Of a DNA stretch of 64,000 bases, positions 1-64,000 are shown piece by piece. The translations under genes and the position numbers were made by a program. The notes beneath the pieces were generated by a model. It had not been told where the DNA came from, ran no database searches, and saw nothing but the letters and a program-made list of their open reading frames with translations. The stretch is from Candidatus Aphodoplasma sp. (GTDB lineage Bacteria > Bacillota > Clostridia > UBA1381 > UMGS1253): NCBI GenBank assembly GCA_045592745.1, contig JAZNVH010000025.1, forward strand, positions 130,152 through 194,151. Direction: 5' to 3'. The number at the start of each line of letters is the position of its first letter. Position 1 is the first letter of the stretch.

Positions 1-686
1 GTGCTAACAATGAAAAAATGTCAAAATCACGCGGAAATGTTGTAAATCCTGATGATGTTGTACGCGATTTTGGTGCTGATACCTTTAGAACATATGAGAT
101 GTTTATTGGTGCGTTTGACCAGGCAACACCTTGGTCAGAGCAAGGTGTAAAAGGATGTTATAAGTTCCTTGAAAGAGTGTGGAATCTTCAAAATATTGTT
201 ACAGATGATGATGGTTACAGCGCTGATTTGGAAAGTGCTATGCACAAAGCCATAAAAAAAGTAGGCGAGGACATCGAGCGCATGAAATTTAATACTGCGA
301 TAGCAACGCTTATGTCACTTGTAAATGACTTTACAAAGAAAAACTCGATTACAAAGGGTGAACTTAAGACATTTTTACAGCTTTTAAATCCGACTGCACC
401 GCATATTACCGAGGAAATGTGGCAGCTTGCAGGCTTTGAAGGTGAGATTGCAACAAGTACATGGCCGGTTTATGACGAGGCAAAAACAGTTGATAACGAG
501 GTTGAAATCGTACTTCAGATAAACGGAAAAATCCGCGATAAGCTTACAATACCTGCAGGACTTGATAAAGATGCTACGCAAAAAGCGGCTATGAAGAGCG
601 AAAAGGTTAATGCTGCAATTGACGGAAAACAGGTTGTAAAAGTTATCGTAGTTCCGGGCAAACTTGTAAATATTGTTGTAAAATAA
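1..686 (+). CDS. leuS: Leucyl-tRNA synthetase, C-terminal part (5'-truncated by the window edge)
   Basis: The frame is open from the window start. The class-I aaRS KMSKS motif (..EKMSKSRGN..) is at nt ~15-30, followed by a LeuRS-type C-terminal domain. TAA stop at 684-686. Confidence 0.95.
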   Translation, partial: ANNEKMSKSRGNVVNPDDVVRDFGADTFRTYEMFIGAFDQATPWSEQGVKGCYKFLERVWNLQNIVTDDDGYSADLESAMHKAIKKVGEDIERMKFNTAIATLMSLVNDFTKKNSITKGELKTFLQLLNPTAPHITEEMWQLAGFEGEIATSTWPVYDEAKTVDNEVEIVLQINGKIRDKLTIPAGLDKDATQKAAMKSEKVNAAIDGKQVVKVIVVPGKLVNIVVK

Positions 687-693
687 TTAATAA

Positions 694-733
694 TAAAAAA
701 AGGAAGCATTGTATATGATGTTTCCTTTTTTTA
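694..733. terminator. Bidirectional rho-independent terminator between convergent leuS and the yihY-like gene
   Basis: Stem aggaagcat (701-709) pairs with atgtttcct (718-726), 8-nt loop. An A-run precedes it and a T-run (727-733) follows. Confidence 0.6.
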
Positions 734-1603
734 TTAATCATCAAAATCTTCTTTTGTTAAACAATCTTTATGTTCAAGAACACGGTTTATTTCACTGCCT
801 ATTAAAATTATGTTAGAAAATATATAAAACCATAGCATAATGGCAACAAAAGCGCCTATAGAGCCGTACAGAAGCGAAAAACGTGATGATATACGAATAT
901 AGAGTGATATTCCGGCTCCGGTTAGTGCTGTTGCAACTGTTGAAAATATACTTCCGGGAATAAGCTGTTTTATTTGTATTTTTTTGTTTGGAGCAAAACG
1001 GTATAGAAACAGCATTATAAAAAATATAACCACAAGTATAAAAATTACAAAAAACCAATATGGGATATTTGGTAGTATTTTACCTATTTCTAATGTGTAA
1101 TATATTTTTGAGAGCGCTTTTGCACCAATAATTGTTAAAGGTAAAAATACAAATAAGATTATGCTCACAGCAATTGTAAGTATTACAGAAATCATTATTC
1201 TTTGAATAAAGAATCTGCGTTTTTGGGTTTTGTATATTGAGTTAATGGAAATAATGACGGCTTCCACACCGCGCGATGCCGAGTATACACTTATCAAAAT
1301 TGACACAATAAGTACATATATGTTGCTGATATTTGCAATATAGTCATTATATCCGGCTATTACACCCACTATCTCTTTTGGAAAAAATGATGAGAACAGT
1401 TTATATATAAACTCGGCATCAAGCTTTAAAAGACCTATAATCGAGTTTGTAAACAAAATAAACGGAAAAACGGAAAGCGTAAAAAAATAGGCTACGCTGC
1501 CGCTCATATATGAAATTTTGTCATACTGATAACGGTTTATAATTTCGTATACAAATAAAACAAGACGATTTTTTGTTTTAAAGTTCAAAAAGCCAATTTT
1601 CAA
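734..1603 (-). CDS. YihY/BrkB (ribonuclease BN-like) family membrane protein
   Basis: 289 aa, polytopic. N-terminal 'SGSVAYFFTLSVFPFILF' is typical of the YihY family. TTG start preceded by an AGAGGTGG RBS. Confidence 0.8.
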   Translation of the reverse strand: MKIGFLNFKTKNRLVLFVYEIINRYQYDKISYMSGSVAYFFTLSVFPFILFTNSIIGLLKLDAEFIYKLFSSFFPKEIVGVIAGYNDYIANISNIYVLIVSILISVYSASRGVEAVIISINSIYKTQKRRFFIQRIMISVILTIAVSIILFVFLPLTIIGAKALSKIYYTLEIGKILPNIPYWFFVIFILVVIFFIMLFLYRFAPNKKIQIKQLIPGSIFSTVATALTGAGISLYIRISSRFSLLYGSIGAFVAIMLWFYIFSNIILIGSEINRVLEHKDCLTKEDFDD

Positions 1604-1626
1604 TTAAACCACCTCTTATAAAAAGC

Positions 1627-1666
1627 AATTGGGCACAAATCAAATAAAATTGACTCATGCCCAATT
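1627..1666 (-). terminator. Probable terminator of the SASP gene
   Basis: aattgggca (1627-1635) pairs with tgcccaatt (1658-1666). On the minus strand it is followed by GCTTTTTAT. The loop is large (22 nt), so confidence is moderate. Confidence 0.4.
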
Positions 1667-1687
1667 TATACTACATTATTTCAAAGC

Positions 1688-1882
1688 TTATTTCATGTTC
1701 TGTTCATATGAGGAAATCATCTTTTTTACCATCTGTCCTCCAACTGAACCAGCCTGCTTGCTTGTAAGGTCACCGTTGTAACCCTGCTTCAAGTTTACGC
1801 CTACTTCTGATGCAGCCTCCATCTTAAACTTATCAAGAGCAGCTCTTGCTTCAGGAACCAAATTCTTTTTATTGCTTGCCAT
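1688..1882 (-). CDS. Alpha/beta-type small acid-soluble spore protein
   Basis: 64 aa. 'ALDKFKMEAASEVGV...GDLTSKQAGSVGGQMVKKMI' matches the SspA/SspB family signature. GGAGGTG RBS. Confidence 0.9.
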   Translation of the reverse strand: MASNKKNLVPEARAALDKFKMEAASEVGVNLKQGYNGDLTSKQAGSVGGQMVKKMISSYEQNMK

Positions 1883-1988
1883 TGTGTTTTCACCTCCTTG
1901 TTTGGTTTACAAACATAATTTGTGTAAAAAACAAATTTTTATAAGGTGTAATTTCTTCCACAAATGCCAAGTAAAATATTAGATTTTT

Positions 1989-4025
1989 TTATAAAAGTAT
2001 CCTGTCTGTAAGCAAAGAAATCTTTTTTTCAAGGGCATTAGTTTCTTCATTTGTCAAATGAAGAGTAGAATCAAAAAGCTCACTTACGGCTTTTTGTACC
2101 TCTTTTAATATATCCATATCATTAAATAAGTTTGCAATTCGCATAGTGGGCAGTCCATGCTGTTTTGTGCCAAAAAAATCACCCGGTCCACGAAGCCTTA
2201 AATCCTGCTCGGAAATATAAAAGCCGTCGTTTGAACTACACATTATCTGCATACGCTTTTTTGCAATTTCACCTTCACCTTGATTAAAAAGTATGCAATA
2301 GCTTTGCTCAGCACCACGTCCGACGCGCCCACGAAGCTGATGAAGCTGACTTACACCAAAACGCTCTGCGTTTTCCACTATCATAACATTTGCGTTGGCA
2401 ACATCGACACCGACTTCAATAACGGTTGTAGATATTAAAATGTCTATTTCTCCTGCTTTAAAATGGGTCATGATGTTTTCTTTTTCATCGCTTTTTAGCT
2501 TTCCGTGTAAAAGAGCGCAGCGAAATTCGGGGAATATTTTAGTTCGAAGCATATCTGCATAGTCAATAACATTTTTTAAATCGCTGTTTTCGGTTTCTTC
2601 AATTAAAGGACAAACTATGTATATTTGTCTGCCATTTAAAACGTGTTTTTTTATAAATGCAAATATACGCTCACGCATTTTTTCGTCTACACAATACGTA
2701 AGAACATTTTTTCTGCCCGGTGGCAGCTCATCAATAATCGAAATGTCAAGGTCGCCGTATAAGATAAGCGCCAGCGTACGTGGTATTGGTGTTGCACTCA
2801 TTACAAGCACGTGCGGATTATCACCTTTTTGAGCGATGCTGTCACGGTGAATAACGCCAAAACGGTGCTGTTCGTCGGTGATAACAAGCGCAAGTGATTT
2901 ATAAATTACGCCTTCTTGTATCATAGCGTGAGTACCGATTATAATGTCGGCATATCCACTTTTTATATCCTCATATGCTTGTCGTTTTTCTTTTGCACTC
3001 ATAGAACCAACAAGCAGACATACGTTTATGGTGTGACAATCCATCATCTTTTTAAAGTTTTCATAATGTTGCTTTGCCAAAACTTCAGTTGGCACCATAA
3101 GTGCTGACTGATATCCACTTTTTGCGCAGGCGTACATTGCTGCTGCGGCAACTACTGTTTTTCCAGAGCCTACATCACCTTGAACAAGCCTGTTCATTGA
3201 TACACTGCGTGATAAATCGTCGCAAATTTCATCTATAACCTTTTTTTGTGCGTTTGTAAGCGAAAAGGGAAGAGAATCAACAAATTCTTTCGTGTATGAT
3301 GTATCAATATGCGCTTTTTGCAAGGTATTCGTCTTTGATGTCTTTATTTTTGAAAGCGCCAAAGAAAGCGTTAACAATTCATCAAATACAAGGCGTCTTC
3401 GTGCTCGTGAATAACTATCAAAATCACTTGGAAAATGAATTGTACGAACAGCCTCATCAAATCCAAGCAAATTATACTTTTCTATCAAAGAGCGGGGGAG
3501 TGTTTCTTTAAAAGATGGGCACATTTCAAGTGCTGACGCAATCGCTTTTTGCACCGTTTTTTGCGCAAGATCAGCCGTAAGAGGATAAATAGGAACAATT
3601 TTGCCCGTTACAAGCTGTTTTGTATCGATTTTTTCAAAAATAGGGTTTTCAATAAACTTTTTTGATCCCATTTTTTTGATTTTTCCGTAAAAAGTATAAG
3701 AATCTCCCTTTACGATACTATTTTTTATATATTTATTGTTAAACCATGTCGCAGTAATTTTGCCACTTTCATCAACCAAATCTACATTATAAAGGGAAAG
3801 AGACTTGTTTATTCTGCGTTCAGAAACAGCCGAAAAAACGGTGGCTTTTATGCACACCGTTTCGGAATCGTTTGCTTCAAATATAGGAACAATTTTTGTT
3901 CTGTCTTCGTAATCGCGCGGGAAATATAAAAGTAAATCGGCAACGTTGTATATACCCAAACGTGCAAATAATTTTGCTCTTGCATTACCAATGCCCGATA
4001 GCGCGCTGACAGGTTTGTTTAACAT
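1989..4025 (-). CDS. recG: ATP-dependent DNA helicase RecG
   Basis: Wedge domain plus SF2 helicase motifs (GDVGSGKT, DEQHRFG, QLHQLRGRVGRG). I prefer the ATG at 4025 (AAGGA RBS 9 nt upstream) over the track's TTG at 4034. Confidence 0.93.
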   Translation of the reverse strand: MLNKPVSALSGIGNARAKLFARLGIYNVADLLLYFPRDYEDRTKIVPIFEANDSETVCIKATVFSAVSERRINKSLSLYNVDLVDESGKITATWFNNKYIKNSIVKGDSYTFYGKIKKMGSKKFIENPIFEKIDTKQLVTGKIVPIYPLTADLAQKTVQKAIASALEMCPSFKETLPRSLIEKYNLLGFDEAVRTIHFPSDFDSYSRARRRLVFDELLTLSLALSKIKTSKTNTLQKAHIDTSYTKEFVDSLPFSLTNAQKKVIDEICDDLSRSVSMNRLVQGDVGSGKTVVAAAAMYACAKSGYQSALMVPTEVLAKQHYENFKKMMDCHTINVCLLVGSMSAKEKRQAYEDIKSGYADIIIGTHAMIQEGVIYKSLALVITDEQHRFGVIHRDSIAQKGDNPHVLVMSATPIPRTLALILYGDLDISIIDELPPGRKNVLTYCVDEKMRERIFAFIKKHVLNGRQIYIVCPLIEETENSDLKNVIDYADMLRTKIFPEFRCALLHGKLKSDEKENIMTHFKAGEIDILISTTVIEVGVDVANANVMIVENAERFGVSQLHQLRGRVGRGAEQSYCILFNQGEGEIAKKRMQIMCSSNDGFYISEQDLRLRGPGDFFGTKQHGLPTMRIANLFNDMDILKEVQKAVSELFDSTLHLTNEETNALEKKISLLTDRILL

Positions 4026-4039
4026 AAAAATCAATCCTT

Positions 4040-5650
4040 TTATTCAACCGAAAGTATATAATAGTAAAGCGGTTGATTGCCTTTTTGCAACAAAACGTCT
4101 ATATCGCCATATTTTTCTTCAAGAGTATCAAGCATATCATTTGCCTGTTCTTCTGAAACATCTTCACCGTAATATACTGTGACAAGCTCGGATTCGTCGT
4201 CAACCATATCTTCTGCAAGCTTGAGCAAAACCTCATCAGGAGTATTTGATACAGCGCATATACTACCTTCGGATATTCCTATTATATCGCCGGATTTAAT
4301 CTCTGTTCCGGAAACGCTTGTATCACGAACAGCGTATGTTACCTGACCGGTTTTAACATTTGAAATAGCTTCGCACATTGCTTCTTCGTTTACTTCCTGC
4401 TCTACGTGCGGTAAAAATGCCATCATAGCAGCAATACCTTGCGGAGCGGTTTTTGTAGGTATAACTACAATATTTTTATCACTAAGCTCTTGTGCCTGAT
4501 TTGCAGCAAGAATTATATTTTTATTGTTAGGAAGTATAAATATGCAATCTGCATCTATTCTCTCAGCTGCGCTTAAAATATCGTCAGTACTTGGATTCAT
4601 TGTCTGTCCACCCTCGATTATTTCATCAACGCCATAATCGGAGAATATATCTGCAAGACCGCTTCCTGCAACAACACTGACAAAACCATATTTCTTGTGT
4701 TGCTGCGGTTTTGGTGTTTCAACTTGCTCAGCAGGGGAAGACTCCTCTGCTTCCATAATACTTGTATGCTGAAGCTTCATATTATCAATTTTGATGCGTG
4801 AAAGCATACCAAGCTTGACAGCTTCTTCGAGAACAAAGCCCGGATGATTTGTATGAATGTGAACCTTCACAATTTCATCATCATCAATTACAAGCTTGCA
4901 ATCGCCCTTTGGATCTATAATTTCACTAAAACGCTTTACATCAACACCTGATGATTTTTTATCAATAATAAACTCTGTGCAGTACGCAAATTTTATATTT
5001 TCAACATCAATTGCAGCTTGTGCTGCACCTGATGTTGTTTGTTTTACTGCTTCTTTCAAATCAACAAGCTCACCTGTTGAAAGGGCATGATACGCACCTT
5101 CCAACAGTTTGACAAGACCTGCGCCGCCGGCGTCAACAACACCGGCTTCTTTTAAAACAGGTAGCTGGTTTGGTGTATTATCAAGCGCTGTTTTTGCTGC
5201 AGCAATTGCTTCATTTAGCATAGCGCAAACATCTTCTTCGCGCTCGGCAATTTTAACCGCTGCTTCGGCAAATTCGCGTGCAACTGTTAAAATAGTTCCC
5301 TCAGTGGGACGCATAACTGCCTTATATGCAGTATCCGAAGCACATTTTAAAGCCGCTGCAACCTCTTTTGCACCGACACTCTGTTTTCCTTCAAGGCTTT
5401 TTGCAAGACCGCGGCAAAGCTGTGAAAGAATAACGCCTGAATTACCTCTTGCACCACGAAGAGATGCACTCGAAAGAGTCTTTGCAGCATCTCCGATTGC
5501 AGGAGTTATAAATTTTTTGATTTCATCTGCTGCCGCAGAAAATGTAAGCGACATATTTGTACCCGTGTCACCGTCAGGAACAGGGAATACGTTCAGTTTA
5601 TCGACAGCCACCTTATTGTTATTGAGGTGATTTGATGCCGAAATAATCAT
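4040..5650 (-). CDS. DAK2 domain fusion protein (YloV family)
   Basis: 'LNVFPVPDGDTGTNM' DAK2 signature plus a C-terminal YloV-type domain. The listed start is the first canonical ATG. Family-like sequence continues upstream (see findings). Confidence 0.9.
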   Translation of the reverse strand: MIISASNHLNNNKVAVDKLNVFPVPDGDTGTNMSLTFSAAADEIKKFITPAIGDAAKTLSSASLRGARGNSGVILSQLCRGLAKSLEGKQSVGAKEVAAALKCASDTAYKAVMRPTEGTILTVAREFAEAAVKIAEREEDVCAMLNEAIAAAKTALDNTPNQLPVLKEAGVVDAGGAGLVKLLEGAYHALSTGELVDLKEAVKQTTSGAAQAAIDVENIKFAYCTEFIIDKKSSGVDVKRFSEIIDPKGDCKLVIDDDEIVKVHIHTNHPGFVLEEAVKLGMLSRIKIDNMKLQHTSIMEAEESSPAEQVETPKPQQHKKYGFVSVVAGSGLADIFSDYGVDEIIEGGQTMNPSTDDILSAAERIDADCIFILPNNKNIILAANQAQELSDKNIVVIPTKTAPQGIAAMMAFLPHVEQEVNEEAMCEAISNVKTGQVTYAVRDTSVSGTEIKSGDIIGISEGSICAVSNTPDEVLLKLAEDMVDDESELVTVYYGEDVSEEQANDMLDTLEEKYGDIDVLLQKGNQPLYYYILSVE

Positions 5651-5707
5651 ATTAGCAAATTGTATACCATCAATTGAAGTAACTATTTTAATCTCCCCCC
5701 AAAGACA

Positions 5708-6058
5708 TTAATCGACACGAGCACTTTCCACGCTGACGTTGATTTTTCCAACCTTGCAGCCGGTCATACTTTCTATGCTGTATTTTACATTCTTGATAAT
5801 GCTTTCACATATTGCTGAAATATTAACTCCGTATTCAACCATAATGTGCAAATCTATGGTTATACGGTCGTTCTCTGTTGAAATATTTATCCCTTTTGTA
5901 ATTGAATCACCTAACAAAAGTCCTACAAGACCGTTTCCTTTGCGCGTTGCCATACCAACAACACCATAACAGCGAGTTGCTGCCATGCCTGCTATTTTTG
6001 CTAAAACTTCATTTTGAATGACGATGATGCCATTTTCATTTTCAGTTTGAAGTGTCAT
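5708..6058 (-). CDS. Asp23/Gls24 family envelope stress protein (YloU-like)
   Basis: Asp23-family sequence in the conserved position upstream of yloV. I prefer the ATG at 6058 (GGAGG RBS 8 nt upstream) over 6073. Confidence 0.88.
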   Translation of the reverse strand: MTLQTENENGIIVIQNEVLAKIAGMAATRCYGVVGMATRKGNGLVGLLLGDSITKGINISTENDRITIDLHIMVEYGVNISAICESIIKNVKYSIESMTGCKVGKINVSVESARVD

Positions 6059-6129
6059 AAAACATACCTCCATATTAAGCTGATATTAAGTACACTACAT
6101 ATAATTTTATCATAAATTATTTAAATAGT

Positions 6130-7398
6130 CTATACCAAATTTTCATTTTCTTCTTCGTCTAAAAGTTTTGCTGCATCCATATCCGATAGGGAAGTGATTT
6201 TCTTGAGTGTGCTGCGTATTTTTCTTGTACGTACACCCACAAGTTTATCAAGCTCTTTGTTTGCCTGTTCAAGACGAGTTTGTGTCTGAATAAGTACATC
6301 GCCAAATTTGTCAAACTCTGTTTTGACAGCACCGAGCACATTCCATACCTCACCGGAATGTTTTTGTATAGCAAGCGTACGGAATCCCATTTGAAGACTG
6401 TTTAAAAGTGATGCCATAGTCGTAGGACCTGCTATGTTTATTTTATAATCACGTGCAAGCGTTTCTATAAGACCGCGGCGGACAACCTCGGCATAAAGTC
6501 CTTCAAAAGGAAGGAACATAATCGCAAACTCCGTTGTCTGAGGAGGCGAAACGTACTTATCGTGAATTGTCTTTGCAGAAAGTTTTATACTTCTTTCAAG
6601 CGCCGCTCCTGCTGCAGAAATTAATGCAGCGTCACCGCTGTCATATGCGTCAACGAGATTTGTATACATATCAGCAGGGAATTTTGAGTCAATTGGAAGA
6701 TATACAACTTCATCGTCAGTTCCGGGCAGACACACAGCAAATTCGACAGGGTCACGTCCTGAAGGCTTTGTAACGACATTTGTTTTATACTGCTCGGGGG
6801 ATAGAATTTCCTCCAAAATTGCTCCAAGCTGTATCTCGCCGAGAATACCACGTGTTTTCACGTTTGAAAGCACCTTTTTTAAATCACCGACACCAACTGC
6901 AAGCGTTTGCATTTCGCCAAGTCCCTTATAAACTTGTTCAAGCCTTTCGCTTACAAGTTTAAATGATTGGCTTATGCGTTCGTCAAGTGTTTTCTGTAAT
7001 TTTTCATCAACAGTTTCACGCATTTTTTCAAGCTGTTTCTCATTGTTTTCGGAAACTGCCTTTAATCTGTTTTCAACGGTGATGCGAATGTTTTCAAGCT
7101 TTTGTTCATTTTCAAGGGAAAACTGTTTAAAACGCTCTGCGATTTCTTTAAGGCGATTATCCTGCATCTGTGCACTTGTTTTTTGTGTATCGGATAAAAT
7201 GTCGGAAATCATTTTCATGTTTTCCTGAGTATTTTTTGCGTTTTCTATGCGTGAATTACGCATTTCATCAAAAATTTGCTTTTTAAAAGCGTCAAAATTG
7301 TCTGCGTTATTATCTTTTGATACAGACGATACTTTTATTAATAATATTAAGGATAAAATGAGCGAGGCAATACATACTGCCAGAACAAAGTATTCCAT
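6130..7398 (-). CDS. rmuC: DNA recombination protein RmuC
   Basis: N-terminal TM helix, long coiled-coil and C-terminal RmuC nuclease-like domain. The ATG at 7398 is preferred (GGAGGA RBS); the alternative is 7410. Confidence 0.88.
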   Translation of the reverse strand: MEYFVLAVCIASLILSLILLIKVSSVSKDNNADNFDAFKKQIFDEMRNSRIENAKNTQENMKMISDILSDTQKTSAQMQDNRLKEIAERFKQFSLENEQKLENIRITVENRLKAVSENNEKQLEKMRETVDEKLQKTLDERISQSFKLVSERLEQVYKGLGEMQTLAVGVGDLKKVLSNVKTRGILGEIQLGAILEEILSPEQYKTNVVTKPSGRDPVEFAVCLPGTDDEVVYLPIDSKFPADMYTNLVDAYDSGDAALISAAGAALERSIKLSAKTIHDKYVSPPQTTEFAIMFLPFEGLYAEVVRRGLIETLARDYKINIAGPTTMASLLNSLQMGFRTLAIQKHSGEVWNVLGAVKTEFDKFGDVLIQTQTRLEQANKELDKLVGVRTRKIRSTLKKITSLSDMDAAKLLDEEENENLV

Positions 7399-7427
7399 AT
7401 TTTCCTCCATTAATATAAGCTATTGTT

Positions 7428-8438
7428 TTACCAACTTATTATATCGCGTTCGCTTTCGGCACGCTTTGCACGACCCATAAGCTGACCGATAGAATCTTGT
7501 ACGGGCATATTTTCAAAAAGCACACGATACGTACACTCGGTTATAGGCATTGACACGTTATATTTTTTTGCAAGCTCGTACGCTGCTGCACATGCGTTTA
7601 CACCCTCGACAACCATATGAACCTCGTCAGTTGCTTCTTTTAGTGTTTTTCCCTGACCTATAAGTATACCAGCACGTCTGTTACGGCTGTGATTACTCAT
7701 ACATGTAACTATCAAATCACCTATACCCGTAAGACCTGCAAATGTTTCAACGTTCGCTCCCATAGCAACACCAAGACGTGAAATTTCAGCAATTCCACGT
7801 GTCATAAGTGCAGCAATTGTGTTATCGCCACAACCAAGACCTACTGCAATTCCTGCCGCAAGAGCAATTACGTTTTTTATAGCACCGCCAATTTCAGCAC
7901 CGAGTATGTCATCACTTGTATACACACGGAATGTGTTATTCATAAAAATATCCTGCACAACCAAAGAAATTTCCTCGTCGTCGGAGGCAACTACGTTTGC
8001 CGTTGGTATACCGAGAGCAACCTCCTCTGCGTGAGAAGGACCACTCATAACACCAAGACGAACATCGGGGATTTCATCTTTTATAACCTCAGACAAACGC
8101 TTAAGTGTGCTTGTTTCAAGTCCTTTTGCAATATTTAAAACAATCTGTCCCGAAGCTATGTGTTTTGCAAGCTCTTTTGTGATATTTCGTACCGCATGCG
8201 AAGGCGTTGATAAAACAATAAGCGCTGCATCTTTTACACAAACTCCCATATCGTTTGAGAATGTAATGTCACCATCAAGCTTAATTCCCGGTAAAAATTC
8301 TTTGTTTTCGCGGTCTTTTTTCAGACGGTCTGTTTCTTCTTTCTGCCATGACCATAAAAAAACCTCAAAACCCTTCGTAGATAAAAGGGAAGTGATAGCG
8401 CTGCCCCAGCTGCCCGAACCTATAACTGCAATTTTCAT
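7428..8438 (-). CDS. gpsA: NAD(P)H-dependent glycerol-3-phosphate dehydrogenase
   Basis: 'MKIAVIGSGSWGSA' Rossmann N-terminus and the GpsA family body. Start at 8438 with a GGAGGG RBS. The 33 upstream codons in the track are a spurious extension. Confidence 0.93.
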   Translation of the reverse strand: MKIAVIGSGSWGSAITSLLSTKGFEVFLWSWQKEETDRLKKDRENKEFLPGIKLDGDITFSNDMGVCVKDAALIVLSTPSHAVRNITKELAKHIASGQIVLNIAKGLETSTLKRLSEVIKDEIPDVRLGVMSGPSHAEEVALGIPTANVVASDDEEISLVVQDIFMNNTFRVYTSDDILGAEIGGAIKNVIALAAGIAVGLGCGDNTIAALMTRGIAEISRLGVAMGANVETFAGLTGIGDLIVTCMSNHSRNRRAGILIGQGKTLKEATDEVHMVVEGVNACAAAYELAKKYNVSMPITECTYRVLFENMPVQDSIGQLMGRAKRAESERDIISW

Positions 8439-8452
8439 ACAAGGAGCCCTCC

Positions 8453-9118
8453 TTATTTTTTCTGACCTATTTTTGATTCTGTTCCATTTATAAGACGCAC
8501 AATGTTTGCGTGATGACGACCTATTGCAAGGACGCACATAATAATTGCTGTACCAAGCAAAATGTAATTATAATCTTTGTCTGCAAAAAAAGTAAAAATA
8601 CATACTGAGGTGGGGAAAAGAAGTGCCCCTACTATTGAGCCAAGCGATATGTAACGTGTAAGCACCATTACAAGAAGTGCACCTATAAGTACAATCAAAC
8701 CAACTCTCCAGTCAAGCATAAAAATTACTGCTGCAGAAGTTGAAATTCCTTTTCCGCCTTTAAACTGGAAAAATACAGGGTAATTATGTCCTAAAACAAC
8801 AGCTACACCGCAAAGACAGGTGAGTATGTTTTTTGCGCTCAAAGGCTCTTCAAAGTTATTTTTTGCAATATTGCATACGATGATCGCAAGCAAAACAGCT
8901 ATAACACCTTTTAGAGCATCGAGTATAAGAGTATATACACCGACTTTTTTGCCGTATGTTCTTAGCATATTTGTAGCACCTGCATTACCGCTGCCATGCT
9001 CTCTTATATCGCTGCCGATAAGCCTCGAAATGATAATTGATGAGTTTACACTGCCTATAAGATATGCAGCAATTGTAAATATAACAAATATTATTATGTC
9101 TTCTATTGTAAAATTCAT
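8453..9118 (-). CDS. plsY: Glycerol-3-phosphate acyltransferase PlsY
   Basis: 'GSGNAGATN' and 'HNYPVFFQFKGGKG' PlsY motifs in a polytopic protein. Confidence 0.93.
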   Translation of the reverse strand: MNFTIEDIIIFVIFTIAAYLIGSVNSSIIISRLIGSDIREHGSGNAGATNMLRTYGKKVGVYTLILDALKGVIAVLLAIIVCNIAKNNFEEPLSAKNILTCLCGVAVVLGHNYPVFFQFKGGKGISTSAAVIFMLDWRVGLIVLIGALLVMVLTRYISLGSIVGALLFPTSVCIFTFFADKDYNYILLGTAIIMCVLAIGRHHANIVRLINGTESKIGQKK

Positions 9119-9153
9119 AGTACAACCAAGCCTTTCGTCATCATTTGTTTTAA

Positions 9154-10482
9154 TCAGTTGTTCTTTTCGCCGCTTTCACGAATTATAAAATGTATGGGTG
9201 TCCCTTCAAAACCAAAAGCACTTCTTAACTGATTTTCAAGATATCTTTGATATGAAAAATGGAACAGTTCCGCTTTATTTACAAAAATCACAAACGTAGG
9301 CGGTTTTGTGCTCGCCTGAGTTGCGTAGTATATGCGAAGGCGTTTTCCTTTATCCGACGGTGGCTGCACCTTTGCCGTAGCTTCTCCGATTACATCGTTT
9401 AGCATACCTGTACTGATACGCCTTGAATTTTGCTCTGCCACAGATTTAATCATCTCAAATACGCCGTCAACGCGGCTACCGGTTTTGGCAGAAATAAAAT
9501 GCACCGGTGCATACTGCATAAATGCAAGCGTATCCATTATATCCATTTTGTAATTTCTCATCGTGTTTGTTTCTTTTTCAACGATATCCCACTTATTTAC
9601 AACAACGATTGATGCTTTTCCGCTTTCGTGAACAAAACCTGCAATTTTAGAATCCTGCTCAGTTATACCCTCTGAGCCGTCAATCATTATAATACACACA
9701 TCACTGCGCTCAACAGCAGCATAAGCACGGATAACGCTGTAACGCTCAATTCTTTCGTCAACCTTTGACTTTCTGCGTATTCCTGCTGTATCAATAAACA
9801 TATAACGCTGTGATTCACGCTCGTAATAAGTATCAATAGCATCGCGCGTGGTGCCCGCGATATTTGTTACAATAACTCTTTGTTCACCAAGAATTCTGTT
9901 TATAAGCGAGGATTTACCCGCATTTGGTTTTCCCACAATCGCAACCTTTATTATATCGTCATCGTCGTCCATCTCCTCGGAAGAGGGGAAATACTTTGCC
10001 GCTTCGTCAAGCAAATCACCAACGCCAAGTCCGTGTGTGGATGAAATAGCAATCGGGTCACCAAGACCGAGGTTATAAAACTCATAAAAATCCATTGGCG
10101 GCTCACCCGTATTATCGATTTTGTTTACCGCAAGGATAATAGGTTTATTCGATTTTATCAGCATTGCCGCAACATCTTTGTCCGACGCTGTAAGACCATC
10201 GCGCACATTTACCATAAAAATTACAACGTGAGCCATATCAATAGCAAGCTCTGCCTGGGCACGCATCTGAGCAAGTATTTCATCATCAGCTTTTGGCTCG
10301 ATACCGCCCGTGTCAATGAGCGTAAATTCGCGTCCAAGCCATTCTGCATCTGCAAAAACACGGTCGCGGGTAACGCCAGGCGTATCATCGACAATACTTA
10401 TGCGCGTTCCGGCAATTTTATTAAAAAGTGTAGATTTTCCAACGTTTGGTCTTCCTACAATAGCAACTATCGGTTTTGCCAT
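9154..10482 (-). CDS. der: Ribosome-associated GTPase Der/EngA
   Basis: Two tandem G domains (GRPNVGKST and GKPNAGKSS) plus a KH-like C-terminus. Confidence 0.95.
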   Translation of the reverse strand: MAKPIVAIVGRPNVGKSTLFNKIAGTRISIVDDTPGVTRDRVFADAEWLGREFTLIDTGGIEPKADDEILAQMRAQAELAIDMAHVVIFMVNVRDGLTASDKDVAAMLIKSNKPIILAVNKIDNTGEPPMDFYEFYNLGLGDPIAISSTHGLGVGDLLDEAAKYFPSSEEMDDDDDIIKVAIVGKPNAGKSSLINRILGEQRVIVTNIAGTTRDAIDTYYERESQRYMFIDTAGIRRKSKVDERIERYSVIRAYAAVERSDVCIIMIDGSEGITEQDSKIAGFVHESGKASIVVVNKWDIVEKETNTMRNYKMDIMDTLAFMQYAPVHFISAKTGSRVDGVFEMIKSVAEQNSRRISTGMLNDVIGEATAKVQPPSDKGKRLRIYYATQASTKPPTFVIFVNKAELFHFSYQRYLENQLRSAFGFEGTPIHFIIRESGEKNN

Positions 10483-11810
10483 GAATGTTGTCCTCCTGTA
10501 TGTTGTGATATATTTAAAATCTTTTCTGCAAAATCACATCCGTCATTTAAAACTGGGGTGATTTTTATTTTAAGCTTTTCTTCAAGCTCTGAAAGGCTTA
10601 TATCGTCCAAAAATACGTCGTCGTCAGCGCGCAGCATTGATGCAGGAATAAAAAGCTCCTGTCCAAGATTGATGCCTGAAAGCTGAGCTTGTATATCGCA
10701 CGCGCACACAAGTCCGCTCACATTTACGCCTCCACCAAAGAAATTGTTTTTTATTTTAAATACCTGTATCTTAATTCCTTCGCAATGTTTTTCGAGTTTA
10801 TTTGCAAGTGATGATATAAAATCGTACGCAAGCTCGCCGGTTGCAATGCTTACGCATCTTTTATCAACACGGACAGGCATTTTCTCAAGAGCTGCCAAAA
10901 ACTCATTTTCCATACTCACGATAAGACCTACGCCGTTATCAATTTGCGGATATCCGTCGTATTCATCTTCACTTGGGAAGGGAATATCCGTCATAAGATA
11001 AAATTCATCTGATGCGTATACAAGATTGTTATCGTATTGTTTTTTGAACTCTTTTTGGTATTTTTGAATTTGCAAAACAAGCTGGTGTGCACTGTCCTTA
11101 TCAAAAGGCTTTAAAGGATAAAGTCCCTCGCGGTGTGCACTAAGTCCAACGGGAACAACACTTATACTGTTTACATACGGAGAAAGCCTTGCAAGGTCTG
11201 TAAGCGTTCTGTCAAGCTCATGCTTGTCATTTATATCAGGGCAAAGCACAATCTGGCAGTTCATATAGATACCATTTTGTGCCAGTTTTTGCATGATTTT
11301 ATATAATTTTCCTGCAAATCTGTTATTAAGCATTTTTTCGCGAAGGGAAGGATTGGTCGTGTGCACAGACACATTAACCGGTGAAATTCGCATGCGTATA
11401 ATACGCTCGATGTCCTTATCAGTTAAATTTGTAAGCGTAATATAATTTCCCTGCAAAAATGATAAACGCGCATCATCATCTTTGAAATAAACTGTTTTTC
11501 GCATACCTTTGGGAAGTTGGTCTATAAAGCAGAAAATACATTTGTTTTTACAGCTTTTCGGCTCGTCCATCAAAGAATTTTCAAACTCAATTCCCAAATC
11601 TTCATATCCTGTGTATACTTCTACTATTTCTCGCTCGCCGTCTTTTGTAAGAACTTCTATTTCAAGCTCTTCGTCGCACGATAAAAATTTATAATCTAAA
11701 ACATCAGTAATTTCGGTGTTGTTTATGCTTATTATGCTGTCACCGGCTTCAAGACCGATTTGTTCGGCGATGCTTCCGGGCTCTACAGCCTTTATTTTTG
11801 CATTTTTCAT
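10467..11810 (-). CDS. PDZ plus radical-SAM-like DUF512 domain protein
   Basis: N-terminal PDZ ('GSIAEQIGLEAGDSIISIN'), a 'CKNKCIFCF' cysteine motif and a DUF512-type C-terminus. It overlaps der by 16 nt. The ATG at 11810 is preferred (AAAGGG RBS). Confidence 0.8.
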   Translation of the reverse strand: MKNAKIKAVEPGSIAEQIGLEAGDSIISINNTEITDVLDYKFLSCDEELEIEVLTKDGEREIVEVYTGYEDLGIEFENSLMDEPKSCKNKCIFCFIDQLPKGMRKTVYFKDDDARLSFLQGNYITLTNLTDKDIERIIRMRISPVNVSVHTTNPSLREKMLNNRFAGKLYKIMQKLAQNGIYMNCQIVLCPDINDKHELDRTLTDLARLSPYVNSISVVPVGLSAHREGLYPLKPFDKDSAHQLVLQIQKYQKEFKKQYDNNLVYASDEFYLMTDIPFPSEDEYDGYPQIDNGVGLIVSMENEFLAALEKMPVRVDKRCVSIATGELAYDFISSLANKLEKHCEGIKIQVFKIKNNFFGGGVNVSGLVCACDIQAQLSGINLGQELFIPASMLRADDDVFLDDISLSELEEKLKIKITPVLNDGCDFAEKILNISQHTGGQHSWQNR

Positions 11811-11987
11811 AATATGCCCTTTCATAAGTGCTTAATATACATATATATCCAACTAATATTATCCACTAAAAACAGCAAATAGTCAAGTGTTTTTGAAAAT
11901 ATAGACCAAAAAACACAATATATAGTAAAATACTGTTGCGAAAGTTAATTAAATATGATATGATATTTTCGTTGAATTACAAAAAGG

Positions 11988-12680
11988 ATGTTAACGATTA
12001 TGAAAAAGAATACTAAAAAAATAACGCTTATGGTTATTCTTATAATAGCATTTTGTGTTTTAATGGCAATTATCGACGGAATACTTAAAGCGGATTACTT
12101 TACAAAGTCAATTGTAAAGCTTGTAATGTTTTCGATATTACCTCTTATATATTCTTTTTTTGACAAAGATTTGGATATTAAAAAAATATTTATTCCAAAT
12201 AAGAAGGGGATTAAACTTGCCGCTGTTTTATGTGTGGTAGTTTATATAGTCATTTTAAGTGGATATTTATTACTTAAAGATGTTTTTGATTTTTCGGCTA
12301 TTACAGCCTCTCTGACGAACAATATTGGCGTTACGGGGCAAAATTTCGTGTTCGTTTCTCTGTATATATCCTTTGTGAACTCTTTTTTAGAGGAGTTTTT
12401 CTTTAGAGGCTTTGCTTTTTTGACTCTAAAAAGAATAACTGGCAGAAAATTCGCCTATTTATTCAGTGCAGGTGTCTTTGCCCTTTATCATATAGCAATG
12501 ATGATTGGATGGTTTAACCTTGATGTATTTATAATTGTCATGGCAGCACTTTTTGCGGGAGGAATTATTTTTAATTATCTTAATGAAAAAAGCTCGACAA
12601 TTTATCCGTCATGGCTTGTGCATATGTTTGCAAATTTTGCAATAAACACAATAGGGTTTATGTTATTTGGAATAATATAA
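11988..12680 (+). CDS. CPBP family intramembrane glutamic endopeptidase (CAAX protease-like)
   Basis: 'EEFFFRG' motif 1 and 'FALYH' / 'HMFAN' His motifs in a polytopic protein. The start could be 12000 instead. Confidence 0.8.
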   Translation: MLTIMKKNTKKITLMVILIIAFCVLMAIIDGILKADYFTKSIVKLVMFSILPLIYSFFDKDLDIKKIFIPNKKGIKLAAVLCVVVYIVILSGYLLLKDVFDFSAITASLTNNIGVTGQNFVFVSLYISFVNSFLEEFFFRGFAFLTLKRITGRKFAYLFSAGVFALYHIAMMIGWFNLDVFIIVMAALFAGGIIFNYLNEKSSTIYPSWLVHMFANFAINTIGFMLFGII

Positions 12681-12716
12681 AATACATTTATAACAAATGA
12701 AAAAGGGGAAAAATTT

Positions 12717-13988
12717 ATGATTCCGGCAATTACACTTTTTGCAGTAACGTACATACTTATACTTGCTTTTGGCAAGTACAGAACTTACATCGCTCTTGCG
12801 TCAGGCGTAATATTTGTTTTGACGGGTATGCTTCCGGTTACAAAGATACTTTCGGCGATAGACTTCAATGTTCTTTTAATGATTATTGGAACAATGGGAC
12901 TTGTTTCCCTGTTCACTGAGAGTAAGATGCCGGCAATGCTTGCTGATATGGTTATGGAAAAAGTTCCTAACGTCAAGTGGGCGGCTGTTTCTCTGGCAAT
13001 GTTTGCAGGTATAATATCGGCTTTCGTTGATAACGTTGCAACTGTGCTTATGGTTGCTCCGATTGGGCTTGCAATATGCAAAAAACTTGACACAAATCCT
13101 GTACCATTTATAATCGCTATTGCAGTGTCGTCCAATCTGCAGGGCGCAGCAACTCTTGTTGGTGATACAACTGCAATTATGCTCGGCTCGGCTCTCGACA
13201 TGAGCTTTCTTGATTTCTTCTGGTATAAAGGAAGACCAAGTATATTCTTTGCGGTAGAACTTGGTGCGGTTCTTTCTGCGCTTATCCTTCTTTTTATATT
13301 CAGAAAGGAAAACAAACCTATTCCAAAAACAAACGAGCGTGCAAAAGTAACAGATTTTGTTCCGACTGTTCTTCTTGTAATGGTTCTTGTGCTTCTTATT
13401 GGAGCATCATTTATTCCGTCTAAGCCCGATATAACCAACGGTTTGATATGTTGCGTATTATTGTTAATTGGACTTGTTTATACAGTAGCAAAAAACAAAA
13501 CATTTTCAGCGATTGTTGCTCCGCTTAAAGAAATAGACTTTCAGACAATAGGAATACTCATAGGAATATTTCTTATGATAGGCGGCGTATCAGAAATGGG
13601 CGTTATTGACGCATTGGCAAACCTGCTTGCAAAAGCAGGTGGGGGAAATATATTTGTTTTATATACAGTAATTGTACTTGCATCGGTTGTTATTTCTGCA
13701 TTTATTGATAATATACCATACGTTGCAACAATGATTCCCGTTATAGCAGGCATTGCATCAGCTCTTAATATTGATGCAACTCCGCTGTATTTTGGTCTTC
13801 TTTCGGGCGCAACATTAGGCGGAAACTGTACACCGGTCGGAGCTTCTGCAAATATTACAGGAATTGGTATTTTGAAAAAAGCAGGGTATAGCGTGAAAAA
13901 CGGCGATTTCTTTAAAATCGGAATACCATTTACAATAGCGGCAGTTGTGCCTGCATATATTTATATCTGGCTTGTGTATGGAATTTGA
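12717..13988 (+). CDS. ArsB/NhaD-superfamily (CitMHS-like) anion permease
   Basis: 423 aa with 10 or more TM segments. Internal duplication contains 'AFVDN..T' and 'AFIDNIP' motifs typical of this permease superfamily. Substrate unknown. Confidence 0.75.
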   Translation: MIPAITLFAVTYILILAFGKYRTYIALASGVIFVLTGMLPVTKILSAIDFNVLLMIIGTMGLVSLFTESKMPAMLADMVMEKVPNVKWAAVSLAMFAGIISAFVDNVATVLMVAPIGLAICKKLDTNPVPFIIAIAVSSNLQGAATLVGDTTAIMLGSALDMSFLDFFWYKGRPSIFFAVELGAVLSALILLFIFRKENKPIPKTNERAKVTDFVPTVLLVMVLVLLIGASFIPSKPDITNGLICCVLLLIGLVYTVAKNKTFSAIVAPLKEIDFQTIGILIGIFLMIGGVSEMGVIDALANLLAKAGGGNIFVLYTVIVLASVVISAFIDNIPYVATMIPVIAGIASALNIDATPLYFGLLSGATLGGNCTPVGASANITGIGILKKAGYSVKNGDFFKIGIPFTIAAVVPAYIYIWLVYGI

Positions 13989-14025
13989 TATAAGCTTGCA
14001 TAAAAAACAAAAAGGAGCTTAAAAA

Positions 14026-15192
14026 ATGCTTGATTTTACGTATTATACACCGACAAGAGTGCTTTTTGGAAAAGACAAACACAAAGATGTAGGAAAAATA
14101 GTAAAAGAATATGGCTACAACACCATTATGATGCAATACGGACAAAACAGCATCAAAAAAAGCGGTCTTTATGATGATGTGATGAGTTCATTAAAAGAAA
14201 ATGGTATTAAAGTTATTGAAATGGGCGGAGTTGAGCCAAATCCAAAGGTTTCTTTTGTCAGAGAATCAGCAAAGGTTGCAAAAGAAAATAGCGTACAAAT
14301 GATTTTGGCAGTTGGTGGCGGAAGTGTTATTGACTCATCAAAGACAACTGCCGTGGCCGCGGCAAATGATGAGGATATATGGGATTTTATAACACGAAAA
14401 GCTGTGCCTTATAAAGCTTTGCCGACAGGATGCATTCTTACACATTCAGCGGCAGGCAGCGAAATGAGTTCGTCTGCAGTTTTAACCAATACGGAAATTA
14501 ATATGAAACGCGGCTATAATACTGATTTTAACAGATGCTTGTTTGCGATTTGCAATCCCGAGCTTACATATACTGTCAGCAAATATCAGACAGCGTGTGG
14601 AATTGTAGATATTATGGCGCATACTATGGAAAGATATTTTTCACCGTGCGAGCCTACCGATTTGACCGACAGAATCGCCGAAAGTCTTTTGGTTTCTGTT
14701 ATTAATGCAGGCAAAGTATTGATGGAAAATCCTAAAGATTATAACGCGAGAGCAACTGTTATGTGGGCGTCAAGCCTTTCGCACAACGATTTAACAGGTT
14801 GTGGAAGAATAAATATGCTTCCTGTGCATCAGCTTGAGCACGCACTCAGCGGCGAATTTGACTTCGTTGCGCATGGTGCAGGACTTGCTGTTTTATTTCC
14901 TGCATGGGCAAGATATGTTTACGAAAAAAACATACAAAGATTTGCACAGTTTGCAAGACGTGTATGGGCAGTAGAGGAGATAGACAACAAAAAAGCGGCA
15001 CTTTGCGGAATTGAAGAAATGGAAAGTTTTTTCACGCTTCTTGGTATGCCACTTAAATTGAGAGAATTTGGTATTGATAACTGCGCAGAGAGACTTTCAA
15101 AGCTTTGCACTTTTGACAAGACAAGAACAATTCAAAGCTATACAGAGCTTGATTTTGATAATATAAGAGAAATATTTGACAGTTGTTATTAA
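14026..15192 (+). CDS. Iron-containing (group III) alcohol dehydrogenase, butanol-DH/YqhD-like
   Basis: 'GGGSVIDSSK' NAD(P)-binding motif and His-rich metal site ('HQLEHALS', 'AHGAGLA'). Confidence 0.88.
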   Translation: MLDFTYYTPTRVLFGKDKHKDVGKIVKEYGYNTIMMQYGQNSIKKSGLYDDVMSSLKENGIKVIEMGGVEPNPKVSFVRESAKVAKENSVQMILAVGGGSVIDSSKTTAVAAANDEDIWDFITRKAVPYKALPTGCILTHSAAGSEMSSSAVLTNTEINMKRGYNTDFNRCLFAICNPELTYTVSKYQTACGIVDIMAHTMERYFSPCEPTDLTDRIAESLLVSVINAGKVLMENPKDYNARATVMWASSLSHNDLTGCGRINMLPVHQLEHALSGEFDFVAHGAGLAVLFPAWARYVYEKNIQRFAQFARRVWAVEEIDNKKAALCGIEEMESFFTLLGMPLKLREFGIDNCAERLSKLCTFDKTRTIQSYTELDFDNIREIFDSCY

Positions 15193-15241
15193 AAATATTA
15201 TAATAAATGACAATAAACTACACAGAATGGAGAGAATTATT

Positions 15242-15910
15242 ATGTTAACACCGGCAAAAAGAGAATTTATTGAGTTTATGATGAGTGCAGATGTACTCAG
15301 ATTTGGAGATTTTGTTACCAAAAGCGGTCGTAATACGCCGTACTTTGTAAATACGGGCAATTATAAAACAGGAGCACAGTTTGCGCGTCTTTCAAAGTTT
15401 TATGCTGATTTGATACACAGTAAGATTGGTGATAACTTTGATGCACTTTTTGGACCGGCATACAAGGGAATAGTGCTTGCGGCAGGAGCGGCGGGTGCAC
15501 TTTATACAGAGCATGGAATTGATAAGCCGTATTTTTATAACCGCAAGGAAGTCAAAGACCATGGCGAAGGTGGAAGCATTGTTGGATATAAGCCGCAGGA
15601 TAATGATAAAATAATAATAGTTGAGGATGTTATCACAGCAGGAACAGCACTTCGTGAAACTCTTCCGATATTGAAGGCTGCAGCAAAGGTTTCGGTAAAC
15701 GATATGTTTATTTCTGTAAACAGATGCGAATATGGTCAAAATCCCGAAAAAGCAGTTACTGATGAGGTAAGAGATGAGTTTGGCATAAATGTACATGCAA
15801 TCATAGATGTAGTAGATATTCATGAGTATTTAAAAGAAAAAGAAGAATATGCAAGCGTAGCCTCGGCAATGGAAGGTTATATGCAAAAATATTGCGTAAT
15901 CAACAAATAA
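15242..15910 (+). CDS. pyrE: Orotate phosphoribosyltransferase (E. coli-type PyrE)
   Basis: 'FIEF...L.FG.F..KSGR.(S/T)PYF.N', 'FGPAYKGI' and 'VEDVITAGTA' PRPP motifs. ATG at 15242 with a GGAGAG RBS. Confidence 0.92.
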   Translation: MLTPAKREFIEFMMSADVLRFGDFVTKSGRNTPYFVNTGNYKTGAQFARLSKFYADLIHSKIGDNFDALFGPAYKGIVLAAGAAGALYTEHGIDKPYFYNRKEVKDHGEGGSIVGYKPQDNDKIIIVEDVITAGTALRETLPILKAAAKVSVNDMFISVNRCEYGQNPEKAVTDEVRDEFGINVHAIIDVVDIHEYLKEKEEYASVASAMEGYMQKYCVINK

Positions 15911-15930
15911 TTTTATACATAAAGAAATAA

Positions 15931-15952
15931 GGCGGACTATGTCCGCTTTTTT
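15931..15952 (+). terminator. Rho-independent terminator after pyrE
   Basis: gcggac-tat-gtccgc hairpin (15932-15946) followed by TTTTTT. Confidence 0.7.
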
Positions 15953-15963
15953 CAATATCTGTA

Positions 15964-15992
15964 TTGAATTATTAGTTTTTTAATGGTATAAT
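15964..15992 (+). promoter_or_regulatory. SigA-type promoter for nadE
   Basis: TTGAAT, 17-nt spacer, TATAAT, with TGg extended -10. Confidence 0.55.
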
Positions 15993-16052
15993 TTAGTGCA
16001 TAACAAAGTAAAGCTATATACAAACTATAAGATAAAAAAGGAATGAGCGGGT

Positions 16053-17957
16053 ATGAAAAACGGTTTTATAAAAACGGCAGCAGTTACTTGTGATATAAAA
16101 GTAGCTGATACTGTGTATAATGCTGAAAATATTATTGCAAAAATTAAGGAGGCAACGCGTGCGGGCGCAAAGCTTGTTGTTTTTCCCGAGCTTTGTATAA
16201 CAGGCTGCACCTGTGGTGATTTGTTTTTTCAGAAAACCCTTCTGGATTCATCTTTGACAGCTCTTAAAAGCATTTTAAAACGCACAAGAGGACTTGATAC
16301 ACTCTGCGTTATTGGTTTGCCCGTGATGCATAATATGAAGCTTTATGATTGCGCCGCTGCAATACATAGCGGTAATATTCTTGCGCTAATTCCTAAAACA
16401 AATATTTCAAGTTCCGAAAGCAGATACTTTTGCACGGCTTTCGACGATAATGAAGAAATTGAAATTCTAGGAACTAAGTGTCCTTTTGGTGCAAAAATGA
16501 TTTTCTCATGCACCAATTTACCACAGTTTAGTATTGGCGTTGAGATAGGCGATGATTTATATGCGCCCGTGCAGCCGTCACAATCTCATGTAATGGCAGG
16601 TGCCACGATTATACTAAATCCTTCTGCAAACGCTCAAATAATCGGTAAGCAAGAATACACTCGTTTGATTGTAAAATCTCAGTCAGCACGTCTTGTGTGC
16701 GGTTATGTATATGCCGACGCAGGAAACGGTGAATCCACAACCGATATGGTTTTTGCAGGACACAATCTTATATGCGAAAACGGCAACATATTAAGCGAAA
16801 ACAAGCTTTTTGAAAACGGAATAATTTATAGCGAAATAGACGTAGACAAGCTTGTATGCGAGCGTATTAAAACCAAAGATATGTATCCAAGCTACAACGA
16901 AGGATATGAATACGTTAATTTTGATATGAAACTTTCAAAAACGAAGCTTACAAGAGCAATTGAAAAAAGACCATTTGTTCCTATGGACGAGAGCGAGCTT
17001 TCTAAAAGATGCGAACAAATTCTCACAATACAAAGTATGGGCCTTAAAAAACGCCTTGAACATTCAGGCTCAAAAAAAGCTGTTGTCGGAATATCGGGCG
17101 GACTTGATTCGTGTCTTGCTCTTTTGGTTATGCACAAGACGATGAATCTTCTTAACAGAGATTCTTCTGACATAGTTGCAGTTACAATGCCTTGCTTTGG
17201 TACAACAAAGCGCACACGCTCAAATGCAGAGCTTTTATGCGAAGCACTTGGAGTAACTCTTGAAACAGTTGATATTACAAAATCGGTAAAACAGCATTTT
17301 GAAGATATAGGACAAAGTGAAGATAATTATGACGTTGTATACGAAAACTCGCAGGCGAGAGAACGTACACAGGTTTTGATGGACATTGCTAACAGATGTG
17401 GCGGTCTTGTAGTAGGTACGGGTGATTTGTCCGAACTTGCACTTGGCTGGGCAACTTATAACGGCGACCATATGTCTATGTACGGCGTCAACGCATCTGT
17501 GCCAAAAACACTTGTGCGTCACATAGTAAAATACTGTGCAGATACAGCAGAAAACGAAAAACTGCGAAAAGTTTTATGCGATATTCTTGATACACCTGTA
17601 AGTCCTGAGCTTCTTCCTGCTGATAAACACGGTCTTATAGCACAAAAAACAGAGGATTTGGTAGGGCCGTATGATTTGCACGATTTCTTTTTGTATTATA
17701 TGGTGCGTTTTGGCTTTGCACCATCAAAAATTTATGATATGTGTGCGTATGCTTATGACGGTGAATATACAAAAAAACAAATACTTTATTGGATGAAAGT
17801 ATTTTACAGACGCTTTTTCTCTCAGCAGTTTAAGCGTTCGTGTCTTCCTGATGGAGCGAAGACGGGAAGTGTTACTCTTTCGCCGAGAGGCGACTTTAAA
17901 ATGCCAAGCGATGCATCGTCAAAGCTTTGGCTTGATGAAATCGAAAAACTGGATTAA
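16053..17957 (+). CDS. nadE: Glutamine-dependent NAD+ synthetase
   Basis: N-terminal nitrilase-like glutaminase domain plus a C-terminal 'GISGGLDS' PP-loop NAD synthetase domain. Confidence 0.93.
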   Translation: MKNGFIKTAAVTCDIKVADTVYNAENIIAKIKEATRAGAKLVVFPELCITGCTCGDLFFQKTLLDSSLTALKSILKRTRGLDTLCVIGLPVMHNMKLYDCAAAIHSGNILALIPKTNISSSESRYFCTAFDDNEEIEILGTKCPFGAKMIFSCTNLPQFSIGVEIGDDLYAPVQPSQSHVMAGATIILNPSANAQIIGKQEYTRLIVKSQSARLVCGYVYADAGNGESTTDMVFAGHNLICENGNILSENKLFENGIIYSEIDVDKLVCERIKTKDMYPSYNEGYEYVNFDMKLSKTKLTRAIEKRPFVPMDESELSKRCEQILTIQSMGLKKRLEHSGSKKAVVGISGGLDSCLALLVMHKTMNLLNRDSSDIVAVTMPCFGTTKRTRSNAELLCEALGVTLETVDITKSVKQHFEDIGQSEDNYDVVYENSQARERTQVLMDIANRCGGLVVGTGDLSELALGWATYNGDHMSMYGVNASVPKTLVRHIVKYCADTAENEKLRKVLCDILDTPVSPELLPADKHGLIAQKTEDLVGPYDLHDFFLYYMVRFGFAPSKIYDMCAYAYDGEYTKKQILYWMKVFYRRFFSQQFKRSCLPDGAKTGSVTLSPRGDFKMPSDASSKLWLDEIEKLD

Positions 17958-17983
17958 AACGATTTTTGGAGGAAAAAGACATA

Positions 17984-20236
17984 ATGAGCGAATCAATTTG
18001 CGATAATTTGTTTTCGGGGCTTAACGATATGCAAAAAGAGGCAGTTATGCATACAGAAGGGCCGCTTCTTATTCTTGCAGGTGCAGGCAGCGGAAAAACA
18101 ACTGTGCTTGTAAACAGAATTGCATATCTGCTTACACAAAAAAATGTGCGCCCGTATAACATTTTGGCAATTACATTTACAAATAAAGCGGCAAATGAAA
18201 TGAAAACGCGTGTGGAGCGGCTTTTCGATGAAACTGCAGGCGATATATGGGTTTCGACTTTTCACTCTATGTGCGTAAAAATTTTGCGCCGTTACATAAC
18301 ACGACTTGGTTATGAGAATAGTTTTGTTATATATGACTCTGCAGATTCACAAACAGTTATAAAAGACTGTTTAAAGCAGCTTAATTTGTCGGACGACAAC
18401 TTTAAGCCACGCAGCGTACTTGCACAAATCAGTAATGCAAAGGATGACCTAATCGGCCCCGAAGAGTTCAGTGAGCAAAACGCAGGCGATTTTCGTCTAA
18501 GCAATATTGCAAAACTTTACAGCGCATATCAAAACATATTAAAAGCAAATAATGCGCTTGATTTTGATGATATTATAGTAAATACCGTAAAGCTTTTTGA
18601 AGAAAACCCTGATGTGCTTGAATATTATCAAAAAAAGTTTCACTATATTATGGTCGATGAGTATCAGGACACAAATAATGCTCAATACAGACTTGTATCA
18701 CTTTTATCGGCTGCAAGAAGAAATTTGTGTGTTGTTGGTGATGATGACCAGAGCATATATAAATTCAGGGGGGCAAATATCCGTAATATTCTCGATTTTG
18801 AAAAAGAATTCCCCGATGCAAGAATAATAAAACTCGAACAGAATTATCGTTCGACACAAAACATACTAAACGCCGCAAATGATGTAATTTCTCACAACCG
18901 AAAAAGAAAAGGCAAAAATTTGTGGACAAGCGGCGAAGAAGGCGATAAAATCTATTTTTACGATGCAGAAAACGAGCACGATGAGGCGCGCTTTATTGCA
19001 CGTGAAATCGACAGAAAGGTATCAGAGTGTGAAAGAAACTTTTCTGATTTTGTAATTCTTTATCGCACAAATGCACAGTCGCGTGTTCTTGAAGAAATGC
19101 TTTTAAAGCAGGGCATACCATACAGAGTGCTTGCAGGACTTCGCTTTTATGACCGAAAAGAAATAAAGGATATTATAGCGTATCTGCGTGTTATTCAGAA
19201 TCCTGCCGATTCTGTCAGCCTTAAAAGAATTATCAACGAGCCAAAGCGTGGCATTGGACAAACCACACTTAATCATGCTCAGGAGCTTGCAGACAGTATA
19301 AATTCAAGTATGTATGACGTAATAAAAGATGCAAATCTTTATTCGGAATTACAAAGAGCAGCTGTAAAGCTCAATGACTTTACAAATATGATTGATACAC
19401 TTAGACGCGCTTGCGGAGATATGCGTCTTACTGATTTTGTTGAACTTGTGCTTGAAAAGAGCTCATACAAGCAATCGTTAGTGCTTGAAAATTCAATCGA
19501 GGCACAGGGAAGACTTGAAAACCTCGATGAATTCATGTCTGTTGTAAAAGAGTATGAAAATACAGCAGAAGAACCATCACTTTCCGATTTTCTCGAAAGC
19601 GTATCACTTATTTCGGATATAGATAACTACGATGAGGATCAACCAAGTGTTGTGCTTATGACGATACATTCTGCCAAAGGACTCGAATTTCCTGTTGTTT
19701 TTATTGCAGGAATGGAGGAGGGACTTTTTCCGGGGTCGCGTTCAATTATTGACGAAGATGAGATAGAAGAGGAACGTCGTTTATGCTATGTTGCAATTAC
19801 GCGTGCTAAACAAATGCTCTATCTTACAAAAGCACAAACCCGTATGCTTTTTGGACAAACCTCGTATCCGTCGGTATCGAGATTTGTAAAAGAAATTCCA
19901 CCGGAGCTTATAATGGAATTTGGCACAAAAAAGAAAAAGCCCGCGCAGACATATAATCTTGATTCGTATTTATCAAAATCAAACGCACGAAGCGTTATTG
20001 AAAAATTTGAAAATGCAACAAAGGCAAGCTTGTTTAATGCGTTTGATGTGAGAAAATCGTCAGCGCCAACAGCGCTTGATTATGGCGTAGGAGACAGTGT
20101 CATTCACAAAAAGTTCGGACGTGGTAAGGTATTGGCGATAACACCGCTTGGAAACGATAATAAGGTGTCAATCGAATTTGAAAATGGCGAAATAAAAAAT
20201 CTGATGGCAATGTTTGCAAATTTAAAAAAAGCATAA
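17984..20236 (+). CDS. pcrA: ATP-dependent DNA helicase PcrA/UvrD
   Basis: SF1 motifs ('AGAGSGKT', 'VDEYQDTN', 'LEQNYRST', 'TIHSAKGLEFP'). ATG at 17984 follows a GGAGGA RBS. Confidence 0.93.
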   Translation: MSESICDNLFSGLNDMQKEAVMHTEGPLLILAGAGSGKTTVLVNRIAYLLTQKNVRPYNILAITFTNKAANEMKTRVERLFDETAGDIWVSTFHSMCVKILRRYITRLGYENSFVIYDSADSQTVIKDCLKQLNLSDDNFKPRSVLAQISNAKDDLIGPEEFSEQNAGDFRLSNIAKLYSAYQNILKANNALDFDDIIVNTVKLFEENPDVLEYYQKKFHYIMVDEYQDTNNAQYRLVSLLSAARRNLCVVGDDDQSIYKFRGANIRNILDFEKEFPDARIIKLEQNYRSTQNILNAANDVISHNRKRKGKNLWTSGEEGDKIYFYDAENEHDEARFIAREIDRKVSECERNFSDFVILYRTNAQSRVLEEMLLKQGIPYRVLAGLRFYDRKEIKDIIAYLRVIQNPADSVSLKRIINEPKRGIGQTTLNHAQELADSINSSMYDVIKDANLYSELQRAAVKLNDFTNMIDTLRRACGDMRLTDFVELVLEKSSYKQSLVLENSIEAQGRLENLDEFMSVVKEYENTAEEPSLSDFLESVSLISDIDNYDEDQPSVVLMTIHSAKGLEFPVVFIAGMEEGLFPGSRSIIDEDEIEEERRLCYVAITRAKQMLYLTKAQTRMLFGQTSYPSVSRFVKEIPPELIMEFGTKKKKPAQTYNLDSYLSKSNARSVIEKFENATKASLFNAFDVRKSSAPTALDYGVGDSVIHKKFGRGKVLAITPLGNDNKVSIEFENGEIKNLMAMFANLKKA

Positions 20237-20273
20237 TAATGACATAAAAATTATAAAGAAGGCGATATATTTT

Positions 20274-21713
20274 ATGAACAAAGAAAATTTAACAATGCTT
20301 ACCGATTTTTACGAATTTACGATGGCAAATGGCTATTTTGAACATGGCTTTGTGGACAAAATAGCGTATTTTGACATGTTTTTTCGCAAAGTACCTGATG
20401 GTGGCGGATTTGCCATTATGGCAGGCGTTGAACAGCTTATTGAATATTTAAAGGATTTGACTTTTAATGATGAAGATATCGAGTTTTTGCGTGGGAAAAA
20501 GATATTTTGTGAGGAATTTTTGAGTTATCTTCGAGGTTTTAAATTTGCGTGTGATGTATGGGCAATCCCAGAAGGCATGCCCATTTTTCCGGGTGAACCT
20601 ATTGTAACCGTGCGCGGACCTGTTATACAGGCGCAGTTTATAGAAACAATGATACTTCTTACTGTAAACCATCAAAGTCTGATTGCGACAAAAGCAAACA
20701 GAATTGTGCGCGCTGCAGATGGAAGACCTGTAATGGAATTTGGTTCAAGACGTGCGCAAGGATATAACGCGGCAATTATGGGTGCGCGTGCATCCTATAT
20801 CGCAGGGTGCGCCGGAACTGCATGTGCTATTGCAGAACGTAAATATGGCGTGCCGGCACTTGGAACTATGGCGCACAGCTGGATACAGCTATTTGACAAT
20901 GAATACGATGCTTTTGCCGCATACGCAAAGACGTATCCAAATGATTGCACATTGCTTGTAGACACATATAACGTATTAAAAAGCGGTATTCCGAACGCAA
21001 TTAGGGTTTTTAATGATGTGTTGTTACCTATGGGATGCAGGCCAAAGGGAATACGCATTGACAGCGGAGATATAACTTATTTGTCAAAAAAAGCACGAAA
21101 GATGCTTGATGAGGCAGGTTTTGAGGACTGTAAAATAGTTGCATCAAATTCGCTTGATGAGTTTATCATACGCGACACTCTTATGCAGGGGGCAAAAATA
21201 GACTCTTTTGGCGTAGGTGAAAGACTTATTACATCGAGGTCTGAGCCTGTATTTGGAGGAGTGTATAAGCTTTGCGGAGTTGAAGAGGACGGAAAAATTA
21301 TTCCAAAAATCAAGCTCAGCGAAAACGTTACAAAGATTACTACGCCTTGCTTTAAACAGGTTTACAGGCTGTTTTCAAAAGAAAACGATAAAGCAATTGC
21401 AGATGTAATTACGCTGCACGACGAAGATATTGATAATTCACAACCATATGAAATTTTTGACCCTGAGCATGTATGGAAAAGAAAGGTTGTTGAAGATTTT
21501 TACGCAAAACCTTTGCTTGTCAAAATCTTTGATAAAGGCGAGTGTATATATGAAAGCCCAAAGCTTGAAGAGATAAAAGCCTTCTGTAAGCAGCAGATTG
21601 ATACGCTTTGGGACGAGGTTATACGTTTTGAAAATCCACACAGCTATTACGTTGACCTGTCGCAAAAGCTTTGGAATATAAAAAATGATTTATTAAAACA
21701 ACATTCAAAATAA
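20274..21713 (+). CDS. pncB: Nicotinate phosphoribosyltransferase
   Basis: 'LTDFYEFTM..GY' N-terminus, 'GTMAHSWIQ' and 'IRIDSGD' PncB motifs. Confidence 0.92.
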   Translation: MNKENLTMLTDFYEFTMANGYFEHGFVDKIAYFDMFFRKVPDGGGFAIMAGVEQLIEYLKDLTFNDEDIEFLRGKKIFCEEFLSYLRGFKFACDVWAIPEGMPIFPGEPIVTVRGPVIQAQFIETMILLTVNHQSLIATKANRIVRAADGRPVMEFGSRRAQGYNAAIMGARASYIAGCAGTACAIAERKYGVPALGTMAHSWIQLFDNEYDAFAAYAKTYPNDCTLLVDTYNVLKSGIPNAIRVFNDVLLPMGCRPKGIRIDSGDITYLSKKARKMLDEAGFEDCKIVASNSLDEFIIRDTLMQGAKIDSFGVGERLITSRSEPVFGGVYKLCGVEEDGKIIPKIKLSENVTKITTPCFKQVYRLFSKENDKAIADVITLHDEDIDNSQPYEIFDPEHVWKRKVVEDFYAKPLLVKIFDKGECIYESPKLEEIKAFCKQQIDTLWDEVIRFENPHSYYVDLSQKLWNIKNDLLKQHSK

Positions 21714-21758
21714 TGTATAAAATATACTTGCAGATATTATATTTGAACGGAGAGAGTT

Positions 21759-22466
21759 ATGGCACTTTTTTGTATATCCGATTTACATCTTTCACTCGGC
21801 GTTGACAAGCCGATGGATGTTTTTGGAGGAGTATGGGAAAACTATATAGAAAAGCTTGAAAAAAACTGGCGTGAAATTGTATCAGACAATGATTATGTTG
21901 TCATGCCTGGTGACTTTTGCTGGGCGATGCATCTTAACGAATCAAAAAAAGATTTTGAATTTTTAAATGCTCTTCCGGGTATAAAGATACTTTTAAAAGG
22001 CAATCATGATTATTGGTGGGACACTGTAAGCAAGCTAAGACGTTTTGTAACTGACAACGCATACAGTAATATACAGTTTTTGCAAAACAACTTTTTTCTC
22101 TACAATAACTGTGCAATATGCGGAACTCGTTTTTGGCTGTGTCCGGGTGCATCGGCATTTACAGGTGAGGACGAAAAAATCTATTTGCGCGAGCTTGGCA
22201 GGGCAGAGCTTTCGCTTGCAGACGCTGCGAAAAAAAATCCAAATCAAATTTTGTTTTTTACGCATTATCCGCCGTTTTCAAATCCGCAAAAGCCAGATGA
22301 TGCATTTTGTGAGCTTATGCAAAAATATGGTGTTTCACACGTATTATACGGTCATCTTCATGGCGATGCCAAAAATTATGCCTTCACAGGTGAGTATAAA
22401 GGTATAAAATTTGACCTTGTTTCATGTGATTATTTGGAATTTACGCCAAAAATGCTTATTAAATAA
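21759..22466 (+). CDS. Metallophosphoesterase family protein
   Basis: 'ISDLHL', 'PGDF' and 'GNHDYWW' calcineurin-like phosphoesterase motifs. Confidence 0.8.
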   Translation: MALFCISDLHLSLGVDKPMDVFGGVWENYIEKLEKNWREIVSDNDYVVMPGDFCWAMHLNESKKDFEFLNALPGIKILLKGNHDYWWDTVSKLRRFVTDNAYSNIQFLQNNFFLYNNCAICGTRFWLCPGASAFTGEDEKIYLRELGRAELSLADAAKKNPNQILFFTHYPPFSNPQKPDDAFCELMQKYGVSHVLYGHLHGDAKNYAFTGEYKGIKFDLVSCDYLEFTPKMLIK

Positions 22467-22485
22467 AGATTTTTTCAAAAAAAGG

Positions 22486-22513
22486 TTGCAAATTTTTACA
22501 TATGTGGTATAAT
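22486..22513 (+). promoter_or_regulatory. SigA-type promoter for tig
   Basis: TTGCAA, 16-nt spacer, TATAAT, with TGg extended -10. Confidence 0.55.
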
Positions 22514-22579
22514 ATTTTATTGATTGTTTAGATTGCAAAAGAAAAATTATCTAAATTAAATTTGGAGGAAAGATTGAAA

Positions 22580-23872
22580 ATGAGTGTTAAGGTTGAAAAG
22601 TTAGAAACAAACGTAGTTGAGCTTGAATTCGAAGTAAGCAAAGAAGATTTCGAATCTGCTATGCAGCGTTCGTACATAAAGAACGTAAAAAGCATCAACA
22701 TCCCCGGTTTCCGTAAGGGAAAAGCACCGAGAAAAATAATTGAGAATATGTACGGAAAAGAGATTTTCTATGATGATGCTATTAATTTTGTATTTCCTGA
22801 TGCTTATGAGGCAGCTTTGAAAGAAGCTAAAGTTGAGCCTGTATCACGTCCGGATGTTGATATTAAGCAATTCCCGACAGATGAGCTTAATCTTATTTTG
22901 ACAGCAAAGGTTACAGTAAAGCCTGATGTTAAAATCAGCAAATTTGATAAAATAGATGCTAAAAAGCCTGAATATCCTGTAACTGATGAGGATATCGAAA
23001 ACGAGCTTAAGAGCCGTCAAAATCAAAATGCACGTGTAATCACGGTTGAAGACCGCGCTGCACAAAAAGATGACGTTGTTGTTATCGATTTCGAAGGTTT
23101 TGTAGATGGCGTTGCATTTGAGGGTGGTAAGGGTGAAAACTTTAACCTTACACTTGGTTCGGGTCAGTTTATTCCTGGCTTTGAGGATCAGCTTATCGGC
23201 GCAAATATCGGCGATGAAGTTGACGTTAACGTTACTTTCCCAGAAGAGTACCATGCACCTGATTTGGCAGGTAAGCCGGCACTCTTCAAAGTTAAGCTTC
23301 ACAGCATAACTGCAAAAGAGCTTCCTGAGCTTGATGATGAATTTGCAAAAGATGTAAGCGAATTTGATACACTTGATGAACTTAAAAATGATATTAAGTC
23401 AAAGCTTGAAGAAAACAACGAAAGACGTGCTAAGCAGGAATTTGAAAACGATGTAATAGATTTTATCATATCAAAGATGAAGACTGAAATTCCGGAAATT
23501 ATGTACGAAAATCGTATAGATGAGCTTGTACGTGATTTTGAGATGCGCCTTTCATATCAAGGTATGAGCGTTGAGCAGTACCTTGGATATGCAGGTATGG
23601 ATATGGCTACTTTCAGAGGTCAGTTTAAAGAGCAGGCAGAAAAGCAGGTTAAAGGTATGCTTGCTATTGAAGCTATGGCTAAGAAAGAAAAGATCAAGGC
23701 TCTTAAGGACGATGTTACAAAAGAGTACAAAAAGCTTGCTGAGCAGTACAAAATGGACGTTGATAAGATCAAAAGCTTCATAAACGAAGAAGATCTTAAA
23801 AAGGATATTATAACAAACAAAACTATCGAGGCATTACTTGCTATGGCAAGCGGTGAAGCTGCCGAGGAGTAA
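22580..23872 (+). CDS. tig: Trigger factor
   Basis: 'GFRKGKAP' ribosome-binding signature, central FKBP PPIase domain, C-terminal arm. ATG at 22580 follows GGAGGA. Confidence 0.95.
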   Translation: MSVKVEKLETNVVELEFEVSKEDFESAMQRSYIKNVKSINIPGFRKGKAPRKIIENMYGKEIFYDDAINFVFPDAYEAALKEAKVEPVSRPDVDIKQFPTDELNLILTAKVTVKPDVKISKFDKIDAKKPEYPVTDEDIENELKSRQNQNARVITVEDRAAQKDDVVVIDFEGFVDGVAFEGGKGENFNLTLGSGQFIPGFEDQLIGANIGDEVDVNVTFPEEYHAPDLAGKPALFKVKLHSITAKELPELDDEFAKDVSEFDTLDELKNDIKSKLEENNERRAKQEFENDVIDFIISKMKTEIPEIMYENRIDELVRDFEMRLSYQGMSVEQYLGYAGMDMATFRGQFKEQAEKQVKGMLAIEAMAKKEKIKALKDDVTKEYKKLAEQYKMDVDKIKSFINEEDLKKDIITNKTIEALLAMASGEAAEE

Positions 23873-23918
23873 TCCAAGATTTTAACAGTATAATATATAA
23901 TGACAGGAGTGAAACGTT

Positions 23919-24509
23919 ATGAACATGAGTTTAGTACCTACAGTTATTGAGCAGACCAATCGCGGTGAACGTGCGTATGATATTTTTTCGCGCTTGCTTA
24001 AAGAGAGAATTGTGTTTTTAGGTGAAGAGGTAAACGATGTAACTGCCTCGCTCGTTGTTGCACAATTGCTTTTCCTTGAAAGTGAAGACCCCGATAAAGA
24101 TATCCAGTTTTATATAAACAGTCCCGGTGGCTCGATTACAGCCGGTATGGCGATTTATGATACTATGCAATACATTAAGTGCGATGTATCAACAATCTGT
24201 ATCGGTATGGCAGCAAGTATGGGAGCTTTCCTTCTTGCAGCAGGACAGAAGGGTAAACGTTTCGCTCTTCCTAATAGTGAAATTATGATTCATCAGCCAC
24301 TTGGTGGTATGCAGGGTCAGGCTACCGATATTAAAATTCATGCTGACAGAATCATAAAAATCCGTGATACTTTAAATAATATCTTAAGCGAAAGAACAGG
24401 TCAGCCCCTTGAAAAGATTCAGCTTGATACTGAGCGCGATAACTTTATGAGTGCTCAAGAAGCTAAGGCTTATGGTCTTATCGATGAGGTAATTTCGCGC
24501 AAGGCATAA
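23919..24509 (+). CDS. clpP: ATP-dependent Clp protease proteolytic subunit
   Basis: '[11 protein letters not shown]', active-site 'GMAASMGA' (Ser) and 'IHQPLGG' (His). Confidence 0.97.
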
Positions 24510-24546
24510 TTTTCTTATTTTGATTTTCCTGTAAAGAGGTGAAACA

Positions 24547-25860
24547 ATGTCCGGTAACAAAACGACATCAAACAACAATACAAAACAATTAAGATGCTCT
24601 TTTTGCGGTAAACCGCAGGAAAGTGTGAAAAAGCTTGTTGCAGGGCCGGGAGTCTATATCTGTAACGAGTGTATTTCGCTGTGTCAAAGCGTAATTGATG
24701 GCGAATATGACATTGATTCTATGGAAGTCGATTTGGAAAATATTCCAAAGCCGAAAAAAATTAAAGAAATCCTTGACCAGTATGTAATAGGGCAGGAGCA
24801 GGCAAAAAAAGCTATGTCTGTTGCTGTTTATAACCATTATAAGCGTATAGAACATGAAAATCACATTGATGATGTTGAGCTTCAAAAAAGTAATATATTG
24901 CTTTTGGGTCCTACCGGTTCAGGCAAGACGTTCCTTGCACAAACGCTTGCTAAGATTTTAAATGTTCCATTTGCAATAGCTGATGCAACCTCTCTTACCG
25001 AGGCAGGTTATGTTGGCGAAGATGTTGAAAATATTCTTTTAAAGCTTATACAGGCTGCTGATTATGACATTGATATGGCTGAGCGCGGTATTATCTATAT
25101 TGATGAGATTGATAAGATTTCAAAGAAATCAGAAAATGTGTCAATTACGCGTGATGTCAGTGGTGAAGGTGTTCAGCAATCACTATTAAAAATTCTTGAA
25201 GGAACTGTCGCGTCTGTTCCGCCTCAGGGTGGCAGAAAGCATCCTCATCAGGAGTTTATACAAATAGACACAACAAACATATTGTTTATTTGTGGCGGTG
25301 CTTTTGATGGAATTGATAAGATTATAAATGCCCGTACAGGTAAAAACTCAATTGGTTTCGGCGCAAAGGTTGAAAGTAAAAAAGAGCTTGACCTTGGAAA
25401 AGTGCTAAAAAATATTACACCTCAGGATTTGCTCAAATATGGTTTGATACCTGAGTTTATAGGTCGTTTGCCAATTATATCAACGCTTGATAATCTTGAC
25501 CGTGAAGCACTTGTAAGAATCCTTACAGAGCCTAAAAACGCACTTGTAAAGCAATATCAAAAGCTGTTTGATATGGATGATGTATATCTTGAATTTGACC
25601 GCAAGGCGATTGAGGCAATAGCCGATAAAGCCAGTGAGCTTAACACGGGAGCGCGCGGACTTCGTTCAATTGTGGAAGAAATTATGATGGATATTATGTT
25701 TGAAATTCCGTCCGATGATACTATTGAGCGTTGTATTATACACGAAGATACAGTATTAAACGGCGCTGCACCCGAAATAATTCGTAGCCAACAAGCAAAA
25801 AAAAGCAAGAATATTTCATCAGCTAAAAGTAAAAGAATGGCTGACAGAGATATCGGTTAA
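24547..25860 (+). CDS. clpX: ATP-dependent Clp protease ATP-binding subunit ClpX
   Basis: N-terminal C4 zinc finger ('CSFCGK...CNEC'), Walker A 'GPTGSGKT' and 'IYIDEIDK'. Confidence 0.97.
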
Positions 25861-25874
25861 TTACAAAATTTTCT

Positions 25875-25905
25875 AACAGCGCTCAGTTTTGGGCGCTGTT
25901 TTTAT
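25875..25905 (+). terminator. Rho-independent terminator after clpX
   Basis: aacagcgc (25875-82) pairs with gcgctgtt (25893-900), followed by a T-run. Confidence 0.65.
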
Positions 25906-25941
25906 ATGTGCTGTTTATATAGCATAGTTTTTATAAAATAC

Positions 25942-25970
25942 TTGTAAATATGAGAAAAATAGCGTATAAT
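25942..25970 (+). promoter_or_regulatory. SigA-type promoter for lon
   Basis: TTGTAA, 17-nt spacer, TATAAT. Confidence 0.55.
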
Positions 25971-26014
25971 ATTATAAAACAGCGATGTCTAATACAAAAC
26001 GAAGGAGAAAATTT

Positions 26015-28453
26015 ATGTCTGATAATATAGAACGCAACGATATTGATAATATAGAATATAGTCAAATGCCAATGATGGCAATGCGCGGAATTGTTGTTTT
26101 TCCGTATATGATTACTCATTTTGATGTTGGTAGGGAAAAGTCTGTAAAAGCACTTGAGGCAGCTATGGCAAGTGACCAGACGATTTTTTTGGTTGCTCAA
26201 AAAGATGTCGAAATAGATTTGCCCGTTGAAGAAGACTTGTATAAAGTTGGAACAATTGCAAAGATAAAACAAGTTGTAAAGCTTCCGGGCGATTCTGTAA
26301 GAATACTTGTTGAAGGTATTTGCCGTGCAAAAATTGTTAATCTTGTATCGGGCGAGCCATACTTTATAGCTTCTGTGGAGGAAATAAAAGACGAAATCGA
26401 AGACCAGATTATATCTGATGCTCTTTTGCGTCAGCTTCGCGCTACTTTTGAACAGTATTTTTCTTTTAACAACAAAATAAATTCCGAGTCTATGATGTCA
26501 ATTATGGCAATTGATGATATATCAAAAATTACCGACGTGATAACATCAAATATATCTTTACGATATACGGATAAACAAATTATTCTGGAAACCTCGGGCG
26601 TGTTTGACAGAGTTACACGTCTTATTGCTATACTCAAAAATGAAATTGAAATTATAAGGCTTGAGCAAAACATTTCCGAAAAAGTTAAGTCTCAAATCGA
26701 CAAAAACCAACGTGAATATTACCTTAGAGAACAATTAAAGGTTATTTCTGATGAGCTTGGCGATAAAGAGGGAATAAACGGCGAAATAGCTGAATATAAC
26801 AAAAAAATTGAAAAGGCTCAGCTTACAGGCGATATTAAAGAAAAGCTGACAAAAGAATTGCAGCGACTTTTAAAGCAGCCATTAGGTTCGCCCGACGCTG
26901 CTGTTATACGCAATTATCTTGATTCAGTTTTGGAGATGCCTTGGAATATATCAACAAAAGAAAGATTTGACATAAAAAAAGCAGAAAGAATTTTAAACGA
27001 AGAGCATTATGGTCTTGATAAAGTAAAAGAGAGAGTACTTGAATATCTTTCTGTAAGAAAGCTTGCTAAAAATGTGCCTTCACCGATTTTGTGCTTCGTA
27101 GGGCCTCCCGGAGTAGGTAAGACCTCTATTGCAAAATCAATAGCAGAAGCACTTAACAGAAAATATGTAAGAATATCACTCGGTGGAGTGCGCGATGAAT
27201 CAGATATACGCGGTCATAGAAAGACATATATTGGCTCGATGCCTGGACGTATTATGAATGCTATGAAGCTTGCAAAAAGTAGTAATCCGCTTATGCTTCT
27301 TGATGAGATTGACAAAATGGGAAATGATTTTCGCGGTGACCCCTCGGCAGCAATGCTCGAAGTGCTTGATGCGGAGCAAAACTTTGCGTTTCGCGACCAC
27401 TATTTAGAAGTACCATTCGATTTATCAAATGTGTTATTTATAACCACGGCAAATACTCTTGATACAATCCCTACGGCACTTTTAGACCGTATGGAAGTAA
27501 TTAATATAGGTGGATATACAACAGAAGAAAAGCTTAATATTGCTAAAAAGCACATTGTACCAAAGCAAATGAAACAGCATGGTCTAAAAGCATCACAGAT
27601 TCTTATTGAGGATGATGCAATTGTAGATATAATTGAGTATTATACTCGTGAAGCAGGTGTGAGAAATATGGAACGCACCATTGCCGAGGTATGCAGAAAA
27701 TGCGCAAAAACGATTGTGTCAAGCAAACAAAAGAGCATTATAGTTACATGTGAAAATCTTAATAAATATCTTGGTAAAAAGAAATTTTTATACGACAAAA
27801 TTGAAAAAGACGACGAAATAGGCGTTGTGCGTGGTCTTGCATGGACAAGTGTTGGCGGAGATACACTTAATGTTGAAGTAAATACAATGCCTGGAAATGG
27901 CAAAATCGAACTTACAGGTCAGCTTGGCGACGTTATGAAGGAATCGGCAAGAACAGCTCTTAGTTATGTTCGTTCACGGGCGAATATGCTTGGTATTGAA
28001 CCATCATTTTATCAATGCGTCGATTTGCATATACACGTTCCTGAAGGCGCAGTACCAAAGGATGGTCCTTCAGCAGGTATTACAATAGCGTGTGCCATTA
28101 TTTCTGCACTCAGCGGGCGAAGCGTATATTCAAATGTAGCTATGACGGGAGAAATTACTCTTCGCGGGCGAGTGCTTCCAATAGGCGGTCTTAAAGAAAA
28201 GGCGCTTGCGGCGTATAGGGCAGGGGTTAAAACAGTAATTATTCCCGATGAAAACAGTCGCGACCTTGACGAAATATCAGATACAATAAAAAATGAAATT
28301 AATTTTGTGCCTGTAAAAAATATTGACGAAGTGCTTGAATTAGCACTTTCAAAGAATAAAAAGCGTGGTTTTAAGCTTGATATGGCTCCTATAGGACCGA
28401 TTATACAAGCTCAGCCCCAGCTTTCGAACGAAATCGGATCTATAAAACAATAA
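26015..28453 (+). CDS. lon: Endopeptidase La (Lon protease)
   Basis: LON N-domain, AAA+ 'GPPGVGKTS', C-terminal 'PKDGPSAGIT' Ser protease motif. ATG at 26015 follows AAGGAG. Confidence 0.96.
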   Translation: MSDNIERNDIDNIEYSQMPMMAMRGIVVFPYMITHFDVGREKSVKALEAAMASDQTIFLVAQKDVEIDLPVEEDLYKVGTIAKIKQVVKLPGDSVRILVEGICRAKIVNLVSGEPYFIASVEEIKDEIEDQIISDALLRQLRATFEQYFSFNNKINSESMMSIMAIDDISKITDVITSNISLRYTDKQIILETSGVFDRVTRLIAILKNEIEIIRLEQNISEKVKSQIDKNQREYYLREQLKVISDELGDKEGINGEIAEYNKKIEKAQLTGDIKEKLTKELQRLLKQPLGSPDAAVIRNYLDSVLEMPWNISTKERFDIKKAERILNEEHYGLDKVKERVLEYLSVRKLAKNVPSPILCFVGPPGVGKTSIAKSIAEALNRKYVRISLGGVRDESDIRGHRKTYIGSMPGRIMNAMKLAKSSNPLMLLDEIDKMGNDFRGDPSAAMLEVLDAEQNFAFRDHYLEVPFDLSNVLFITTANTLDTIPTALLDRMEVINIGGYTTEEKLNIAKKHIVPKQMKQHGLKASQILIEDDAIVDIIEYYTREAGVRNMERTIAEVCRKCAKTIVSSKQKSIIVTCENLNKYLGKKKFLYDKIEKDDEIGVVRGLAWTSVGGDTLNVEVNTMPGNGKIELTGQLGDVMKESARTALSYVRSRANMLGIEPSFYQCVDLHIHVPEGAVPKDGPSAGITIACAIISALSGRSVYSNVAMTGEITLRGRVLPIGGLKEKALAAYRAGVKTVIIPDENSRDLDEISDTIKNEINFVPVKNIDEVLELALSKNKKRGFKLDMAPIGPIIQAQPQLSNEIGSIKQ

Positions 28454-28479
28454 TTTCGCTATAAACAGGGGGGAAGGTC

Positions 28480-29079
28480 ATGAATCTTCATAATGCTGAT
28501 ATTACAATTTCGGCGGTTTCGCCATCACAATATCCAAAAACTAACGTGCCTGAATTTGCATTTGCAGGACGTTCCAATGTGGGAAAATCCTCACTTATAA
28601 ACAAACTTTTGAATCGCAAATCACTTGCAAGAGTGAGCGCATCGCCTGGAAAAACAGCAACGATTAACTTTTATGATATTGATAAAACTATATTTCTTGT
28701 TGACCTGCCGGGCTATGGTTATGCAAGTCGCTCAAAAGCAGAGATAAAAAAATGGGGCGAAATGATTGAAACGTATCTTAATGGCAGAGAGCAGCTATAT
28801 CAGGTGTTTCTGCTTGTCGACAGCCGCCACAAACCAACGGCTGATGATAAAATGATGCTTGATTGGATACGCGCGGCACAAGAAACTGTAGTTGTAATTG
28901 CAACAAAAACAGATAAACTTTCAAAAAAACAGCTCGAAGAAAATCTTGATATGATTTATGACGAATTAAATCTTACAGAAGATGATTTGCTCGTTCCGTT
29001 TTCAACAAAAAATGACGAAGGCAAGGTTACTGTCTGGGATGTTATAAATTTACTTAGAACAGCCGACGGAGAATATTAA
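28480..29079 (+). CDS. engB: Ribosome biogenesis GTP-binding protein YsxC/EngB
   Basis: 'FAGRSNVGKSSLIN' and 'DLPGYGYA' motifs. Conserved position downstream of lon. Confidence 0.93.
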   Translation: MNLHNADITISAVSPSQYPKTNVPEFAFAGRSNVGKSSLINKLLNRKSLARVSASPGKTATINFYDIDKTIFLVDLPGYGYASRSKAEIKKWGEMIETYLNGREQLYQVFLLVDSRHKPTADDKMMLDWIRAAQETVVVIATKTDKLSKKQLEENLDMIYDELNLTEDDLLVPFSTKNDEGKVTVWDVINLLRTADGEY

Positions 29080-29138
29080 TTAAAAAATTTACCATAATTA
29101 TTTTATGTAAACCATTTACACAAATGGATAAAAAAGCC

Positions 29139-29167
29139 TTGACTTTATATACAAAAAACGATAAAAT
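29139..29167 (+). promoter_or_regulatory. SigA-type promoter for hisS-aspS
   Basis: TTGACT, 17-nt spacer, TAAAAT. Confidence 0.5.
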
Positions 29168-29259
29168 ATTTATTGTCAATTCTCTCCCTTTTTTGGGGGA
29201 GTTTGCTTTGTAAATCGGTTTTTATTTATATAAATTTATTATATTTTGGAGGAAGAATT

Positions 29260-30510
29260 ATGCTTACAAAGGCACCAAGAGGTACCAGCGATATATTGTC
29301 GCCCAATACTGCTAAATGGCAATACATTGAAGCGAAAGCACGTGATATTTGTGCTCGATTTGGCTATGGTGAAATTCGCACACCCACATTTGAACATACA
29401 GAGCTTTTTTTACGCGGTGTAGGGGATACGACTGATGTAGTAGAAAAACAGATGTATACATTTACCGACAAGGGAGATCGCAGTATTACACTTCGCCCTG
29501 AAGGTACAGCTTCTGCTGCGCGTGCGTTTATAGAACATAATCTTGGAGCAAATCCTCTGCCTGTAAAGCTTTTTTATACAATACCTTGTTTTAGATATGA
29601 AAAACCTCAGGCAGGACGCCTTCGTGAATTTCATCAGTTTGGCGTAGAGGTTTTTGGCTCTGATAAACCAAGCGTTGATGTCGAAATTATATCTCTTGCT
29701 ATAATGTACTTAAATGAACTCGGTCTTAGTGACTTGACACTTAATATTAACTCTATAGGATGTCCTGAGTGTCGCAAAAAATATAACGAAATACTTATAG
29801 CGTATTTTAAAGAGCATTATGACGAATTATGTGATACATGCAAGAGCAGACTTGAGCGTAATCCGCTTCGTATTCTTGATTGCAAATCACCAATATGCGG
29901 TGCACTTGCCAAAAATGCGCCAAAGCTTGTCGACTATATCTGCGACGAGTGTAGCGAACATTTTGAGGCAGTAAAAACAGGTCTTGATACAATAGGTATT
30001 TCATATACTGTTGACCCTGATATTGTACGTGGACTTGACTATTATACAAAAACTGTTTTCGAAGTTTCTTCGAACGATATTGGCTCTCAATCTGCTGTAT
30101 GTGGTGGTGGACGCTATGACGGATTGATAAGTGAGCTTGGTGGAAATGCTACACCCGGAATTGGTTTTGCGCTTGGAATTGAAAGGCTTATTATGGTTAT
30201 GGAAAACAAAGGTCTTTCTTTTGGCGAGGTAAAACAACCAAAGCTTTTTGTGGCAACTATCGGAGAAAAAGCTGATATTTATGCAGAAAAGCTTATATAT
30301 GACCTGCGTAGTGCAGGAATTATTTGCGAAAAAGACCGTATGGGAAGAAGCCTTAAGGCGCAAATGAAATATGCCGACAAATCAGGTTATTTATACACGG
30401 TTGTGCTTGGTGATGATGAAATTGACAAAAATGAAGCAACGCTTAAAAATATGAGCGACGGTACAACATTAGCTGTAACGCTTGATAAGCTTAAGGATTA
30501 TTTAAAATAG
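29260..30510 (+). CDS. hisS: Histidyl-tRNA synthetase
   Basis: 'APRGT.D', 'LRPEGTA' and 'FRYE.PQ.GR.REF.Q' class-II motifs. ATG at 29260 follows GGAGGA. The track's 29-codon extension is spurious. Confidence 0.95.
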   Translation: MLTKAPRGTSDILSPNTAKWQYIEAKARDICARFGYGEIRTPTFEHTELFLRGVGDTTDVVEKQMYTFTDKGDRSITLRPEGTASAARAFIEHNLGANPLPVKLFYTIPCFRYEKPQAGRLREFHQFGVEVFGSDKPSVDVEIISLAIMYLNELGLSDLTLNINSIGCPECRKKYNEILIAYFKEHYDELCDTCKSRLERNPLRILDCKSPICGALAKNAPKLVDYICDECSEHFEAVKTGLDTIGISYTVDPDIVRGLDYYTKTVFEVSSNDIGSQSAVCGGGRYDGLISELGGNATPGIGFALGIERLIMVMENKGLSFGEVKQPKLFVATIGEKADIYAEKLIYDLRSAGIICEKDRMGRSLKAQMKYADKSGYLYTVVLGDDEIDKNEATLKNMSDGTTLAVTLDKLKDYLK

Positions 30511-30526
30511 AAATGAGGAGATTTTA

Positions 30527-32305
30527 ATGGATTCACTAAAGGGTATTAAACGCAGTCATTACTGCGGACAGCTTTCAGAAGCTAATATAGGACAAACAGT
30601 TACAGTTATGGGATGGGTTGACGTATACCGCAATCTTGGTTCGCTTATATTTGTAGATTTGCGCGACCGCTATGGCAAAATTCAGCTTTCTTTTGATACA
30701 GATATTAACAAGGATTTGTTTGAAAAAGCCGCATCACTAAGAAGCGAATATGTTATCGCCGCAATAGGTGAGGTTGTGCTTCGTAGCGCGCCTAATCCAA
30801 AAATTCCTACAGGTACTATCGAAATTAAAGTAAACGAACTTCGTATACTCAGCAAATCCGAAACGCCTCCTTTTGAAATAAAAGATGAAACAGATGTAAA
30901 GGATGAACTCAGATTAAAGTACCGTTATCTTGATTTGCGTCGTAAACCGATGCACCAAAACCTTGTATTAAGACATAAGGTTGCAAAGATTGCACGCGAT
31001 TTCTACGATGAAAACGGTTTTCTTGAAATTGAAACGCCAATTCTTACCAAAAGTACGCCTGAGGGTGCGCGTGATTATCTTGTACCAAGCAGAATACATC
31101 ACGGCAAGTTTTATGCGCTTCCGCAGTCACCACAGCTTTATAAGCAGATTTTGATGCTTTCAGGAATGGACCGATATTTCCAGATTGCAAAGTGCTTCCG
31201 TGATGAAGATTTGCGTGCAGACAGACAGCCCGAATTTACACAAATTGACCTTGAGATGTCATTTGTTGAGATAGACGATGTAATCGAAGTAAATGAACGT
31301 ATGATTGCGCGCGTATTTAAAGAAGTTATGGGAATGGATATACAAACTCCTTTCATGCGTATGCCTTACAAAGAGGCAATGGAGCGTTTTGGTTCTGATA
31401 AGCCCGATACACGTTTTGGACTTGAAATTGTTAATATAAGCAATATTGTAAAAGATTGTGGCTTTGGAGTATTTGCCGGTGCGGTAAAAGACGGCGGTAG
31501 CGTAAGAGCTATAAATATAGATGGTGGCGCAGATAAATTGAGCCGCAAAGACCTCGATTCTCTCGGTGAATTTGTAAAAACATACCGTGCAAAAGGTCTT
31601 GCATGGATGGTACGTGAAGAAAATGGGGTGCGTTCACCAATTGCAAAATTCTTAACAGAAGATGAAATTAATGCAATTTTTGAAAAAATGGGCACTAAGG
31701 TAGGGGATACAGTTGTTTTTGTTGCAGACAAAGACAAAGTTGTGTTTGATTCACTTGGAGCACTCCGCTGTGAAATTGCACGCAGACTTGATTTAATTGA
31801 TAAAAACAAGTTTAACTTATTATGGGTTACAGAATTTCCGCTTCTCGAGTATGACGAGGAAGAGGGACGCTATGTTGCAATGCATCATCCGTTCACTTCG
31901 CCGATGGACGAGGACGTTGAGTTTCTTGAAACTGACCCTGGCCGCGTTCGCGCAAAAGCATATGATATCATATTAAACGGTTGTGAGCTTGGTGGCGGCA
32001 GTATAAGAATATTTAACTCGCAATTGCAGGAGAAAATGTTTGAGGTAATAGGCCTTGAAAAAGAAGAGGCACAGGCACGTTTCGGTTATCTGCTTGAGGC
32101 ATTTAAGTATGGTACACCGCCACATGGCGGCATGGCTTATGGACTTGACAGATTTGTAATGCTTCTTTGCGGAGCAGAATCAATAAGGGAAGTAATTGCA
32201 TTTCCGAAAGTTCAAAACGCTTCAGAACTTATGACAAATTCACCCGATATTGTATATGAAAAGCAATTAGAAGAGCTTGGAATTAAATCCTGCGAAGAAA
32301 AATAA
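30527..32305 (+). CDS. aspS: Aspartyl-tRNA synthetase
   Basis: OB-fold N-terminus, 'FRDEDLRADRQPEFTQ', GAD insertion domain, 'GGGSIR' motif 3. Confidence 0.96.
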   Translation: MDSLKGIKRSHYCGQLSEANIGQTVTVMGWVDVYRNLGSLIFVDLRDRYGKIQLSFDTDINKDLFEKAASLRSEYVIAAIGEVVLRSAPNPKIPTGTIEIKVNELRILSKSETPPFEIKDETDVKDELRLKYRYLDLRRKPMHQNLVLRHKVAKIARDFYDENGFLEIETPILTKSTPEGARDYLVPSRIHHGKFYALPQSPQLYKQILMLSGMDRYFQIAKCFRDEDLRADRQPEFTQIDLEMSFVEIDDVIEVNERMIARVFKEVMGMDIQTPFMRMPYKEAMERFGSDKPDTRFGLEIVNISNIVKDCGFGVFAGAVKDGGSVRAINIDGGADKLSRKDLDSLGEFVKTYRAKGLAWMVREENGVRSPIAKFLTEDEINAIFEKMGTKVGDTVVFVADKDKVVFDSLGALRCEIARRLDLIDKNKFNLLWVTEFPLLEYDEEEGRYVAMHHPFTSPMDEDVEFLETDPGRVRAKAYDIILNGCELGGGSIRIFNSQLQEKMFEVIGLEKEEAQARFGYLLEAFKYGTPPHGGMAYGLDRFVMLLCGAESIREVIAFPKVQNASELMTNSPDIVYEKQLEELGIKSCEEK

Positions 32306-32316
32306 ATAAAAACTAA

Positions 32317-32360
32317 AACCTTGTATCAGTAAAAAGAATTCTTGATACAAGGTTTTTTTA
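32317..32360 (+). terminator. Rho-independent terminator after aspS
   Basis: 12-bp stem aaccttgtatca (32317-28) pairs with tgatacaaggtt (32343-54), followed by TTTTTTT. Confidence 0.75.
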
Positions 32361-32395
32361 TGTCATAAATAAGAAATAGGGGAAATTTTTAAATA

Positions 32396-32435
32396 AATCT
32401 AATTCTTATAAATTGTTCTTTATAAGAATTAGATG
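32396..32435 (-). terminator. Perfect 16-bp AT-rich inverted repeat, probable terminator of the 32454-33245 gene
   Basis: atctaattcttataaa (32397-412) pairs with tttataagaattagat (32419-34). On the minus strand it is followed by TTATTTAAAAATTT. Confidence 0.45.
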
Positions 32436-32453
32436 TGTATTTTTAAAGAAATA

Positions 32454-33245
32454 TCAGTTATATATCTCTTTGTTACATATTTCGCATCCACTACACATTA
32501 TAATCCGGTTATCAAAAATTTTCTGAAGTGTTTCTAATAACTGTTTATTTTTTATTTTCTGGAACTGATGTATTATAATTTTCTGTGGCGCCATACTTAT
32601 AAGTGCTGATAATAAAAAATCATCTTCATTTATTATATCCTGCTCGTTTTCAAGACTTATCCCCAAAACCTGACTCTGTGAGAGCTCTTCAAAATTTTCG
32701 TCACATATACTGTATCGTTTATCACTTTTTAAAAAGATATGAGCAAGCTTAATTATTGGCATTTGCAATGCTACAAACTCTTTAAGCATCATTATGAAGT
32801 TTTCATACTCAGTTTTTACAAAATAATCATCTACAATATAATCTATTAATTTTTCAAGTTCTTCTATATATTTTCCCAATCTGAACAGTATAAATCCTTC
32901 TAAAACTATACTGTCTTTATTTTCTTTCCTAAAATAATTATCCAATTCGCCTTTTATAAGGTTTTTATTAGCATTGCTCTCGCTCAAACAAATGTTCGAA
33001 AAAGCTTTTTTTGCAGATTTGTATATATCTATTTTATCTTTTTTATCAAAATAATCATAATTTCTATTAATTATAAGCTTTAAAAAATACTCATTATATT
33101 TATCTATAATATATGTTGCTAAGTCATCATAAAACTGCTCAACATCCTGCATATTCTGAAAATTAAATGTTATATAATTAATTTTTGAATCATTTGTAAG
33201 TCCAAGAGATAACGTTTTTATCACACGTTCACACCCTTCTTTCAA
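32454..33245 (-). CDS. Hypothetical protein, possibly a YtxC-like sporulation protein
   Basis: 263-aa soluble, K/E/D/N-rich ORF with a C-terminal 'CSGCEIC' motif. Its size and its position near aaRS genes in a spore-former recall YtxC. That assignment is from memory and was not verified. The start may be the GTG at 33224. Confidence 0.4.
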   Translation of the reverse strand: MKEGCERVIKTLSLGLTNDSKINYITFNFQNMQDVEQFYDDLATYIIDKYNEYFLKLIINRNYDYFDKKDKIDIYKSAKKAFSNICLSESNANKNLIKGELDNYFRKENKDSIVLEGFILFRLGKYIEELEKLIDYIVDDYFVKTEYENFIMMLKEFVALQMPIIKLAHIFLKSDKRYSICDENFEELSQSQVLGISLENEQDIINEDDFLLSALISMAPQKIIIHQFQKIKNKQLLETLQKIFDNRIIMCSGCEICNKEIYN

Positions 33246-33299
33246 GATAGATTTAGTATGTCAATCACGTGTGTATATATTCAAGCAAAAATAGGTATA

Positions 33300-34046
33300 T
33301 TAAGCGTATGCAATCGGAAGAATTGAGCCTATATCTACTATATTATCGGGTGTTAAGTTTTTGACCTTTACACCATGCTTGCTGCAAAATCCAGAAATTT
33401 CCATAAAATTAATATGTTTTTCCACATTACCTGCAACAGCTAAAACATCTTTGCTTATAAGTCCTGTAGCTCCTCCAAAAAAGCCGTATTCAAAGCCTTT
33501 TAACAAAACATCGCCTGTATTTATTTTTAATACATCCATACCGTTTTCCACACCTTTTTCATATATGGAAACATCGTCTGTTATAAAGGTATTTTCTGCT
33601 ACAATGCAAACGTTGCATTTGCTATATCCCTGAGCCACATCTATAAATTGTACATTTTTGCTTTGCTGCTGTATTATTGCGTCTGTATACTTTGTATTGT
33701 GAAATGCAAAATTTGAAACTCGCGCTACATTATATGCAATATCAAATGGATATGTACCTGTGACTTTTGAAAAACCTTTTATTAATTTTATGCCCGGCAG
33801 AGTGAGCGTTTGCATATAATAATCATAAGCAGAAGGTTCACAAACAAAAGTATTTCCGCCTATATGATATATCCCCATATCAGGATGTGTGCTTACCGCA
33901 TCCTGCAAAGAAGCAATTTTACAGCTTAGAAACACTGTTATGCCCATATCTTCAAGAGATTTTATAATTTTTTTGTCGCTATAACAGTCTATTATAACAT
34001 AACCAACTTGTCTTTTTGGCAAATTAGGCACTGATAAAAACTCCAT
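33300..34046 (-). CDS. Conserved hypothetical protein, function unknown
   Basis: 248-aa ORF with a strong AAGGGGAG RBS. It has no motif I can assign with confidence. 'THPDM', 'YPFDIAYN' and 'FFGGATG' faintly recall guanidino-modifying/pentein-fold enzymes. Confidence 0.55.
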   Translation of the reverse strand: MEFLSVPNLPKRQVGYVIIDCYSDKKIIKSLEDMGITVFLSCKIASLQDAVSTHPDMGIYHIGGNTFVCEPSAYDYYMQTLTLPGIKLIKGFSKVTGTYPFDIAYNVARVSNFAFHNTKYTDAIIQQQSKNVQFIDVAQGYSKCNVCIVAENTFITDDVSIYEKGVENGMDVLKINTGDVLLKGFEYGFFGGATGLISKDVLAVAGNVEKHINFMEISGFCSKHGVKVKNLTPDNIVDIGSILPIAYA

Positions 34047-34164
34047 GCTCTCCCCTTCTTCTTTCTTTAAGTTTGTTTCAAGCTCTTTTTTGTTTACATA
34101 ATATAATTATAGTAAATTTAATGCTTTTATTCACAAAACAAATATTTTGTCATAAATTAATATT

Positions 34165-34262
34165 GTAATAAACAGCTTTGGTATTTTCGGCCAAACCAAA
34201 AGTTAGGCCGTTAAAATACTCCGCAGGAATTTGCCCCTCCTTAATTCCTGCGGACTTTTTTT
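34165..34262 (+). ncRNA. Candidate small RNA (orphan plus-strand terminator with no plus-strand gene upstream)
   Basis: Hairpin cggcc/ggccg (34188-34210), then an 11-bp stem ccgcaggaatt (34221-31) / aattcctgcgg (34243-53) with loop tgCCCCTCCtt, followed by acTTTTTTT. A weak possible promoter is TTCACA-17-TAAATT at 34130-58. The 5' end is a guess. Confidence 0.3.
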
Positions 34263-34265
34263 ATC

Positions 34266-34305
34266 TATAAAAAAGTATCCGCAACACTATACTGTTTGCG
34301 AATAC
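34266..34305 (-). terminator. Rho-independent terminator of the ireB-like gene
   Basis: On the minus strand GTATTCGCAA and TTGCGGATAC pair at 9 of 10 positions, followed by TTTTTTAT. Confidence 0.65.
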
Positions 34306-34320
34306 TTTAAAATTTTTTTA

Positions 34321-34575
34321 TTAAAGCTCTTTTAAATAATTTTTAACAAGCTCTTCCAATATTTCATCACGCTCAACGCGGTTTATAATGCTTCGTGCGT
34401 TATTATAATTAGTGATGTATGTCGGGTCACCGGAGAGAATATATCCCACAATCTGGCTTACCGGATTATAACCTTTAACCCTTAAAGCATTATACACTGT
34501 ACATATAATTTCGCGCACCTCTTTTGTGCGTTCATTTTCCATATTATCAAATTTCATTGTTTCGTAATTAGGCAT
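34321..34575 (-). CDS. IreB family regulatory phosphoprotein (UPF0297/YrzL)
   Basis: 84 aa. 'V..AL..KGYNPV.QI.GY..SGDP.YI' is the family signature. Confidence 0.85.
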
Positions 34576-34607
34576 ATATTTCGCCTCCTTTATTAAAATA
34601 CAACATC

Positions 34608-34636
34608 ATTATACTATAAAAAAACAAACAATTCAA
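34608..34636 (-). promoter_or_regulatory. SigA-type promoter for the ireB-like gene
   Basis: Minus strand TTGAAT, 17-nt spacer, TATAAT. Confidence 0.6.
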
Positions 34637-34669
34637 GAATTTTTTTAATAGTTTATATACAATTTACAA

Positions 34670-35125
34670 TTAATACACAAACATATACATTATAATTGCA
34701 ATAGCAATTCCAAGTGTAGCGCCTGCAATCACTTCAAACGGAGTATGTCCTATAAGCTCTTTTAGTCTTTCGCCCTGTATTTTTGGTCCTTCATCCCAAT
34801 GTTCTATAATCTGATTAAGTATAGCTGCCTGTTTTCCTGCTGCACGTCTCACGCCTGAAGCATCGTACATAACTACTAAAGCAAGCACGAAACATATAGC
34901 AAAACCTTCGCTATCAAAGCCATTTTTTAATCCTATCATAACAGCAAGCGATGTAACAAATGATGAATGTGAACTTGGCATACCACCCGAGCCAACAAAG
35001 CGTGAAAAATCAAAACGCTTTTCGCTGACAAGCACGGTAATTACCTTGATAAGTTGTGCGACAAACCACGAAAGAATTGCCACCCAAAAAGCCTGATTGT
35101 AATATAACTCATAAAAAAAAGTCAT
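34670..35125 (-). CDS. Divergent PAP2 family membrane protein (YuiD-like)
   Basis: 'GGMPSSHS', 'MYDA.GVRR..G.QA' and 'GHTP.EV..G' motifs of the acid phosphatase / vanadium-haloperoxidase-related family. Confidence 0.85.
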   Translation of the reverse strand: MTFFYELYYNQAFWVAILSWFVAQLIKVITVLVSEKRFDFSRFVGSGGMPSSHSSFVTSLAVMIGLKNGFDSEGFAICFVLALVVMYDASGVRRAAGKQAAILNQIIEHWDEGPKIQGERLKELIGHTPFEVIAGATLGIAIAIIMYMFVY

Positions 35126-35145
35126 AATTTTCTCTCCTATGTAAA

Positions 35146-36027
35146 TTAATTATCTCTTTTCAAAAGATAATCAGTGAAATCAATTAAAAAACTTGCTTTT
35201 TCTCCAAATTCACCAAGCAGCGCCTTTGCTTTATTTGTGCTTTCTTCAAGCATCTCTTTTGCTTTGTCAATGCCATAAAGCGACACATAGGTATTTTTAC
35301 AAAGCTCGCTGTCTCCGCCTATAGGCTTGCCAAGTTTTAATGCGTCGCCTTCTACATCTAAAATATCATCTTTTATCTGAAATGCGAGTCCAAGATTTAT
35401 AGAATATTCTTCTAATAGCTTGATTTTTTCCTCATCTGCGCCGGCACAAATCGCACCACAAACAGCAGCGCTTCGAATAAGTGCCCCTGTCTTTTTTGTA
35501 TGAAGCTGTCGCATTGTATCTTCATCAATAACCTTATTTTCGCTTAATATATCAATAACCTGACCACCGATCATACCGCCAATTCCAGAGCAAGCCGCCA
35601 TATAAGATGCTGCTTTAATAGTTTTTTCGGGATTTGTATATGCGCTTGAAAGCATTGTTTCAAAAGCGTAATTCAAAAGTGCATCGCCTGCTAAAACAGC
35701 AATCGCCTCACCAAAAACAATATGATTAGTTTTTCGTCCACGGCGCAAATTAGAATTATCCATAGCCGGCAAGTCATCATGTATAAGCGAATATGTATGA
35801 ATCATTTCAAGTGCACACGCAAATGGCATAACAGCGTCGGTGTTATCATTAAATAATTCACATGACGCCATCATCAGCACCGGTCTTATACGTTTTCCAC
35901 CTGCAAACAAGCTGTATCGCATAGACTCAAGTATTGTTGACGGTACGTCTGTTTTATTTTCGAGATACTTTTCAAGATATGTATTTATAGTATTTACTTT
36001 GTTATTAAATTCCGTCTTAAAATCCAT
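35146..36027 (-). CDS. ispA: Farnesyl diphosphate synthase (polyprenyl synthetase)
   Basis: First and second Asp-rich motifs ('LIHDDLPAMDN', 'FQIKDDILD'). The ATG at 36027 with a GGAGAA RBS lies just after the xseB stop. Confidence 0.9.
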   Translation of the reverse strand: MDFKTEFNNKVNTINTYLEKYLENKTDVPSTILESMRYSLFAGGKRIRPVLMMASCELFNDNTDAVMPFACALEMIHTYSLIHDDLPAMDNSNLRRGRKTNHIVFGEAIAVLAGDALLNYAFETMLSSAYTNPEKTIKAASYMAACSGIGGMIGGQVIDILSENKVIDEDTMRQLHTKKTGALIRSAAVCGAICAGADEEKIKLLEEYSINLGLAFQIKDDILDVEGDALKLGKPIGGDSELCKNTYVSLYGIDKAKEMLEESTNKAKALLGEFGEKASFLIDFTDYLLKRDN

Positions 36028-36028
36028 A

Positions 36029-36277
36029 TTATTCTCCATCTTTCGACAAAAAATCACTTTCAATTATTTCGCCATCTTTTTTCAAAAGGACATTAACCTT
36101 GTGTTCTGCTTCATCAAGTAGTTTATTGCATTGCCCCGACAAAACCACACCACGCTCAAATAATTTCAAAGATTCATCGAGTGAAATGTCATTTTTTTCA
36201 AGGTTTTTCACTATTTCTTCGAGTTCTTCAATACTTTTTTCAAGGTTTATAGTTTCGTTTTTCTTACTTGCACTCAT
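36029..36277 (-). CDS. xseB: Exodeoxyribonuclease VII small subunit
   Basis: 'LE.SIEELEEIV..LE....LDESL.LFE.G' XseB pattern. ATG at 36277 follows AAGGAAG. Confidence 0.9.
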   Translation of the reverse strand: MSASKKNETINLEKSIEELEEIVKNLEKNDISLDESLKLFERGVVLSGQCNKLLDEAEHKVNVLLKKDGEIIESDFLSKDGE

Positions 36278-36306
36278 TATTTTCTTCCTTTCATGCAAAA
36301 TTTTTA

Positions 36307-37503
36307 CTATATAAATTTTGCTCTTGTACTTCCGTCAGAAAGCACAAGCTCAAATTCATCGCCTTTTACTGCATCAGCTATAGCTTTTATTACATGTCCA
36401 TCGTCTTGTCTTGCTATACTGTATCCCCTGCCCAGTACAGCCAAAGGACTCATCGCATCAAGCTTTCCCGCTACAAGCTTAAACTTATCAGTTTTCTTTG
36501 ATATAACAAGCCTTACATTTCTTTCAAGCCTCTTTGTAAGGTCATCTATAAAAATTCTTGTATCAGCAAGTTTTGCCTTTGGATTTTTCGGTTCGAGCTT
36601 TGAAAGCATTTCTCTTTTAAATTTTATAAGATTAAGCATAGAAAATACTATTCGCGATTTTAAAGAAGAAATTTTCTCGTTAAGCTCATAAACAGAAGGC
36701 ACTGCAATCTCTGCTGCTGCAGAAGGCGTCGGTGCACGCATATCAGCCACAAAATCAGCGATTGTAAAATCAGTTTCATGTCCAACTGCTGATATAACCG
36801 GTATCTTAGATGCAAAAATGGCGCGCGCTGTCGCCTCTTCGTTAAATGCCCACAAATCCTCAATTGAACCGCCACCTCGGCCAACAATCATGACATCAAC
36901 ACTTTGTGTATCATTAAAGTATTTTATACCTTCACAAATACCTGCTGAAGCGCCATCACCCTGAACAAGCGATGGATAAATAACTACTTTTGCGCACGGA
37001 TAACGGCGTGAGAGTACATTTATTATATCACGTATTGCCGCGCCTGTTGTCGCAGTAATTACTCCGATAGACATAGGGTATTTAGGAATTGGCTTTTTAA
37101 ACTCCTCGTTAAACAGTCCTTCCTGAGCAAGCTTTGCCTTTAATTGTTCATACGCAATATGAAGTGAGCCAACCCCATCAGGCTGCATTTCTTCAATATA
37201 CAATTGATACGCACCATCGCGTTCATACACAGACACTCTTCCGCGCGCCATTACCTTCATACCGTTTTCAGGAGTAAAGCTAAGATGCGCCGCGCTCGAT
37301 TTAAACATAACAGCTTTTAAAACTCCGCCTTCATCTTTAAGCGTAAGATAACAATGCCCCGAATAGTGTTGCTTAAAGTTTGAAATCTCTCCCTTGACCC
37401 ATATATTGTTTAAAATTTGTGCGCCATCTAAAACCTGTTTTATAAATTTATTAAGCTGTGATACGGTTGCGGTATATATTTTTTCCTCCAATACATACTC
37501 CAC
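36307..37503 (-). CDS. xseA: Exodeoxyribonuclease VII large subunit
   Basis: OB-fold N-terminus ('VKGEISNFK.H.SGH.Y..LKD'), 'VGRGGGS.EDLW.FN' and 'ISAVGHETD'. The start is ambiguous (GTG 37503 or TTG 37491). Confidence 0.93.
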   Translation of the reverse strand: MEYVLEEKIYTATVSQLNKFIKQVLDGAQILNNIWVKGEISNFKQHYSGHCYLTLKDEGGVLKAVMFKSSAAHLSFTPENGMKVMARGRVSVYERDGAYQLYIEEMQPDGVGSLHIAYEQLKAKLAQEGLFNEEFKKPIPKYPMSIGVITATTGAAIRDIINVLSRRYPCAKVVIYPSLVQGDGASAGICEGIKYFNDTQSVDVMIVGRGGGSIEDLWAFNEEATARAIFASKIPVISAVGHETDFTIADFVADMRAPTPSAAAEIAVPSVYELNEKISSLKSRIVFSMLNLIKFKREMLSKLEPKNPKAKLADTRIFIDDLTKRLERNVRLVISKKTDKFKLVAGKLDAMSPLAVLGRGYSIARQDDGHVIKAIADAVKGDEFELVLSDGSTRAKFI

Positions 37504-37526
37504 CCTTCATATCTGTTTTTTTTAGC

Positions 37527-37943
37527 TTATTTATTGCCTTTTAAAGCCCCGCTAAGCACTCCGTTGATAAACGAAGGTGCCTCATCAACGTCATACAGCT
37601 TTGCAAGCTCAACCGCTTCGTTTACCGATACTTTGTCCGGTATGTCTTCAACATAAACGATTTCGTACAAAGCCAGACGCAATACAGCAAGACTCACCTT
37701 TGAAAGACGCTCTATTTTCCATCCTGATTTTAGGTTCCCTGTAATCATATCGTCGAGAGTATTCATATTTTCAAACACTCCGTTTGCCGTCGAAACAATA
37801 TAATTGTACTGCTTTTTATCTGTCTTTTTAAGCTCTTCATTATCCGCCTCAAACATATCAACTACTTCCGGATAAGAATCTTTATGTGCTGTAATCTGAA
37901 ATACGAGCTTAAAAGCCTCGCATCTTGCTTCTGTTCTGTTCAT
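37527..37943 (-). CDS. nusB: Transcription antitermination factor NusB
   Basis: 138 aa. 'R..A....F', 'L..E.........P..V.INEAVELAK' NusB pattern. Confidence 0.92.
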   Translation of the reverse strand: MNRTEARCEAFKLVFQITAHKDSYPEVVDMFEADNEELKKTDKKQYNYIVSTANGVFENMNTLDDMITGNLKSGWKIERLSKVSLAVLRLALYEIVYVEDIPDKVSVNEAVELAKLYDVDEAPSFINGVLSGALKGNK

Positions 37944-37967
37944 ATGTGACCTCCAAAAAAGTGATTT

Positions 37968-38402
37968 TTAGTCCTCAAGCGACATAATTTTCTCTACACG
38001 CTTAGCATGGCGTCCGCCCTCAAACGATGCAGACAAATACGAATTAACAATTTCAAGCGCAATTTCAGGGCCGGTTGTTCTTCCGCCAAGGCACAACACA
38101 TTTGCATCGTTATGCATTCTGCACATTTTTGCATCAAAACTACTGTGACAAAGCGCCGCTCTTATTCCGCGCACCTTGTTTGCTGCAATGCTTATTCCAA
38201 TGCCTGTCCCGCACACCAAAATTGCACGTTCGCACTCATTTTTTACAACGGCCTGGCATACATCCTTTGCAACATCGGGATAATCAACTGAATCTGTATT
38301 ATAGCACCCAAAATCCTTAACATCAACATTTTTTTCTTTCAAAAATTCGATAATTTTTGCTTTTAACTCAAAACCACCATGGTCACTTCCGATTGCTATC
38401 AT
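37968..38402 (-). CDS. rpiB: Ribose-5-phosphate isomerase B
   Basis: 'IAIGSDHGGFELK' and 'ILVCGTGIGISIAANK' RpiB/LacAB motifs. Confidence 0.93.
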   Translation of the reverse strand: MIAIGSDHGGFELKAKIIEFLKEKNVDVKDFGCYNTDSVDYPDVAKDVCQAVVKNECERAILVCGTGIGISIAANKVRGIRAALCHSSFDAKMCRMHNDANVLCLGGRTTGPEIALEIVNSYLSASFEGGRHAKRVEKIMSLED

Positions 38403-38431
38403 TATTTATCCTCCTAAATATATTATGAATT

Positions 38432-39136
38432 TTATTTATTATTTTTTTCGTCATATTCCCTTTCGGCCTGTGATTTTCGAAGGTATATCGGAGTTATTTT
38501 TTCGCATGAAACGGCTTTTCCTGCCTCAATTTTTCCTTTTGCCAAAGCTGCCACAGATGAAGCACGCTGCATATTTGAATTTGCAAACGCAAATCCACAC
38601 ATATTGCCAAGCTCGCTTTCTATCTGTTCTTTAAAGCGAATTATCCCGTCACCAATAAATATAGCTTTTTTATCCTCACGCTTTACAATATCTAAAATTT
38701 CATTTATCGACACAGCACAAGGCTCACAAATTGTACGAAGCTTATCATCTTTCCAACAATAAATGCCGCCGTACACCTGATCACGTCTTGCATCCATAAT
38801 TGGAACTATTAAGCCACTACAATACGGCAAATTATATGCCATCGCCTCAAGTGTGGATACACCTACAATTGGCTTGTTGCTCGCGTGCGCCAATCCTTTT
38901 GCCGTAGCAATGCCTATCCTGAGTCCCGTAAAAGAACCCGGTCCAACCGATATAGCAAATGCATCAACCTCGCTTAGTTTGCTTTCACAGTCTTCCAAAA
39001 GAGAGCTTATCATCGGCATCAGCGTTTGTGAATGTGTTTTTTTGTGATTGATTGTATATTCTCCAACAAGTATGTCATCACATACAAGCGCCGCAGATGC
39101 AACACCTGATGATGCGTCAAGCGCTAAAATCTTCAA
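38432..39136 (-). CDS. tsaB: tRNA t6A37 threonylcarbamoyl transfer protein TsaB
   Basis: '(M)KILALDAS', 'GPGSFTGLRIG'. The TTG at 39136 is preferred (GGGAGTAGG RBS; 7 nt after the tsaE stop). Confidence 0.9.
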   Translation of the reverse strand: MKILALDASSGVASAALVCDDILVGEYTINHKKTHSQTLMPMISSLLEDCESKLSEVDAFAISVGPGSFTGLRIGIATAKGLAHASNKPIVGVSTLEAMAYNLPYCSGLIVPIMDARRDQVYGGIYCWKDDKLRTICEPCAVSINEILDIVKREDKKAIFIGDGIIRFKEQIESELGNMCGFAFANSNMQRASSVAALAKGKIEAGKAVSCEKITPIYLRKSQAEREYDEKNNK

Positions 39137-39143
39137 CGTATAC

Positions 39144-39566
39144 CTACTCCCTTTCAATCAAAATTTCTCTGTAATCATCGCTTATATCGACATTTTTTGT
39201 TATTTTTACACTGATTGTATTATTAGGCAAAATTTCCTCTATTCTCTCAGGCCATTCAATAAGGCATATACCATCGCCAAACAAATAATCATCTATTCCT
39301 ATATCATACATCTCATCGCTGAAATCTATTCTGTATACGTCAAAATGATATATCGGTATATCTGCAATATACTCGTTTATAAGTGTAAAAGTAGGACTGC
39401 TTGTATACCCATTATATCCAAGTGCATTTGCAACTCCTGATACAAATGCCGTTTTACCTGCCCCAAGGTCACCTGTAAGACATACTATATCCCCTCTTTT
39501 TAACTCTTTGGCAAATTCATATGCGATTTTAATAGTATCTTCTCTGCTGTTTGAAACATACTTCAT
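39144..39566 (-). CDS. tsaE: tRNA t6A37 ATPase TsaE
   Basis: 'L.GDLGAGKT.F..G', 'SPTF.L...Y' and 'H.D.YR' motifs. Confidence 0.9.
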   Translation of the reverse strand: MKYVSNSREDTIKIAYEFAKELKRGDIVCLTGDLGAGKTAFVSGVANALGYNGYTSSPTFTLINEYIADIPIYHFDVYRIDFSDEMYDIGIDDYLFGDGICLIEWPERIEEILPNNTISVKITKNVDISDDYREILIERE

Positions 39567-39592
39567 AATTATCTTGTAATCCTCTTTTCAAA

Positions 39593-41263
39593 TTAGAACA
39601 AACCTACAATTTCGCCGGTTTCAAGAATGTCTATATTTTCAGCCGCAGGTTTTTTAGGAAGCCCCGGCATAGTCATAATATCCCCCGTCTGAACAACAAC
39701 AAAACCTGCACCTGCACTTACTCTGACTTCTGATATTGTGATTTCAAAGTTTTCAGGACGTCCCAAAAGCTTTGGATTATCAGAAAGCGAGTACTGTGTC
39801 TTTGCCATACATATTGGCAATTTATCAAAGCCTAACTGAGTAAGCTTTTTGATTTGGTTTTTGGCTTTTACGCTGTATACAGCACCACTTCCGCCGTAAA
39901 TTTCTTTTACAAGTGTGTCTATTTTATCCTCGATGCTCATATCAAGACTGTAAACAGGAGCATAGCTTGATTTCTTGCTTTCGAGCGTATCCAAAACTGC
40001 CTTTGCAAGCTCGATTCCGCCTTCGCCGCCTTTTGCAAAAACCTCGCTTCTTGCACAGATGACATCGTAATTTGCACACATTTTTTCAACAACACTTATT
40101 TCTGCTTCTGTATCTGTATCAAAAACGTTGAGCGCAACAACAACAGGCAAACCAAACTTTTTCATATTTTCAATATGTTTTTCAAGATTTGGTATTCCTT
40201 TTTCTACTGCCTTCACATTTTCTTCTTTAAGGTTGTCCTTTAAAACTCCGCCATTATACTTAAGAGCGCGAATCGTTGCTACAACAACTGTCATATCAGG
40301 CTTTAATTCTGCCATACGACACTTTATATCAAGAAATTTTTCCGCACCCAAATCTGCTCCAAAACCTGCCTCCGTAACAGTGTAGTCGCTAAGCTTTAAC
40401 GCAAGTTTGGTAGCACGAACACTATTGCAGCCATGCGCAATATTTGCAAACGGACCACCATGCATAAGACACGGCGTGTTCTCAAGTGTTTGTACAATGT
40501 TTGGCATAAGAGCATCTTTTAAAAGAAGTGTCATTGCACCTTCGGCTTTCAAATCCTTTGCGCATACGGGTTCTCCGTCATAATTGTATGCAACAACAAT
40601 TCGTCCAAGTCTGTTCTTTAAATCATCTATATCATTCGCCAGACAAACTATCGCCATAATTTCCGAAGCAACGGTAATCATAAAACCATCTTCACGAACA
40701 AAACCATTAGTTTTGCCGCCAAGACCTACTACTGTATGGCGAAGAGCCCTGTCATTCATATCAAGCACTCGTTTCCACACCACAGTACGCGAATCAATAT
40801 TGAGTTCATTACCCTGATGAATATGATTATCAAGCATCGCTGAAAGAAGATTGTTTGCCGCTGTAATAGCATGCATATCACCTGTAAAATGGAGATTTAT
40901 ATCCTCCATAGGCACAACTTGTGCATATCCACCGCCTGCTGCACCGCCTTTTACACCCATAACGGGGCCAAGTGATGGCTCGCGCAGTGCAATAATAGCA
41001 TTTTTGCCAAGCTTTGAAAGTGCCTGACCAAGCCCGACAGTAGTCGTTGTCTTTCCTTCTCCTGCAGGAGTTGGGTTAATTGCAGTAACAAGAACAAGTT
41101 TGCCATCCTTGTTATTTTCAACTCTTTTTGCAAGCTCGTCCGTAAGCTTTGCCTTATAAGGACCGAACATATACAGTTCTTTTTCTTCAACACCTGCTTT
41201 TTTCGCTACCTCAGCTATTGGCAGCATTTTGCACTGTTGTGCTATCTGGATATCTGTGAGCAT
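39593..41263 (-). CDS. fhs: Formate--tetrahydrofolate ligase
   Basis: '[19 protein letters not shown]' and '[18 protein letters not shown]' FTHFS signatures. Confidence 0.96.
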
Positions 41264-41282
41264 TATATTTCCCCTCCAAAAA

Positions 41283-42263
41283 TTAATTTTTTACATATAT
41301 TTTGGTCGACAATTTTAATTTCTCGCCAGCCTTTATAACAATAAGATTTGCGCTTTCTATATCCATGTTCAGCGCGTTTGTAGCCCACGTTTGAGGCTCA
41401 ACACAAACAAAGTCTGACTCTGTATCTAAATTATACAAAATCCAATGTTTAAATTTCTCATCTGCCTCGTAAAACACCTGTGTGTTTGTATAAGTATCTG
41501 TTATCACAGCGACATTTGGTGTGCTGCCATCCGCCAAAAACAAATCATCAAGAATTTTTTTATGCGACGGTATTCCAATTGTATCCAAAGCCTTCTTTTG
41601 AAAATCATCAAGAGATAAAAGCTTTCCCGTCGGCATATCGTCATAACCAAGTTCATATTTGCTTTTCAAATTTGCTTTAATATAAAAAGCCTCTTTGGGT
41701 GACTCATTAAACGGAATATTAAACGCAGTATGATATGCAAAACCAAATGGCATATTTTTATTGCTCATATTCTCAAAAGTTATATTTTGAGAAAGTCCTT
41801 TTGAGCTGATAATGTTCTCATATACTATTTTAACATTAAAATCAAAATATTTAAAGCATTTTTTTGTTTTATTTATTATATATTCAAAAGTTATGTTAAT
41901 ATGGTCGTCTGCGGCTTCTTTTTTTACAACATCCCATGTCGTAAAACCATCCAAAAAACCATGGATATTCATATCGTATGGTACTTTTACATTTATTGGA
42001 AGCTGATACTCTTTGCCTTCAAATGTAAAAGTGCCGTATTTTGTTCTGTTTGGAAAAAACAAAACAGGCATACCAAACACGCGTCTTTCTCGAAGCTCGT
42101 TCATATTATCAGTTGTATGCAAAAGGCTGATGTTTTTAGGCGTATATTCAAGCTTGATAAGCTTTGCCCCATCTGCTATAAACGCACCTTTATATCCGCC
42201 ATATTCAAATTCTATAGTTTTTATTCCAAAATATTCACTTTCAAAAACCCTTGAATTTTGCAT
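41283..42263 (-). CDS. Aldose 1-epimerase (galactose mutarotase-like) family protein
   Basis: 'GMP.LFP.NR', 'HGF' and 'CVEPQT' mutarotase-fold motifs. The ATG at 42263 follows CAGGAG. Substrate unknown. Confidence 0.72.
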
Positions 42264-42287
42264 AATATACAACTCCTGTCTCCTGAA

Positions 42288-42740
42288 TTAATAATTATAC
42301 AACCATCTTGATGGAATTAAGAAAGTATACGGTGCCGTAACAATCGCAAATGTTAAAGCAAGTTTGATTCTTAATTTTTTGTCGCACCATTTAAATGACA
42401 TATAATAATTTAAAATGTATATACACGTCGCTGCAATCAAAAGCGCAGGGACAGTCATATACCACTCATCGCCCATACGACCAATCTCAAAGCCAATCGT
42501 CATAATAAGCAGATATGCAGAGCCTATTAAATCAGATATTATTCCTATCGAAAATATTTTGAGTATACTTCTTTTGTAGAATTCCTTTTTATTTTCAAAG
42601 CGCAGAATCCACATTGCAATAATAAAAACTATACTGTCTATAATAAAATTTCCGGGTATAATAATAAGCCATGTTACAGGAAAAAGTAATATCATCCACA
42701 ATGGGAACAAAACATTATATAATTTAACATCTTTTTTCAT
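42288..42740 (-). CDS. Small hypothetical membrane protein (about 4 TM)
   Basis: 150 aa from MKKDVKLYNVLFPLWMILLFP. Four hydrophobic segments and no recognisable family. The first 25 codons in the track run through the kdgK remnant and are probably not translated. Confidence 0.55.
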   Translation of the reverse strand: MKKDVKLYNVLFPLWMILLFPVTWLIIIPGNFIIDSIVFIIAMWILRFENKKEFYKRSILKIFSIGIISDLIGSAYLLIMTIGFEIGRMGDEWYMTVPALLIAATCIYILNYYMSFKWCDKKLRIKLALTFAIVTAPYTFLIPSRWLYNY

Positions 42741-42756
42741 TGCAATCCCCCTTTGT

Positions 42757-42858
42757 TTCACTTTGTGAAATCTTATCTTTATTAGGTGCGGAAAGTCTAA
42801 GCATAACCTCACCAAAGCTTATAAGGTCAAAATCTGCATATTTTTTTATAAAATCCAT
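42757..42858 (-). pseudogene. 5' remnant (about 34 codons) of a PfkB-family sugar kinase, 2-dehydro-3-deoxygluconokinase-like
   Basis: 'MDFIKKYADFDLISFGEVMLRLSAPNKDKISQSE' matches the KdgK N-terminal pattern (D.(V/I)(T/S)FGE.M(L/M)RLS.P). Similarity then stops, and the frame ends after 10 unrelated codons. Confidence 0.55.
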
Positions 42859-43016
42859 AATTTTCACTCTTTTCTGTTTGTAAAATAAATTTTTGTAATA
42901 TATAGTTAAGTATAGCACAATCAGTAAATTTAGTCAATTTTTTAATGCCTTTTTCATAGTATCTATATGCTTTGCAAAAAAACTTATATATTTTACTTAT
43001 TTTAGCAGTAAAACAC

Positions 43017-43045
43017 TTGCTATCAGTTGTTTTTTATGTTACAAT
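43017..43045 (+). promoter_or_regulatory. SigA-type promoter upstream of the malic-enzyme-led operon
   Basis: TTGCTA, 17-nt spacer, TACAAT, preceded by TGt (extended -10). Confidence 0.55.
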
Positions 43046-43129
43046 AACAGCGTATGTTTATTTCTTGTGGGGCGATTATTCGCAAGAAAAATTTAAAATC
43101 AAATTTTTTATTATCAGGAGGACAAAAAA

Positions 43130-44299
43130 ATGGATATCAAACAACAAGCATTACAAAAGCATGGCGAATGGAAAGGCAAAATCGAAGTTATCTCAAGAGC
43201 ACCTTTGAAAGATGCAACAGATCTTTCTTTGGCATACACACCGGGTGTTGCTGAGCCTTGTCTTGAGATTCAGAAAGATGTAACAAAATCTTTTGATCTT
43301 ACAAGACGTCACAACCTTGTTGCAGTAGTTACAGACGGTTCAGCAGTTCTTGGTTTGGGTGATATTGGTCCTGAAGCAGGTATGCCCGTAATGGAAGGCA
43401 AATGCGCTTTGTTTAAGACATTTGCAGACGTCGACGCCTTCCCAATTTGTATAAAATCACAGGATGTTGATGAAATCGTAAGAACAGTACAGCTTATTTC
43501 AGGAAGCTTTGGCGGTGTAAACCTCGAGGATATTGCTGCACCAAGATGCTTTGAAATCGAGTCAAGACTCAGAGAAGTATGTGATATTCCCGTATTCCAT
43601 GATGACCAGCATGGTACAGCTATCGTGTGTGCTGCTGCAATGTTAAACGCACTCAAACTGGTTAAAAAGGACATGGATAAAATAAAAATTGTAATAAGCG
43701 GTGCAGGTAGTGCTGGTACTGCTATTGCTGACCATTTGATGAGACTCGGCGCAAAGAACATTCTTATGGTTGGTAGAGCAGGTGTATTGTGCGACGGTAA
43801 AGAAACAAGACCTGCATATATAGAACTTGCAAAAAGAACTAACCCCGAGCATATTACAGGAAGTCTTGCAGATGCATTGGTTGGTGCTGACGTTTTTATC
43901 GGTGTGTCCGCACCAAATATCGTATCAAAGGAAATGGTTGCTACTATGGCAAAAGATGCTTTGGTATTTGCAATGGCAAATCCTGTTCCGGAAATTTTCC
44001 CGGACGAAGCTATCGCAGGTGGTGCAAAAGTTGTAGGAACAGGTCGTTCGGACTATCCTAACCAAATTAACAACGTTCTTGCTTTCCCCGGAATTTTCAG
44101 AGGTGCACTTGATGTAAGAGCAAGCGATATTAACGATGAGATGAAGATGGCAGCTTCTCACGCAATCGCAGACCTTATAGCCGAGGAAGATTTAAAGCCT
44201 GATTACATTATCCCCGGTGCTTTCGACGAAAGAGTAAGCAGCGCTGTTGCAAAGGCAGTTGCAGAAGCAGCAAGAAAAACCGGCGTTGCAAGATTATAA
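43130..44299 (+). CDS. NAD(P)-dependent malic enzyme (short form, oxaloacetate-decarboxylating)
   Basis: 'LAYTPGVA', 'VVTDGSAVLGLGDIG', 'FGGINLEDI'-like 'FGGVNLEDI', 'FHDDQHGTA', 'GAGSAG' and 'NNVLAFPG' motifs. Confidence 0.93.
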   Translation: MDIKQQALQKHGEWKGKIEVISRAPLKDATDLSLAYTPGVAEPCLEIQKDVTKSFDLTRRHNLVAVVTDGSAVLGLGDIGPEAGMPVMEGKCALFKTFADVDAFPICIKSQDVDEIVRTVQLISGSFGGVNLEDIAAPRCFEIESRLREVCDIPVFHDDQHGTAIVCAAAMLNALKLVKKDMDKIKIVISGAGSAGTAIADHLMRLGAKNILMVGRAGVLCDGKETRPAYIELAKRTNPEHITGSLADALVGADVFIGVSAPNIVSKEMVATMAKDALVFAMANPVPEIFPDEAIAGGAKVVGTGRSDYPNQINNVLAFPGIFRGALDVRASDINDEMKMAASHAIADLIAEEDLKPDYIIPGAFDERVSSAVAKAVAEAARKTGVARL

Positions 44300-44334
44300 T
44301 CAAAACTATAATTAATACAAGGAGTTTTTTCGAA

Positions 44335-45093
44335 ATGACAACAAAAAAAGTAGTAAATTTACCAGTAAAAATTTTTGATACTCGCGAAGAAATGGGTGTT
44401 GATTCAGCAAAGCGTGTTGCTGAGGTTATAAATGCTGCAATAGCTGAAAAAGGCGTTGCAAATGTTGTTTTTGCAGCAGCTCCCTCACAGGATGATATGC
44501 TAAAGAGTCTTTTGGAGCAGGATATCGACTGGTCAAAAGTTCGCGCTTTCCATCAGGACGAGTACATAGGAATAGCAGACGATGAACCTGCAGGTTTTGG
44601 TAACTTTTTAGATCGTGCAATATTTAAAAAAGTAAACTTTAAAGAAATACACTATCTTCGTTGCAAGGCTGACGAAGCTGAAGCAAAATGTGAAGAGTAC
44701 ACAAAGCTGCTCACAGACTATCCTATCGATATGATTTTACTTGGCATCGGCGAAAATGGTCACCTTGCATTCAATGACCCTGCAGTTGCTGATTTTGAAG
44801 ACCCTAAAAAGATTAAAATTGTTGAGCTTGATGATGTATGCCGTCAGCAGCAGGTTAACGATGGTTGCTTCGCTACACTCGATGATGTTCCAAAGCAGGC
44901 AATGAGTCTTACTATGTCGTTTATTATGTCTGTTCCCCATGCAGTATGTGTTGTTCCCACAATTCGTAAGGCAAACGCTGTATACAATGCTCTTAATGGT
45001 CCTGTAACTACAGCTTGTCCTGCAAGCATACTTAGAAATCATAATGATGCAATTCTCTATCTTGACAAAGAAAGCGCATCAAAAATTCTGTAA
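44335..45093 (+). CDS. Glucosamine-6-phosphate deaminase / 6-phosphogluconolactonase (NagB/Pgl) family protein
   Basis: 'FHQDEYIG' and 'LLGIGENGHLAFNDP' family motifs. 252 aa. True substrate not inferable. Confidence 0.82.
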   Translation: MTTKKVVNLPVKIFDTREEMGVDSAKRVAEVINAAIAEKGVANVVFAAAPSQDDMLKSLLEQDIDWSKVRAFHQDEYIGIADDEPAGFGNFLDRAIFKKVNFKEIHYLRCKADEAEAKCEEYTKLLTDYPIDMILLGIGENGHLAFNDPAVADFEDPKKIKIVELDDVCRQQQVNDGCFATLDDVPKQAMSLTMSFIMSVPHAVCVVPTIRKANAVYNALNGPVTTACPASILRNHNDAILYLDKESASKIL

Positions 45094-45110
45094 TCTACGA
45101 GGTATAGAAT

Positions 45111-45842
45111 ATGGAAATGTTCAAAATGACTGCTGATGAAATTTGCTCTCTTGACCCCGAGCTTGCAATAATATCTGTTGGTTCTATTGAGCAACATGGT
45201 CCGCATCTGCCGATAATGACCGATTGGGCTATTGCGACAGAACTCGGCAAGCGTGTTGCTGAAAAGATGGGCGCGTTTTCACTTCCTGCATTTCCTGTTT
45301 CGACTTGCCGTGAGCATATGGGAAAAAAAGGCTCAGTATGGATGGAACCAACAACCTTTTATCAAATGATGTACGATGTTATAATGAGCCTTAAAACTCA
45401 GGGGTTTAAGCGTGTAGGAATTATAACAACTCATGGTGGAGTTTTTATCACAACGCCGCTTGTGAGAGATTTAAACGCAAAATTCCAACCCGATTTGCAG
45501 GTTGCTCTTGTAGAATCGTATTCTTTCAAAGCAGAAGATATAATAGAAACACAAGGCCTTCATGCTGACGAAGCAGAAACCTCACAAATGCTCGCAATTG
45601 CACCTGAAACTGTGCATATGGACAAAGCGGCAGATTTTGTTCCCGATGTTTCCAGGGCATATCTTGGTTATGGTAGCATTTTTCGTGCAAGTCCGACAGG
45701 CGTTTGGGGGTATCCTACAAAGGCTACAGCCGAAAAAGGAGAACGTTTTTTTGAAGTATGTGCAGATATGGCAGTAGATGAATTTAACAAAGCATTTGAT
45801 TATATGAGCAATAAAGAAAAGTTTGGTTATAGTAATTTTTAA
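45111..45842 (+). CDS. Creatininase-family amidohydrolase
   Basis: 'GSIEQHGPHLP..TD', 'THGG' and 'HADE.ETS' metal-ligand pattern of the creatinine amidohydrolase family. Confidence 0.85.
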   Translation: MEMFKMTADEICSLDPELAIISVGSIEQHGPHLPIMTDWAIATELGKRVAEKMGAFSLPAFPVSTCREHMGKKGSVWMEPTTFYQMMYDVIMSLKTQGFKRVGIITTHGGVFITTPLVRDLNAKFQPDLQVALVESYSFKAEDIIETQGLHADEAETSQMLAIAPETVHMDKAADFVPDVSRAYLGYGSIFRASPTGVWGYPTKATAEKGERFFEVCADMAVDEFNKAFDYMSNKEKFGYSNF

Positions 45843-45863
45843 CTAAAGCAAGGAGAAAATATT

Positions 45864-46934
45864 ATGAAAAAATTAAGAGTACTTTTAATTGGTGCTGCGT
45901 TTTCGGCAGATTTACATTCTGACGGATACAGCAGAATTCTGGACAAGGTTGACATTGTAGGTATTTGTGACAAAAACCTTGATGCAATAAAGACTTTGGC
46001 TGACAGATATGGTTTTACAGGTTATGAAGTATACGACAATTATGATGATGCTATCAAAAACTGCGATTGTGACGTAGTTGATATCTGTATGCCAAACTTT
46101 CTTCACCACGATGTAGCTATAAAGGCAATGAATGCAGGCCATGACATTATATGCGAAAAGCCCCTTGCTACAACGGTTGAAGATGCATACGACATGGTAA
46201 AAACTGCAAAAGACCTTGGAAAGCATATTTATTATGCAGAAGACTGGCTCTTTGCACCGGCTTTCAGAAAAGCAGTATCTATTATCGAAAGCGGTCAGCT
46301 TGGAAAAATGCTCTATGTAAGAGCAAGAGAATGTCACAGCGGTTCTCACAGTCCGTTTGCACAGACTATCAAATACTGCGGTGGCGGATGCATGGTACAT
46401 CTTGGTGTTCATCCTGTTGCATTTATGCTTGCTATGAAGGATAACAAATGGTCTGAGCTTGCTGCAATGACATCAGGTGGCGGTGAAAATAATATCGTTC
46501 ATCAAAAAATGGAAGGTGAAGACTGGGCAGGTGCGTTTATGCGCTTTGATGACGGCACTTACGCTACACTTGAAGCTAACTATGTTACAGTTGGTGGTAT
46601 GGAGGATATTCTCGACGTTTACTGCGAAAAAGGTACAATCCATGTAGACCTCTCCTTCCAGGGCCCTGTAAAAGTATTTTCAATCCCGGGTCTTGACTAT
46701 ACAATTGAAAAGGCTGAGGTTACTACAGGCTGGGCTAACGTTGCTGTAGATGAAAAGTATCAACTCGGATACTGCGGAGAAATAAACCACTTCGTAGATT
46801 GTGCTCTCGAAGGCAAAGATGCACAGGTTGGTCTTCGAGGCATAGATGGTTATGAAACACTTAAGGTTATAAACCTTATTTATAAAGCATCAAAAGAAGG
46901 AAAGAATATCAAAAATACCGGTGAGGAAGTGTAA
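45864..46934 (+). CDS. Gfo/Idh/MocA family oxidoreductase
   Basis: N-terminal Rossmann ('LRVLLIGAAF') and the 'EKPLA' motif. 356 aa. Confidence 0.88.
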   Translation: MKKLRVLLIGAAFSADLHSDGYSRILDKVDIVGICDKNLDAIKTLADRYGFTGYEVYDNYDDAIKNCDCDVVDICMPNFLHHDVAIKAMNAGHDIICEKPLATTVEDAYDMVKTAKDLGKHIYYAEDWLFAPAFRKAVSIIESGQLGKMLYVRARECHSGSHSPFAQTIKYCGGGCMVHLGVHPVAFMLAMKDNKWSELAAMTSGGGENNIVHQKMEGEDWAGAFMRFDDGTYATLEANYVTVGGMEDILDVYCEKGTIHVDLSFQGPVKVFSIPGLDYTIEKAEVTTGWANVAVDEKYQLGYCGEINHFVDCALEGKDAQVGLRGIDGYETLKVINLIYKASKEGKNIKNTGEEV

Positions 46935-46938
46935 ATTT

Positions 46939-49515
46939 ATGAACAAAAAACCTGTAGATATACAAATCCCTGTAACCATTGGTGGTGTGACCTTTAAAAA
47001 CCCGTTTTTCGTGGCTTCGGGTCCTACCACAAAATCTGTTAAACAATTAATAAGAATCGAGGAAACGGGCTGGGCTGCTGCATCTATAAAGCTTAGTATA
47101 GACCCTGCTCCCTACATAAACAGAAAGCCGCGTTATTCACTTTTCAAAGACAGAGATGCATTGGCTTTTACGGCTGAGAAGCGTCTTACATTTGAAGAAG
47201 GCTTAAAGCTCATACGCGACGCAAAACCAAAGCTTCACGACCTTAAACTTATGGCTAACATTACCTATGCCGGCGACAATGGCGTTGAAGGCTGGGTAAA
47301 CATGGCTAAGAAGTTTGAAGAAGCCGGTGCAGATATCATCGAGCTTAATATGTGCTGTCCCAATATGAGCTACAATATGGAAATGACAAGTGGCGGTAAA
47401 GAAACCGGCAAAAAACAGACCGGAGCAAGTATGGGTCAGCAAACAGAGGTTGCCGCTGAAATTGCAAGAGCCGTAAAACAGGCGATTTCTATCCCCCTCT
47501 TTGTAAAGCTTACTCCCGAGGGCGGCCAGATTGCAAAGGTAGCAAAGGCTCTTTATGAAGCCGGTGCAGATGCTGTAGGTGGTACAGGTAACAGACTTGG
47601 TATGCCCCCTATCGACATTGATGATCCGGGCAGTGCTTTTTATCACTTGCAAAAAGAGATTTCTATGGGTTGCCACTGTGGTAAATGGCTTAAACCATTG
47701 GCTCAGCGCGATACATATGAAATTAGAAAAGTATGTGGTATGGATGCTCCCATTATGGCTGCAGGCGGTATAACAAACTGGCGTGACGCTGTAGAGATGA
47801 TTCTTTGCGGCGGTAACCTTCTTGGTGTTTGCGCAGAAACTCTTATCTCCGGATACGATATATGCAGACCTATGATCGAGGGCCTTGATAAATATATGCA
47901 CGAGCACGGGTATACAGATCTTTCACAAATGCAGGGTCTTGTTGTTCCGCAGGTGCGCACTGCAAATGATGTAACTATCTTTGCAGGATATGCAAAAATT
48001 AAAGAGCCTAATCTTAGCGCTCCGTGTAAAAGTGCATGTCCCCACCACGTTCCAACTCAGGCATATATTCAAAAGATTGCAAAGGGCGAATATAAAGAGG
48101 CATATGACCTTATAACAGGCAAAAATCCTCTTCAAAACATTTGCTCATTTGTATGTAATCATCCGTGTGAAGATGCCTGTATAAGAGGAGGATATGACTC
48201 CCCTGTTAAAATTCGTCAGTTAAAGAGATTTGTTCTCGAATATGGTAAGGCTCAAGGCTGGACTCCTGCGTGGGCAAAAGCAGACTTTAATGGACACAAG
48301 GTAGCTGTTATAGGCGCAGGCCCTGCGGGACTTTCATGTGCGTCTGAGCTTAGAAAAGCCGGATATGATGTTACGGTATTTGAGAAAGAAGAATTAGCAG
48401 GCGGATTAATCAGATTTGGTATTCCGGATTATGTTATGAAAAAGGATATCCTGGATGAAGAGATAAAATTCCTTGCTGATAATGGTGTAAAATTCGAGTT
48501 TGGAAAAGAGCTTGGAAAAGATATTACGATAGACAGTATCAAATCTCTTGGATACGAAGCAATTTTTGCAGCTATCGGTATGGGCAAAAAGGTAGCAAGC
48601 AATATCGAAGGAGCTGACAAAGCTTTAGATGCTTTGGATTTTCTTAAAGATGTTTCTCTTGGCAAAAACACATCATTAGATCGTGATGTTGTTGTTATCG
48701 GCAAAGGCTTTGCCGCAATGGACAGTGCAAGAAGTGCTGCTCGTCTTGGTGCAAGTCACGTAACTTTGATTTGGACAGGCAACTATCCAAGCAGAACATA
48801 CGATGCCGATGCTCTTGCGCTTGCTAAAGAAGAAGGCATTGTGCTTATTGACAATGCATCTGTAAAATCCATATCAGATGACGCTGTAATCGCTGATTGC
48901 GGCGGAACTAATATGACTATCCCCTGCAATAAGGTTATTGTGGCAAACGAATACGAAGCAGATGCAAGCGTACTTGCAGGAGCGGAAACAAAGAATGGCT
49001 TTATAAAGATTTCAAATGCAAGAACAAACATAGACGGTCTGTACTGTGGCGGAAACGCAGTTCGCTCTGCAAATGTAATTACAGCTATTGCTGCAGGCAA
49101 AAACGCTGCGGCAGTTATCGATAGTGATATAAGAGGCGAAGAAGCTACATTAGTAGCAATTCCTTCTACAAAAACAGTTAACCCCGAAATCGTACGCGAA
49201 AGAACAGGTTATCTTAAAAAAGATAATAATGCTCTTAAGCTTAACGATGCAGCAGATATTCGCAAAGAAAACTTTGAGATGTACGAGAGAGTAATGACTG
49301 AGCAGGAAGCACAAAAAGAAGCTTCAAGATGTCTAAATTGCGGTTGTGGTGAAGGATGTCAACTTTGTAAAACAATTTGTACAGACTTTGCTCCCGAGAT
49401 TATCGATACAGATACTATGCACATAAGAAAAGAAGATTGTGTTGCTTGTGGTATGTGCTTTAACCGTTGTCCTAATGGAAACATCGAAATGGTTGATCTT
49501 GGATACACAGTATAG
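46939..49515 (+). CDS. Multidomain Fe-S flavoprotein: DHOD/PreA-like FMN barrel, then GltD/PreT-like Fe-S FAD/NAD(P) module, then a C-terminal ferredoxin-like Cys cluster domain
   Basis: N-terminus has 'NPFFVASGP' and 'ELNMCCPN' (DHODH/DPD barrel). The middle has 'CKSACPHHVP...CSFVCNHPCEDAC', 'KVAVIGAGPAGLSCA' and 'VVVIGKGFAAMD' (glutamate synthase small-subunit-like). The C-terminus has 'CLNCGCGEGCQLCKTIC' and 'CVACGMCFNRCP'. The ATG at 46939 follows GGTGAGGAAG. Confidence 0.85.
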   Translation: MNKKPVDIQIPVTIGGVTFKNPFFVASGPTTKSVKQLIRIEETGWAAASIKLSIDPAPYINRKPRYSLFKDRDALAFTAEKRLTFEEGLKLIRDAKPKLHDLKLMANITYAGDNGVEGWVNMAKKFEEAGADIIELNMCCPNMSYNMEMTSGGKETGKKQTGASMGQQTEVAAEIARAVKQAISIPLFVKLTPEGGQIAKVAKALYEAGADAVGGTGNRLGMPPIDIDDPGSAFYHLQKEISMGCHCGKWLKPLAQRDTYEIRKVCGMDAPIMAAGGITNWRDAVEMILCGGNLLGVCAETLISGYDICRPMIEGLDKYMHEHGYTDLSQMQGLVVPQVRTANDVTIFAGYAKIKEPNLSAPCKSACPHHVPTQAYIQKIAKGEYKEAYDLITGKNPLQNICSFVCNHPCEDACIRGGYDSPVKIRQLKRFVLEYGKAQGWTPAWAKADFNGHKVAVIGAGPAGLSCASELRKAGYDVTVFEKEELAGGLIRFGIPDYVMKKDILDEEIKFLADNGVKFEFGKELGKDITIDSIKSLGYEAIFAAIGMGKKVASNIEGADKALDALDFLKDVSLGKNTSLDRDVVVIGKGFAAMDSARSAARLGASHVTLIWTGNYPSRTYDADALALAKEEGIVLIDNASVKSISDDAVIADCGGTNMTIPCNKVIVANEYEADASVLAGAETKNGFIKISNARTNIDGLYCGGNAVRSANVITAIAAGKNAAAVIDSDIRGEEATLVAIPSTKTVNPEIVRERTGYLKKDNNALKLNDAADIRKENFEMYERVMTEQEAQKEASRCLNCGCGEGCQLCKTICTDFAPEIIDTDTMHIRKEDCVACGMCFNRCPNGNIEMVDLGYTV

Positions 49516-49535
49516 TATATAAGGAGGAAATAAAA

Positions 49536-50354
49536 ATGTATTCAGTTAATTTTGACATTTCGGGTCAGGTTGCTGCTATAACAGGTGCAGGTGGTATTAT
49601 TTGCGGTTGTTTGGCAAAAGAGATGGCAAAAAAAGGTGTTAAAGTGGCACTTCTCGATTTGTTCGTAGATAATGCCCAGAAAATTGCAGACGAAATAGTT
49701 GCAGATGGCGGAGACGCTATTGCAGTAAAAGCAGATGTGCTCAGCCGTGAGAGTCTTGAAGTTGCAAGAGATGAAATTGTTGCTAAATACGGCAAGATTG
49801 ATATTCTTGTAAATGGTGCAGGCGGAAATAAGCCCCAGGCAACAGTATCTAAGGACAAGGATTTCTTTAACTTGGATTTGGATGCTTTCAAATGGGTATT
49901 CGACCTTAACGTAACAGGTGCGGTGCTTACTACTATGGTATTTGGTGAGCTTTTGGCAAAGCAGGGCTACGGTAACGTTATCAACATTGCATCAATGTCA
50001 AGCTATCACCCGCTTACAAATACAGTTGCATATTGTGGTGCTAAAGCTGCTGTTGCAAACTTTACGGAGTGGATGGCAACTCACTTTAACCAAAACTACA
50101 GCAATAATATCCGTGTTAACGCTATTGCTCCCGGTTTCCTACTTACAAACCAGAATCGTTACCTTTTGACAAACGAGGATGGTTCAGCTACTGACAGAGG
50201 TCAGAGAGTTTTGGCTAAAACTCCGATGAATCGTTACGGCGAACCTGTTGAAATGGCTGGTCCAGTTATCTTCCTTTGCTCAGAGGCTGCTTCGTTCATT
50301 AATGGCGCAGTACTCCCCGTTGATGGTGGTTTCTCATCATATTGGGGCGTATAA
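49536..50354 (+). CDS. SDR family oxidoreductase (resembles the SDR-type mannonate/fructuronate oxidoreductases)
   Basis: 'ITGAGGIIC', 'NGAGGN', 'Y..AK' catalytic pair and 'PGF..T.QNR.LL' tail. Subfamily assignment is from memory. Confidence 0.88.
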   Translation: MYSVNFDISGQVAAITGAGGIICGCLAKEMAKKGVKVALLDLFVDNAQKIADEIVADGGDAIAVKADVLSRESLEVARDEIVAKYGKIDILVNGAGGNKPQATVSKDKDFFNLDLDAFKWVFDLNVTGAVLTTMVFGELLAKQGYGNVINIASMSSYHPLTNTVAYCGAKAAVANFTEWMATHFNQNYSNNIRVNAIAPGFLLTNQNRYLLTNEDGSATDRGQRVLAKTPMNRYGEPVEMAGPVIFLCSEAASFINGAVLPVDGGFSSYWGV

Positions 50355-50387
50355 AAATATACTTTATAGAAAGAAGAGGATTATATT

Positions 50388-51479
50388 ATGCAGTATCATC
50401 ATATTGATTACAAAAAGCTTGAAACATTCTGTATAGAAGCTTTCAAGGGTTATGGCTTTAACGAAGAAGAAAGTAAGCAAATTACAGCAGTTCTTCTTGA
50501 AGCTGATTTGAGCGGGATTGAATCACACGGTATACAGCGTATGATTCGTTATCACAAAGAAATCACAGGCGGCATGGTTAAAATTGATGCAAAGCCTGAG
50601 GTAGTATTTGAAACTCCTCTTTCAGCAGTAATTGAGGGTAACGATGCTATGGGACAAACTCTTGGCGTAAATGCTATGCAAATGGCTATCGATAAGGCTA
50701 AGAAGTCAGGTTTTGGTATGGTTACAGTTCGTAATTCAAACCACTACGGTGTTGCAGGATATTATGCAAGAATGGCTGCATCAGAAGGTCTTATTGGTAT
50801 GTCTATGACAAACACAGAAGCTATTATGGTGCCCACATTTGGTAAACAAGCTATGCTTGGCACAAATCCAATAGCTTTTGCTATGCCTGCAGACCCTGTG
50901 GCTTACTCATTTGACGCAGCCACAACTGTTGTTCCGAGAGGAAAACTCGAAGTTTATGTTAAGCGCGGAAATGGTCTTCCGATTGGTTGGGCGCTTGATG
51001 AAAACGGTCACGACAGTGACGAACCCGATAGAGTTTTGTCAAACATAATAAACAAAACAGGCGGCGGTATCCTTCCCCTTGGCGGTTCTGGCGATTTGAC
51101 ATCAGGTTATAAAGGTTACGGTTTTGCAATGCTTTGCGAAATTGCAACAGCTATTCTCTCAGGTGGTACAACTTCAAATTACATATACAAAACTCCGGGC
51201 AGATCAAACATTGCACAGTGCTATATTGCTTTGGATTATGGTATGTTTGGCGACAAGAAAGAAATCGAGGCTGCTCTTTCCAAGTATTTGCAGGAGGTTC
51301 GCGATTCTGCAAAAGCAGAAGGTGCAGAGCGTATATACATTCACGGTGAAAAAGAGGCAGAGGCAAGAAACCGCGTTTTGACCGAAGGTGTACCGCTTAA
51401 CGAAAAAACTTATGATGAAATGAAGATGATAGCTGAGTTCACAGGTTCTTCGGCATATCTTCCCGAGTACATCGACTAA
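50388..51479 (+). CDS. Ldh_2 (type-2 malate/L-lactate dehydrogenase) family oxidoreductase
   Basis: 'G..SHG..R...Y', 'RNSNHYGVAGYY' and 'MLGTNPIAFAMP' family motifs. Confidence 0.88.
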   Translation: MQYHHIDYKKLETFCIEAFKGYGFNEEESKQITAVLLEADLSGIESHGIQRMIRYHKEITGGMVKIDAKPEVVFETPLSAVIEGNDAMGQTLGVNAMQMAIDKAKKSGFGMVTVRNSNHYGVAGYYARMAASEGLIGMSMTNTEAIMVPTFGKQAMLGTNPIAFAMPADPVAYSFDAATTVVPRGKLEVYVKRGNGLPIGWALDENGHDSDEPDRVLSNIINKTGGGILPLGGSGDLTSGYKGYGFAMLCEIATAILSGGTTSNYIYKTPGRSNIAQCYIALDYGMFGDKKEIEAALSKYLQEVRDSAKAEGAERIYIHGEKEAEARNRVLTEGVPLNEKTYDEMKMIAEFTGSSAYLPEYID

Positions 51480-51497
51480 TTATTAAAAAGTATATGC

Positions 51498-51528
51498 AAA
51501 AACCACGCGACTATCGCGTGGTTTTTGT
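51498..51528 (+). terminator. Rho-independent terminator ending the 43.1-51.5 kb operon
   Basis: ccacgcga-cta-tcgcgtgg (51503-21), flanked by an A-run and TTTTT. Confidence 0.8.
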
Positions 51529-51536
51529 TATACGAT

Positions 51537-51570
51537 AAAAGGCAATTTTTATAAAAGAAAATTGCCTTTA
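51537..51570 (-). terminator. Terminator of the AGCS transporter gene
   Basis: ggcaatttt (51541-49) pairs with aaaattgcc (51558-66). On the minus strand it is followed by TTTTAT. Confidence 0.55.
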
Positions 51571-51576
51571 AAATTT

Positions 51577-53091
51577 TTATAGTCTTTTTTCTTCCTCTTC
51601 CTGAACATCGGCAAATGCAGAAAGCATCGGTTTGATATCCTTGTGTTTTAGATTTCTGTCTATGTAGTTTCTTGTAATCTTGACAACAAGTCCCGAAAGT
51701 GCAAGAACACCAATAAGGTTAGGTACCATCATGAGTCCGTTGAATGTATCGGAAATATCCCATGCAAGCGACGATGTCAAAAGCGCACCGCACATAATCA
51801 TCACAAGGTGGATAACCTTGTAAAGCTTTGTTGACTTTGTGCCAAACAAATATTCCCACGCTTTGCTTCCGTAATGGTCCCATCCAAGAACTGTTGTAAA
51901 TGCAAACAATAAAATTGCAATTGCAATAAATCTTTCGCCCCATACACCAAACAAAATCGAAAAGGCTTTTGCAACAAGATTTGCATCAGTTGCGCCCTGC
52001 ATAAGTGCACCTGTTTCAAGATTGATTACGCCGGATGTAAGTACAACAAGAGCGGTCATTGTGCAAACAACCATTGTATCGGCAAATACTTCAAAAATGC
52101 CCCAAAGACCCTGACGTACAGGCTCTACAACATTTGAGTTTGAATGAACCATAACCGATGAACCAAGACCTGCCTCATTTGAGAAAACACCTCTCTTACA
52201 TCCGAGAGTTACAATTTCTTTTACGGCAATACCAGCAGCACCGCCCCATACTGCCGGGCCTGTAAATGCATACTTAAAGATTGATGCAAACGCAGCTCCG
52301 ACAGAAGCATAATTTACACCAATTATAATAAGACTTCCCAAAACAAATAACACTACCATAAAAGGAACAACTTTCTCAGCAAAATTTGCAATTCTCTTGA
52401 GTCCACCAAGAATAATAAGCGCCGCAATAACTACGAGCACAATGCCTATAATAAGATGGTACATTGTTACGTTTCCAAAAGGAATCGCTGCAAGTGACGG
52501 AATCTGAAATGCATCTACCATATTAACAACAATTTTATTAATCTGACCCATTGCACCGATACCAAATGATGCGAGAATTGCAAAAATTGAGAAAAGCACT
52601 GCAAGAATTGCACCAATCCATTTACAACCTTTAATTTTGCCAAGACCATCTCTTAAATAGTACATAGCGCCGCCTGACCACTCACCGTCTGCATTCTTTC
52701 TTCTGTAATAGATACCAAGAACGTTTTCTGAGTAGTTTGTCATCATACCAAGAAATGCCGCAACCCACATCCAGAAGACTGCACCGGGACCACCGCCTAC
52801 AATCGCAGCTGCAACACCGGCAATATTACCTACACCTATTGTAGCTGCAAGAGCAGTACAAAGCGCCTGAAACTGCGATATTGACTTGCCCTTAACATGT
52901 CCTGAAACATCCTTGTTGAAAATCTTTCCAATTGTTTCAGAGAACCAGTGTCCTATATGTGTTATCTGGAAAACACCTGTGATAACAGTCATTATAAGAC
53001 CCGTTGCCAAGAGCAGATAAAGACCCTTGCCCCACACAAAACTGTTGACATTGTTATTAAAATTTGTCAACACCTCAAAAAAGTTTGCCAT
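51577..53091 (-). CDS. Alanine/glycine:cation symporter (AGCS family)
   Basis: 'FQALCTALAATIGVGNIAGVA.AI..GGPGA.FWMW' AGCS signature. The ATG at 53091 follows GAGGAGG. Confidence 0.92.
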   Translation of the reverse strand: MANFFEVLTNFNNNVNSFVWGKGLYLLLATGLIMTVITGVFQITHIGHWFSETIGKIFNKDVSGHVKGKSISQFQALCTALAATIGVGNIAGVAAAIVGGGPGAVFWMWVAAFLGMMTNYSENVLGIYYRRKNADGEWSGGAMYYLRDGLGKIKGCKWIGAILAVLFSIFAILASFGIGAMGQINKIVVNMVDAFQIPSLAAIPFGNVTMYHLIIGIVLVVIAALIILGGLKRIANFAEKVVPFMVVLFVLGSLIIIGVNYASVGAAFASIFKYAFTGPAVWGGAAGIAVKEIVTLGCKRGVFSNEAGLGSSVMVHSNSNVVEPVRQGLWGIFEVFADTMVVCTMTALVVLTSGVINLETGALMQGATDANLVAKAFSILFGVWGERFIAIAILLFAFTTVLGWDHYGSKAWEYLFGTKSTKLYKVIHLVMIMCGALLTSSLAWDISDTFNGLMMVPNLIGVLALSGLVVKITRNYIDRNLKHKDIKPMLSAFADVQEEEEKRL

Positions 53092-53119
53092 ATTATTTCC
53101 TCCTCTTTTTTGCGCTAAA

Positions 53120-53340
53120 TAAAGCAAAAACGGAGTTTTTGAAATACAAAAACTCCGCGCAAAAAAAGCATCTATAACTTTTTTCTCCGTCCTTTTGCCT
53201 GAGAGATTAACCCTTTTGGGTCTTACACCTTCGGCATCCTTTTATATTGGGACTTCTCCGGAGTGCTATCTGTGAACAGTCATCACCATCGCGCCTGAGA
53301 GCTTTACTCCTTCGGCAAGGCTTACACCTTTCTCCTGCAC
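53120..53340 (-). promoter_or_regulatory. Tandem glycine riboswitch with terminator expression platform
   Basis: Minus-strand aptamer 1 is GCAGGAGAAAGG..GCCGAAGGAGUAA..CUCUCAGGCG. Aptamer 2 is CUCCGGAGAAG..UGCCGAAGGUGUAA..AAUCUCUCAGGCAAAAGGACGGAG (aptamers about 53181-53340). The terminator is CGGAGUUUUUG-uauuuc-AAAAACUCCG (53131-57) followed by UUUUUGC. Confidence 0.85.
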
Positions 53341-53372
53341 ACTTCACTTAGCTCAAATATTAAGTTATAATA

Positions 53373-53401
53373 ATTATACGCCTATTTTGTCGAATTGTCA
53401 A
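53373..53401 (-). promoter_or_regulatory. Exact-consensus SigA promoter driving the glycine riboswitch
   Basis: Minus strand TTGACA (53401-396), 17-nt spacer, TATAAT (53378-73). Confidence 0.7.
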
Positions 53402-53423
53402 CAAATTTGACATTTCAATTCGT

Positions 53424-53984
53424 TTACAAATTATATCCCAGTTCAAACGCCTTAAGGTTTGACTCCATAAACTTTTCAGGTGTTGATGTCTTAATCGTAT
53501 TAACCCACTTTTCATAAGGAATATCAGTATTTTTTGCCATAAGACCAATTAATACGACATTAACAGCTTTAACATTGCCTGCCTCTTTTGCATATTTAAG
53601 TGCATCAACTGTAACAACATCAATCTTTTCCGAAAGCTTTTCCTCGATATTTTCAGGATACTTCATCGCACCTGTAATTACAGGCATCGGGTCAATCTGC
53701 TGGGTATTTACAAGCATTTTTCCACCTTTTTTAAGATACGGAAGCGCTCTGTACGCCTCAAGCTTTTCAAATGCAAGAATTATATCAGCTTCACCGCGGT
53801 CGATTATCGGAGAATAAACCTTTTTTCCAAACTTAACGTATGTAACAACGCTGCCGCCTCTCTGGCTCATGCCATGAACCTCAGAAACCTTTACATCATA
53901 GCCTTCGTTTACAACTGTGTTGCCGAGTATACGGCTTGCAAGCAAGGTTCCCTGACCGCCTACGCCTACTATCATTATATTCAT
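53424..53984 (-). CDS. iorB: Indolepyruvate:ferredoxin oxidoreductase, beta subunit
   Basis: 'IMIVGVGGQGTLLASR', 'VHGMSQRGGSV'. Its size and its position 3 nt after iorA fit. Confidence 0.9.
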   Translation of the reverse strand: MNIMIVGVGGQGTLLASRILGNTVVNEGYDVKVSEVHGMSQRGGSVVTYVKFGKKVYSPIIDRGEADIILAFEKLEAYRALPYLKKGGKMLVNTQQIDPMPVITGAMKYPENIEEKLSEKIDVVTVDALKYAKEAGNVKAVNVVLIGLMAKNTDIPYEKWVNTIKTSTPEKFMESNLKAFELGYNL

Positions 53985-53987
53985 AGC

Positions 53988-55721
53988 TTACTCCCCCTTC
54001 TCCATTGCACCAAACGGACAAACATTAAAGCAAAGTCCGCAACCGTTGCACTGTGTCTCGTCAATAACTATCTTCTCTCCGTCAAACGAGATTGCAGGAC
54101 ATCCAAGCTTTAAGCAAAGCTTACACTTTTTGCAGTTATCGTTTATCTTACACTTGCCTGTGTACTTAACAGACTTTAATAGTGCACAAGGTCTTTGAGC
54201 AATAATTACTGAAGGCTCGTCACGCTCTGTTTCCTCTTTAACAACCTTTTCAAAATTCTTTACATCAAACGGGTCAGCTACAACAACATTTTTAACACCG
54301 ATTGACTTACAGAGGTCAACAAGATTAACCTGGGTGGTTTCTTCGCCTCTTATGGTGTATCCCGTTGTAGGATTGTTCTGATGTCCCGTCATGCCTGTAA
54401 TAGAGTTGTCAAGAATAATAACTGTATTTGCGCCCTTATTATACACTATATCAACAAGACCCGTGATACCTGAATGCATAAATGTCGAATCACCTATAAC
54501 AGAAACAAGCTTTTTGTTAAACTCTGCGCCTCTTGCCTTCGCCATGCCATGAGCAGCACTTACAGAAGCACCCATACATATCGTTGTATCAACGCTTTCA
54601 AGTGGAGCAACCGCTCCAAGAGTATAACAACCGATATCGCCCGACACTGTAAGACCGAGCTTTTTAAGAACATAAAATGTTCCTCTGTGAGGACAGCCTG
54701 CGCACATAACGGGCGGTCTAACGGGGATAATCTCGTCAATTTTTGCGCTTTCCGGTGCGCCTTCTCCTAATACTGCCGCTTTTATCATAGAAGGAGTATA
54801 CTCGCCAAGCAAAGTAAACTTTTCTTTGCCAATAACATCAATACCGATTGCACGGCAATGCTTTTCTATAACAGGGTCAAGCTCCTCTATTACATAAACC
54901 TTATCACACTTTGCAGCAAAATCTTTTATAAGCTTCTCAGGCAAAGGATAAACCATACCGAGCTTTAAGTAATTAACCTTGTCGCCAAGCGCTTCTTTTG
55001 CATACATATATGCAATACCCGATGTAATCACGCCGATTTTGCTGCCGTTATCTTCTACTATGTTAAACTCGCAATTTTCAGCATACTCTTTTAGTGCCGC
55101 AATGCGTTCTTCAACTACAACGTGTCTTTTTATCGCCTTTGCAGGCATCATAACATATTTATCTATATTCTTCTCGTACGGTTTAAGCTGTGTTTTTTCA
55201 GGCTCAAGATCTTCTACAAGGCTCTGTGAATGTGATACTCTTGTAGAAAGACGGATAAATACAGGCGTATCAAACTTTTCGCTCAGCTCAAACGCCGCCT
55301 TTGTATACTCCTTACACTCCGCTGAATCCGCAGGCTCAAGCATAGTAATCTTTGATGCCTCTGCATAGTGGCGCGAATCCTGCTCATTCTGTGATGAGTG
55401 CATTCCGGGGTCATCTGCCACGCAGAAAACAAGTCCGCCATTTACGCCTGTATAACTGACAGTAAAAACAGGGTCAGCCATAACATTCAAACCTACATGC
55501 TTCATACAGGACATACTTCTTGCACCTGCGATTGATGCACCGATTGCAACCTCTGCTGCAACTTTTTCATTTGGTGACCATTCTGCATAAACCTCTTCAT
55601 ATTTAACAATATTCTCGGTAATTTCGGTGCTTGGAGTACCCGGATAAGAAGCAACAACCGAAACACCTGCCTCATAAGCACCACGGGCAACCGCCGCATT
55701 GCCGAGCATAAGCTTCTTCAT
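53988..55721 (-). CDS. iorA: Indolepyruvate:ferredoxin oxidoreductase, alpha subunit
   Basis: 'GN.A.ARGA.EAG...ASYPGTPSTE', TPP-binding 'GDSTF.HSG' and a C-terminal 2x[4Fe-4S] ('CKKCKLC..LGCPA', 'CNGCGLCFNVCP'). Confidence 0.92.
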   Translation of the reverse strand: MKKLMLGNAAVARGAYEAGVSVVASYPGTPSTEITENIVKYEEVYAEWSPNEKVAAEVAIGASIAGARSMSCMKHVGLNVMADPVFTVSYTGVNGGLVFCVADDPGMHSSQNEQDSRHYAEASKITMLEPADSAECKEYTKAAFELSEKFDTPVFIRLSTRVSHSQSLVEDLEPEKTQLKPYEKNIDKYVMMPAKAIKRHVVVEERIAALKEYAENCEFNIVEDNGSKIGVITSGIAYMYAKEALGDKVNYLKLGMVYPLPEKLIKDFAAKCDKVYVIEELDPVIEKHCRAIGIDVIGKEKFTLLGEYTPSMIKAAVLGEGAPESAKIDEIIPVRPPVMCAGCPHRGTFYVLKKLGLTVSGDIGCYTLGAVAPLESVDTTICMGASVSAAHGMAKARGAEFNKKLVSVIGDSTFMHSGITGLVDIVYNKGANTVIILDNSITGMTGHQNNPTTGYTIRGEETTQVNLVDLCKSIGVKNVVVADPFDVKNFEKVVKEETERDEPSVIIAQRPCALLKSVKYTGKCKINDNCKKCKLCLKLGCPAISFDGEKIVIDETQCNGCGLCFNVCPFGAMEKGE

Positions 55722-55816
55722 TTTAAATCATCCCTTCCTTATTTGCGCAAATGATATCAGCTCAAAATCTGACATACTAAGTATAGCAAATCTTGAGCTG
55801 TTTTTCAACAGTTTAG

Positions 55817-57451
55817 TTAATTTTTTATCTGTGATTCGACAAGACTCTCACCACAATAAATCTCACGAAGCTTCGGCTTTTCAATTTTACCGGTAGGATT
55901 ACGAGGAACGTCTGCAAATATAACCTTGTGAGGTCTTTTATATCTTGGTAAATCAAGGCAAAAATCATTTACCTCTTCTTCTGTCATTTCGCAGTCCTCT
56001 TTTACCTCAATAACAGCTGCAGTAATTTCGCCAAGTCTTTTATCCGGCAAACCGATAACAGCTACGTCCTTTATTTTTGAGCAGCTGCGTAAAAAGTCCT
56101 CAATCTGTACAGGATAGATATTCTCTCCTCCCGATATGATTACGTCCTTCTTTCTGTCAACAAGATAGATAAAGCCATCTTCATCCTCTCTTGCCATATC
56201 ACCCGTAAAGAGCCATCCGTCATCCAAGACCTCTGCAGTTGCTTTTTCATCATTAAAATAGCACTCCATTACTCCGTCGCCTTTAACTGCAAGCTCACCT
56301 ACATCACCTTTTTTAACCGTGTTACGATACTCGTCAACAATCTTGACCTCCCAGCCATAACCTGCTTTTCCTATTGCACCAACCTTGTGAATATTTTCAA
56401 CACCAAGATGCACACAACCTGGGCCTATAGACTCACTAAGACCATAGTTTGTATCATAAGCATGATTTGGAAAACGCTGTTTCCAACGTTTGATAAGGCT
56501 TGGTGGAACAGGCTGCGCTCCAATATGCATAAGTCTCCATTGCTCAAGCTCATAATCTTCAATTTTGATTTCCCCACGGTCTATCGCATCAAGAATATCC
56601 TGTGCCCACGGAACCAAAAGCCATACAATTGTGCACTTTTCTTCCGAAATGGTTCTTATAATCCATTCCGGCTTTACACCCTTTAACAAAACTGCCTTGC
56701 TACCCGAAATAAGACTTCCAAACCAATGCATTTTTGCACCTGTATGATAAAGTGGCGGAATACACAAAAACACATCGTCACGGCTTTGACCATGATGATT
56801 TTGCTCAACACGGCATGAATGTATAAGGCTTCTGTGCTTATGCACAATAGCTTTTGGAAATCCCGTAGTTCCGGAAGAAAAATAAATCGCCGCATCATCA
56901 TCTTCTGCAAGAGGAATTTCTGGACATCTCGCAGTGCAATATGTAACAAGCTTATCATAGCTTTCAGCAAATGTAGGGCAATCCTCGCCAAGATAGAAGG
57001 TATATCGTACATTCTTCATCTTGTTTTCAACTGCTTCAACTCTGCCAGTAAATTCAGGCCCGAATATCAGCACATCTGCCTGTGCAAGATTAACGCAGTA
57101 CGCAATTTCGTCAGCAGTATAACGATAGTTAAGTGGAACAGCCATTGCACCCGCCTTTAATATTCCAAAATAAATTGGAAGCCATTCAAGACAATTCATA
57201 AGCAGTATGGCAACCTTGTCACCCTTTTTTATGCCACGACTAAGCAACAGATTTGCAAATCTGTTTGCCTTTTTATCAAATTCACTCCATGTTATCTGTG
57301 TGCGAAATGCTTCTTTGTTACTTGTTTCAATAAGGGCATATTCCTTCCATGTAAGACGTTTTCCCTCGCCCATCGGCGGATTAATCTCAACAAGGCTAAC
57401 CTCGTCTGCGTACAATCTCGCGTTTTTTTCAAGCAATTCTGTAATTACCAT
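55817..57451 (-). CDS. ANL-superfamily acyl-CoA ligase (AMP-binding)
   Basis: 'YFSSGTTGFPKA' (A3), 'YGLSE', 'TGD' and 'GENIYP'. 544 aa. Acyl substrate unknown. Confidence 0.9.
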   Translation of the reverse strand: MVITELLEKNARLYADEVSLVEINPPMGEGKRLTWKEYALIETSNKEAFRTQITWSEFDKKANRFANLLLSRGIKKGDKVAILLMNCLEWLPIYFGILKAGAMAVPLNYRYTADEIAYCVNLAQADVLIFGPEFTGRVEAVENKMKNVRYTFYLGEDCPTFAESYDKLVTYCTARCPEIPLAEDDDAAIYFSSGTTGFPKAIVHKHRSLIHSCRVEQNHHGQSRDDVFLCIPPLYHTGAKMHWFGSLISGSKAVLLKGVKPEWIIRTISEEKCTIVWLLVPWAQDILDAIDRGEIKIEDYELEQWRLMHIGAQPVPPSLIKRWKQRFPNHAYDTNYGLSESIGPGCVHLGVENIHKVGAIGKAGYGWEVKIVDEYRNTVKKGDVGELAVKGDGVMECYFNDEKATAEVLDDGWLFTGDMAREDEDGFIYLVDRKKDVIISGGENIYPVQIEDFLRSCSKIKDVAVIGLPDKRLGEITAAVIEVKEDCEMTEEEVNDFCLDLPRYKRPHKVIFADVPRNPTGKIEKPKLREIYCGESLVESQIKN

Positions 57452-57475
57452 CTTATCTCACCTTTATTTTATATT

Positions 57476-59020
57476 TTAAGCACCAAGGCTTTCCTTTTTA
57501 TTTACGCTTACCTTTTCTTCATAACATGCAAATGCACCATCTACAAACTCACTATCAGGCTTCTTTGTAAATATGCTTACCACCGGAACAATCACAAGTC
57601 CTGCAAGCATTGCAATAACACCGCAATTAATTGGTGATTGCATAATAGTCGGGAACGAGCTTCTGAAAAGCATATTCAAAACCATTATACCCGCTCCAAA
57701 GATAAAACTTGCCCACACTGATGCCTTTGTTGCTTTCTTAGAATACAAGCCATACAAGAACGGAGCAAGAAATGCACCCGCAAGTGCCCCCCATGATATG
57801 CCCATCATATCAGCAATCGCACTGAGCTTATCTTTGTTAAGTGCAATGTATGCAGATATCGCAATAAACACCACAATTAACACTCTCATAATGAGAACCT
57901 GCTTTTTCTCACTCATATCCTTAACAATATGATTTTTAATCATATCGATTGTAAGAGTCGAACTTGATGCAAGTACCAATGATGAAAGCGTTGACATTGA
58001 TGCTGAAAGCACTAAAACAATAACAACCGCAATTAAAATATCCGGCAGTCCCGAAAGCATAGTCGGAATAATCGCATCAAATCCGCCTACTATTGAGCCG
58101 TCTGCAAGAAAGCTTAGCTTGTCTGTAAAGAGTCTGCCAAAGCCTCCTAAAAAGTAACATCCGCCTGCAACCACTACTGCAAACAATGTAGAAATAACTG
58201 TACCCTTTTGGATATCCTTCTCATTTTTGATTGCATAAAATTTTTGAACCATTTGCGGAAGACCCCATGTTCCAAGTGATGTTAAAACAACCACAAATCC
58301 AAGTCCCAATGGGTCAGGGCCAAAGAACGAATTAAATGCTCCCGGTGCATTCCCTGCTACTTCAATTTGTGCAAGTCCATTAAGTGCCTCCATAAATCCA
58401 CCGTTGCTTACAAGCACAGCCGCAATTACTGCAACGATACCGATAAGCATAATAATTCCCTGGATAAAATCATTTATCGCAGTTGCCATATAGCCACCTG
58501 CAGTTACATATATACCCGTAAGTATCGCCATTATAATAACACATGTTGAATAGCTGACTCCCGGAAATGCCATCTCAAACAATCTCGAAAGACCGTTATA
58601 AAGCGAAGCTGTGTATGGGATAAGAAAAATAAACACAAGAACAGATGCCGCTATTTTAAGAGCATCGCTTTTAAATCTCTTACCAAAAAATTCAGGCATC
58701 GTTGCACTATCTAAATGCTGACTCATAAGTCTTGTTCTTCTGCCAAGAACAATCCACGCCAGCAAAGAACCGAGCACAGCATTGCCGATACCAATCCATG
58801 TAGATGCAATTCCGAATTTCCATCCGAACTGACCTGCATATCCAACAAAGATAACTGCCGAAAAATACGACGTTCCATAAGCAAACGCTGTAAGCCACGG
58901 CCCAACACTTCTGCCGCCGAGGACAAACCCGTTCACATCCGTTGCGTGCTTGCGACATAATATGCCGACAAAAATCATCACCGCAAAGAATACCACCAAC
59001 AAACCAATTTTTACTACCAT
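57476..59020 (-). CDS. Sodium:solute symporter (SSS) family transporter
   Basis: About 13 TM. 'GGRSVGPWLTAFAYGTSYFSAVIFVGYAG' is an SSS N-terminal signature. The ATG at 59020 is preferred because the track's upstream extension runs through the T-box terminator. Confidence 0.9.
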   Translation of the reverse strand: MVVKIGLLVVFFAVMIFVGILCRKHATDVNGFVLGGRSVGPWLTAFAYGTSYFSAVIFVGYAGQFGWKFGIASTWIGIGNAVLGSLLAWIVLGRRTRLMSQHLDSATMPEFFGKRFKSDALKIAASVLVFIFLIPYTASLYNGLSRLFEMAFPGVSYSTCVIIMAILTGIYVTAGGYMATAINDFIQGIIMLIGIVAVIAAVLVSNGGFMEALNGLAQIEVAGNAPGAFNSFFGPDPLGLGFVVVLTSLGTWGLPQMVQKFYAIKNEKDIQKGTVISTLFAVVVAGGCYFLGGFGRLFTDKLSFLADGSIVGGFDAIIPTMLSGLPDILIAVVIVLVLSASMSTLSSLVLASSSTLTIDMIKNHIVKDMSEKKQVLIMRVLIVVFIAISAYIALNKDKLSAIADMMGISWGALAGAFLAPFLYGLYSKKATKASVWASFIFGAGIMVLNMLFRSSFPTIMQSPINCGVIAMLAGLVIVPVVSIFTKKPDSEFVDGAFACYEEKVSVNKKESLGA

Positions 59021-59050
59021 TTTTACATCTACCCTTTCTTTTGAGGGCAT

Positions 59051-59349
59051 AAAAAACGCCCTCATAATAATATGAGGGCGAAAATCTCGCGGTACCACCT
59101 CATTTTACCGCACTCTCACGGGCGCGGCCTTTACGAGTACTGCCTTCGGGTGACAGCTATACAGCTAGGCGTATACTCTCTTGCTGTAACGGGCAATCCC
59201 GTCGCAGCCTACTGAGATAAAAATCCGTTCGGTGCGCAGCTCGCGAAATGTATTCAGATATTCCCGATTTACTGTCTCGCAGCAACCGACAGCTCTCTTA
59301 AAACCTAAAGAATACCCTACTTGTTTTCGGTCATAGCCTTTAAATGTTA
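59051..59349 (-). promoter_or_regulatory. T-box leader, specifier UAC (Tyr)
   Basis: Minus strand has a K-turn (AUGA/GA), AGUA box, AGAGAG bulge plus distal loop, specifier loop GAA-UAC-A (UAC at 59252-59250), F-box CCGUUA and T-box AAAUGAGGUGGUACCGCGAG (59105-59086). The terminator is CGCCCUCAU-auuauu-AUGAGGGCG (59080-59057) followed by UUUUUU. Confidence 0.88.
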
Positions 59350-59355
59350 CTTAAA

Positions 59356-59384
59356 ATTATATTATTTATAAGTCACTTTGTCAA
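59356..59384 (-). promoter_or_regulatory. Exact-consensus SigA promoter driving the T-box leader
   Basis: Minus strand TTGACA (59384-79), 17-nt spacer, TATAAT (59361-56). Confidence 0.7.
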
Positions 59385-59410
59385 GTTTTTTTTGGGAATT
59401 TTTTATTAAA

Positions 59411-61174
59411 TTAGTTTTCAATATAATATTTTTCGTTGTATGAATTATACATCTTATCGAAATCTTCTCCGCCCGCTTTAATCTGTTTGAGATATTCATG
59501 AGTTTCAAATGAATCATTAGCAATCTCTATAAAGCATACTGCAATGTTTGAACAGTGGTCAGAAATTCTTTCGTAGTTTGTAAGAAGGTCTGAAAGAATA
59601 AAACCAAGCTCCATTGTACAATCTCCCTGACGAAGACGCGATATGTGACCATTTTTAATTGTTCTTTTAAGTTTATCAATAACCTGTTCAAGAGGCTCTA
59701 CCATTGATGCTTTTTCAATATCTTCATTGATGAGCGCATCAAGTGAAAGACCAAGTATCTCATCAACTGCAGCTGTAATAACCTCAAGATCCGCCCTTGC
59801 GTTATCAGAGAATGTAATACCCTTATCATGAATTTCCTTTGCCGCCTCTGCAATATTTAGTGCGTGGTCAGAAATTCTCTCGATATCGCCTATGCAGTGA
59901 AGAAGTTCCGTTACAAGCTTACTGTCTTTTACAGACATTTGGTTTCCTGCAATCTTAACAAGATATGAGCTTGTTTTATCTTCGTATTTGTCGACCATTA
60001 ATTCAAGCTCTTCTATTTCTTTAAATGTAGCGCTATCATAATTTTTCATAAGCGAAATCGCTCTTTTAAACGAATCCACTGCAAGCGATGCCATATCGTG
60101 CACAAGCTCTTTACACTTTTCAACAGCGAATGCAGGCATCTCAAGGAAACGGTCATCAAGGGTAGCAAATATATCTTGTTCTTTTTCTTCCTTCTTGCTC
60201 TTCACTGTCTTGATAGCAAGCTTTTCAAAGAACGAGCAGAATGGAACAAGGATAATTGTGGAAAGTATATTAAATAAAGTGTGAACGATAGCGATTGTTG
60301 TAGGTCCTACATATACATCAGGAGCCATAATTGCAAAATTCAGGAAAGAATTGAGCAAATAGAAAACACTTGTAACAACAACTACACCAACCATTTTAAT
60401 ATACAAACATGTAAATGCAACACGCTTTGATTCAGTATTACCAGTTACAGAAGAAATTATCGGTGTGATGGTTGTACCGATATTTTGACCGAGTATTACC
60501 GGAATTGCAGTTGAATACGGAATTAAACAAGACATTGAAAGCGCCTGAAGAACGCCGACAGATGCTGACGATGACTGTATAATTGCTGTAAACAACGTAC
60601 CAACCAAAATACCGATAACAGGGTTTGAAAATGTCGTTAGCATACGCGTAAACGTAGGATTATCACGAAGACCTTCTACTGCGCCGCTCATCATATCCAT
60701 ACCAAACATAAGGATAGCAAAACCTATAAGTATAGTTGATGTATTCTTGCGTTTATCATCCTTTGCTGTCATATTCATAATAAGACCGATTGCCGCAAGA
60801 ACAGGGGTAAATGAATCAGGCTTTAAAAGCTTTAAAATAAGCGCTGTACCGCTGATATCATTTGTACTCAAAAGCCACGCGGTAACAGTAGTACCAATAT
60901 TGGCACCCATTATAACGCTTATGGTCTGTCCAAGCTTCATTATACCTGAGTTAACAAAACCAACAAGCATAACCGTCGTAGCCGAGGATGACTGTATAAT
61001 TGCTGTTACACCAAAACCAAGAAGAAGCCCCTTCCATCTGTTTGATGTAAGCTTTGCAAGTATTGATTCAAGTTTACCTCCGGCAAGCTTTTTTAGGCTG
61101 TCTCCCATAAGGTCCATGCCATAAAGAAACATCACAAGACCACCGATTAAAGCCAAAACAGTAAAAATATCCAT
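59411..61174 (-). CDS. Na/Pi cotransporter family protein with C-terminal PhoU-like repeats
   Basis: 'GANIGTT.T' duplicated NptA motifs and C-terminal 'ERI(S)DH..NIA' PhoU-like pairs. The ATG at 61174 follows AAGGAGG. Confidence 0.9.
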   Translation of the reverse strand: MDIFTVLALIGGLVMFLYGMDLMGDSLKKLAGGKLESILAKLTSNRWKGLLLGFGVTAIIQSSSATTVMLVGFVNSGIMKLGQTISVIMGANIGTTVTAWLLSTNDISGTALILKLLKPDSFTPVLAAIGLIMNMTAKDDKRKNTSTILIGFAILMFGMDMMSGAVEGLRDNPTFTRMLTTFSNPVIGILVGTLFTAIIQSSSASVGVLQALSMSCLIPYSTAIPVILGQNIGTTITPIISSVTGNTESKRVAFTCLYIKMVGVVVVTSVFYLLNSFLNFAIMAPDVYVGPTTIAIVHTLFNILSTIILVPFCSFFEKLAIKTVKSKKEEKEQDIFATLDDRFLEMPAFAVEKCKELVHDMASLAVDSFKRAISLMKNYDSATFKEIEELELMVDKYEDKTSSYLVKIAGNQMSVKDSKLVTELLHCIGDIERISDHALNIAEAAKEIHDKGITFSDNARADLEVITAAVDEILGLSLDALINEDIEKASMVEPLEQVIDKLKRTIKNGHISRLRQGDCTMELGFILSDLLTNYERISDHCSNIAVCFIEIANDSFETHEYLKQIKAGGEDFDKMYNSYNEKYYIEN

Positions 61175-61243
61175 ATTTACCTCCTTAATGTCTGTACTCA
61201 TCTTTAGTACTGTTTGAATACGTTGCGAAACATCTCCATAGTA

Positions 61244-61272
61244 ATTTTAACAATAATAACTATTTTTGTCAA
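61244..61272 (-). promoter_or_regulatory. SigA-type promoter for the Na/Pi cotransporter gene
   Basis: Minus strand TTGACA, 17-nt spacer, TAAAAT. Confidence 0.6.
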
Positions 61273-61293
61273 TAAACATAGCGAGTATTCCAA

Positions 61294-61337
61294 TAAAAAA
61301 AATGACAGTTTTTTATCCGTACAACTGCCATTTTTTA
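61294..61337 (-). terminator. Terminator after the vanZ-like gene (bidirectional shape)
   Basis: atgacagtt (61302-10) pairs with aactgccat (61323-31) at 8 of 9 positions, flanked by an A-run and a T-run. Confidence 0.6.
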
Positions 61338-61359
61338 AGGTATTATCAACAAAACCAAA

Positions 61360-61824
61360 TCAATGTTTTTCAGAATGCAACTTTCTTGTAACCCACAAAA
61401 AAACGATGGTTAAAATTAATCCAAGCAATGTTCCTGCAAAATCCACAAATACATCAGAAATCATTCCCGCCCTTCCCTCAACAAAAAGCTGTATCGTCTC
61501 ATCTGTGCACGCAGTAAACAGTCCTGCAAAAAGTATCCACGATATGTTTTTTCGCATTTTCCCTTTCGTACATTCAAAAAAACCGCAAACCAGACACGAC
61601 TGAAGTGCAAATTCAGCCAAATGAGCAGTTTTTCTTACGATATATGTGCACAAATTCAGAAGCTCATCGTATGGCATTTTTACAAATCTGCGTACAATTG
61701 AAACAAGCCATACCGACAAAAACGAACTTTCCTGCGCTGATGCGGGCGCCGGTTTTAATGAACGGCAAAATATAAACATTGTAAAAAATATGCACAACAC
61801 AAGCCATATATATTTCTTTTTCAA
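61360..61824 (-). CDS. VanZ family protein
   Basis: 'RKTAHLAEFALQ' and 'DE..Q.F..GR.....DV..D..G' VanZ motifs. TTG start after GGGGGAGAGAG. Confidence 0.85.
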   Translation of the reverse strand: MKKKYIWLVLCIFFTMFIFCRSLKPAPASAQESSFLSVWLVSIVRRFVKMPYDELLNLCTYIVRKTAHLAEFALQSCLVCGFFECTKGKMRKNISWILFAGLFTACTDETIQLFVEGRAGMISDVFVDFAGTLLGLILTIVFLWVTRKLHSEKH

Positions 61825-61889
61825 TATACTCTCTCCCCCGACTATATCTATATTAGATTATATTGATATTGTATTGCAATTTTACACTA

Positions 61890-63344
61890 TTATAAAATTA
61901 TTCTTGTGATTTCGGGGCTTTCAGCCTTTAAAACGCCGTCAATATATACTTTAAATCCCGCTCCCTTATTATATTTTTTTCCCGTTTTATCCCATAAAAC
62001 ACTCAAATAATGATTATGATATAAAATGCCGTCAACACAAAGATACTCGACATCATTTTTGTCAAATAACGGATTAATTTCAATTTTTTCATCATCTCTC
62101 GGTCTTATGCCTGCAAGCCCCATCAAAACAAGGTCACAAAAACTTGAATGATTATAATGAATGCCGCGTTTTTTGTTAAGCTCATCATAATTTTTTTCAG
62201 CCATTACCTTTTTTGCAATCCATTCTCCTGTAAAAGGGTCAAGATTTTCGTCAATCCATGGAATTTTCTGACCATCATCATTTACAATATACTGCGACTG
62301 TGCATAAAGCTTGAGAAGATTATAATAATCTCTCTTCTCCATAACATCTTGGCTGTAATTACATAAAAAATTTCCAAGTGCAGTAAGCGTCTGCGATGTT
62401 GCAAACGGCCACGAAGGTCCGTTCCAAAGGCACATATGAGGATACGCTTTCATAAAATCTTTATAATTTCTCTCTGTTGTAGTAGGGCCAAATGGTGCAT
62501 AAAAATAATTTTCATCATTCAAAAATTTCCACGCATCATTTTTATCCTCATCAGGCATATCAAAATACCACGGAATATATCCCATAAGCTCACGAACCTC
62601 AGAGCGATAATAACCATTTATGTTTTTATAAAAGCGCGCATCTTTATCCCAAAGAGATTTATCCATTTTCGCCTTCTGTTCTTTATATTCATTTTCAAAA
62701 TACGCTTTTTCATCTTCTTTGCCAAGGCTGTCAGCTATTTTACTAAGAGCAACTGCATCGCCATACTGATATGAATTTATTGTGGGTCTGCAACCGTTTC
62801 CGCTTGCAGAAAATTCCATACCATCATCAGCGTCAATCTGATATAAAAGCTTGCACCTTCTTGGCAAACGATGATTTTTTTCCCAAGCGGCATAGTTTTC
62901 TTTAAGATCTTCATATAAAGATTGTGCCAAAGAAAAATCTCCCGTTACTTTACATATAGCATAAACTGAATCTGCAAGCCATGTGCTGTAAAGTCTTGGC
63001 TCTGCCCCTTCTTTAAACCAAAAACGCGCATAATCATCAATATATTTTTTATTATGAAGCCATCTGCCCTCATACATATGATGTCCCGCCGGACAAACTA
63101 TACTACCGTAAAGCCCCTCCCAAGGAACGCTTGGTGTAAACTCAGTAACTATGTATCCTGACGGGGTATTTTTTATATGACTGCAAAAAGCATGCCAGCG
63201 ATAATAATAGATTTCTTTAATATTTTCCTGGGAAATATCCAGAAGAGGAATTCCAATATCAAAAGGTGACAATTCGCCTATGTTATATTGATTTTCATTT
63301 CTGATTTCAGACTCATTTAAAATACAATACTTTTTAGATTTCAT
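61890..63344 (-). CDS. Putative six-hairpin (alpha/alpha)6 glycoside hydrolase (GH63/MGH1-like)
   Basis: 484 aa, cytoplasmic. 'WNGPSWPFATSQ' and acidic 'IDENLDPFTGEW' resemble the GH63/trehalase-type barrel. Family assignment is tentative. Confidence 0.6.
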   Translation of the reverse strand: MKSKKYCILNESEIRNENQYNIGELSPFDIGIPLLDISQENIKEIYYYRWHAFCSHIKNTPSGYIVTEFTPSVPWEGLYGSIVCPAGHHMYEGRWLHNKKYIDDYARFWFKEGAEPRLYSTWLADSVYAICKVTGDFSLAQSLYEDLKENYAAWEKNHRLPRRCKLLYQIDADDGMEFSASGNGCRPTINSYQYGDAVALSKIADSLGKEDEKAYFENEYKEQKAKMDKSLWDKDARFYKNINGYYRSEVRELMGYIPWYFDMPDEDKNDAWKFLNDENYFYAPFGPTTTERNYKDFMKAYPHMCLWNGPSWPFATSQTLTALGNFLCNYSQDVMEKRDYYNLLKLYAQSQYIVNDDGQKIPWIDENLDPFTGEWIAKKVMAEKNYDELNKKRGIHYNHSSFCDLVLMGLAGIRPRDDEKIEINPLFDKNDVEYLCVDGILYHNHYLSVLWDKTGKKYNKGAGFKVYIDGVLKAESPEITRIIL

Positions 63345-63369
63345 CTATATATTCCTCCGGTTGTTGTTT

Positions 63370-64000
63370 TTACTTTTTTGATCTTGTAACGGCTGAGCGC
63401 ATCAACTTGAAAAAGCCGCCAGATTCACATACAATCTGATATAATCCGCCAGATGCACAGATGAAAATAAAAGCTACAAAATTAATCATATAGCAGCTTT
63501 TTATTTCCCAGAACAGCAAGAAAAACACAATACCAAATGTGCAAAGCTGCGGAAAAATTAACTCAAGCTTTCTTTTTTTGAAATTAAGAGAGAACAACAT
63601 CAATAACTGTATAGCAAGGAAAATACCCGTTGTTGCCATTGCATAATTGTAGTATTTATCCCCTGTCATTAATATATATTGATAAATATCTCGTTGTTGC
63701 AGCGGCCTGTCATCCAAAAACTCTGCTATTCCATATGTACCGTCTCCAAACACGATAGCAGGTTTACGCGCTACCAAATTCAGCAATTTTTCTGCACCTT
63801 GATACTCTACTGAAAAACAAAAAGCCTCTTTGAGAAATTCTGACTTTGCCTCTTTGCCTTCGATTCTATAAGATGCCCAAAATATATCATTATTATATTT
63901 GCCGTCTCCAAGTGTAGCCAAATTTAACCAATACCAAATTGGTTGATTCATTTTTTCGGCCTTTGCCTCATCAAGATGTACTGTATACATATATCTGTCA
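63370..64000 (-). CDS. Membrane protein, C-terminal part (5' end beyond the window)
   Basis: The frame stays open to nt 64000. A soluble segment is followed by 3 C-terminal TM helices. Possibly the tail of a large polytopic (glycosyltransferase-like) protein. Not assignable. Confidence 0.45.
   Translation of the reverse strand, partial: DRYMYTVHLDEAKAEKMNQPIWYWLNLATLGDGKYNNDIFWASYRIEGKEAKSEFLKEAFCFSVEYQGAEKLLNLVARKPAIVFGDGTYGIAEFLDDRPLQQRDIYQYILMTGDKYYNYAMATTGIFLAIQLLMLFSLNFKKRKLELIFPQLCTFGIVFFLLFWEIKSCYMINFVAFIFICASGGLYQIVCESGGFFKLMRSAVTRSKK

Follow-up and report, generated by a model that had tools for sequence, protein, structure and literature searches.

A recurrent seven-gene redox operon of uncultured Clostridia with a possible role in sugar-acid catabolism

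The route that leads from GlcNAc1A via GlcN1A to KDG (PMC9537276) is the known analogue of the pathway logic that we consider here for a seven-gene operon in a 64,000-nucleotide stretch of DNA from Candidatus Aphodoplasma sp. (the window). We found no description of the seven-gene cluster in the literature and, as the first-pass annotation of this DNA had claimed, no match to a characterized pathway in either NCBIfam or the literature.

Architecture of the operon

Seven plus-strand genes span positions 43130-51479 according to both the ORF list and our own measurement, and profile searches with Pfam assigned a family to every product, agreeing with all seven of the original assignments.

43017..43045, + strand: candidate sigma-70-type promoter, TTGCTA-17-TACAAT with TG extension, 9/12 positions matching
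43130-44299, + strand: short malic enzyme, 389 aa (Pfam malic and Malic_M)
44335-45093, + strand: NagB-like protein, 252 aa (Pfam Glucosamine_iso, PF01182)
45111-45842, + strand: creatininase-family metal hydrolase, 243 aa (Pfam Creatininase, PF02633, 188 bits)
45864-46934, + strand: Gfo/Idh/MocA NAD(P)-dependent sugar dehydrogenase, 356 aa (Pfam GFO_IDH_MocA and C-terminal domains)
46939-49515, + strand: DPD-like Fe-S flavoprotein, 858 aa counted from the ATG, the ORF lister's start being the GTG at 46921 (Pfam DHO_dh, Fer4_20, Pyr_redox_2 and Fer4; NCBIfam)
49536-50354, + strand: SDR, 272 aa (Pfam adh_short; NCBIfam NF006132)
50388-51479, + strand: Ldh_2-family 2-oxoacid/2-hydroxyacid dehydrogenase of subtype 1, 363 aa (Pfam PF02615, 381 bits)
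51496..51527, + strand: intrinsic terminator at the operon end, a bidirectional hairpin (-26.8 kcal/mol, z = -6.4 versus shuffles)

The measured intergenic gaps are, in order, 35, 17, 21, 4, 20 and 33 nt, a GGAGG-like ribosome-binding site stands ahead of each of the seven starts, and a U-tract, TTTTTGTT, follows the terminator hairpin. Measurement and folding thus bear out the gene count, gaps, ribosome-binding sites and strong terminator reported earlier. Internal terminator-like matches have only weak stems of 5-7 bp and occur at chance level (12 found, 12.4 expected). Spacing, ribosome-binding sites, terminator and synteny agree on a single co-transcribed, redox-heavy operon; the seven genes are one transcription unit. 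As for the promoter, the proposed sequence is indeed present, within a 314-bp divergent intergenic region, but promoter-like matches are about as common in shuffles (45 found versus 38.6 expected), and the assignment is plausible on grounds of position only. The ∼85-nt leader matched no Rfam family. Outside the operon, a neighbouring convergent gene for a Na:alanine symporter lies under its own glycine riboswitch.

Recurrence of the cluster and its accessory genes

At least 392 species-level genomes encode a relative of the DPD-like flavoprotein. We fetched 80 of them, and nearly all of these 80 are MAGs of uncultured bacteria that live in animal guts or anaerobic digesters. The cluster is widespread among uncultured anaerobic Clostridia, with a few carriers in Anaerolineae and Bacteroidota. 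Since the gene order of the window is found again in dozens of other genomes, where the cluster is syntenic and not scattered, we regard it as one functional unit and not a chance mosaic; this recurrence is the real evidence. The evidence is comparative throughout and mis-binning of MAGs is possible, yet synteny inside single contigs is independent of binning.

The core is formed by two genes. In 77 of the 79 fetched loci the Gfo/Idh/MocA gene immediately precedes the DPD-like gene, with a gap of 4 nt in the window, and it is that gene's obligate partner. The usual companions of this pair, counted in 47 loci with full flanks, are the NagB-like (39), creatininase (38), Ldh_2 (34) and SDR (32) genes. 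Some cluster variants lack the NagB-like or the creatininase gene, and other loci carry same-role swaps: 2-Hacid_dh in place of Ldh_2, mannitol_dh in place of SDR, FGGY in place of PfkB, and Amidohydro_3 in place of creatininase.

The operon of the window contains no kinase, transporter, aldolase or regulator, just as the first-pass annotation had stated, but related loci supply them; the window holds a trimmed form of a wider catabolic cluster, without regulator, transporter and kinase. Regulators of related loci are of the LacI or TetR type, and the importer is a Liv-type ABC system. Liv-type transporters are unusual for sugars. The binding protein of this importer is nearest to amino-acid/amide binders, a point in favour of a route for an unphosphorylated N-acyl-amino-sugar acid, the second of two readings put forward earlier. 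Some related loci carry a KDG kinase (the KDG-kinase-like PfkB) together with a KDPG aldolase (Eda) that scores above its own NCBIfam cut-off, and in the sister genome (L005), the closest relative, a KDG-kinase-like gene is divergent from the operon. An alternative set comprises a gluconokinase-like FGGY kinase, a LarA homologue that passes the model for Ni-dependent hexonate epimerase, and a mannitol-dehydrogenase-family enzyme resembling fructuronate/tagaturonate reductases, for which D-arabinitol 4-dehydrogenase, fructuronate reductase and tagaturonate reductase were the best matches, all with similar scores below cut-off. These accessory genes, typical of hexonate and hexuronate catabolism, argue for hexonate/KDG-type sugar-acid breakdown and against the reading preferred at first, a reductive route for N-heterocycles or lactams.

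Conserved and remodelled active sites

Specific enzyme models of NCBIfam all stayed below cut-off for the seven products; the sole pass was a broad subfamily model, that of D-mannonate oxidoreductases (NF006132), which the SDR matched with 360 bits (cut-off, 281; runner-up family, 187 bits). We predict the SDR to be a keto-hexonate reductase of this subfamily, an assignment that also speaks against N-heterocycle reduction. Four loci (L052, L055, L068 and L076) lack the SDR and possess a mannitol-dehydrogenase-family enzyme, encoded directly after the DPD-like gene in three of the four.

The flavoprotein itself has a permuted domain order, DHO_dh (FMN), Fer4_20, FAD/NAD(P) and 2x[4Fe-4S], with all Fe-S cysteines invariant. 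In an alignment to pig DPD, Cys140 falls on the catalytic Cys671, and both asparagines, N137 and N218, are retained. In contrast, neither pyrimidine-binding residue is conserved: the Asn609 region is replaced by an invariant FTAEKR and Thr737 by Arg219, and the active-site loop has a 12-residue insertion. The pocket is thus remodelled and Arg/Lys-rich with the catalytic cysteine kept, and the loss of the pyrimidine contacts leaves the N-heterocycle route unsupported. Towards its C terminus the protein looks like the NAD(P)H modules of GltD/NfnB type. By eye, the classic YRR NADPH signature is absent from the NAD(P)H site; NfnAB-like genes flank the cluster in four loci (L004, L010, L016 and L071). 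Among solved structures, the partner dehydrogenase lies closest to glucose-fructose oxidoreductase, aldose-aldose oxidoreductase, DgpA and scyllo-inositol dehydrogenase.

The amino-sugar-acid reading, in turn, gains from two proteins. The NagB-like one scores 129 bits against TIGR00502 nagB, below the cut-off of 237, and among solved structures it is closest to S. mutans NagB. Equivalents of Asp72, His143 and Lys208, the catalytic Asp and His among them, are invariant, but the phosphate loop LPTGGTP of NagB has become a family-invariant FAAAPSQ, and loop and Arg172 are lost in all 44 orthologues, which suggests a deaminase/isomerase that probably acts on an unphosphorylated substrate. The creatininase-family protein, below cut-off for each of the equivalogs MftE, creatininase, IolN and ArfB, retains its metal-site residues (E27, H29, D38, H108, H151, E154 and E156 in 53 orthologues) and is probably a de-N-acylase or a ring-opening hydrolase. 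Its gene is cleanly missing from four otherwise intact operons.

No equivalog model was passed by the Ldh_2 protein, whose nearest structure is the type-2 malate dehydrogenase of P. horikoshii (1v9n, E = 3e-84). The malic enzyme corresponds to the first 400 residues of PRK12861, the model for NADP-malic enzyme; in related loci it occurs with Ldh_2 subtype 1 only, adjoining the gene in 19 of 27 cases. A second subtype, ∼30% identical, co-occurs with Eda and KDG kinase, which take the place of malic enzyme in other variants, and in still others D-2-hydroxyacid dehydrogenases stand in for Ldh_2. Funnelling to malate and pyruvate, as once suggested, is therefore uncertain.

A tentative route and its known analogue

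With somewhat less than even confidence, we propose that the cluster degrades a sugar-acid-type nutrient, most likely an N-acylated amino-sugar acid, to a hexonate or 2-keto-3-deoxy-hexonate; the N-acyl-amino-sugar-acid route is compatible with the data and now the better of the two earlier readings. The creatininase-family hydrolase would strip the N-acyl group or open a cyclic amide or ester, a step that must be optional, the gene being absent from some operons. The NagB-like enzyme could then convert amino-aldose to keto-sugar as NagB does, releasing ammonia, from a substrate with a carboxylate or no charge at the position of the GlcN-6-P phosphate, to yield a keto-hexonate, for instance fructuronate or tagaturonate. 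Oxidation of a hydroxyl to a ketone by the Gfo/Idh/MocA enzyme would allow the adjacent hydroxyl to be eliminated, and the C=C of the resulting enone or enol-one might be reduced at the DHO_dh/FMN site with Cys140 as proton donor, electrons presumably passing from NAD(P)H via FAD and four Fe-S clusters. The mannonate-oxidoreductase-type SDR and the Ldh_2 (or D-2-hydroxyacid) dehydrogenase would set the remaining carbonyls by keto-reduction to a (3-deoxy)hexonate, on which kinase and aldolase would act where the cluster encodes them, ordinary KDG/KDPG or gluconate-6-P metabolism finishing the end product. In this genome, a malate shunt from NADH to NADPH for the reductase may be formed by malic enzyme together with the MDH-like Ldh_2 subtype, in line with the pairing of the two and with the NfnAB-like genes beside the cluster elsewhere.

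Several points count against this scheme, among them the cluster variants without the NagB-like or the creatininase gene, the Liv-type importer and the absence of the YRR signature. Should the NagB-like step itself deliver a keto-hexonate, there would seem to be no need for the Gfo oxidation, so step order or substrate may differ from our proposal, and the elimination has no enzyme assigned to it. We know of no citable precedent for an ene-reductase in a dehydratase role. The overall logic would parallel the GlcNAc1A route to KDG, with the Gfo/Idh/MocA and DPD-like pair achieving a net redox-neutral deoxygenation in place of a sugar-acid dehydratase.

A seven-gene operon and its neighbours

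The first-pass annotation, made from the sequence, had described seven plus-strand genes with gaps of 35, 17, 21, 4, 20 and 33 nt, an arrangement confirmed by the ORF list and by our own measurement (43130-51479). Pfam and NCBIfam likewise bore out the family it had named for each product: a malic enzyme, a NagB-like protein, a creatininase-like hydrolase, a Gfo/Idh/MocA dehydrogenase (Gfo), a DPD-like Fe-S flavoprotein, an SDR and an Ldh_2 protein. Only the SDR passes a curated model, that of the D-mannonate oxidoreductase subfamily. A GGAGG-like ribosome-binding site precedes every one of the seven starts; for gene 5, encoding the flavoprotein, the best start is the ATG at 46939, 4 nt past the Gfo stop, and not the upstream GTG of the ORF lister.

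Lying on one strand with short gaps, free of internal terminators and in a gene order kept in other genomes, the seven genes form, as judged from these sequence features, a single operon. Terminator-like hits inside it are weak and occur at chance frequency. The promoter proposed earlier (TTGCTA-17-TACAAT) is indeed present at 43017-43045, but as a 9/12 match of a kind equally common in shuffled sequence; its position is what makes it plausible. Comparison of the operon leader with Rfam gave no riboswitch or known RNA family, and AT-rich inverted repeats are all that it holds. The surroundings of the operon in the window are housekeeping genes, and its downstream border carries the following features.

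51496-51527, plus strand: terminator hairpin of the operon (-26.8 kcal/mol, z = -6.4), followed by a U-tract
51577-53127, minus strand: Na:alanine-family symporter gene, downstream of the operon and convergent with it
53177-53271, minus strand: glycine riboswitch (Rfam RF00504, 55 bits against a cut-off of 32)
53373-53401, minus strand: symporter promoter, TTGACA-17-TATAAT, 12/12 consensus

The symporter was considered as the transporter of the operon and rejected: because it has its own consensus promoter and glycine riboswitch, it is a unit apart, and it looks like a glycine-induced transporter unrelated to the operon. An AT-rich hairpin (51538-51569) sits just past the operon terminator, and two hairpins thus part the convergent operon and symporter genes. 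Also on the minus strand, a four-gene run (53424-59098) encodes a pair resembling indolepyruvate/2-oxoacid:ferredoxin oxidoreductases (a POR gamma-type subunit of 186 aa and a TPP/Fer4 subunit of 577 aa), an AMP-forming acyl-CoA ligase (544 aa) and a sodium:solute symporter (540 aa), possibly a unit for the utilisation of aryl- or branched-chain 2-oxoacids or acids. Divergent from the operon is a 175-aa ORF (42288-42815, minus strand) without a Pfam match, whose counterpart in the sister locus L005 adjoins an aldose-1-epimerase gene and resembles a membrane protein. Finally, a 234-aa antisense ORF (47203-47907, minus strand) within the flavoprotein gene is almost certainly not a gene; similar antisense ORFs in high-GC relatives exceed the real genes in length and mislead simple ORF calling.

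Conservation and variants of the cluster

Homologues of the 858-aa flavoprotein are numerous (66-95% identity) and bear generic names only. Genes for the NagB-like protein, creatininase, Gfo, flavoprotein and Ldh_2 formed one run in each of three neighbourhoods inspected, accompanied variously by LacI, a Liv-type ABC importer, Eda with a PfkB kinase, or malic enzyme with NfnAB-like genes. A scan with one genome per species gave at least 392 relatives of the flavoprotein, and 80 loci were fetched. Nearly all of these are MAGs, whose sources are anaerobic digesters, sediments and the guts of chickens, ruminants, rabbits, mice and humans; they belong mostly to Oscillospiraceae, Faecousia, Christensenellaceae and Lachnospiraceae, with a few from Anaerolineae and Bacteroidota.

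When gene content was mapped by tblastn with reference proteins, the gene immediately upstream of that for the flavoprotein was Gfo in 77 of 79 loci. Among the 47 loci with full flanks, we found the NagB-like gene in 39, creatininase in 38, Ldh_2 in 34, SDR in 32, malic enzyme in 20, Eda in 11, a KDG-kinase-like gene in 8, a D-2-hydroxyacid dehydrogenase in 8 and an FGGY kinase in 4. The variants are composed as follows.

Variant A (the window): malic enzyme, optional TetR, NagB-like, creatininase, Gfo, flavoprotein, SDR, Ldh_2
Variant B: LacI, divergent short Gfo paralogue, five ABC genes, core, the other Ldh_2 subtype (~30% identical), Eda, KDG kinase
Variant C: TetR, creatininase, Gfo, flavoprotein, D-2-hydroxyacid dehydrogenase, SDR, FGGY kinase, Eda
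Variant D: B-type front, then mannitol-dehydrogenase-family enzyme, LarA homologue, FGGY kinase, 2-hydroxyacid dehydrogenase, Eda

Four operons that are otherwise intact (L010, L025, L047 and L080) show a clean absence of the creatininase gene, and variant C has no NagB-like gene. Because each of the two is thus absent from some operons, the Gfo-flavoprotein pair is the invariant heart of the cluster, and the hydrolase and deaminase genes look like front-end accessories. The closest relative, L005 (95% identity), has a TetR gene between those for malic enzyme and the NagB-like protein (L005 3516-7255 versus window 42288-44335), together with a KDG-kinase-like PfkB gene and, by eye, a histidine-phosphatase-like gene, both divergent from the operon. 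Since all three are missing from the window, its operon has lost regulator and kinase and is a trimmed version.

At least 12 loci, the window not among them, carry a gene for a small membrane protein of about 100 aa inside the cluster:

L001 7913-8182, L038 7853-8146, and also L022, L017 and L012: ~100-aa membrane protein, between the NagB-like/creatininase and Gfo genes

A SemiSWEET/PQ-loop sugar carrier was considered here and set aside, the resemblance being faint and by eye, with no Pfam or PDB sequence match; the protein may be the importer in clusters that have no ABC system. Some variants have a second small ORF (82-87 aa) directly 3' of the flavoprotein gene (L001 12503-12751, L038 12511-12771), and the L038 copy, the one scanned, gave no Pfam match. 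Two loci have extras of their own: the Bacteroidales locus L078 a purple-acid-phosphatase-like protein and a sodium:solute symporter (5503-7392 and 13677-15104), and the Christensenellaceae locus L048 a TauE/SafE-family anion permease directly past the KDG kinase (16590-17393). Each is a single locus, and a phosphorylated or anionic substrate precursor is a possible reading of them. Extra Pfam scans of wider flanks found no recurring glycoside hydrolase or lyase that would name a parent polymer.

This conservation bears on whether the genes serve a single pathway at all. They might instead combine a malate shunt with an Fe-S flavoprotein acting as transhydrogenase or electron sink, beside unrelated sugar genes; five of the seven products are oxidoreductases, malic enzyme is paired with an MDH-like Ldh_2, the flavoprotein has a GltD/NfnB-like module, and the window holds neither regulator nor transporter for the operon. 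However, the order of the non-redox genes is kept across families and phyla, substrate-type regulators and importers share an operon with the cluster, as in the 15-gene run of L067, and the DHO_dh substrate site is almost invariant, as for a specific substrate. We therefore find such a redox operon scarcely credible.

Enzyme signatures, candidate pathway and competing readings

Profile searches placed each product within a family, mostly well below the cut-offs for known functions.

Scores of the window proteins against profile models (bits/cut-off)
NagB-like: TIGR00502, 129.2/236.9, not reached; Pfam PF01182, 69.8/27, passed
Creatininase-like: creatininase, 91.5/235, MftE, 93.8/172, IolN, 76.8/245, ArfB, 36/180, none of these equivalogs passed; Pfam PF02633, 188.5/31.3, passed
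Gfo: TIGR04380 (myo-inositol 2-dehydrogenase IolG), 108/355, not reached; top NCBIfam match archaeal UDP-GlcNAc 3-dehydrogenase, 122/450
Flavoprotein: PreA model NF006183, 200.6/335, not reached
SDR: NF006132 (PRK08277), 360.3 over the full length/281, passed, as a subfamily match that does not prove substrate identity; runner-up family, 187.5
Ldh_2: sulfolactate dehydrogenase, 242.7/500, AllD, 173/496, YiaK-type, 155.9/316, PRK10098, 188.7/336, none of these equivalogs passed; Pfam PF02615, 381, passed
Malic enzyme: malic, 110.3/23.1, and Malic_M, 83.8/23.5, both passed

The nearest solved structure to the NagB-like protein is S. mutans NagB. Aligned to the E. coli enzyme, all 44 orthologues keep Asp72, His143 and Lys208 and replace Glu148 by Asp and Asp141 by Asn, residues whose roles we take to be those established for E. 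coli NagB. By contrast, the phosphate loop LPTGGTP (41-TGGTP-45) has become an invariant FAAAPSQ and VANSRFF has become CRQQQVNDGCF, with Gln or Gly in place of Arg172 depending on the alignment. This pattern fits a NagB-type reaction on a phosphate-free substrate. In the creatininase-like protein, the putative metal ligands E27, H29, D38, H108, H151, E154 and E156 are at least 95% conserved across 53 orthologues (reference ligands in the P. putida creatininase: Glu34, His36, Asp45, His120, (Glu122), His178 and Glu183); position 122 is Gly, in an HGG motif shared with the uncharacterised structure 3lub.

Both proteins could also be read as lactonases. In such a route, free of nitrogen and based on an aldonolactone, ascorbate or a uronate, Gfo or the flavoprotein would interconvert an enediol- or ene-lactone of ascorbate/erythorbate type and an aldonolactone, and SDR and Ldh_2 would take L-gulonate, 2,3-diketogulonate or keto-hexonates to fructuronate, mannonate or KDG. 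The Glucosamine_iso family does include 6-phosphogluconolactonases (pgl match, E = 5e-18), the nearest solved Gfo relatives oxidise aldose C1 to a lactone, the Ldh_2 family includes the 2,3-diketo-L-gulonate reductase YiaK, FGGY kinases occur in some variants (compare LyxK in the yiaK operon), and a DPD-type site is well matched to a ring carbonyl with a conjugated C=C. Yet the NagB-like protein has the deaminase-typical DEY and not the lactonase DER, and scores higher as NagB than as Pgl. Moreover, creatininase is swapped for Amidohydro_3 in three loci, and in two others the gene directly past the flavoprotein resembles, by eye, a NodB deacetylase, both deacylase families. The importer is of amino-acid/amide type, and there is no decarboxylase/epimerase set like Ula or Sgb. 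We hold a lactone route to be decidedly unlikely.

The flavoprotein runs DHO_dh, Fer4_20, Pyr_redox_2, Fer4, whereas DPD has its DHO_dh domain past the flavin/NADPH domains; the C-terminal two-thirds resemble NAD(P)H modules of GltD/NfnB type. Across the family there is hardly any variation in the N-terminal barrel or at any of the Fe-S cysteines. Relative to pig DPD, Cys140 corresponds to the catalytic Cys671, N137 to Asn668 and N218 to Asn736, all invariant; the Asn609 segment has become an invariant FTAEKR, Thr737 has become Arg219, and the active-site loop is 12 residues longer. We read the protein as a putative C=C oxidoreductase on a carbonyl-conjugated, probably anionic, non-uracil substrate.

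This reading touches the route that the first-pass annotation had preferred, in which a DPD-like ring reduction of an N-heterocycle or lactam is followed by creatininase-like opening, deamination and conversion to malate and pyruvate. A DPD/PreA-like domain with its catalytic Cys is present, as are a member of a cyclic-amidase family, an MDH-like Ldh_2 with malic enzyme in the window genome and, in related loci, an importer of amino-acid/amide type; the Amidohydro_3 proteins of variant loci weakly match dihydroorotase/hydantoinase models in their N-terminal part. Against it, the uracil-binding Asn609 and Thr737 are not conserved, the co-travelling genes belong to hexonate/KDG metabolism under LacI-type control, the SDR is of mannonate-oxidoreductase type, the Gfo sugar dehydrogenase, an obligate partner, would be left without a role, and no carbamoylase, ureidopropionase or aminotransferase lies nearby. 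The N-heterocycle route thus appears very improbable, and it is, like the lactone route and the redox operon, less consistent with the context.

That context comes largely from the accessory genes of related loci. Their Eda passes its NCBIfam cut-off, the PfkB and FGGY kinases are KDG- or KDGal-kinase-like and gluconokinase-like, respectively (NCBIfam/Pfam), and the LarA homologue passes a model for a 'nickel-dependent putative hexonate epimerase', the characterised gluconate/mannonate 2-epimerases being described in PMC11770544. The mannitol-dehydrogenase-family enzyme has D-arabinitol 4-dehydrogenase, fructuronate reductase and tagaturonate reductase as top matches, with similar scores that are all far below the cut-offs. 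Some genes are swapped for others that would keep the role: Ldh_2 for D-2-hydroxyacid dehydrogenase, SDR for mannitol dehydrogenase, PfkB for FGGY kinase, and creatininase for Amidohydro_3. Accessories and swaps therefore place the downstream chemistry among hexonates, keto-hexonates and KDG. As to import, the binding protein of the Liv-type transporter is nearest to amino-acid/amide binders.

The nearest structure to the Ldh_2 protein is the type-2 malate dehydrogenase of P. horikoshii. Malic enzyme accompanies this MDH-like subtype in 19 of 27 cases and the other subtype, about 30% identical to it, in 1 of 7; the latter occurs with Eda and KDG kinase in 7 of 7. So clean a partition suggests different roles for each subtype. 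NfnAB-like genes flank four clusters. We read these, and the tracking of malic enzyme with Ldh_2, as a source of NADPH comparable to the malate shunt of Clostridium thermocellum; carbon may exit via oxaloacetate and malate, as had been proposed earlier. A sulfo-sugar substrate, suggested by the sulfolactate dehydrogenase top match of Ldh_2 and by the TauE-family permease past KdgK in L048, was dropped: the permease is found in a single locus, and on a 6-sulfo sugar there would be nothing for a KDG kinase to do.

We tentatively favour a sugar-acid mechanism, as a possible rather than a probable account. The creatininase-like enzyme would de-acylate an N-acylated amino-sugar acid, which the NagB-like enzyme would deaminate and isomerise to a keto-hexonate. 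Gfo would then make a ketone, a neighbouring hydroxyl would be eliminated, and the flavoprotein would reduce the resulting enone with NAD(P)H, the pair achieving a net redox-neutral deoxygenation in place of a dehydratase. KDG or a hexonate would arise when SDR and Ldh_2 (or a 2-hydroxyacid dehydrogenase) adjust the carbonyls, and kinase and aldolase would end the pathway. As a worked example, a 5-keto-hexonate such as fructuronate would lose its C3 hydroxyl (aldonate numbering) to give a 3,4-ene; this would be reduced, the 5-ketone reduced by SDR and the 2-hydroxyl oxidised by Ldh_2, yielding KDG. The example employs every back-end enzyme and would explain why neither UxuA nor UxaA was seen in any locus. 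The scheme has two weak points: no cluster enzyme is allotted to the elimination step, and Gfo looks redundant if the NagB-like step already gives a ketone.

An inositol-type oxidative ring cleavage, similar to that of Thermotoga maritima, would dispense with the amine altogether. Gfo would act as IolG (inositol to inosose), the flavoprotein as IolM by alpha,beta-dehydrogenation to a 1,3-diketone enol, the creatininase-like protein as IolN (diketone ring to 5-keto-L-gluconate) and the NagB-like protein as the isomerase/epimerase IolO; SDR would reduce the keto-hexonate ahead of KDG kinase and Eda. The mapping is neat for Gfo, hydrolase and SDR, and the role of inosose alpha,beta-dehydrogenase makes chemical sense for the flavoprotein. 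IolN is the sole sugar-related function catalogued for the creatininase family, and the window protein matches it with E = 1.5e-21; Gfo matches the IolG model (E = 4e-31) and solved inositol dehydrogenases, and extra Gfo paralogues, typical of inositol loci, lie near several clusters. A keto-hexonate end product suits the SDR, mannitol_dh, KdgK and Eda context, and the purple-acid-phosphatase-like gene and sodium:solute symporter in L078 and glycerophosphodiesterase-like genes in three loci (by eye) also speak for this route. Diketo-inositol, reported to exist as an enediolic acid (PMC5327690), would also suit an Arg/Lys-lined DHODH-type site. Nevertheless, the scores for IolN (77 versus 245) and IolG (108 versus 355) are no better than those for MftE, creatininase and UDP-GlcNAc 3-dehydrogenase, and the presumed ring-cleaving hydrolase is absent from the four intact operons lacking creatininase and replaced by Amidohydro_3 in others. 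The importer type is again that for amino acids or amides, NagB-type catalytic residues are kept though no amine would be needed, and we know of no DHO_dh-family enzyme that oxidises a cyclitol. On balance, we consider cyclitol cleavage unlikely.

Within the sugar-acid mechanism, a more daring version is that the cluster is the first catabolic route for free N-acetyl-hexosaminuronic acids, via two previously undescribed enzyme activities, which we regard as a long shot. Candidate substrates would be ManNAcA, GalNAcA and GlcNAcA of capsule, teichuronic acid and ECA, or the N-acetyl-L-talosaminuronic acid of methanogen pseudomurein, a polymer to be expected where the cluster occurs, in guts and digesters. 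If true, a NagB-type deaminase would recognise a sugar carboxylate in place of phosphate, and Gfo and a permuted DPD-type Fe-S flavoenzyme would together form a 'redox dehydratase' of two proteins, whose ene-reduction generates the 3-deoxy carbon of KDG.

Taken together, the operon is real, conserved, uncharacterised and catabolic. We infer that the cluster serves sugar-acid catabolism feeding KDG/hexonate metabolism, built on Gfo and an Fe-S flavin reductase, with substrate and mechanism inferred likewise. Our literature search returned no paper describing the cluster or the Gfo-flavoprotein pairing, a result that covers the searchable literature and is not proof of novelty; in databases, the products carry generic annotation throughout, e.g., 'FAD-dependent oxidoreductase'. 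Solving the cluster would name a nutrient niche for abundant uncultured gut Clostridia and give a function to the DPD-like Fe-S flavoproteins of this large and strongly conserved subfamily; new specificities among members of the NagB and creatininase families would probably emerge as well. The function of that subfamily also bears on preTA-homology predictions of 5-fluorouracil/pyrimidine metabolism by gut bacteria. With the cluster widespread in important uncultured gut taxa, the Gfo-flavoprotein pair and the ABC binding protein are concrete, directly screenable targets.

Comparison with known systems

In the ong pathway for oxidised chitin in Pseudoalteromonas, GlcNAc1A is converted to GlcN1A by the D-aminoacylase OngB, then to KDG and NH3 by the PLP-dependent OngC, and KDG to KDG-6-P by KdgK (PMC9537276). 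The logic is that proposed here: deacetylation and deamination of an unphosphorylated N-acetyl amino-sugar acid, then KDG kinase and aldolase. The enzymes differ, with a D-aminoacylase and a PLP deaminase there versus a creatininase-family and a NagB-like protein here, although D-aminoacylases such as OngB belong to Amidohydro_3, the family that replaces the creatininase-like gene in some variant loci. The ong pathway also has no Gfo-flavoprotein pair, uses an SSS symporter and not a Liv-type ABC system, and occurs in aerobic marine Proteobacteria as opposed to anaerobic Clostridia.

The NagA/NagB route (GlcNAc-6-P to GlcN-6-P to Fru-6-P and NH3) has the same succession of a metal-dependent deacylase and a Glucosamine_iso-fold enzyme, and the equivalents of Asp72, His143 and Lys208 are kept here. 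In contrast, the phosphate loop and Arg172 are replaced throughout our family and its nagB score is below the cut-off, no kinase or PTS precedes, and the deacylase is from another superfamily.

In the myo-inositol pathway of Thermotoga maritima, IolG (Gfo family), IolM, IolN (creatininase family) and IolO are followed by UxaB/UxaA/KdgK/Eda, the keto-hexonate being reduced by the uronate-pathway reductase and cleaved via KDG. To our knowledge, no other pathway both ends in a keto-hexonate and brings together a Gfo-family dehydrogenase and a creatininase-family hydrolase. The Thermotoga pathway has no DPD-like flavoprotein, NagB-like protein or Ldh_2, however; the window proteins score far short of the cut-offs for IolN and IolG, operons here can do without the hydrolase, and the transporter is of another type.

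Mammalian DPD, the PreT/PreA pair of E. coli and dihydroorotate dehydrogenase of class 1B are the systems closest to the flavoprotein. In common with these, it has an FMN-binding DHO_dh barrel with catalytic Cys, an FAD/NAD(P)H module and four [4Fe-4S] clusters, two of N-terminal and two of C-terminal type. Unlike them, it has the DHO_dh domain first, a PreA score of 201 versus 335 and a remodelled pocket, and is always paired with a sugar dehydrogenase, with no dihydropyrimidinase or beta-ureidopropionase nearby.

The hexuronate isomerase pathway and its gluconate-epimerase variant (UxuB/UxaB, GntE LarA homologues, GntK, KdgK and Eda, as outlined in PMC11770544 and PMC6978723) resemble the cluster in that the SDR passes the mannonate-oxidoreductase subfamily model and related loci have fructuronate/tagaturonate-reductase-like, hexonate-epimerase, gluconokinase-like, KDG-kinase-like and Eda genes. 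Unlike in that pathway, no UxaC, UxuA or UxaA was seen in any related locus, and the upper part consists of four unrelated enzymes. Overall, the nearest logic is that of ong and NagA/NagB, the nearest overlap in families is with the Thermotoga inositol pathway, and the flavoprotein is kin to DPD/PreTA, with a permuted domain order and a changed specificity.

Follow-up and report, generated by a model that had tools for sequence, protein, structure and literature searches.

We asked why a tyrosine-type T-box leader stands ahead of genes for a transporter, an acyl-CoA ligase and indolepyruvate:ferredoxin oxidoreductase (IOR), whose annotation in gut Firmicutes is nearly always that of a catabolic enzyme. 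The locus lies in a 64,000-nt stretch of Candidatus Aphodoplasma sp. DNA, hereafter the window. It comprises four co-directional minus-strand genes encoding an SSS-family symporter, an ANL acyl-CoA ligase, IorA and IorB, separated by gaps of 24, 95 and 3 nt as the original prediction had claimed (Table 1). We consider it reasonably probable that this is a Tyr-specific T-box operon for tyrosine salvage from exogenous arylacetate in this anaerobe of gut or rumen, by way of the ligase and IOR-dependent carboxylation.

Table 1. Coordinates of the features of the locus, in positions of the window.
Feature	Position	Strand	Details
IorB, IOR beta subunit	53424..53984	(-)	NF005325 + PF01558
IorA, indolepyruvate:ferredoxin oxidoreductase alpha subunit	53988..55721	(-)	TPP and 2x[4Fe-4S] domains
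Imperfect hairpin of 19 bp between ligase and iorA	55758..55800	(-)	followed by AUAUCAUUU
Promoter-like TTGAAA-17-TATACT with TG (extended -10, TGnTATACT)	55780..55808	(-)	10/12; candidate internal promoter of iorAB
ANL (AMP-forming) acyl-CoA ligase, 544 aa, unnamed subfamily	55817..57451	(-)	PF00501 + PF13193
SSS-family Na+/solute symporter, 514 aa	57476..59020	(-)	ATG 59020; alternative in-frame ATG 59050
Intrinsic leader terminator	59051..59080	(-)	10-bp stem CGCCCTCATA/TATGAGGGCG + T6; terminator scan and sequence
T-box leader RNA (Stem I, Stem III, antiterminator)	59071..59343	(-)	Rfam RF00230
T-box core GGTGGTACCGCG	59088..59099	(-)	tRNA acceptor-end binding bulge, UGGU
Specifier codon UAC (Tyr)	59250..59252	(-)	conserved purine A next, at 59249
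Sigma-70 promoter TTGACA-17-TATAAT	59356..59384	(-)	12/12 consensus match; upstream of the leader

The original prediction of an exact-consensus promoter followed by a T-box leader with a UAC specifier was borne out on both counts. The -35 and -10 hexamers could be aligned in all 19 related leaders. In a covariance-model search, the leader matched RF00230 over positions 1-219 of the model, with no truncation, at 122.3 bits (E=1.3e-26), against a gathering score of 93. The codon is read as UAC because the specifier loop GAA-UAC-A sits immediately before the Stem I basal helix, abutting the 5' side of the strand UUUCG, which pairs with CGAAA; in the Rfam alignment, UAC falls on the model's codon positions. 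Stem I is further supported by compensatory changes in 15 of 17 pairs across the 19 aligned sequences. Downstream, the terminator hairpin (59080-59057, then TTTTTT) overlaps the 3' strand of the antiterminator, with CGCCCUCA common to both, and the two predicted structures are mutually exclusive. No tRNA genes were found within the window.

The leader has the K-turn region, GAA-UAC-purine specifier loop, AGAGA and distal-loop motifs of Tyr-class T-boxes of the Bacillus subtilis tyrS type, and likewise a T-box 14-mer with UGGU and a competing terminator and antiterminator. It differs from them in the genes controlled, here a ligase and IOR. Published Tyr T-box regulons hold tyrS, tyrT, aroA, tyrA and phhA, and neither a ligase nor IOR is among them (PMC3766115 supplement; PMC2494555).

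Both IOR subunits scored above their equivalog cutoffs. IorA reached 742.9 bits against TIGR03336 (cutoff 650.9) and contains the Pfam domains POR_N, TPP_enzyme_C and Fer4, and IorB reached 291.1 bits against NF005325 (cutoff 230), with a POR gamma-like domain. The ligase consists of an AMP-binding N-domain (258.7 bits) and a C-terminal domain (42.9 bits). An NCBIfam scan of this protein yielded no model at its cutoff (best PRK06187, 422 against 476, with all others further under their cutoffs), and it falls outside the named NCBIfam acyl-CoA ligase subfamilies such as long-chain FadD and MenE. A PaaK-type identity (~430-440 aa, AMP-binding_C_2) was ruled out by its length and its AMP-binding_C domain; true PaaK-type genes in related loci carry AMP-binding_C_2.

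The nearest solved structures are FadD13, FadD5, feruloyl-CoA synthetase and 4CL, with ACSM2A also among the solved homologues. This proximity to fatty-acyl, feruloyl and 4-coumarate ligases, together with the want of a named subfamily, counts against tyrosine salvage. Non-PaaK ANL ligases that accept arylacetates include fungal phenylacetyl-CoA ligase (4CL type) and the mammalian ACSM enzymes; the window ligase is like these in fold and length class, a likeness at the family level only. Its orthologues, at 72-100% identity, occur widely across Oscillospirales, Ruminococcus and Lachnospiraceae. We predict that it is a 4-hydroxyphenylacetate-CoA ligase, a term of which no mention was found in the literature searched, and the family assignment appears not to have been described before.

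The arrangement was then compared across 80 species-level loci carrying this ligase. A T-box lies upstream of the ligase, or of the SSS gene and ligase, in 18 more of them, and the specifier is UAC in 19/19 when the window is included; the Rfam gathering score was passed in 12 of the 13 loci tested, and the rule for reading specifiers was checked on a locus with AAC ahead of asnS-asnA (L028). Some twenty related species share the T-box/ligase arrangement. Downstream sequence was long enough to judge in 62 loci, and in 30 of these IorA comes directly after the ligase, as it does in 13 of the 18 related loci that have a T-box; the ligase-iorA gap measures 3-25 nt in at least 10 T-box loci. In five loci the T-box stands directly ahead of ligase-IorAB and there is no transporter, which makes the ligase and IOR immediate targets of Tyr control. 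Counting against tyrosine salvage, about three-quarters of the ligase loci are without a T-box, and many are without IorAB nearby. Hidden T-boxes were sought in the ~60 ligase loci lacking an nhmmer match, by relaxed nhmmer, regular expressions and Rfam (10 loci), and none were found; upstream gaps at T-box-less loci are mostly too short for a T-box. At L078, genes of 576 aa and 179 aa that follow T-box-ligase-SSS were considered as divergent IorAB and rejected, since they gave no IorA/IorB tblastn match and looked unlike them by eye.

These distributions bear on the substrate of the ligase. If it acted on another acid, such as 3-(4-hydroxyphenyl)propionate, p-coumarate, 4-hydroxyphenyllactate or arylacetates in general, its link to IOR would be looser than we propose, and both the feruloyl-CoA synthetase and 4-coumarate-CoA ligases among its sequence neighbours and the solitary orthologues without IorAB nearby in Ruminococcus flavefaciens, R. 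albus and Lachnospiraceae would fit. We think this unlikely: the T-boxes are exclusively Tyr, and arylacetyl-CoA alone among such products yields a tyrosine precursor via the neighbouring IOR. In addition, ligase-IorA adjacency with gaps of 3-36 nt is frequent, and a PaaK-family paralogue takes the same position in other genomes.

The direction of IOR was considered in the same light. A catabolic module, in which IOR oxidises arylpyruvates and the ligase serves thioester turnover, would agree with how the enzyme is generally annotated and discussed, that is, as fermentative (e.g. PMC5817080). Induction by uncharged tRNA-Tyr would, however, be counter-productive for Tyr degradation, AMP-forming ligases drive activation and not ATP recovery, and a dedicated acid importer stands ahead of the ligase, which together make catabolism highly improbable here. 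An amino-acid-starvation riboswitch ahead of ligase-iorAB would instead speak directly, at the genetic level, for IOR running in the biosynthetic direction.

For the symporter, the original prediction had taken SSS membership as a clue to a monocarboxylate substrate. Membership held (PF00474, 190.1 bits against a gathering score of 22.8; E=8e-56), but likeness to the monocarboxylate branch did not: scores were 53 for MctC (cutoff 670) and 35-39 for ActP (750 or more), compared with 205 for PutP (cutoff 515) and 163 for PanF (328). By these scores the protein is PutP/PanF-like and not ActP/MctC-like, with no equivalog cutoff reached, and because PutP and PanF are closest, the family-level case for a monocarboxylate is weak. 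Support for such a substrate comes from the gene neighbourhood. An SSS homologue adjoins the ligase in 27 of the 80 loci, some of them without a T-box, and its cluster assignment from open reading frames agrees with a separate search using the SSS query. Homologues also flank IorAB-PaaK clusters in metagenome loci, including IorAB-PaaK-ACT clusters, and in L102 and L113 one lies directly upstream of a PaaK paralogue, in the position of the window ligase.

An importer of tyrosine or another amino acid, with the ligase and IorAB performing a separate function on a shared transcript, would match both the PutP proline symporter as best NCBIfam likeness, albeit below cutoff, and the prevalence of amino-acid transporters in T-box regulons (PMC2494555). 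The association with the ligase where the T-box is absent, the occurrence of SSS homologues beside PaaK paralogues and IorAB-PaaK-ACT clusters, and the five T-box operons that keep ligase-IorAB without SSS all speak against it, and we judge it decidedly unlikely. The presence of SSS genes beside IorAB-PaaK clusters elsewhere therefore favours an arylacetate over a tyrosine importer, and the symporter is predicted to import arylacetate, specifically 4-hydroxyphenylacetate.

We also asked how far the four genes form one transcription unit. The original prediction saw no convincing terminator between them. The ligase-iorA gap, however, is not featureless: it contains a hairpin, although one with a poor U-tract that drew no call in the terminator scan. 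Its 95 nt fold at -27.8 kcal/mol (z=-3.9), the hairpin being possibly a weak terminator or a transcript-stabilising element, and it holds a promoter-like site, a type of site that is overall no commoner in this AT-rich DNA than in shuffled sequence. In the closest relative (L001), the equivalent gap carries a clear canonical terminator and a TTGAAA-17-TGnTATTAT promoter (with TGT), and iorAB-paaK comes next. Because of the strong hairpin and promoter-like site here, and the terminator and promoter in L001, a single four-gene transcript is insecure in the window.

The same pathway might accordingly be encoded in a split unit, in which T-box control extends to SSS and ligase alone, most transcripts end at the hairpin, and iorAB, on its own extended -10 promoter, provides a shared arylpyruvate synthase/oxidoreductase. 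T-box-SSS-ligase without adjacent IorAB in L031, L053, L067 and L078 points the same way. On the other side stand, besides the poor U-tract and the chance frequency of such promoter-like sites, the 10 other T-box loci whose short ligase-iorA gaps leave no room for uncoupling. We regard the split as a realistic possibility, though one we doubt. The window iorAB may be only partly under T-box control, and in many relatives we infer strict co-transcription with the ligase.

Relatives of the window also connect it to a second type of cluster. In 19 of the 28 ligase-IorAB loci, genes for a PaaK-type ligase and for an ACT-pair protein come next. The IorAB of the iorA-iorB-paaK-ACT clusters of Clostridia belongs to the same family as the window's, whereas the window lacks PaaK and ACT, and its upstream ligase is of another ANL subfamily (AMP-binding_C as opposed to AMP-binding_C_2). 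That no PaaK or ACT genes were found within the window counts against tyrosine salvage. No T-box of any specifier was found before IorAB or PaaK in a set of 80 metagenome loci centred on PaaK, of which ~30 include IorAB, and the Phe and Trp variants that had been envisaged ahead of related gene sets did not appear. These absences are not merely a failure of sensitivity, because the same nhmmer model found the Asn T-box of L028 and a Leu-like one in L056. The latter, a second T-box, is read as CUC (Leu) and lies ahead of another ANL ligase.

Taken together, the uptake, activation and carboxylation module under Tyr starvation that had been proposed is supported by the uniform UAC specifiers, the ligase-IorA linkage and the SSS genes beside IorAB-PaaK, and is weakened in its assumption of one four-gene transcript. 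In the tyrosine salvage that we favour, uncharged tRNA-Tyr would pair through its GUA anticodon with the UAC codon of the leader and stabilise the antiterminator with its free 3' end, so that transcription from the consensus promoter would read through the leader terminator. The induced transcript would encode the Na+-coupled importer and the AMP-forming ligase, which would bring in 4-hydroxyphenylacetate and activate it to 4-hydroxyphenylacetyl-CoA. IorAB, probably supplied both by T-box read-through and from its own promoter, would then work as a synthase (arylacetyl-CoA + CO2 + reduced ferredoxin -> 4-hydroxyphenylpyruvate + CoA), and an aminotransferase encoded elsewhere would complete Tyr; its absence from the locus counts against the proposal. 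The promoter, T-box, specifier, gene families and cross-species linkage were observed directly, and 4-hydroxyphenylacetate as substrate, the direction of IOR and the extent of co-transcription are our most plausible interpretation of them.

The chemistry itself would be that of rumen bacteria and methanogens, arylacetate -> arylacetyl-CoA -> arylpyruvate -> amino acid. Allison (1965) and Kristensen (1974) reportedly described arylacetate reductive carboxylation in a rumen context, and Porat et al. (2004) are said to have found IOR-dependent aryl-acid use in Methanococcus maripaludis. That amino acids are made in the rumen by carboxylating phenylacetate and branched-chain acids is well established (PMC7356843). 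The family of the window ligase has many members in Ruminococcus and in other Clostridia of rumen and gut. Classical descriptions lack the dedicated importer, the FadD/4CL-like (as opposed to PaaK-type) ligase and the amino-acid-specific riboswitch, all of which are present here. No paper joining a T-box with indolepyruvate was found in the literature searched, nor any description of this regulon, as the original prediction had supposed; the link of a Tyr T-box to a ligase and IOR thus appears undescribed, and the chemistry has long been known from the rumen.

The locus offers candidate importer, ligase and IOR genes for a conversion of arylacetates to aromatic amino acids known in the rumen for ~60 years. 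If correct, the assignment would bear on the prediction of auxotrophy from genomes of uncultured Oscillospirales and on models of cross-feeding on tyrosine fermentation products, e.g. 4-hydroxyphenylacetate (a p-cresol precursor), and T-box specifiers would become usable for annotating genes other than those of transporters and synthetases. We tentatively extend it, with doubt slightly outweighing belief, to the proposal that the Tyr specifier gives the two unnamed families a function, one as 4-hydroxyphenylacetate-CoA ligase and the other as Na+/arylacetate symporter, and that a gut and rumen clade of Oscillospirales induces IOR carboxylation on uncharged tRNA-Tyr. Such Oscillospirales would then be conditional tyrosine prototrophs living on other microbes' tyrosine-fermentation waste, and T-boxes may gate the salvage of fermentation acids into amino acids in Clostridia more broadly.

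The exact-consensus promoter predicted ahead of the operon was found, and the leader that starts 13 nt 3' of it proved to be a T-box, with an Rfam match that spans all 219 model positions and lies above the gathering score (table below). The 5' strand of its terminator is common to the antiterminator. Aligned to the Rfam model, GAA-UAC-A of the window leader falls on the specifier-loop consensus GAA-a-uuc-a. The Stem I consensus fold shows compensatory changes in 15 of 17 pairs across a 19-sequence alignment of the window and related loci, and the basal helix of the window leader (CGAAA/UUUCG) begins directly 3' of ...GAAUACA. Thus, the specifier codon is UAC (Tyr), followed by the usual purine; the original prediction had named another codon as its refutation, and none appeared. 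UAC was read in all 19 leaders upstream of the ligase or symporter-ligase pair, window included. As a control for the reading rule, the unrelated T-box at 3926-4240 of L028, a ligase-bearing locus, gave AAC (Asn); asnS, which encodes a class II aminoacyl-tRNA synthetase, and asnA come after it. This Asn T-box sits just 5' of the ligase orthologue, to which it has no relation.

The four predicted ORFs, with gaps of 24, 95 and 3 nt, were all correct, and their identities held: an SSS-family symporter (PF00474), an ANL adenylate-forming ligase (PF00501 and PF13193), IorA (TIGR03336, 743 bits against a curated equivalog cutoff of 651) and IorB (NF005325, 291 bits against 230). The symporter most likely starts at ATG 59020; GAAAGGG precedes this codon, and the resulting 514 aa equal the length of the homologues. 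No NCBIfam model reached its cutoff on the ligase. Among enzymes of solved structure it neighbours FadD13, FadD5, a feruloyl-CoA synthetase and 4-coumarate ligases, and its sequence does not assign it a substrate. Arylacetate-accepting enzymes of the FadD/4CL/ACSM type are known.

The claim that no convincing terminator separates the genes was borne out for the 24-nt symporter-ligase and 3-nt iorA-iorB gaps, which leave no room for signals, but is less secure for the 95-nt ligase-iorA gap. This gap folds at -27.8 kcal/mol (shuffles -16.1 +/- 3.0, z=-3.9) and contains a strong hairpin, overlapped by a promoter-like site and followed by a poor U-tract, AUAUCAUUU; the terminator scan made no call at this hairpin. 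In L001, the closest genome relative (ligase 89% identical), the corresponding gap holds, within 4526-4653, a canonical terminator, AAAGCCGATAATTCTGCGCGGAATTATCGGCTTTTTTT, and 3' of it TTGAAA-17-TATTAT with TGT, then iorAB-paaK. From these elements in the two gaps, iorAB has probably acquired its own promoter in the window/L001 lineage. On this reading of the signals, iorAB of L001 would be uncoupled from the T-box; read-through into iorA is likely in the window and may be partial. No terminator was found 3' of iorB, and the glycine riboswitch-alanine symporter unit immediately beyond it is separate (leader 53130-53401, minus). Within that leader, 53340-53275 looks like a degenerate first glycine aptamer, to which Rfam gives no score.

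Regulatory features of the operon and of the unit 3' of iorB
Feature	Position	Strand	Evidence
Promoter TTGACA-17-TATAAT	59384-59356	minus	12/12 consensus
T-box leader	59343-59071	minus	Rfam RF00230, 122.3 bits (gathering score 93), E=1.3e-26
T-box core GGTGGTACCGCG	59099-59088	minus	leader's 3' end
Leader terminator, 10-bp hairpin and T6 tract	59080-59051	minus	terminator scan and sequence
Imperfect 19-bp hairpin, ligase-iorA gap	55800-55758	minus	fold
Extended -10 promoter-like site TTGAAA-17-TATACT, preceded by TG	55808-55780	minus	10/12, overlaps hairpin
Second promoter TTGACA-17-TATAAT, unit 3' of iorB	53401-53373	minus	12/12
Glycine riboswitch aptamer, unit 3' of iorB	53271-53177	minus	55 bits
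Terminator between glycine riboswitch and symporter gene	53158-53130	minus	
Sodium:alanine symporter family gene	51577-53127	minus	

Close relatives of the ligase are very numerous: the best 120 cluster representatives are at least 78% identical to it, and the few named among them are Oscillospiraceae, Ruminococcaceae or Clostridia MAGs. A species-level scan (one genome per species) yielded 80 ligase loci of 72-89% identity, mostly rumen or gut, from Acutalibacteraceae, Oscillospiraceae, Ruminococcus flavefaciens, R. albus and Lachnospiraceae; these were processed by ORF calling, ORF clustering and T-box mapping with an nhmmer model made from the leaders. The ligase leads directly into IorA in 30 of the 62 loci whose downstream sequence reaches 2.5 kb or more, and an SSS homologue adjoins it in 27/80. 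Where room remained, ligase-IorAB was followed by a PaaK-type ligase (AMP-binding and AMP-binding_C_2) and an ACT-pair protein in 19 of 28 loci. A T-box lies 5' of the ligase or symporter-ligase pair in 18 related loci. Independently of nhmmer, 12 of the 13 T-box loci tested passed the Rfam gathering score, and in ten symporter-ligase loci lacking an nhmmer match, Rfam detected neither a T-box nor any other cis-regulatory RNA.

Three T-box architectures were observed. T-box-SSS-ligase-IorAB(-PaaK-ACT) is present in the window, L001, L003, L004, L018, L027, L030, L012 and L013 (the last two contigs end inside iorA), and T-box-ligase-IorAB without a transporter in L006, L036, L051, L060 and L075. 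In L031, L053, L067 and L078, the order is T-box-SSS-ligase or T-box-ligase-SSS, and IorAB is not adjacent. Thus, the ligase is the Tyr-regulated gene common to all three architectures, and IorAB is its usual partner, with a ligase-iorA gap of 3-25 nt in ten T-box loci. About a quarter of ligase-bearing species use the T-box, and in the ligase tree T-box loci are scattered among T-box-less ones, within the SSS/IorAB-linked clade.

Other genes were seen in these neighbourhoods. An Amidohydro_2 gene (PF04909) adjoins the ligase in L027 (6208-6999), L030, L043 and L064, and in the first two lies between symporter and ligase, within the Tyr T-box operon. A predicted membrane protein of 170-225 aa without a Pfam match is encoded between iorB and paaK in L036 (11141-11656), L051, L071 and L075. 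L056 has a second T-box (2772-3077), with a CUC (Leu) specifier by the same reading rule, and 3' of it an ORF (3111-about 5600) in which a xylose-isomerase-like TIM barrel is joined to an ANL ligase with 28% identity to that of the window; this may be another T-box-gated acid-activating enzyme.

Phe or Trp T-boxes had also been suggested on the same gene set. We checked 80 metagenome loci around PaaK homologues for these, and also for symporter partners; no T-box of any kind was present before IorAB or PaaK. Control by a T-box thus goes with the 544-aa ligase and with tyrosine. PaaK and ACT form a near-obligate pair in these loci, with IorAB upstream in about 30. The order PaaK'-IorA-IorB-PaaK-ACT in L102, L109, L113 and L126 places a second PaaK paralogue upstream of iorA, where the window has the 544-aa ligase, and suggests that several arylacetate-specific entry ligases may feed one IOR. 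In L104 (4460-4656), a short leader of some 110 nt, with a promoter-like site, separates the SSS gene from iorA. This leader lacks Stem I but has at its end a terminator resembling those of T-boxes; it may be what is left of a T-box, or an attenuator of another kind.

The predicted role of the symporter as an acid importer fared differently by neighbourhood and by family. Among family profiles, PutP (205 bits) and PanF (163 bits) score highest on it and MctC and ActP much lower (35-53 bits); none reaches its cutoff, and membership of the monocarboxylate branch was not upheld. Gene neighbourhood, by contrast, supports a predicted arylacetate importer: homologues of 57-71% identity occur in six PaaK-centred clusters, and two further ones of about 39% in L126 and L142. 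In L102, L113 and L126, the first PaaK paralogue has an SSS homologue upstream (as its immediate neighbour in L102 and L113), and L081 has the order SSS-ligase-IorAB-PaaK-ACT.

Because uncharged cognate tRNA is what makes a T-box turn its genes on, tyrosine supply is the only sensible role for an importer, an AMP-forming ligase and IOR behind a Tyr T-box. In the predicted direction, IOR would convert 4-hydroxyphenylacetyl-CoA, CO2 and reduced ferredoxin to 4-hydroxyphenylpyruvate, and transamination would then give tyrosine; this carboxylation is the one route from an acyl-CoA to a tyrosine precursor via the neighbouring enzyme. We infer a split of substrates, in which PaaK-type ligases would serve phenylacetate and possibly indoleacetate, and the 544-aa ligase would be the 4-hydroxyphenylacetate-specific entry point, which would account for the Tyr T-box on that ligase alone. 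Amino acid formation from phenylacetate and branched-chain acids by carboxylation was reportedly described in rumen physiology by Allison in 1965 and Kristensen in 1974, and IOR of Methanococcus maripaludis is said to have been studied by Porat et al. in 2004.

Both the chemistry and the way a T-box works were known before, and this is not a new mechanism. Carboxylation of phenylacetate and branched-chain acids to amino acids is established rumen physiology (PMC7356843). In agreement with the original prediction, our literature search found no account of Tyr T-box control over a ligase-iorAB module; T-box and indolepyruvate never appeared together in any paper of the library searched, with an earlier passing mention possible in Vitreschak et al. 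2008. It returned no assignment of this ANL subfamily or this SSS clade to arylacetate salvage, no regulatory evidence for anabolic IOR in Firmicutes and no occurrence of '4-hydroxyphenylacetate-CoA ligase'. A RegPrecise-based compendium, whose coverage does not extend to Ruminococcaceae, gives only tyrS, tyrT, aroA and similar genes as Tyr T-box targets, and nothing comparable appears in Wels et al. 2008. The finding speaks against annotating IOR as catabolic by default, and with it a 60-year-old physiological observation gains a concrete, testable gene set.
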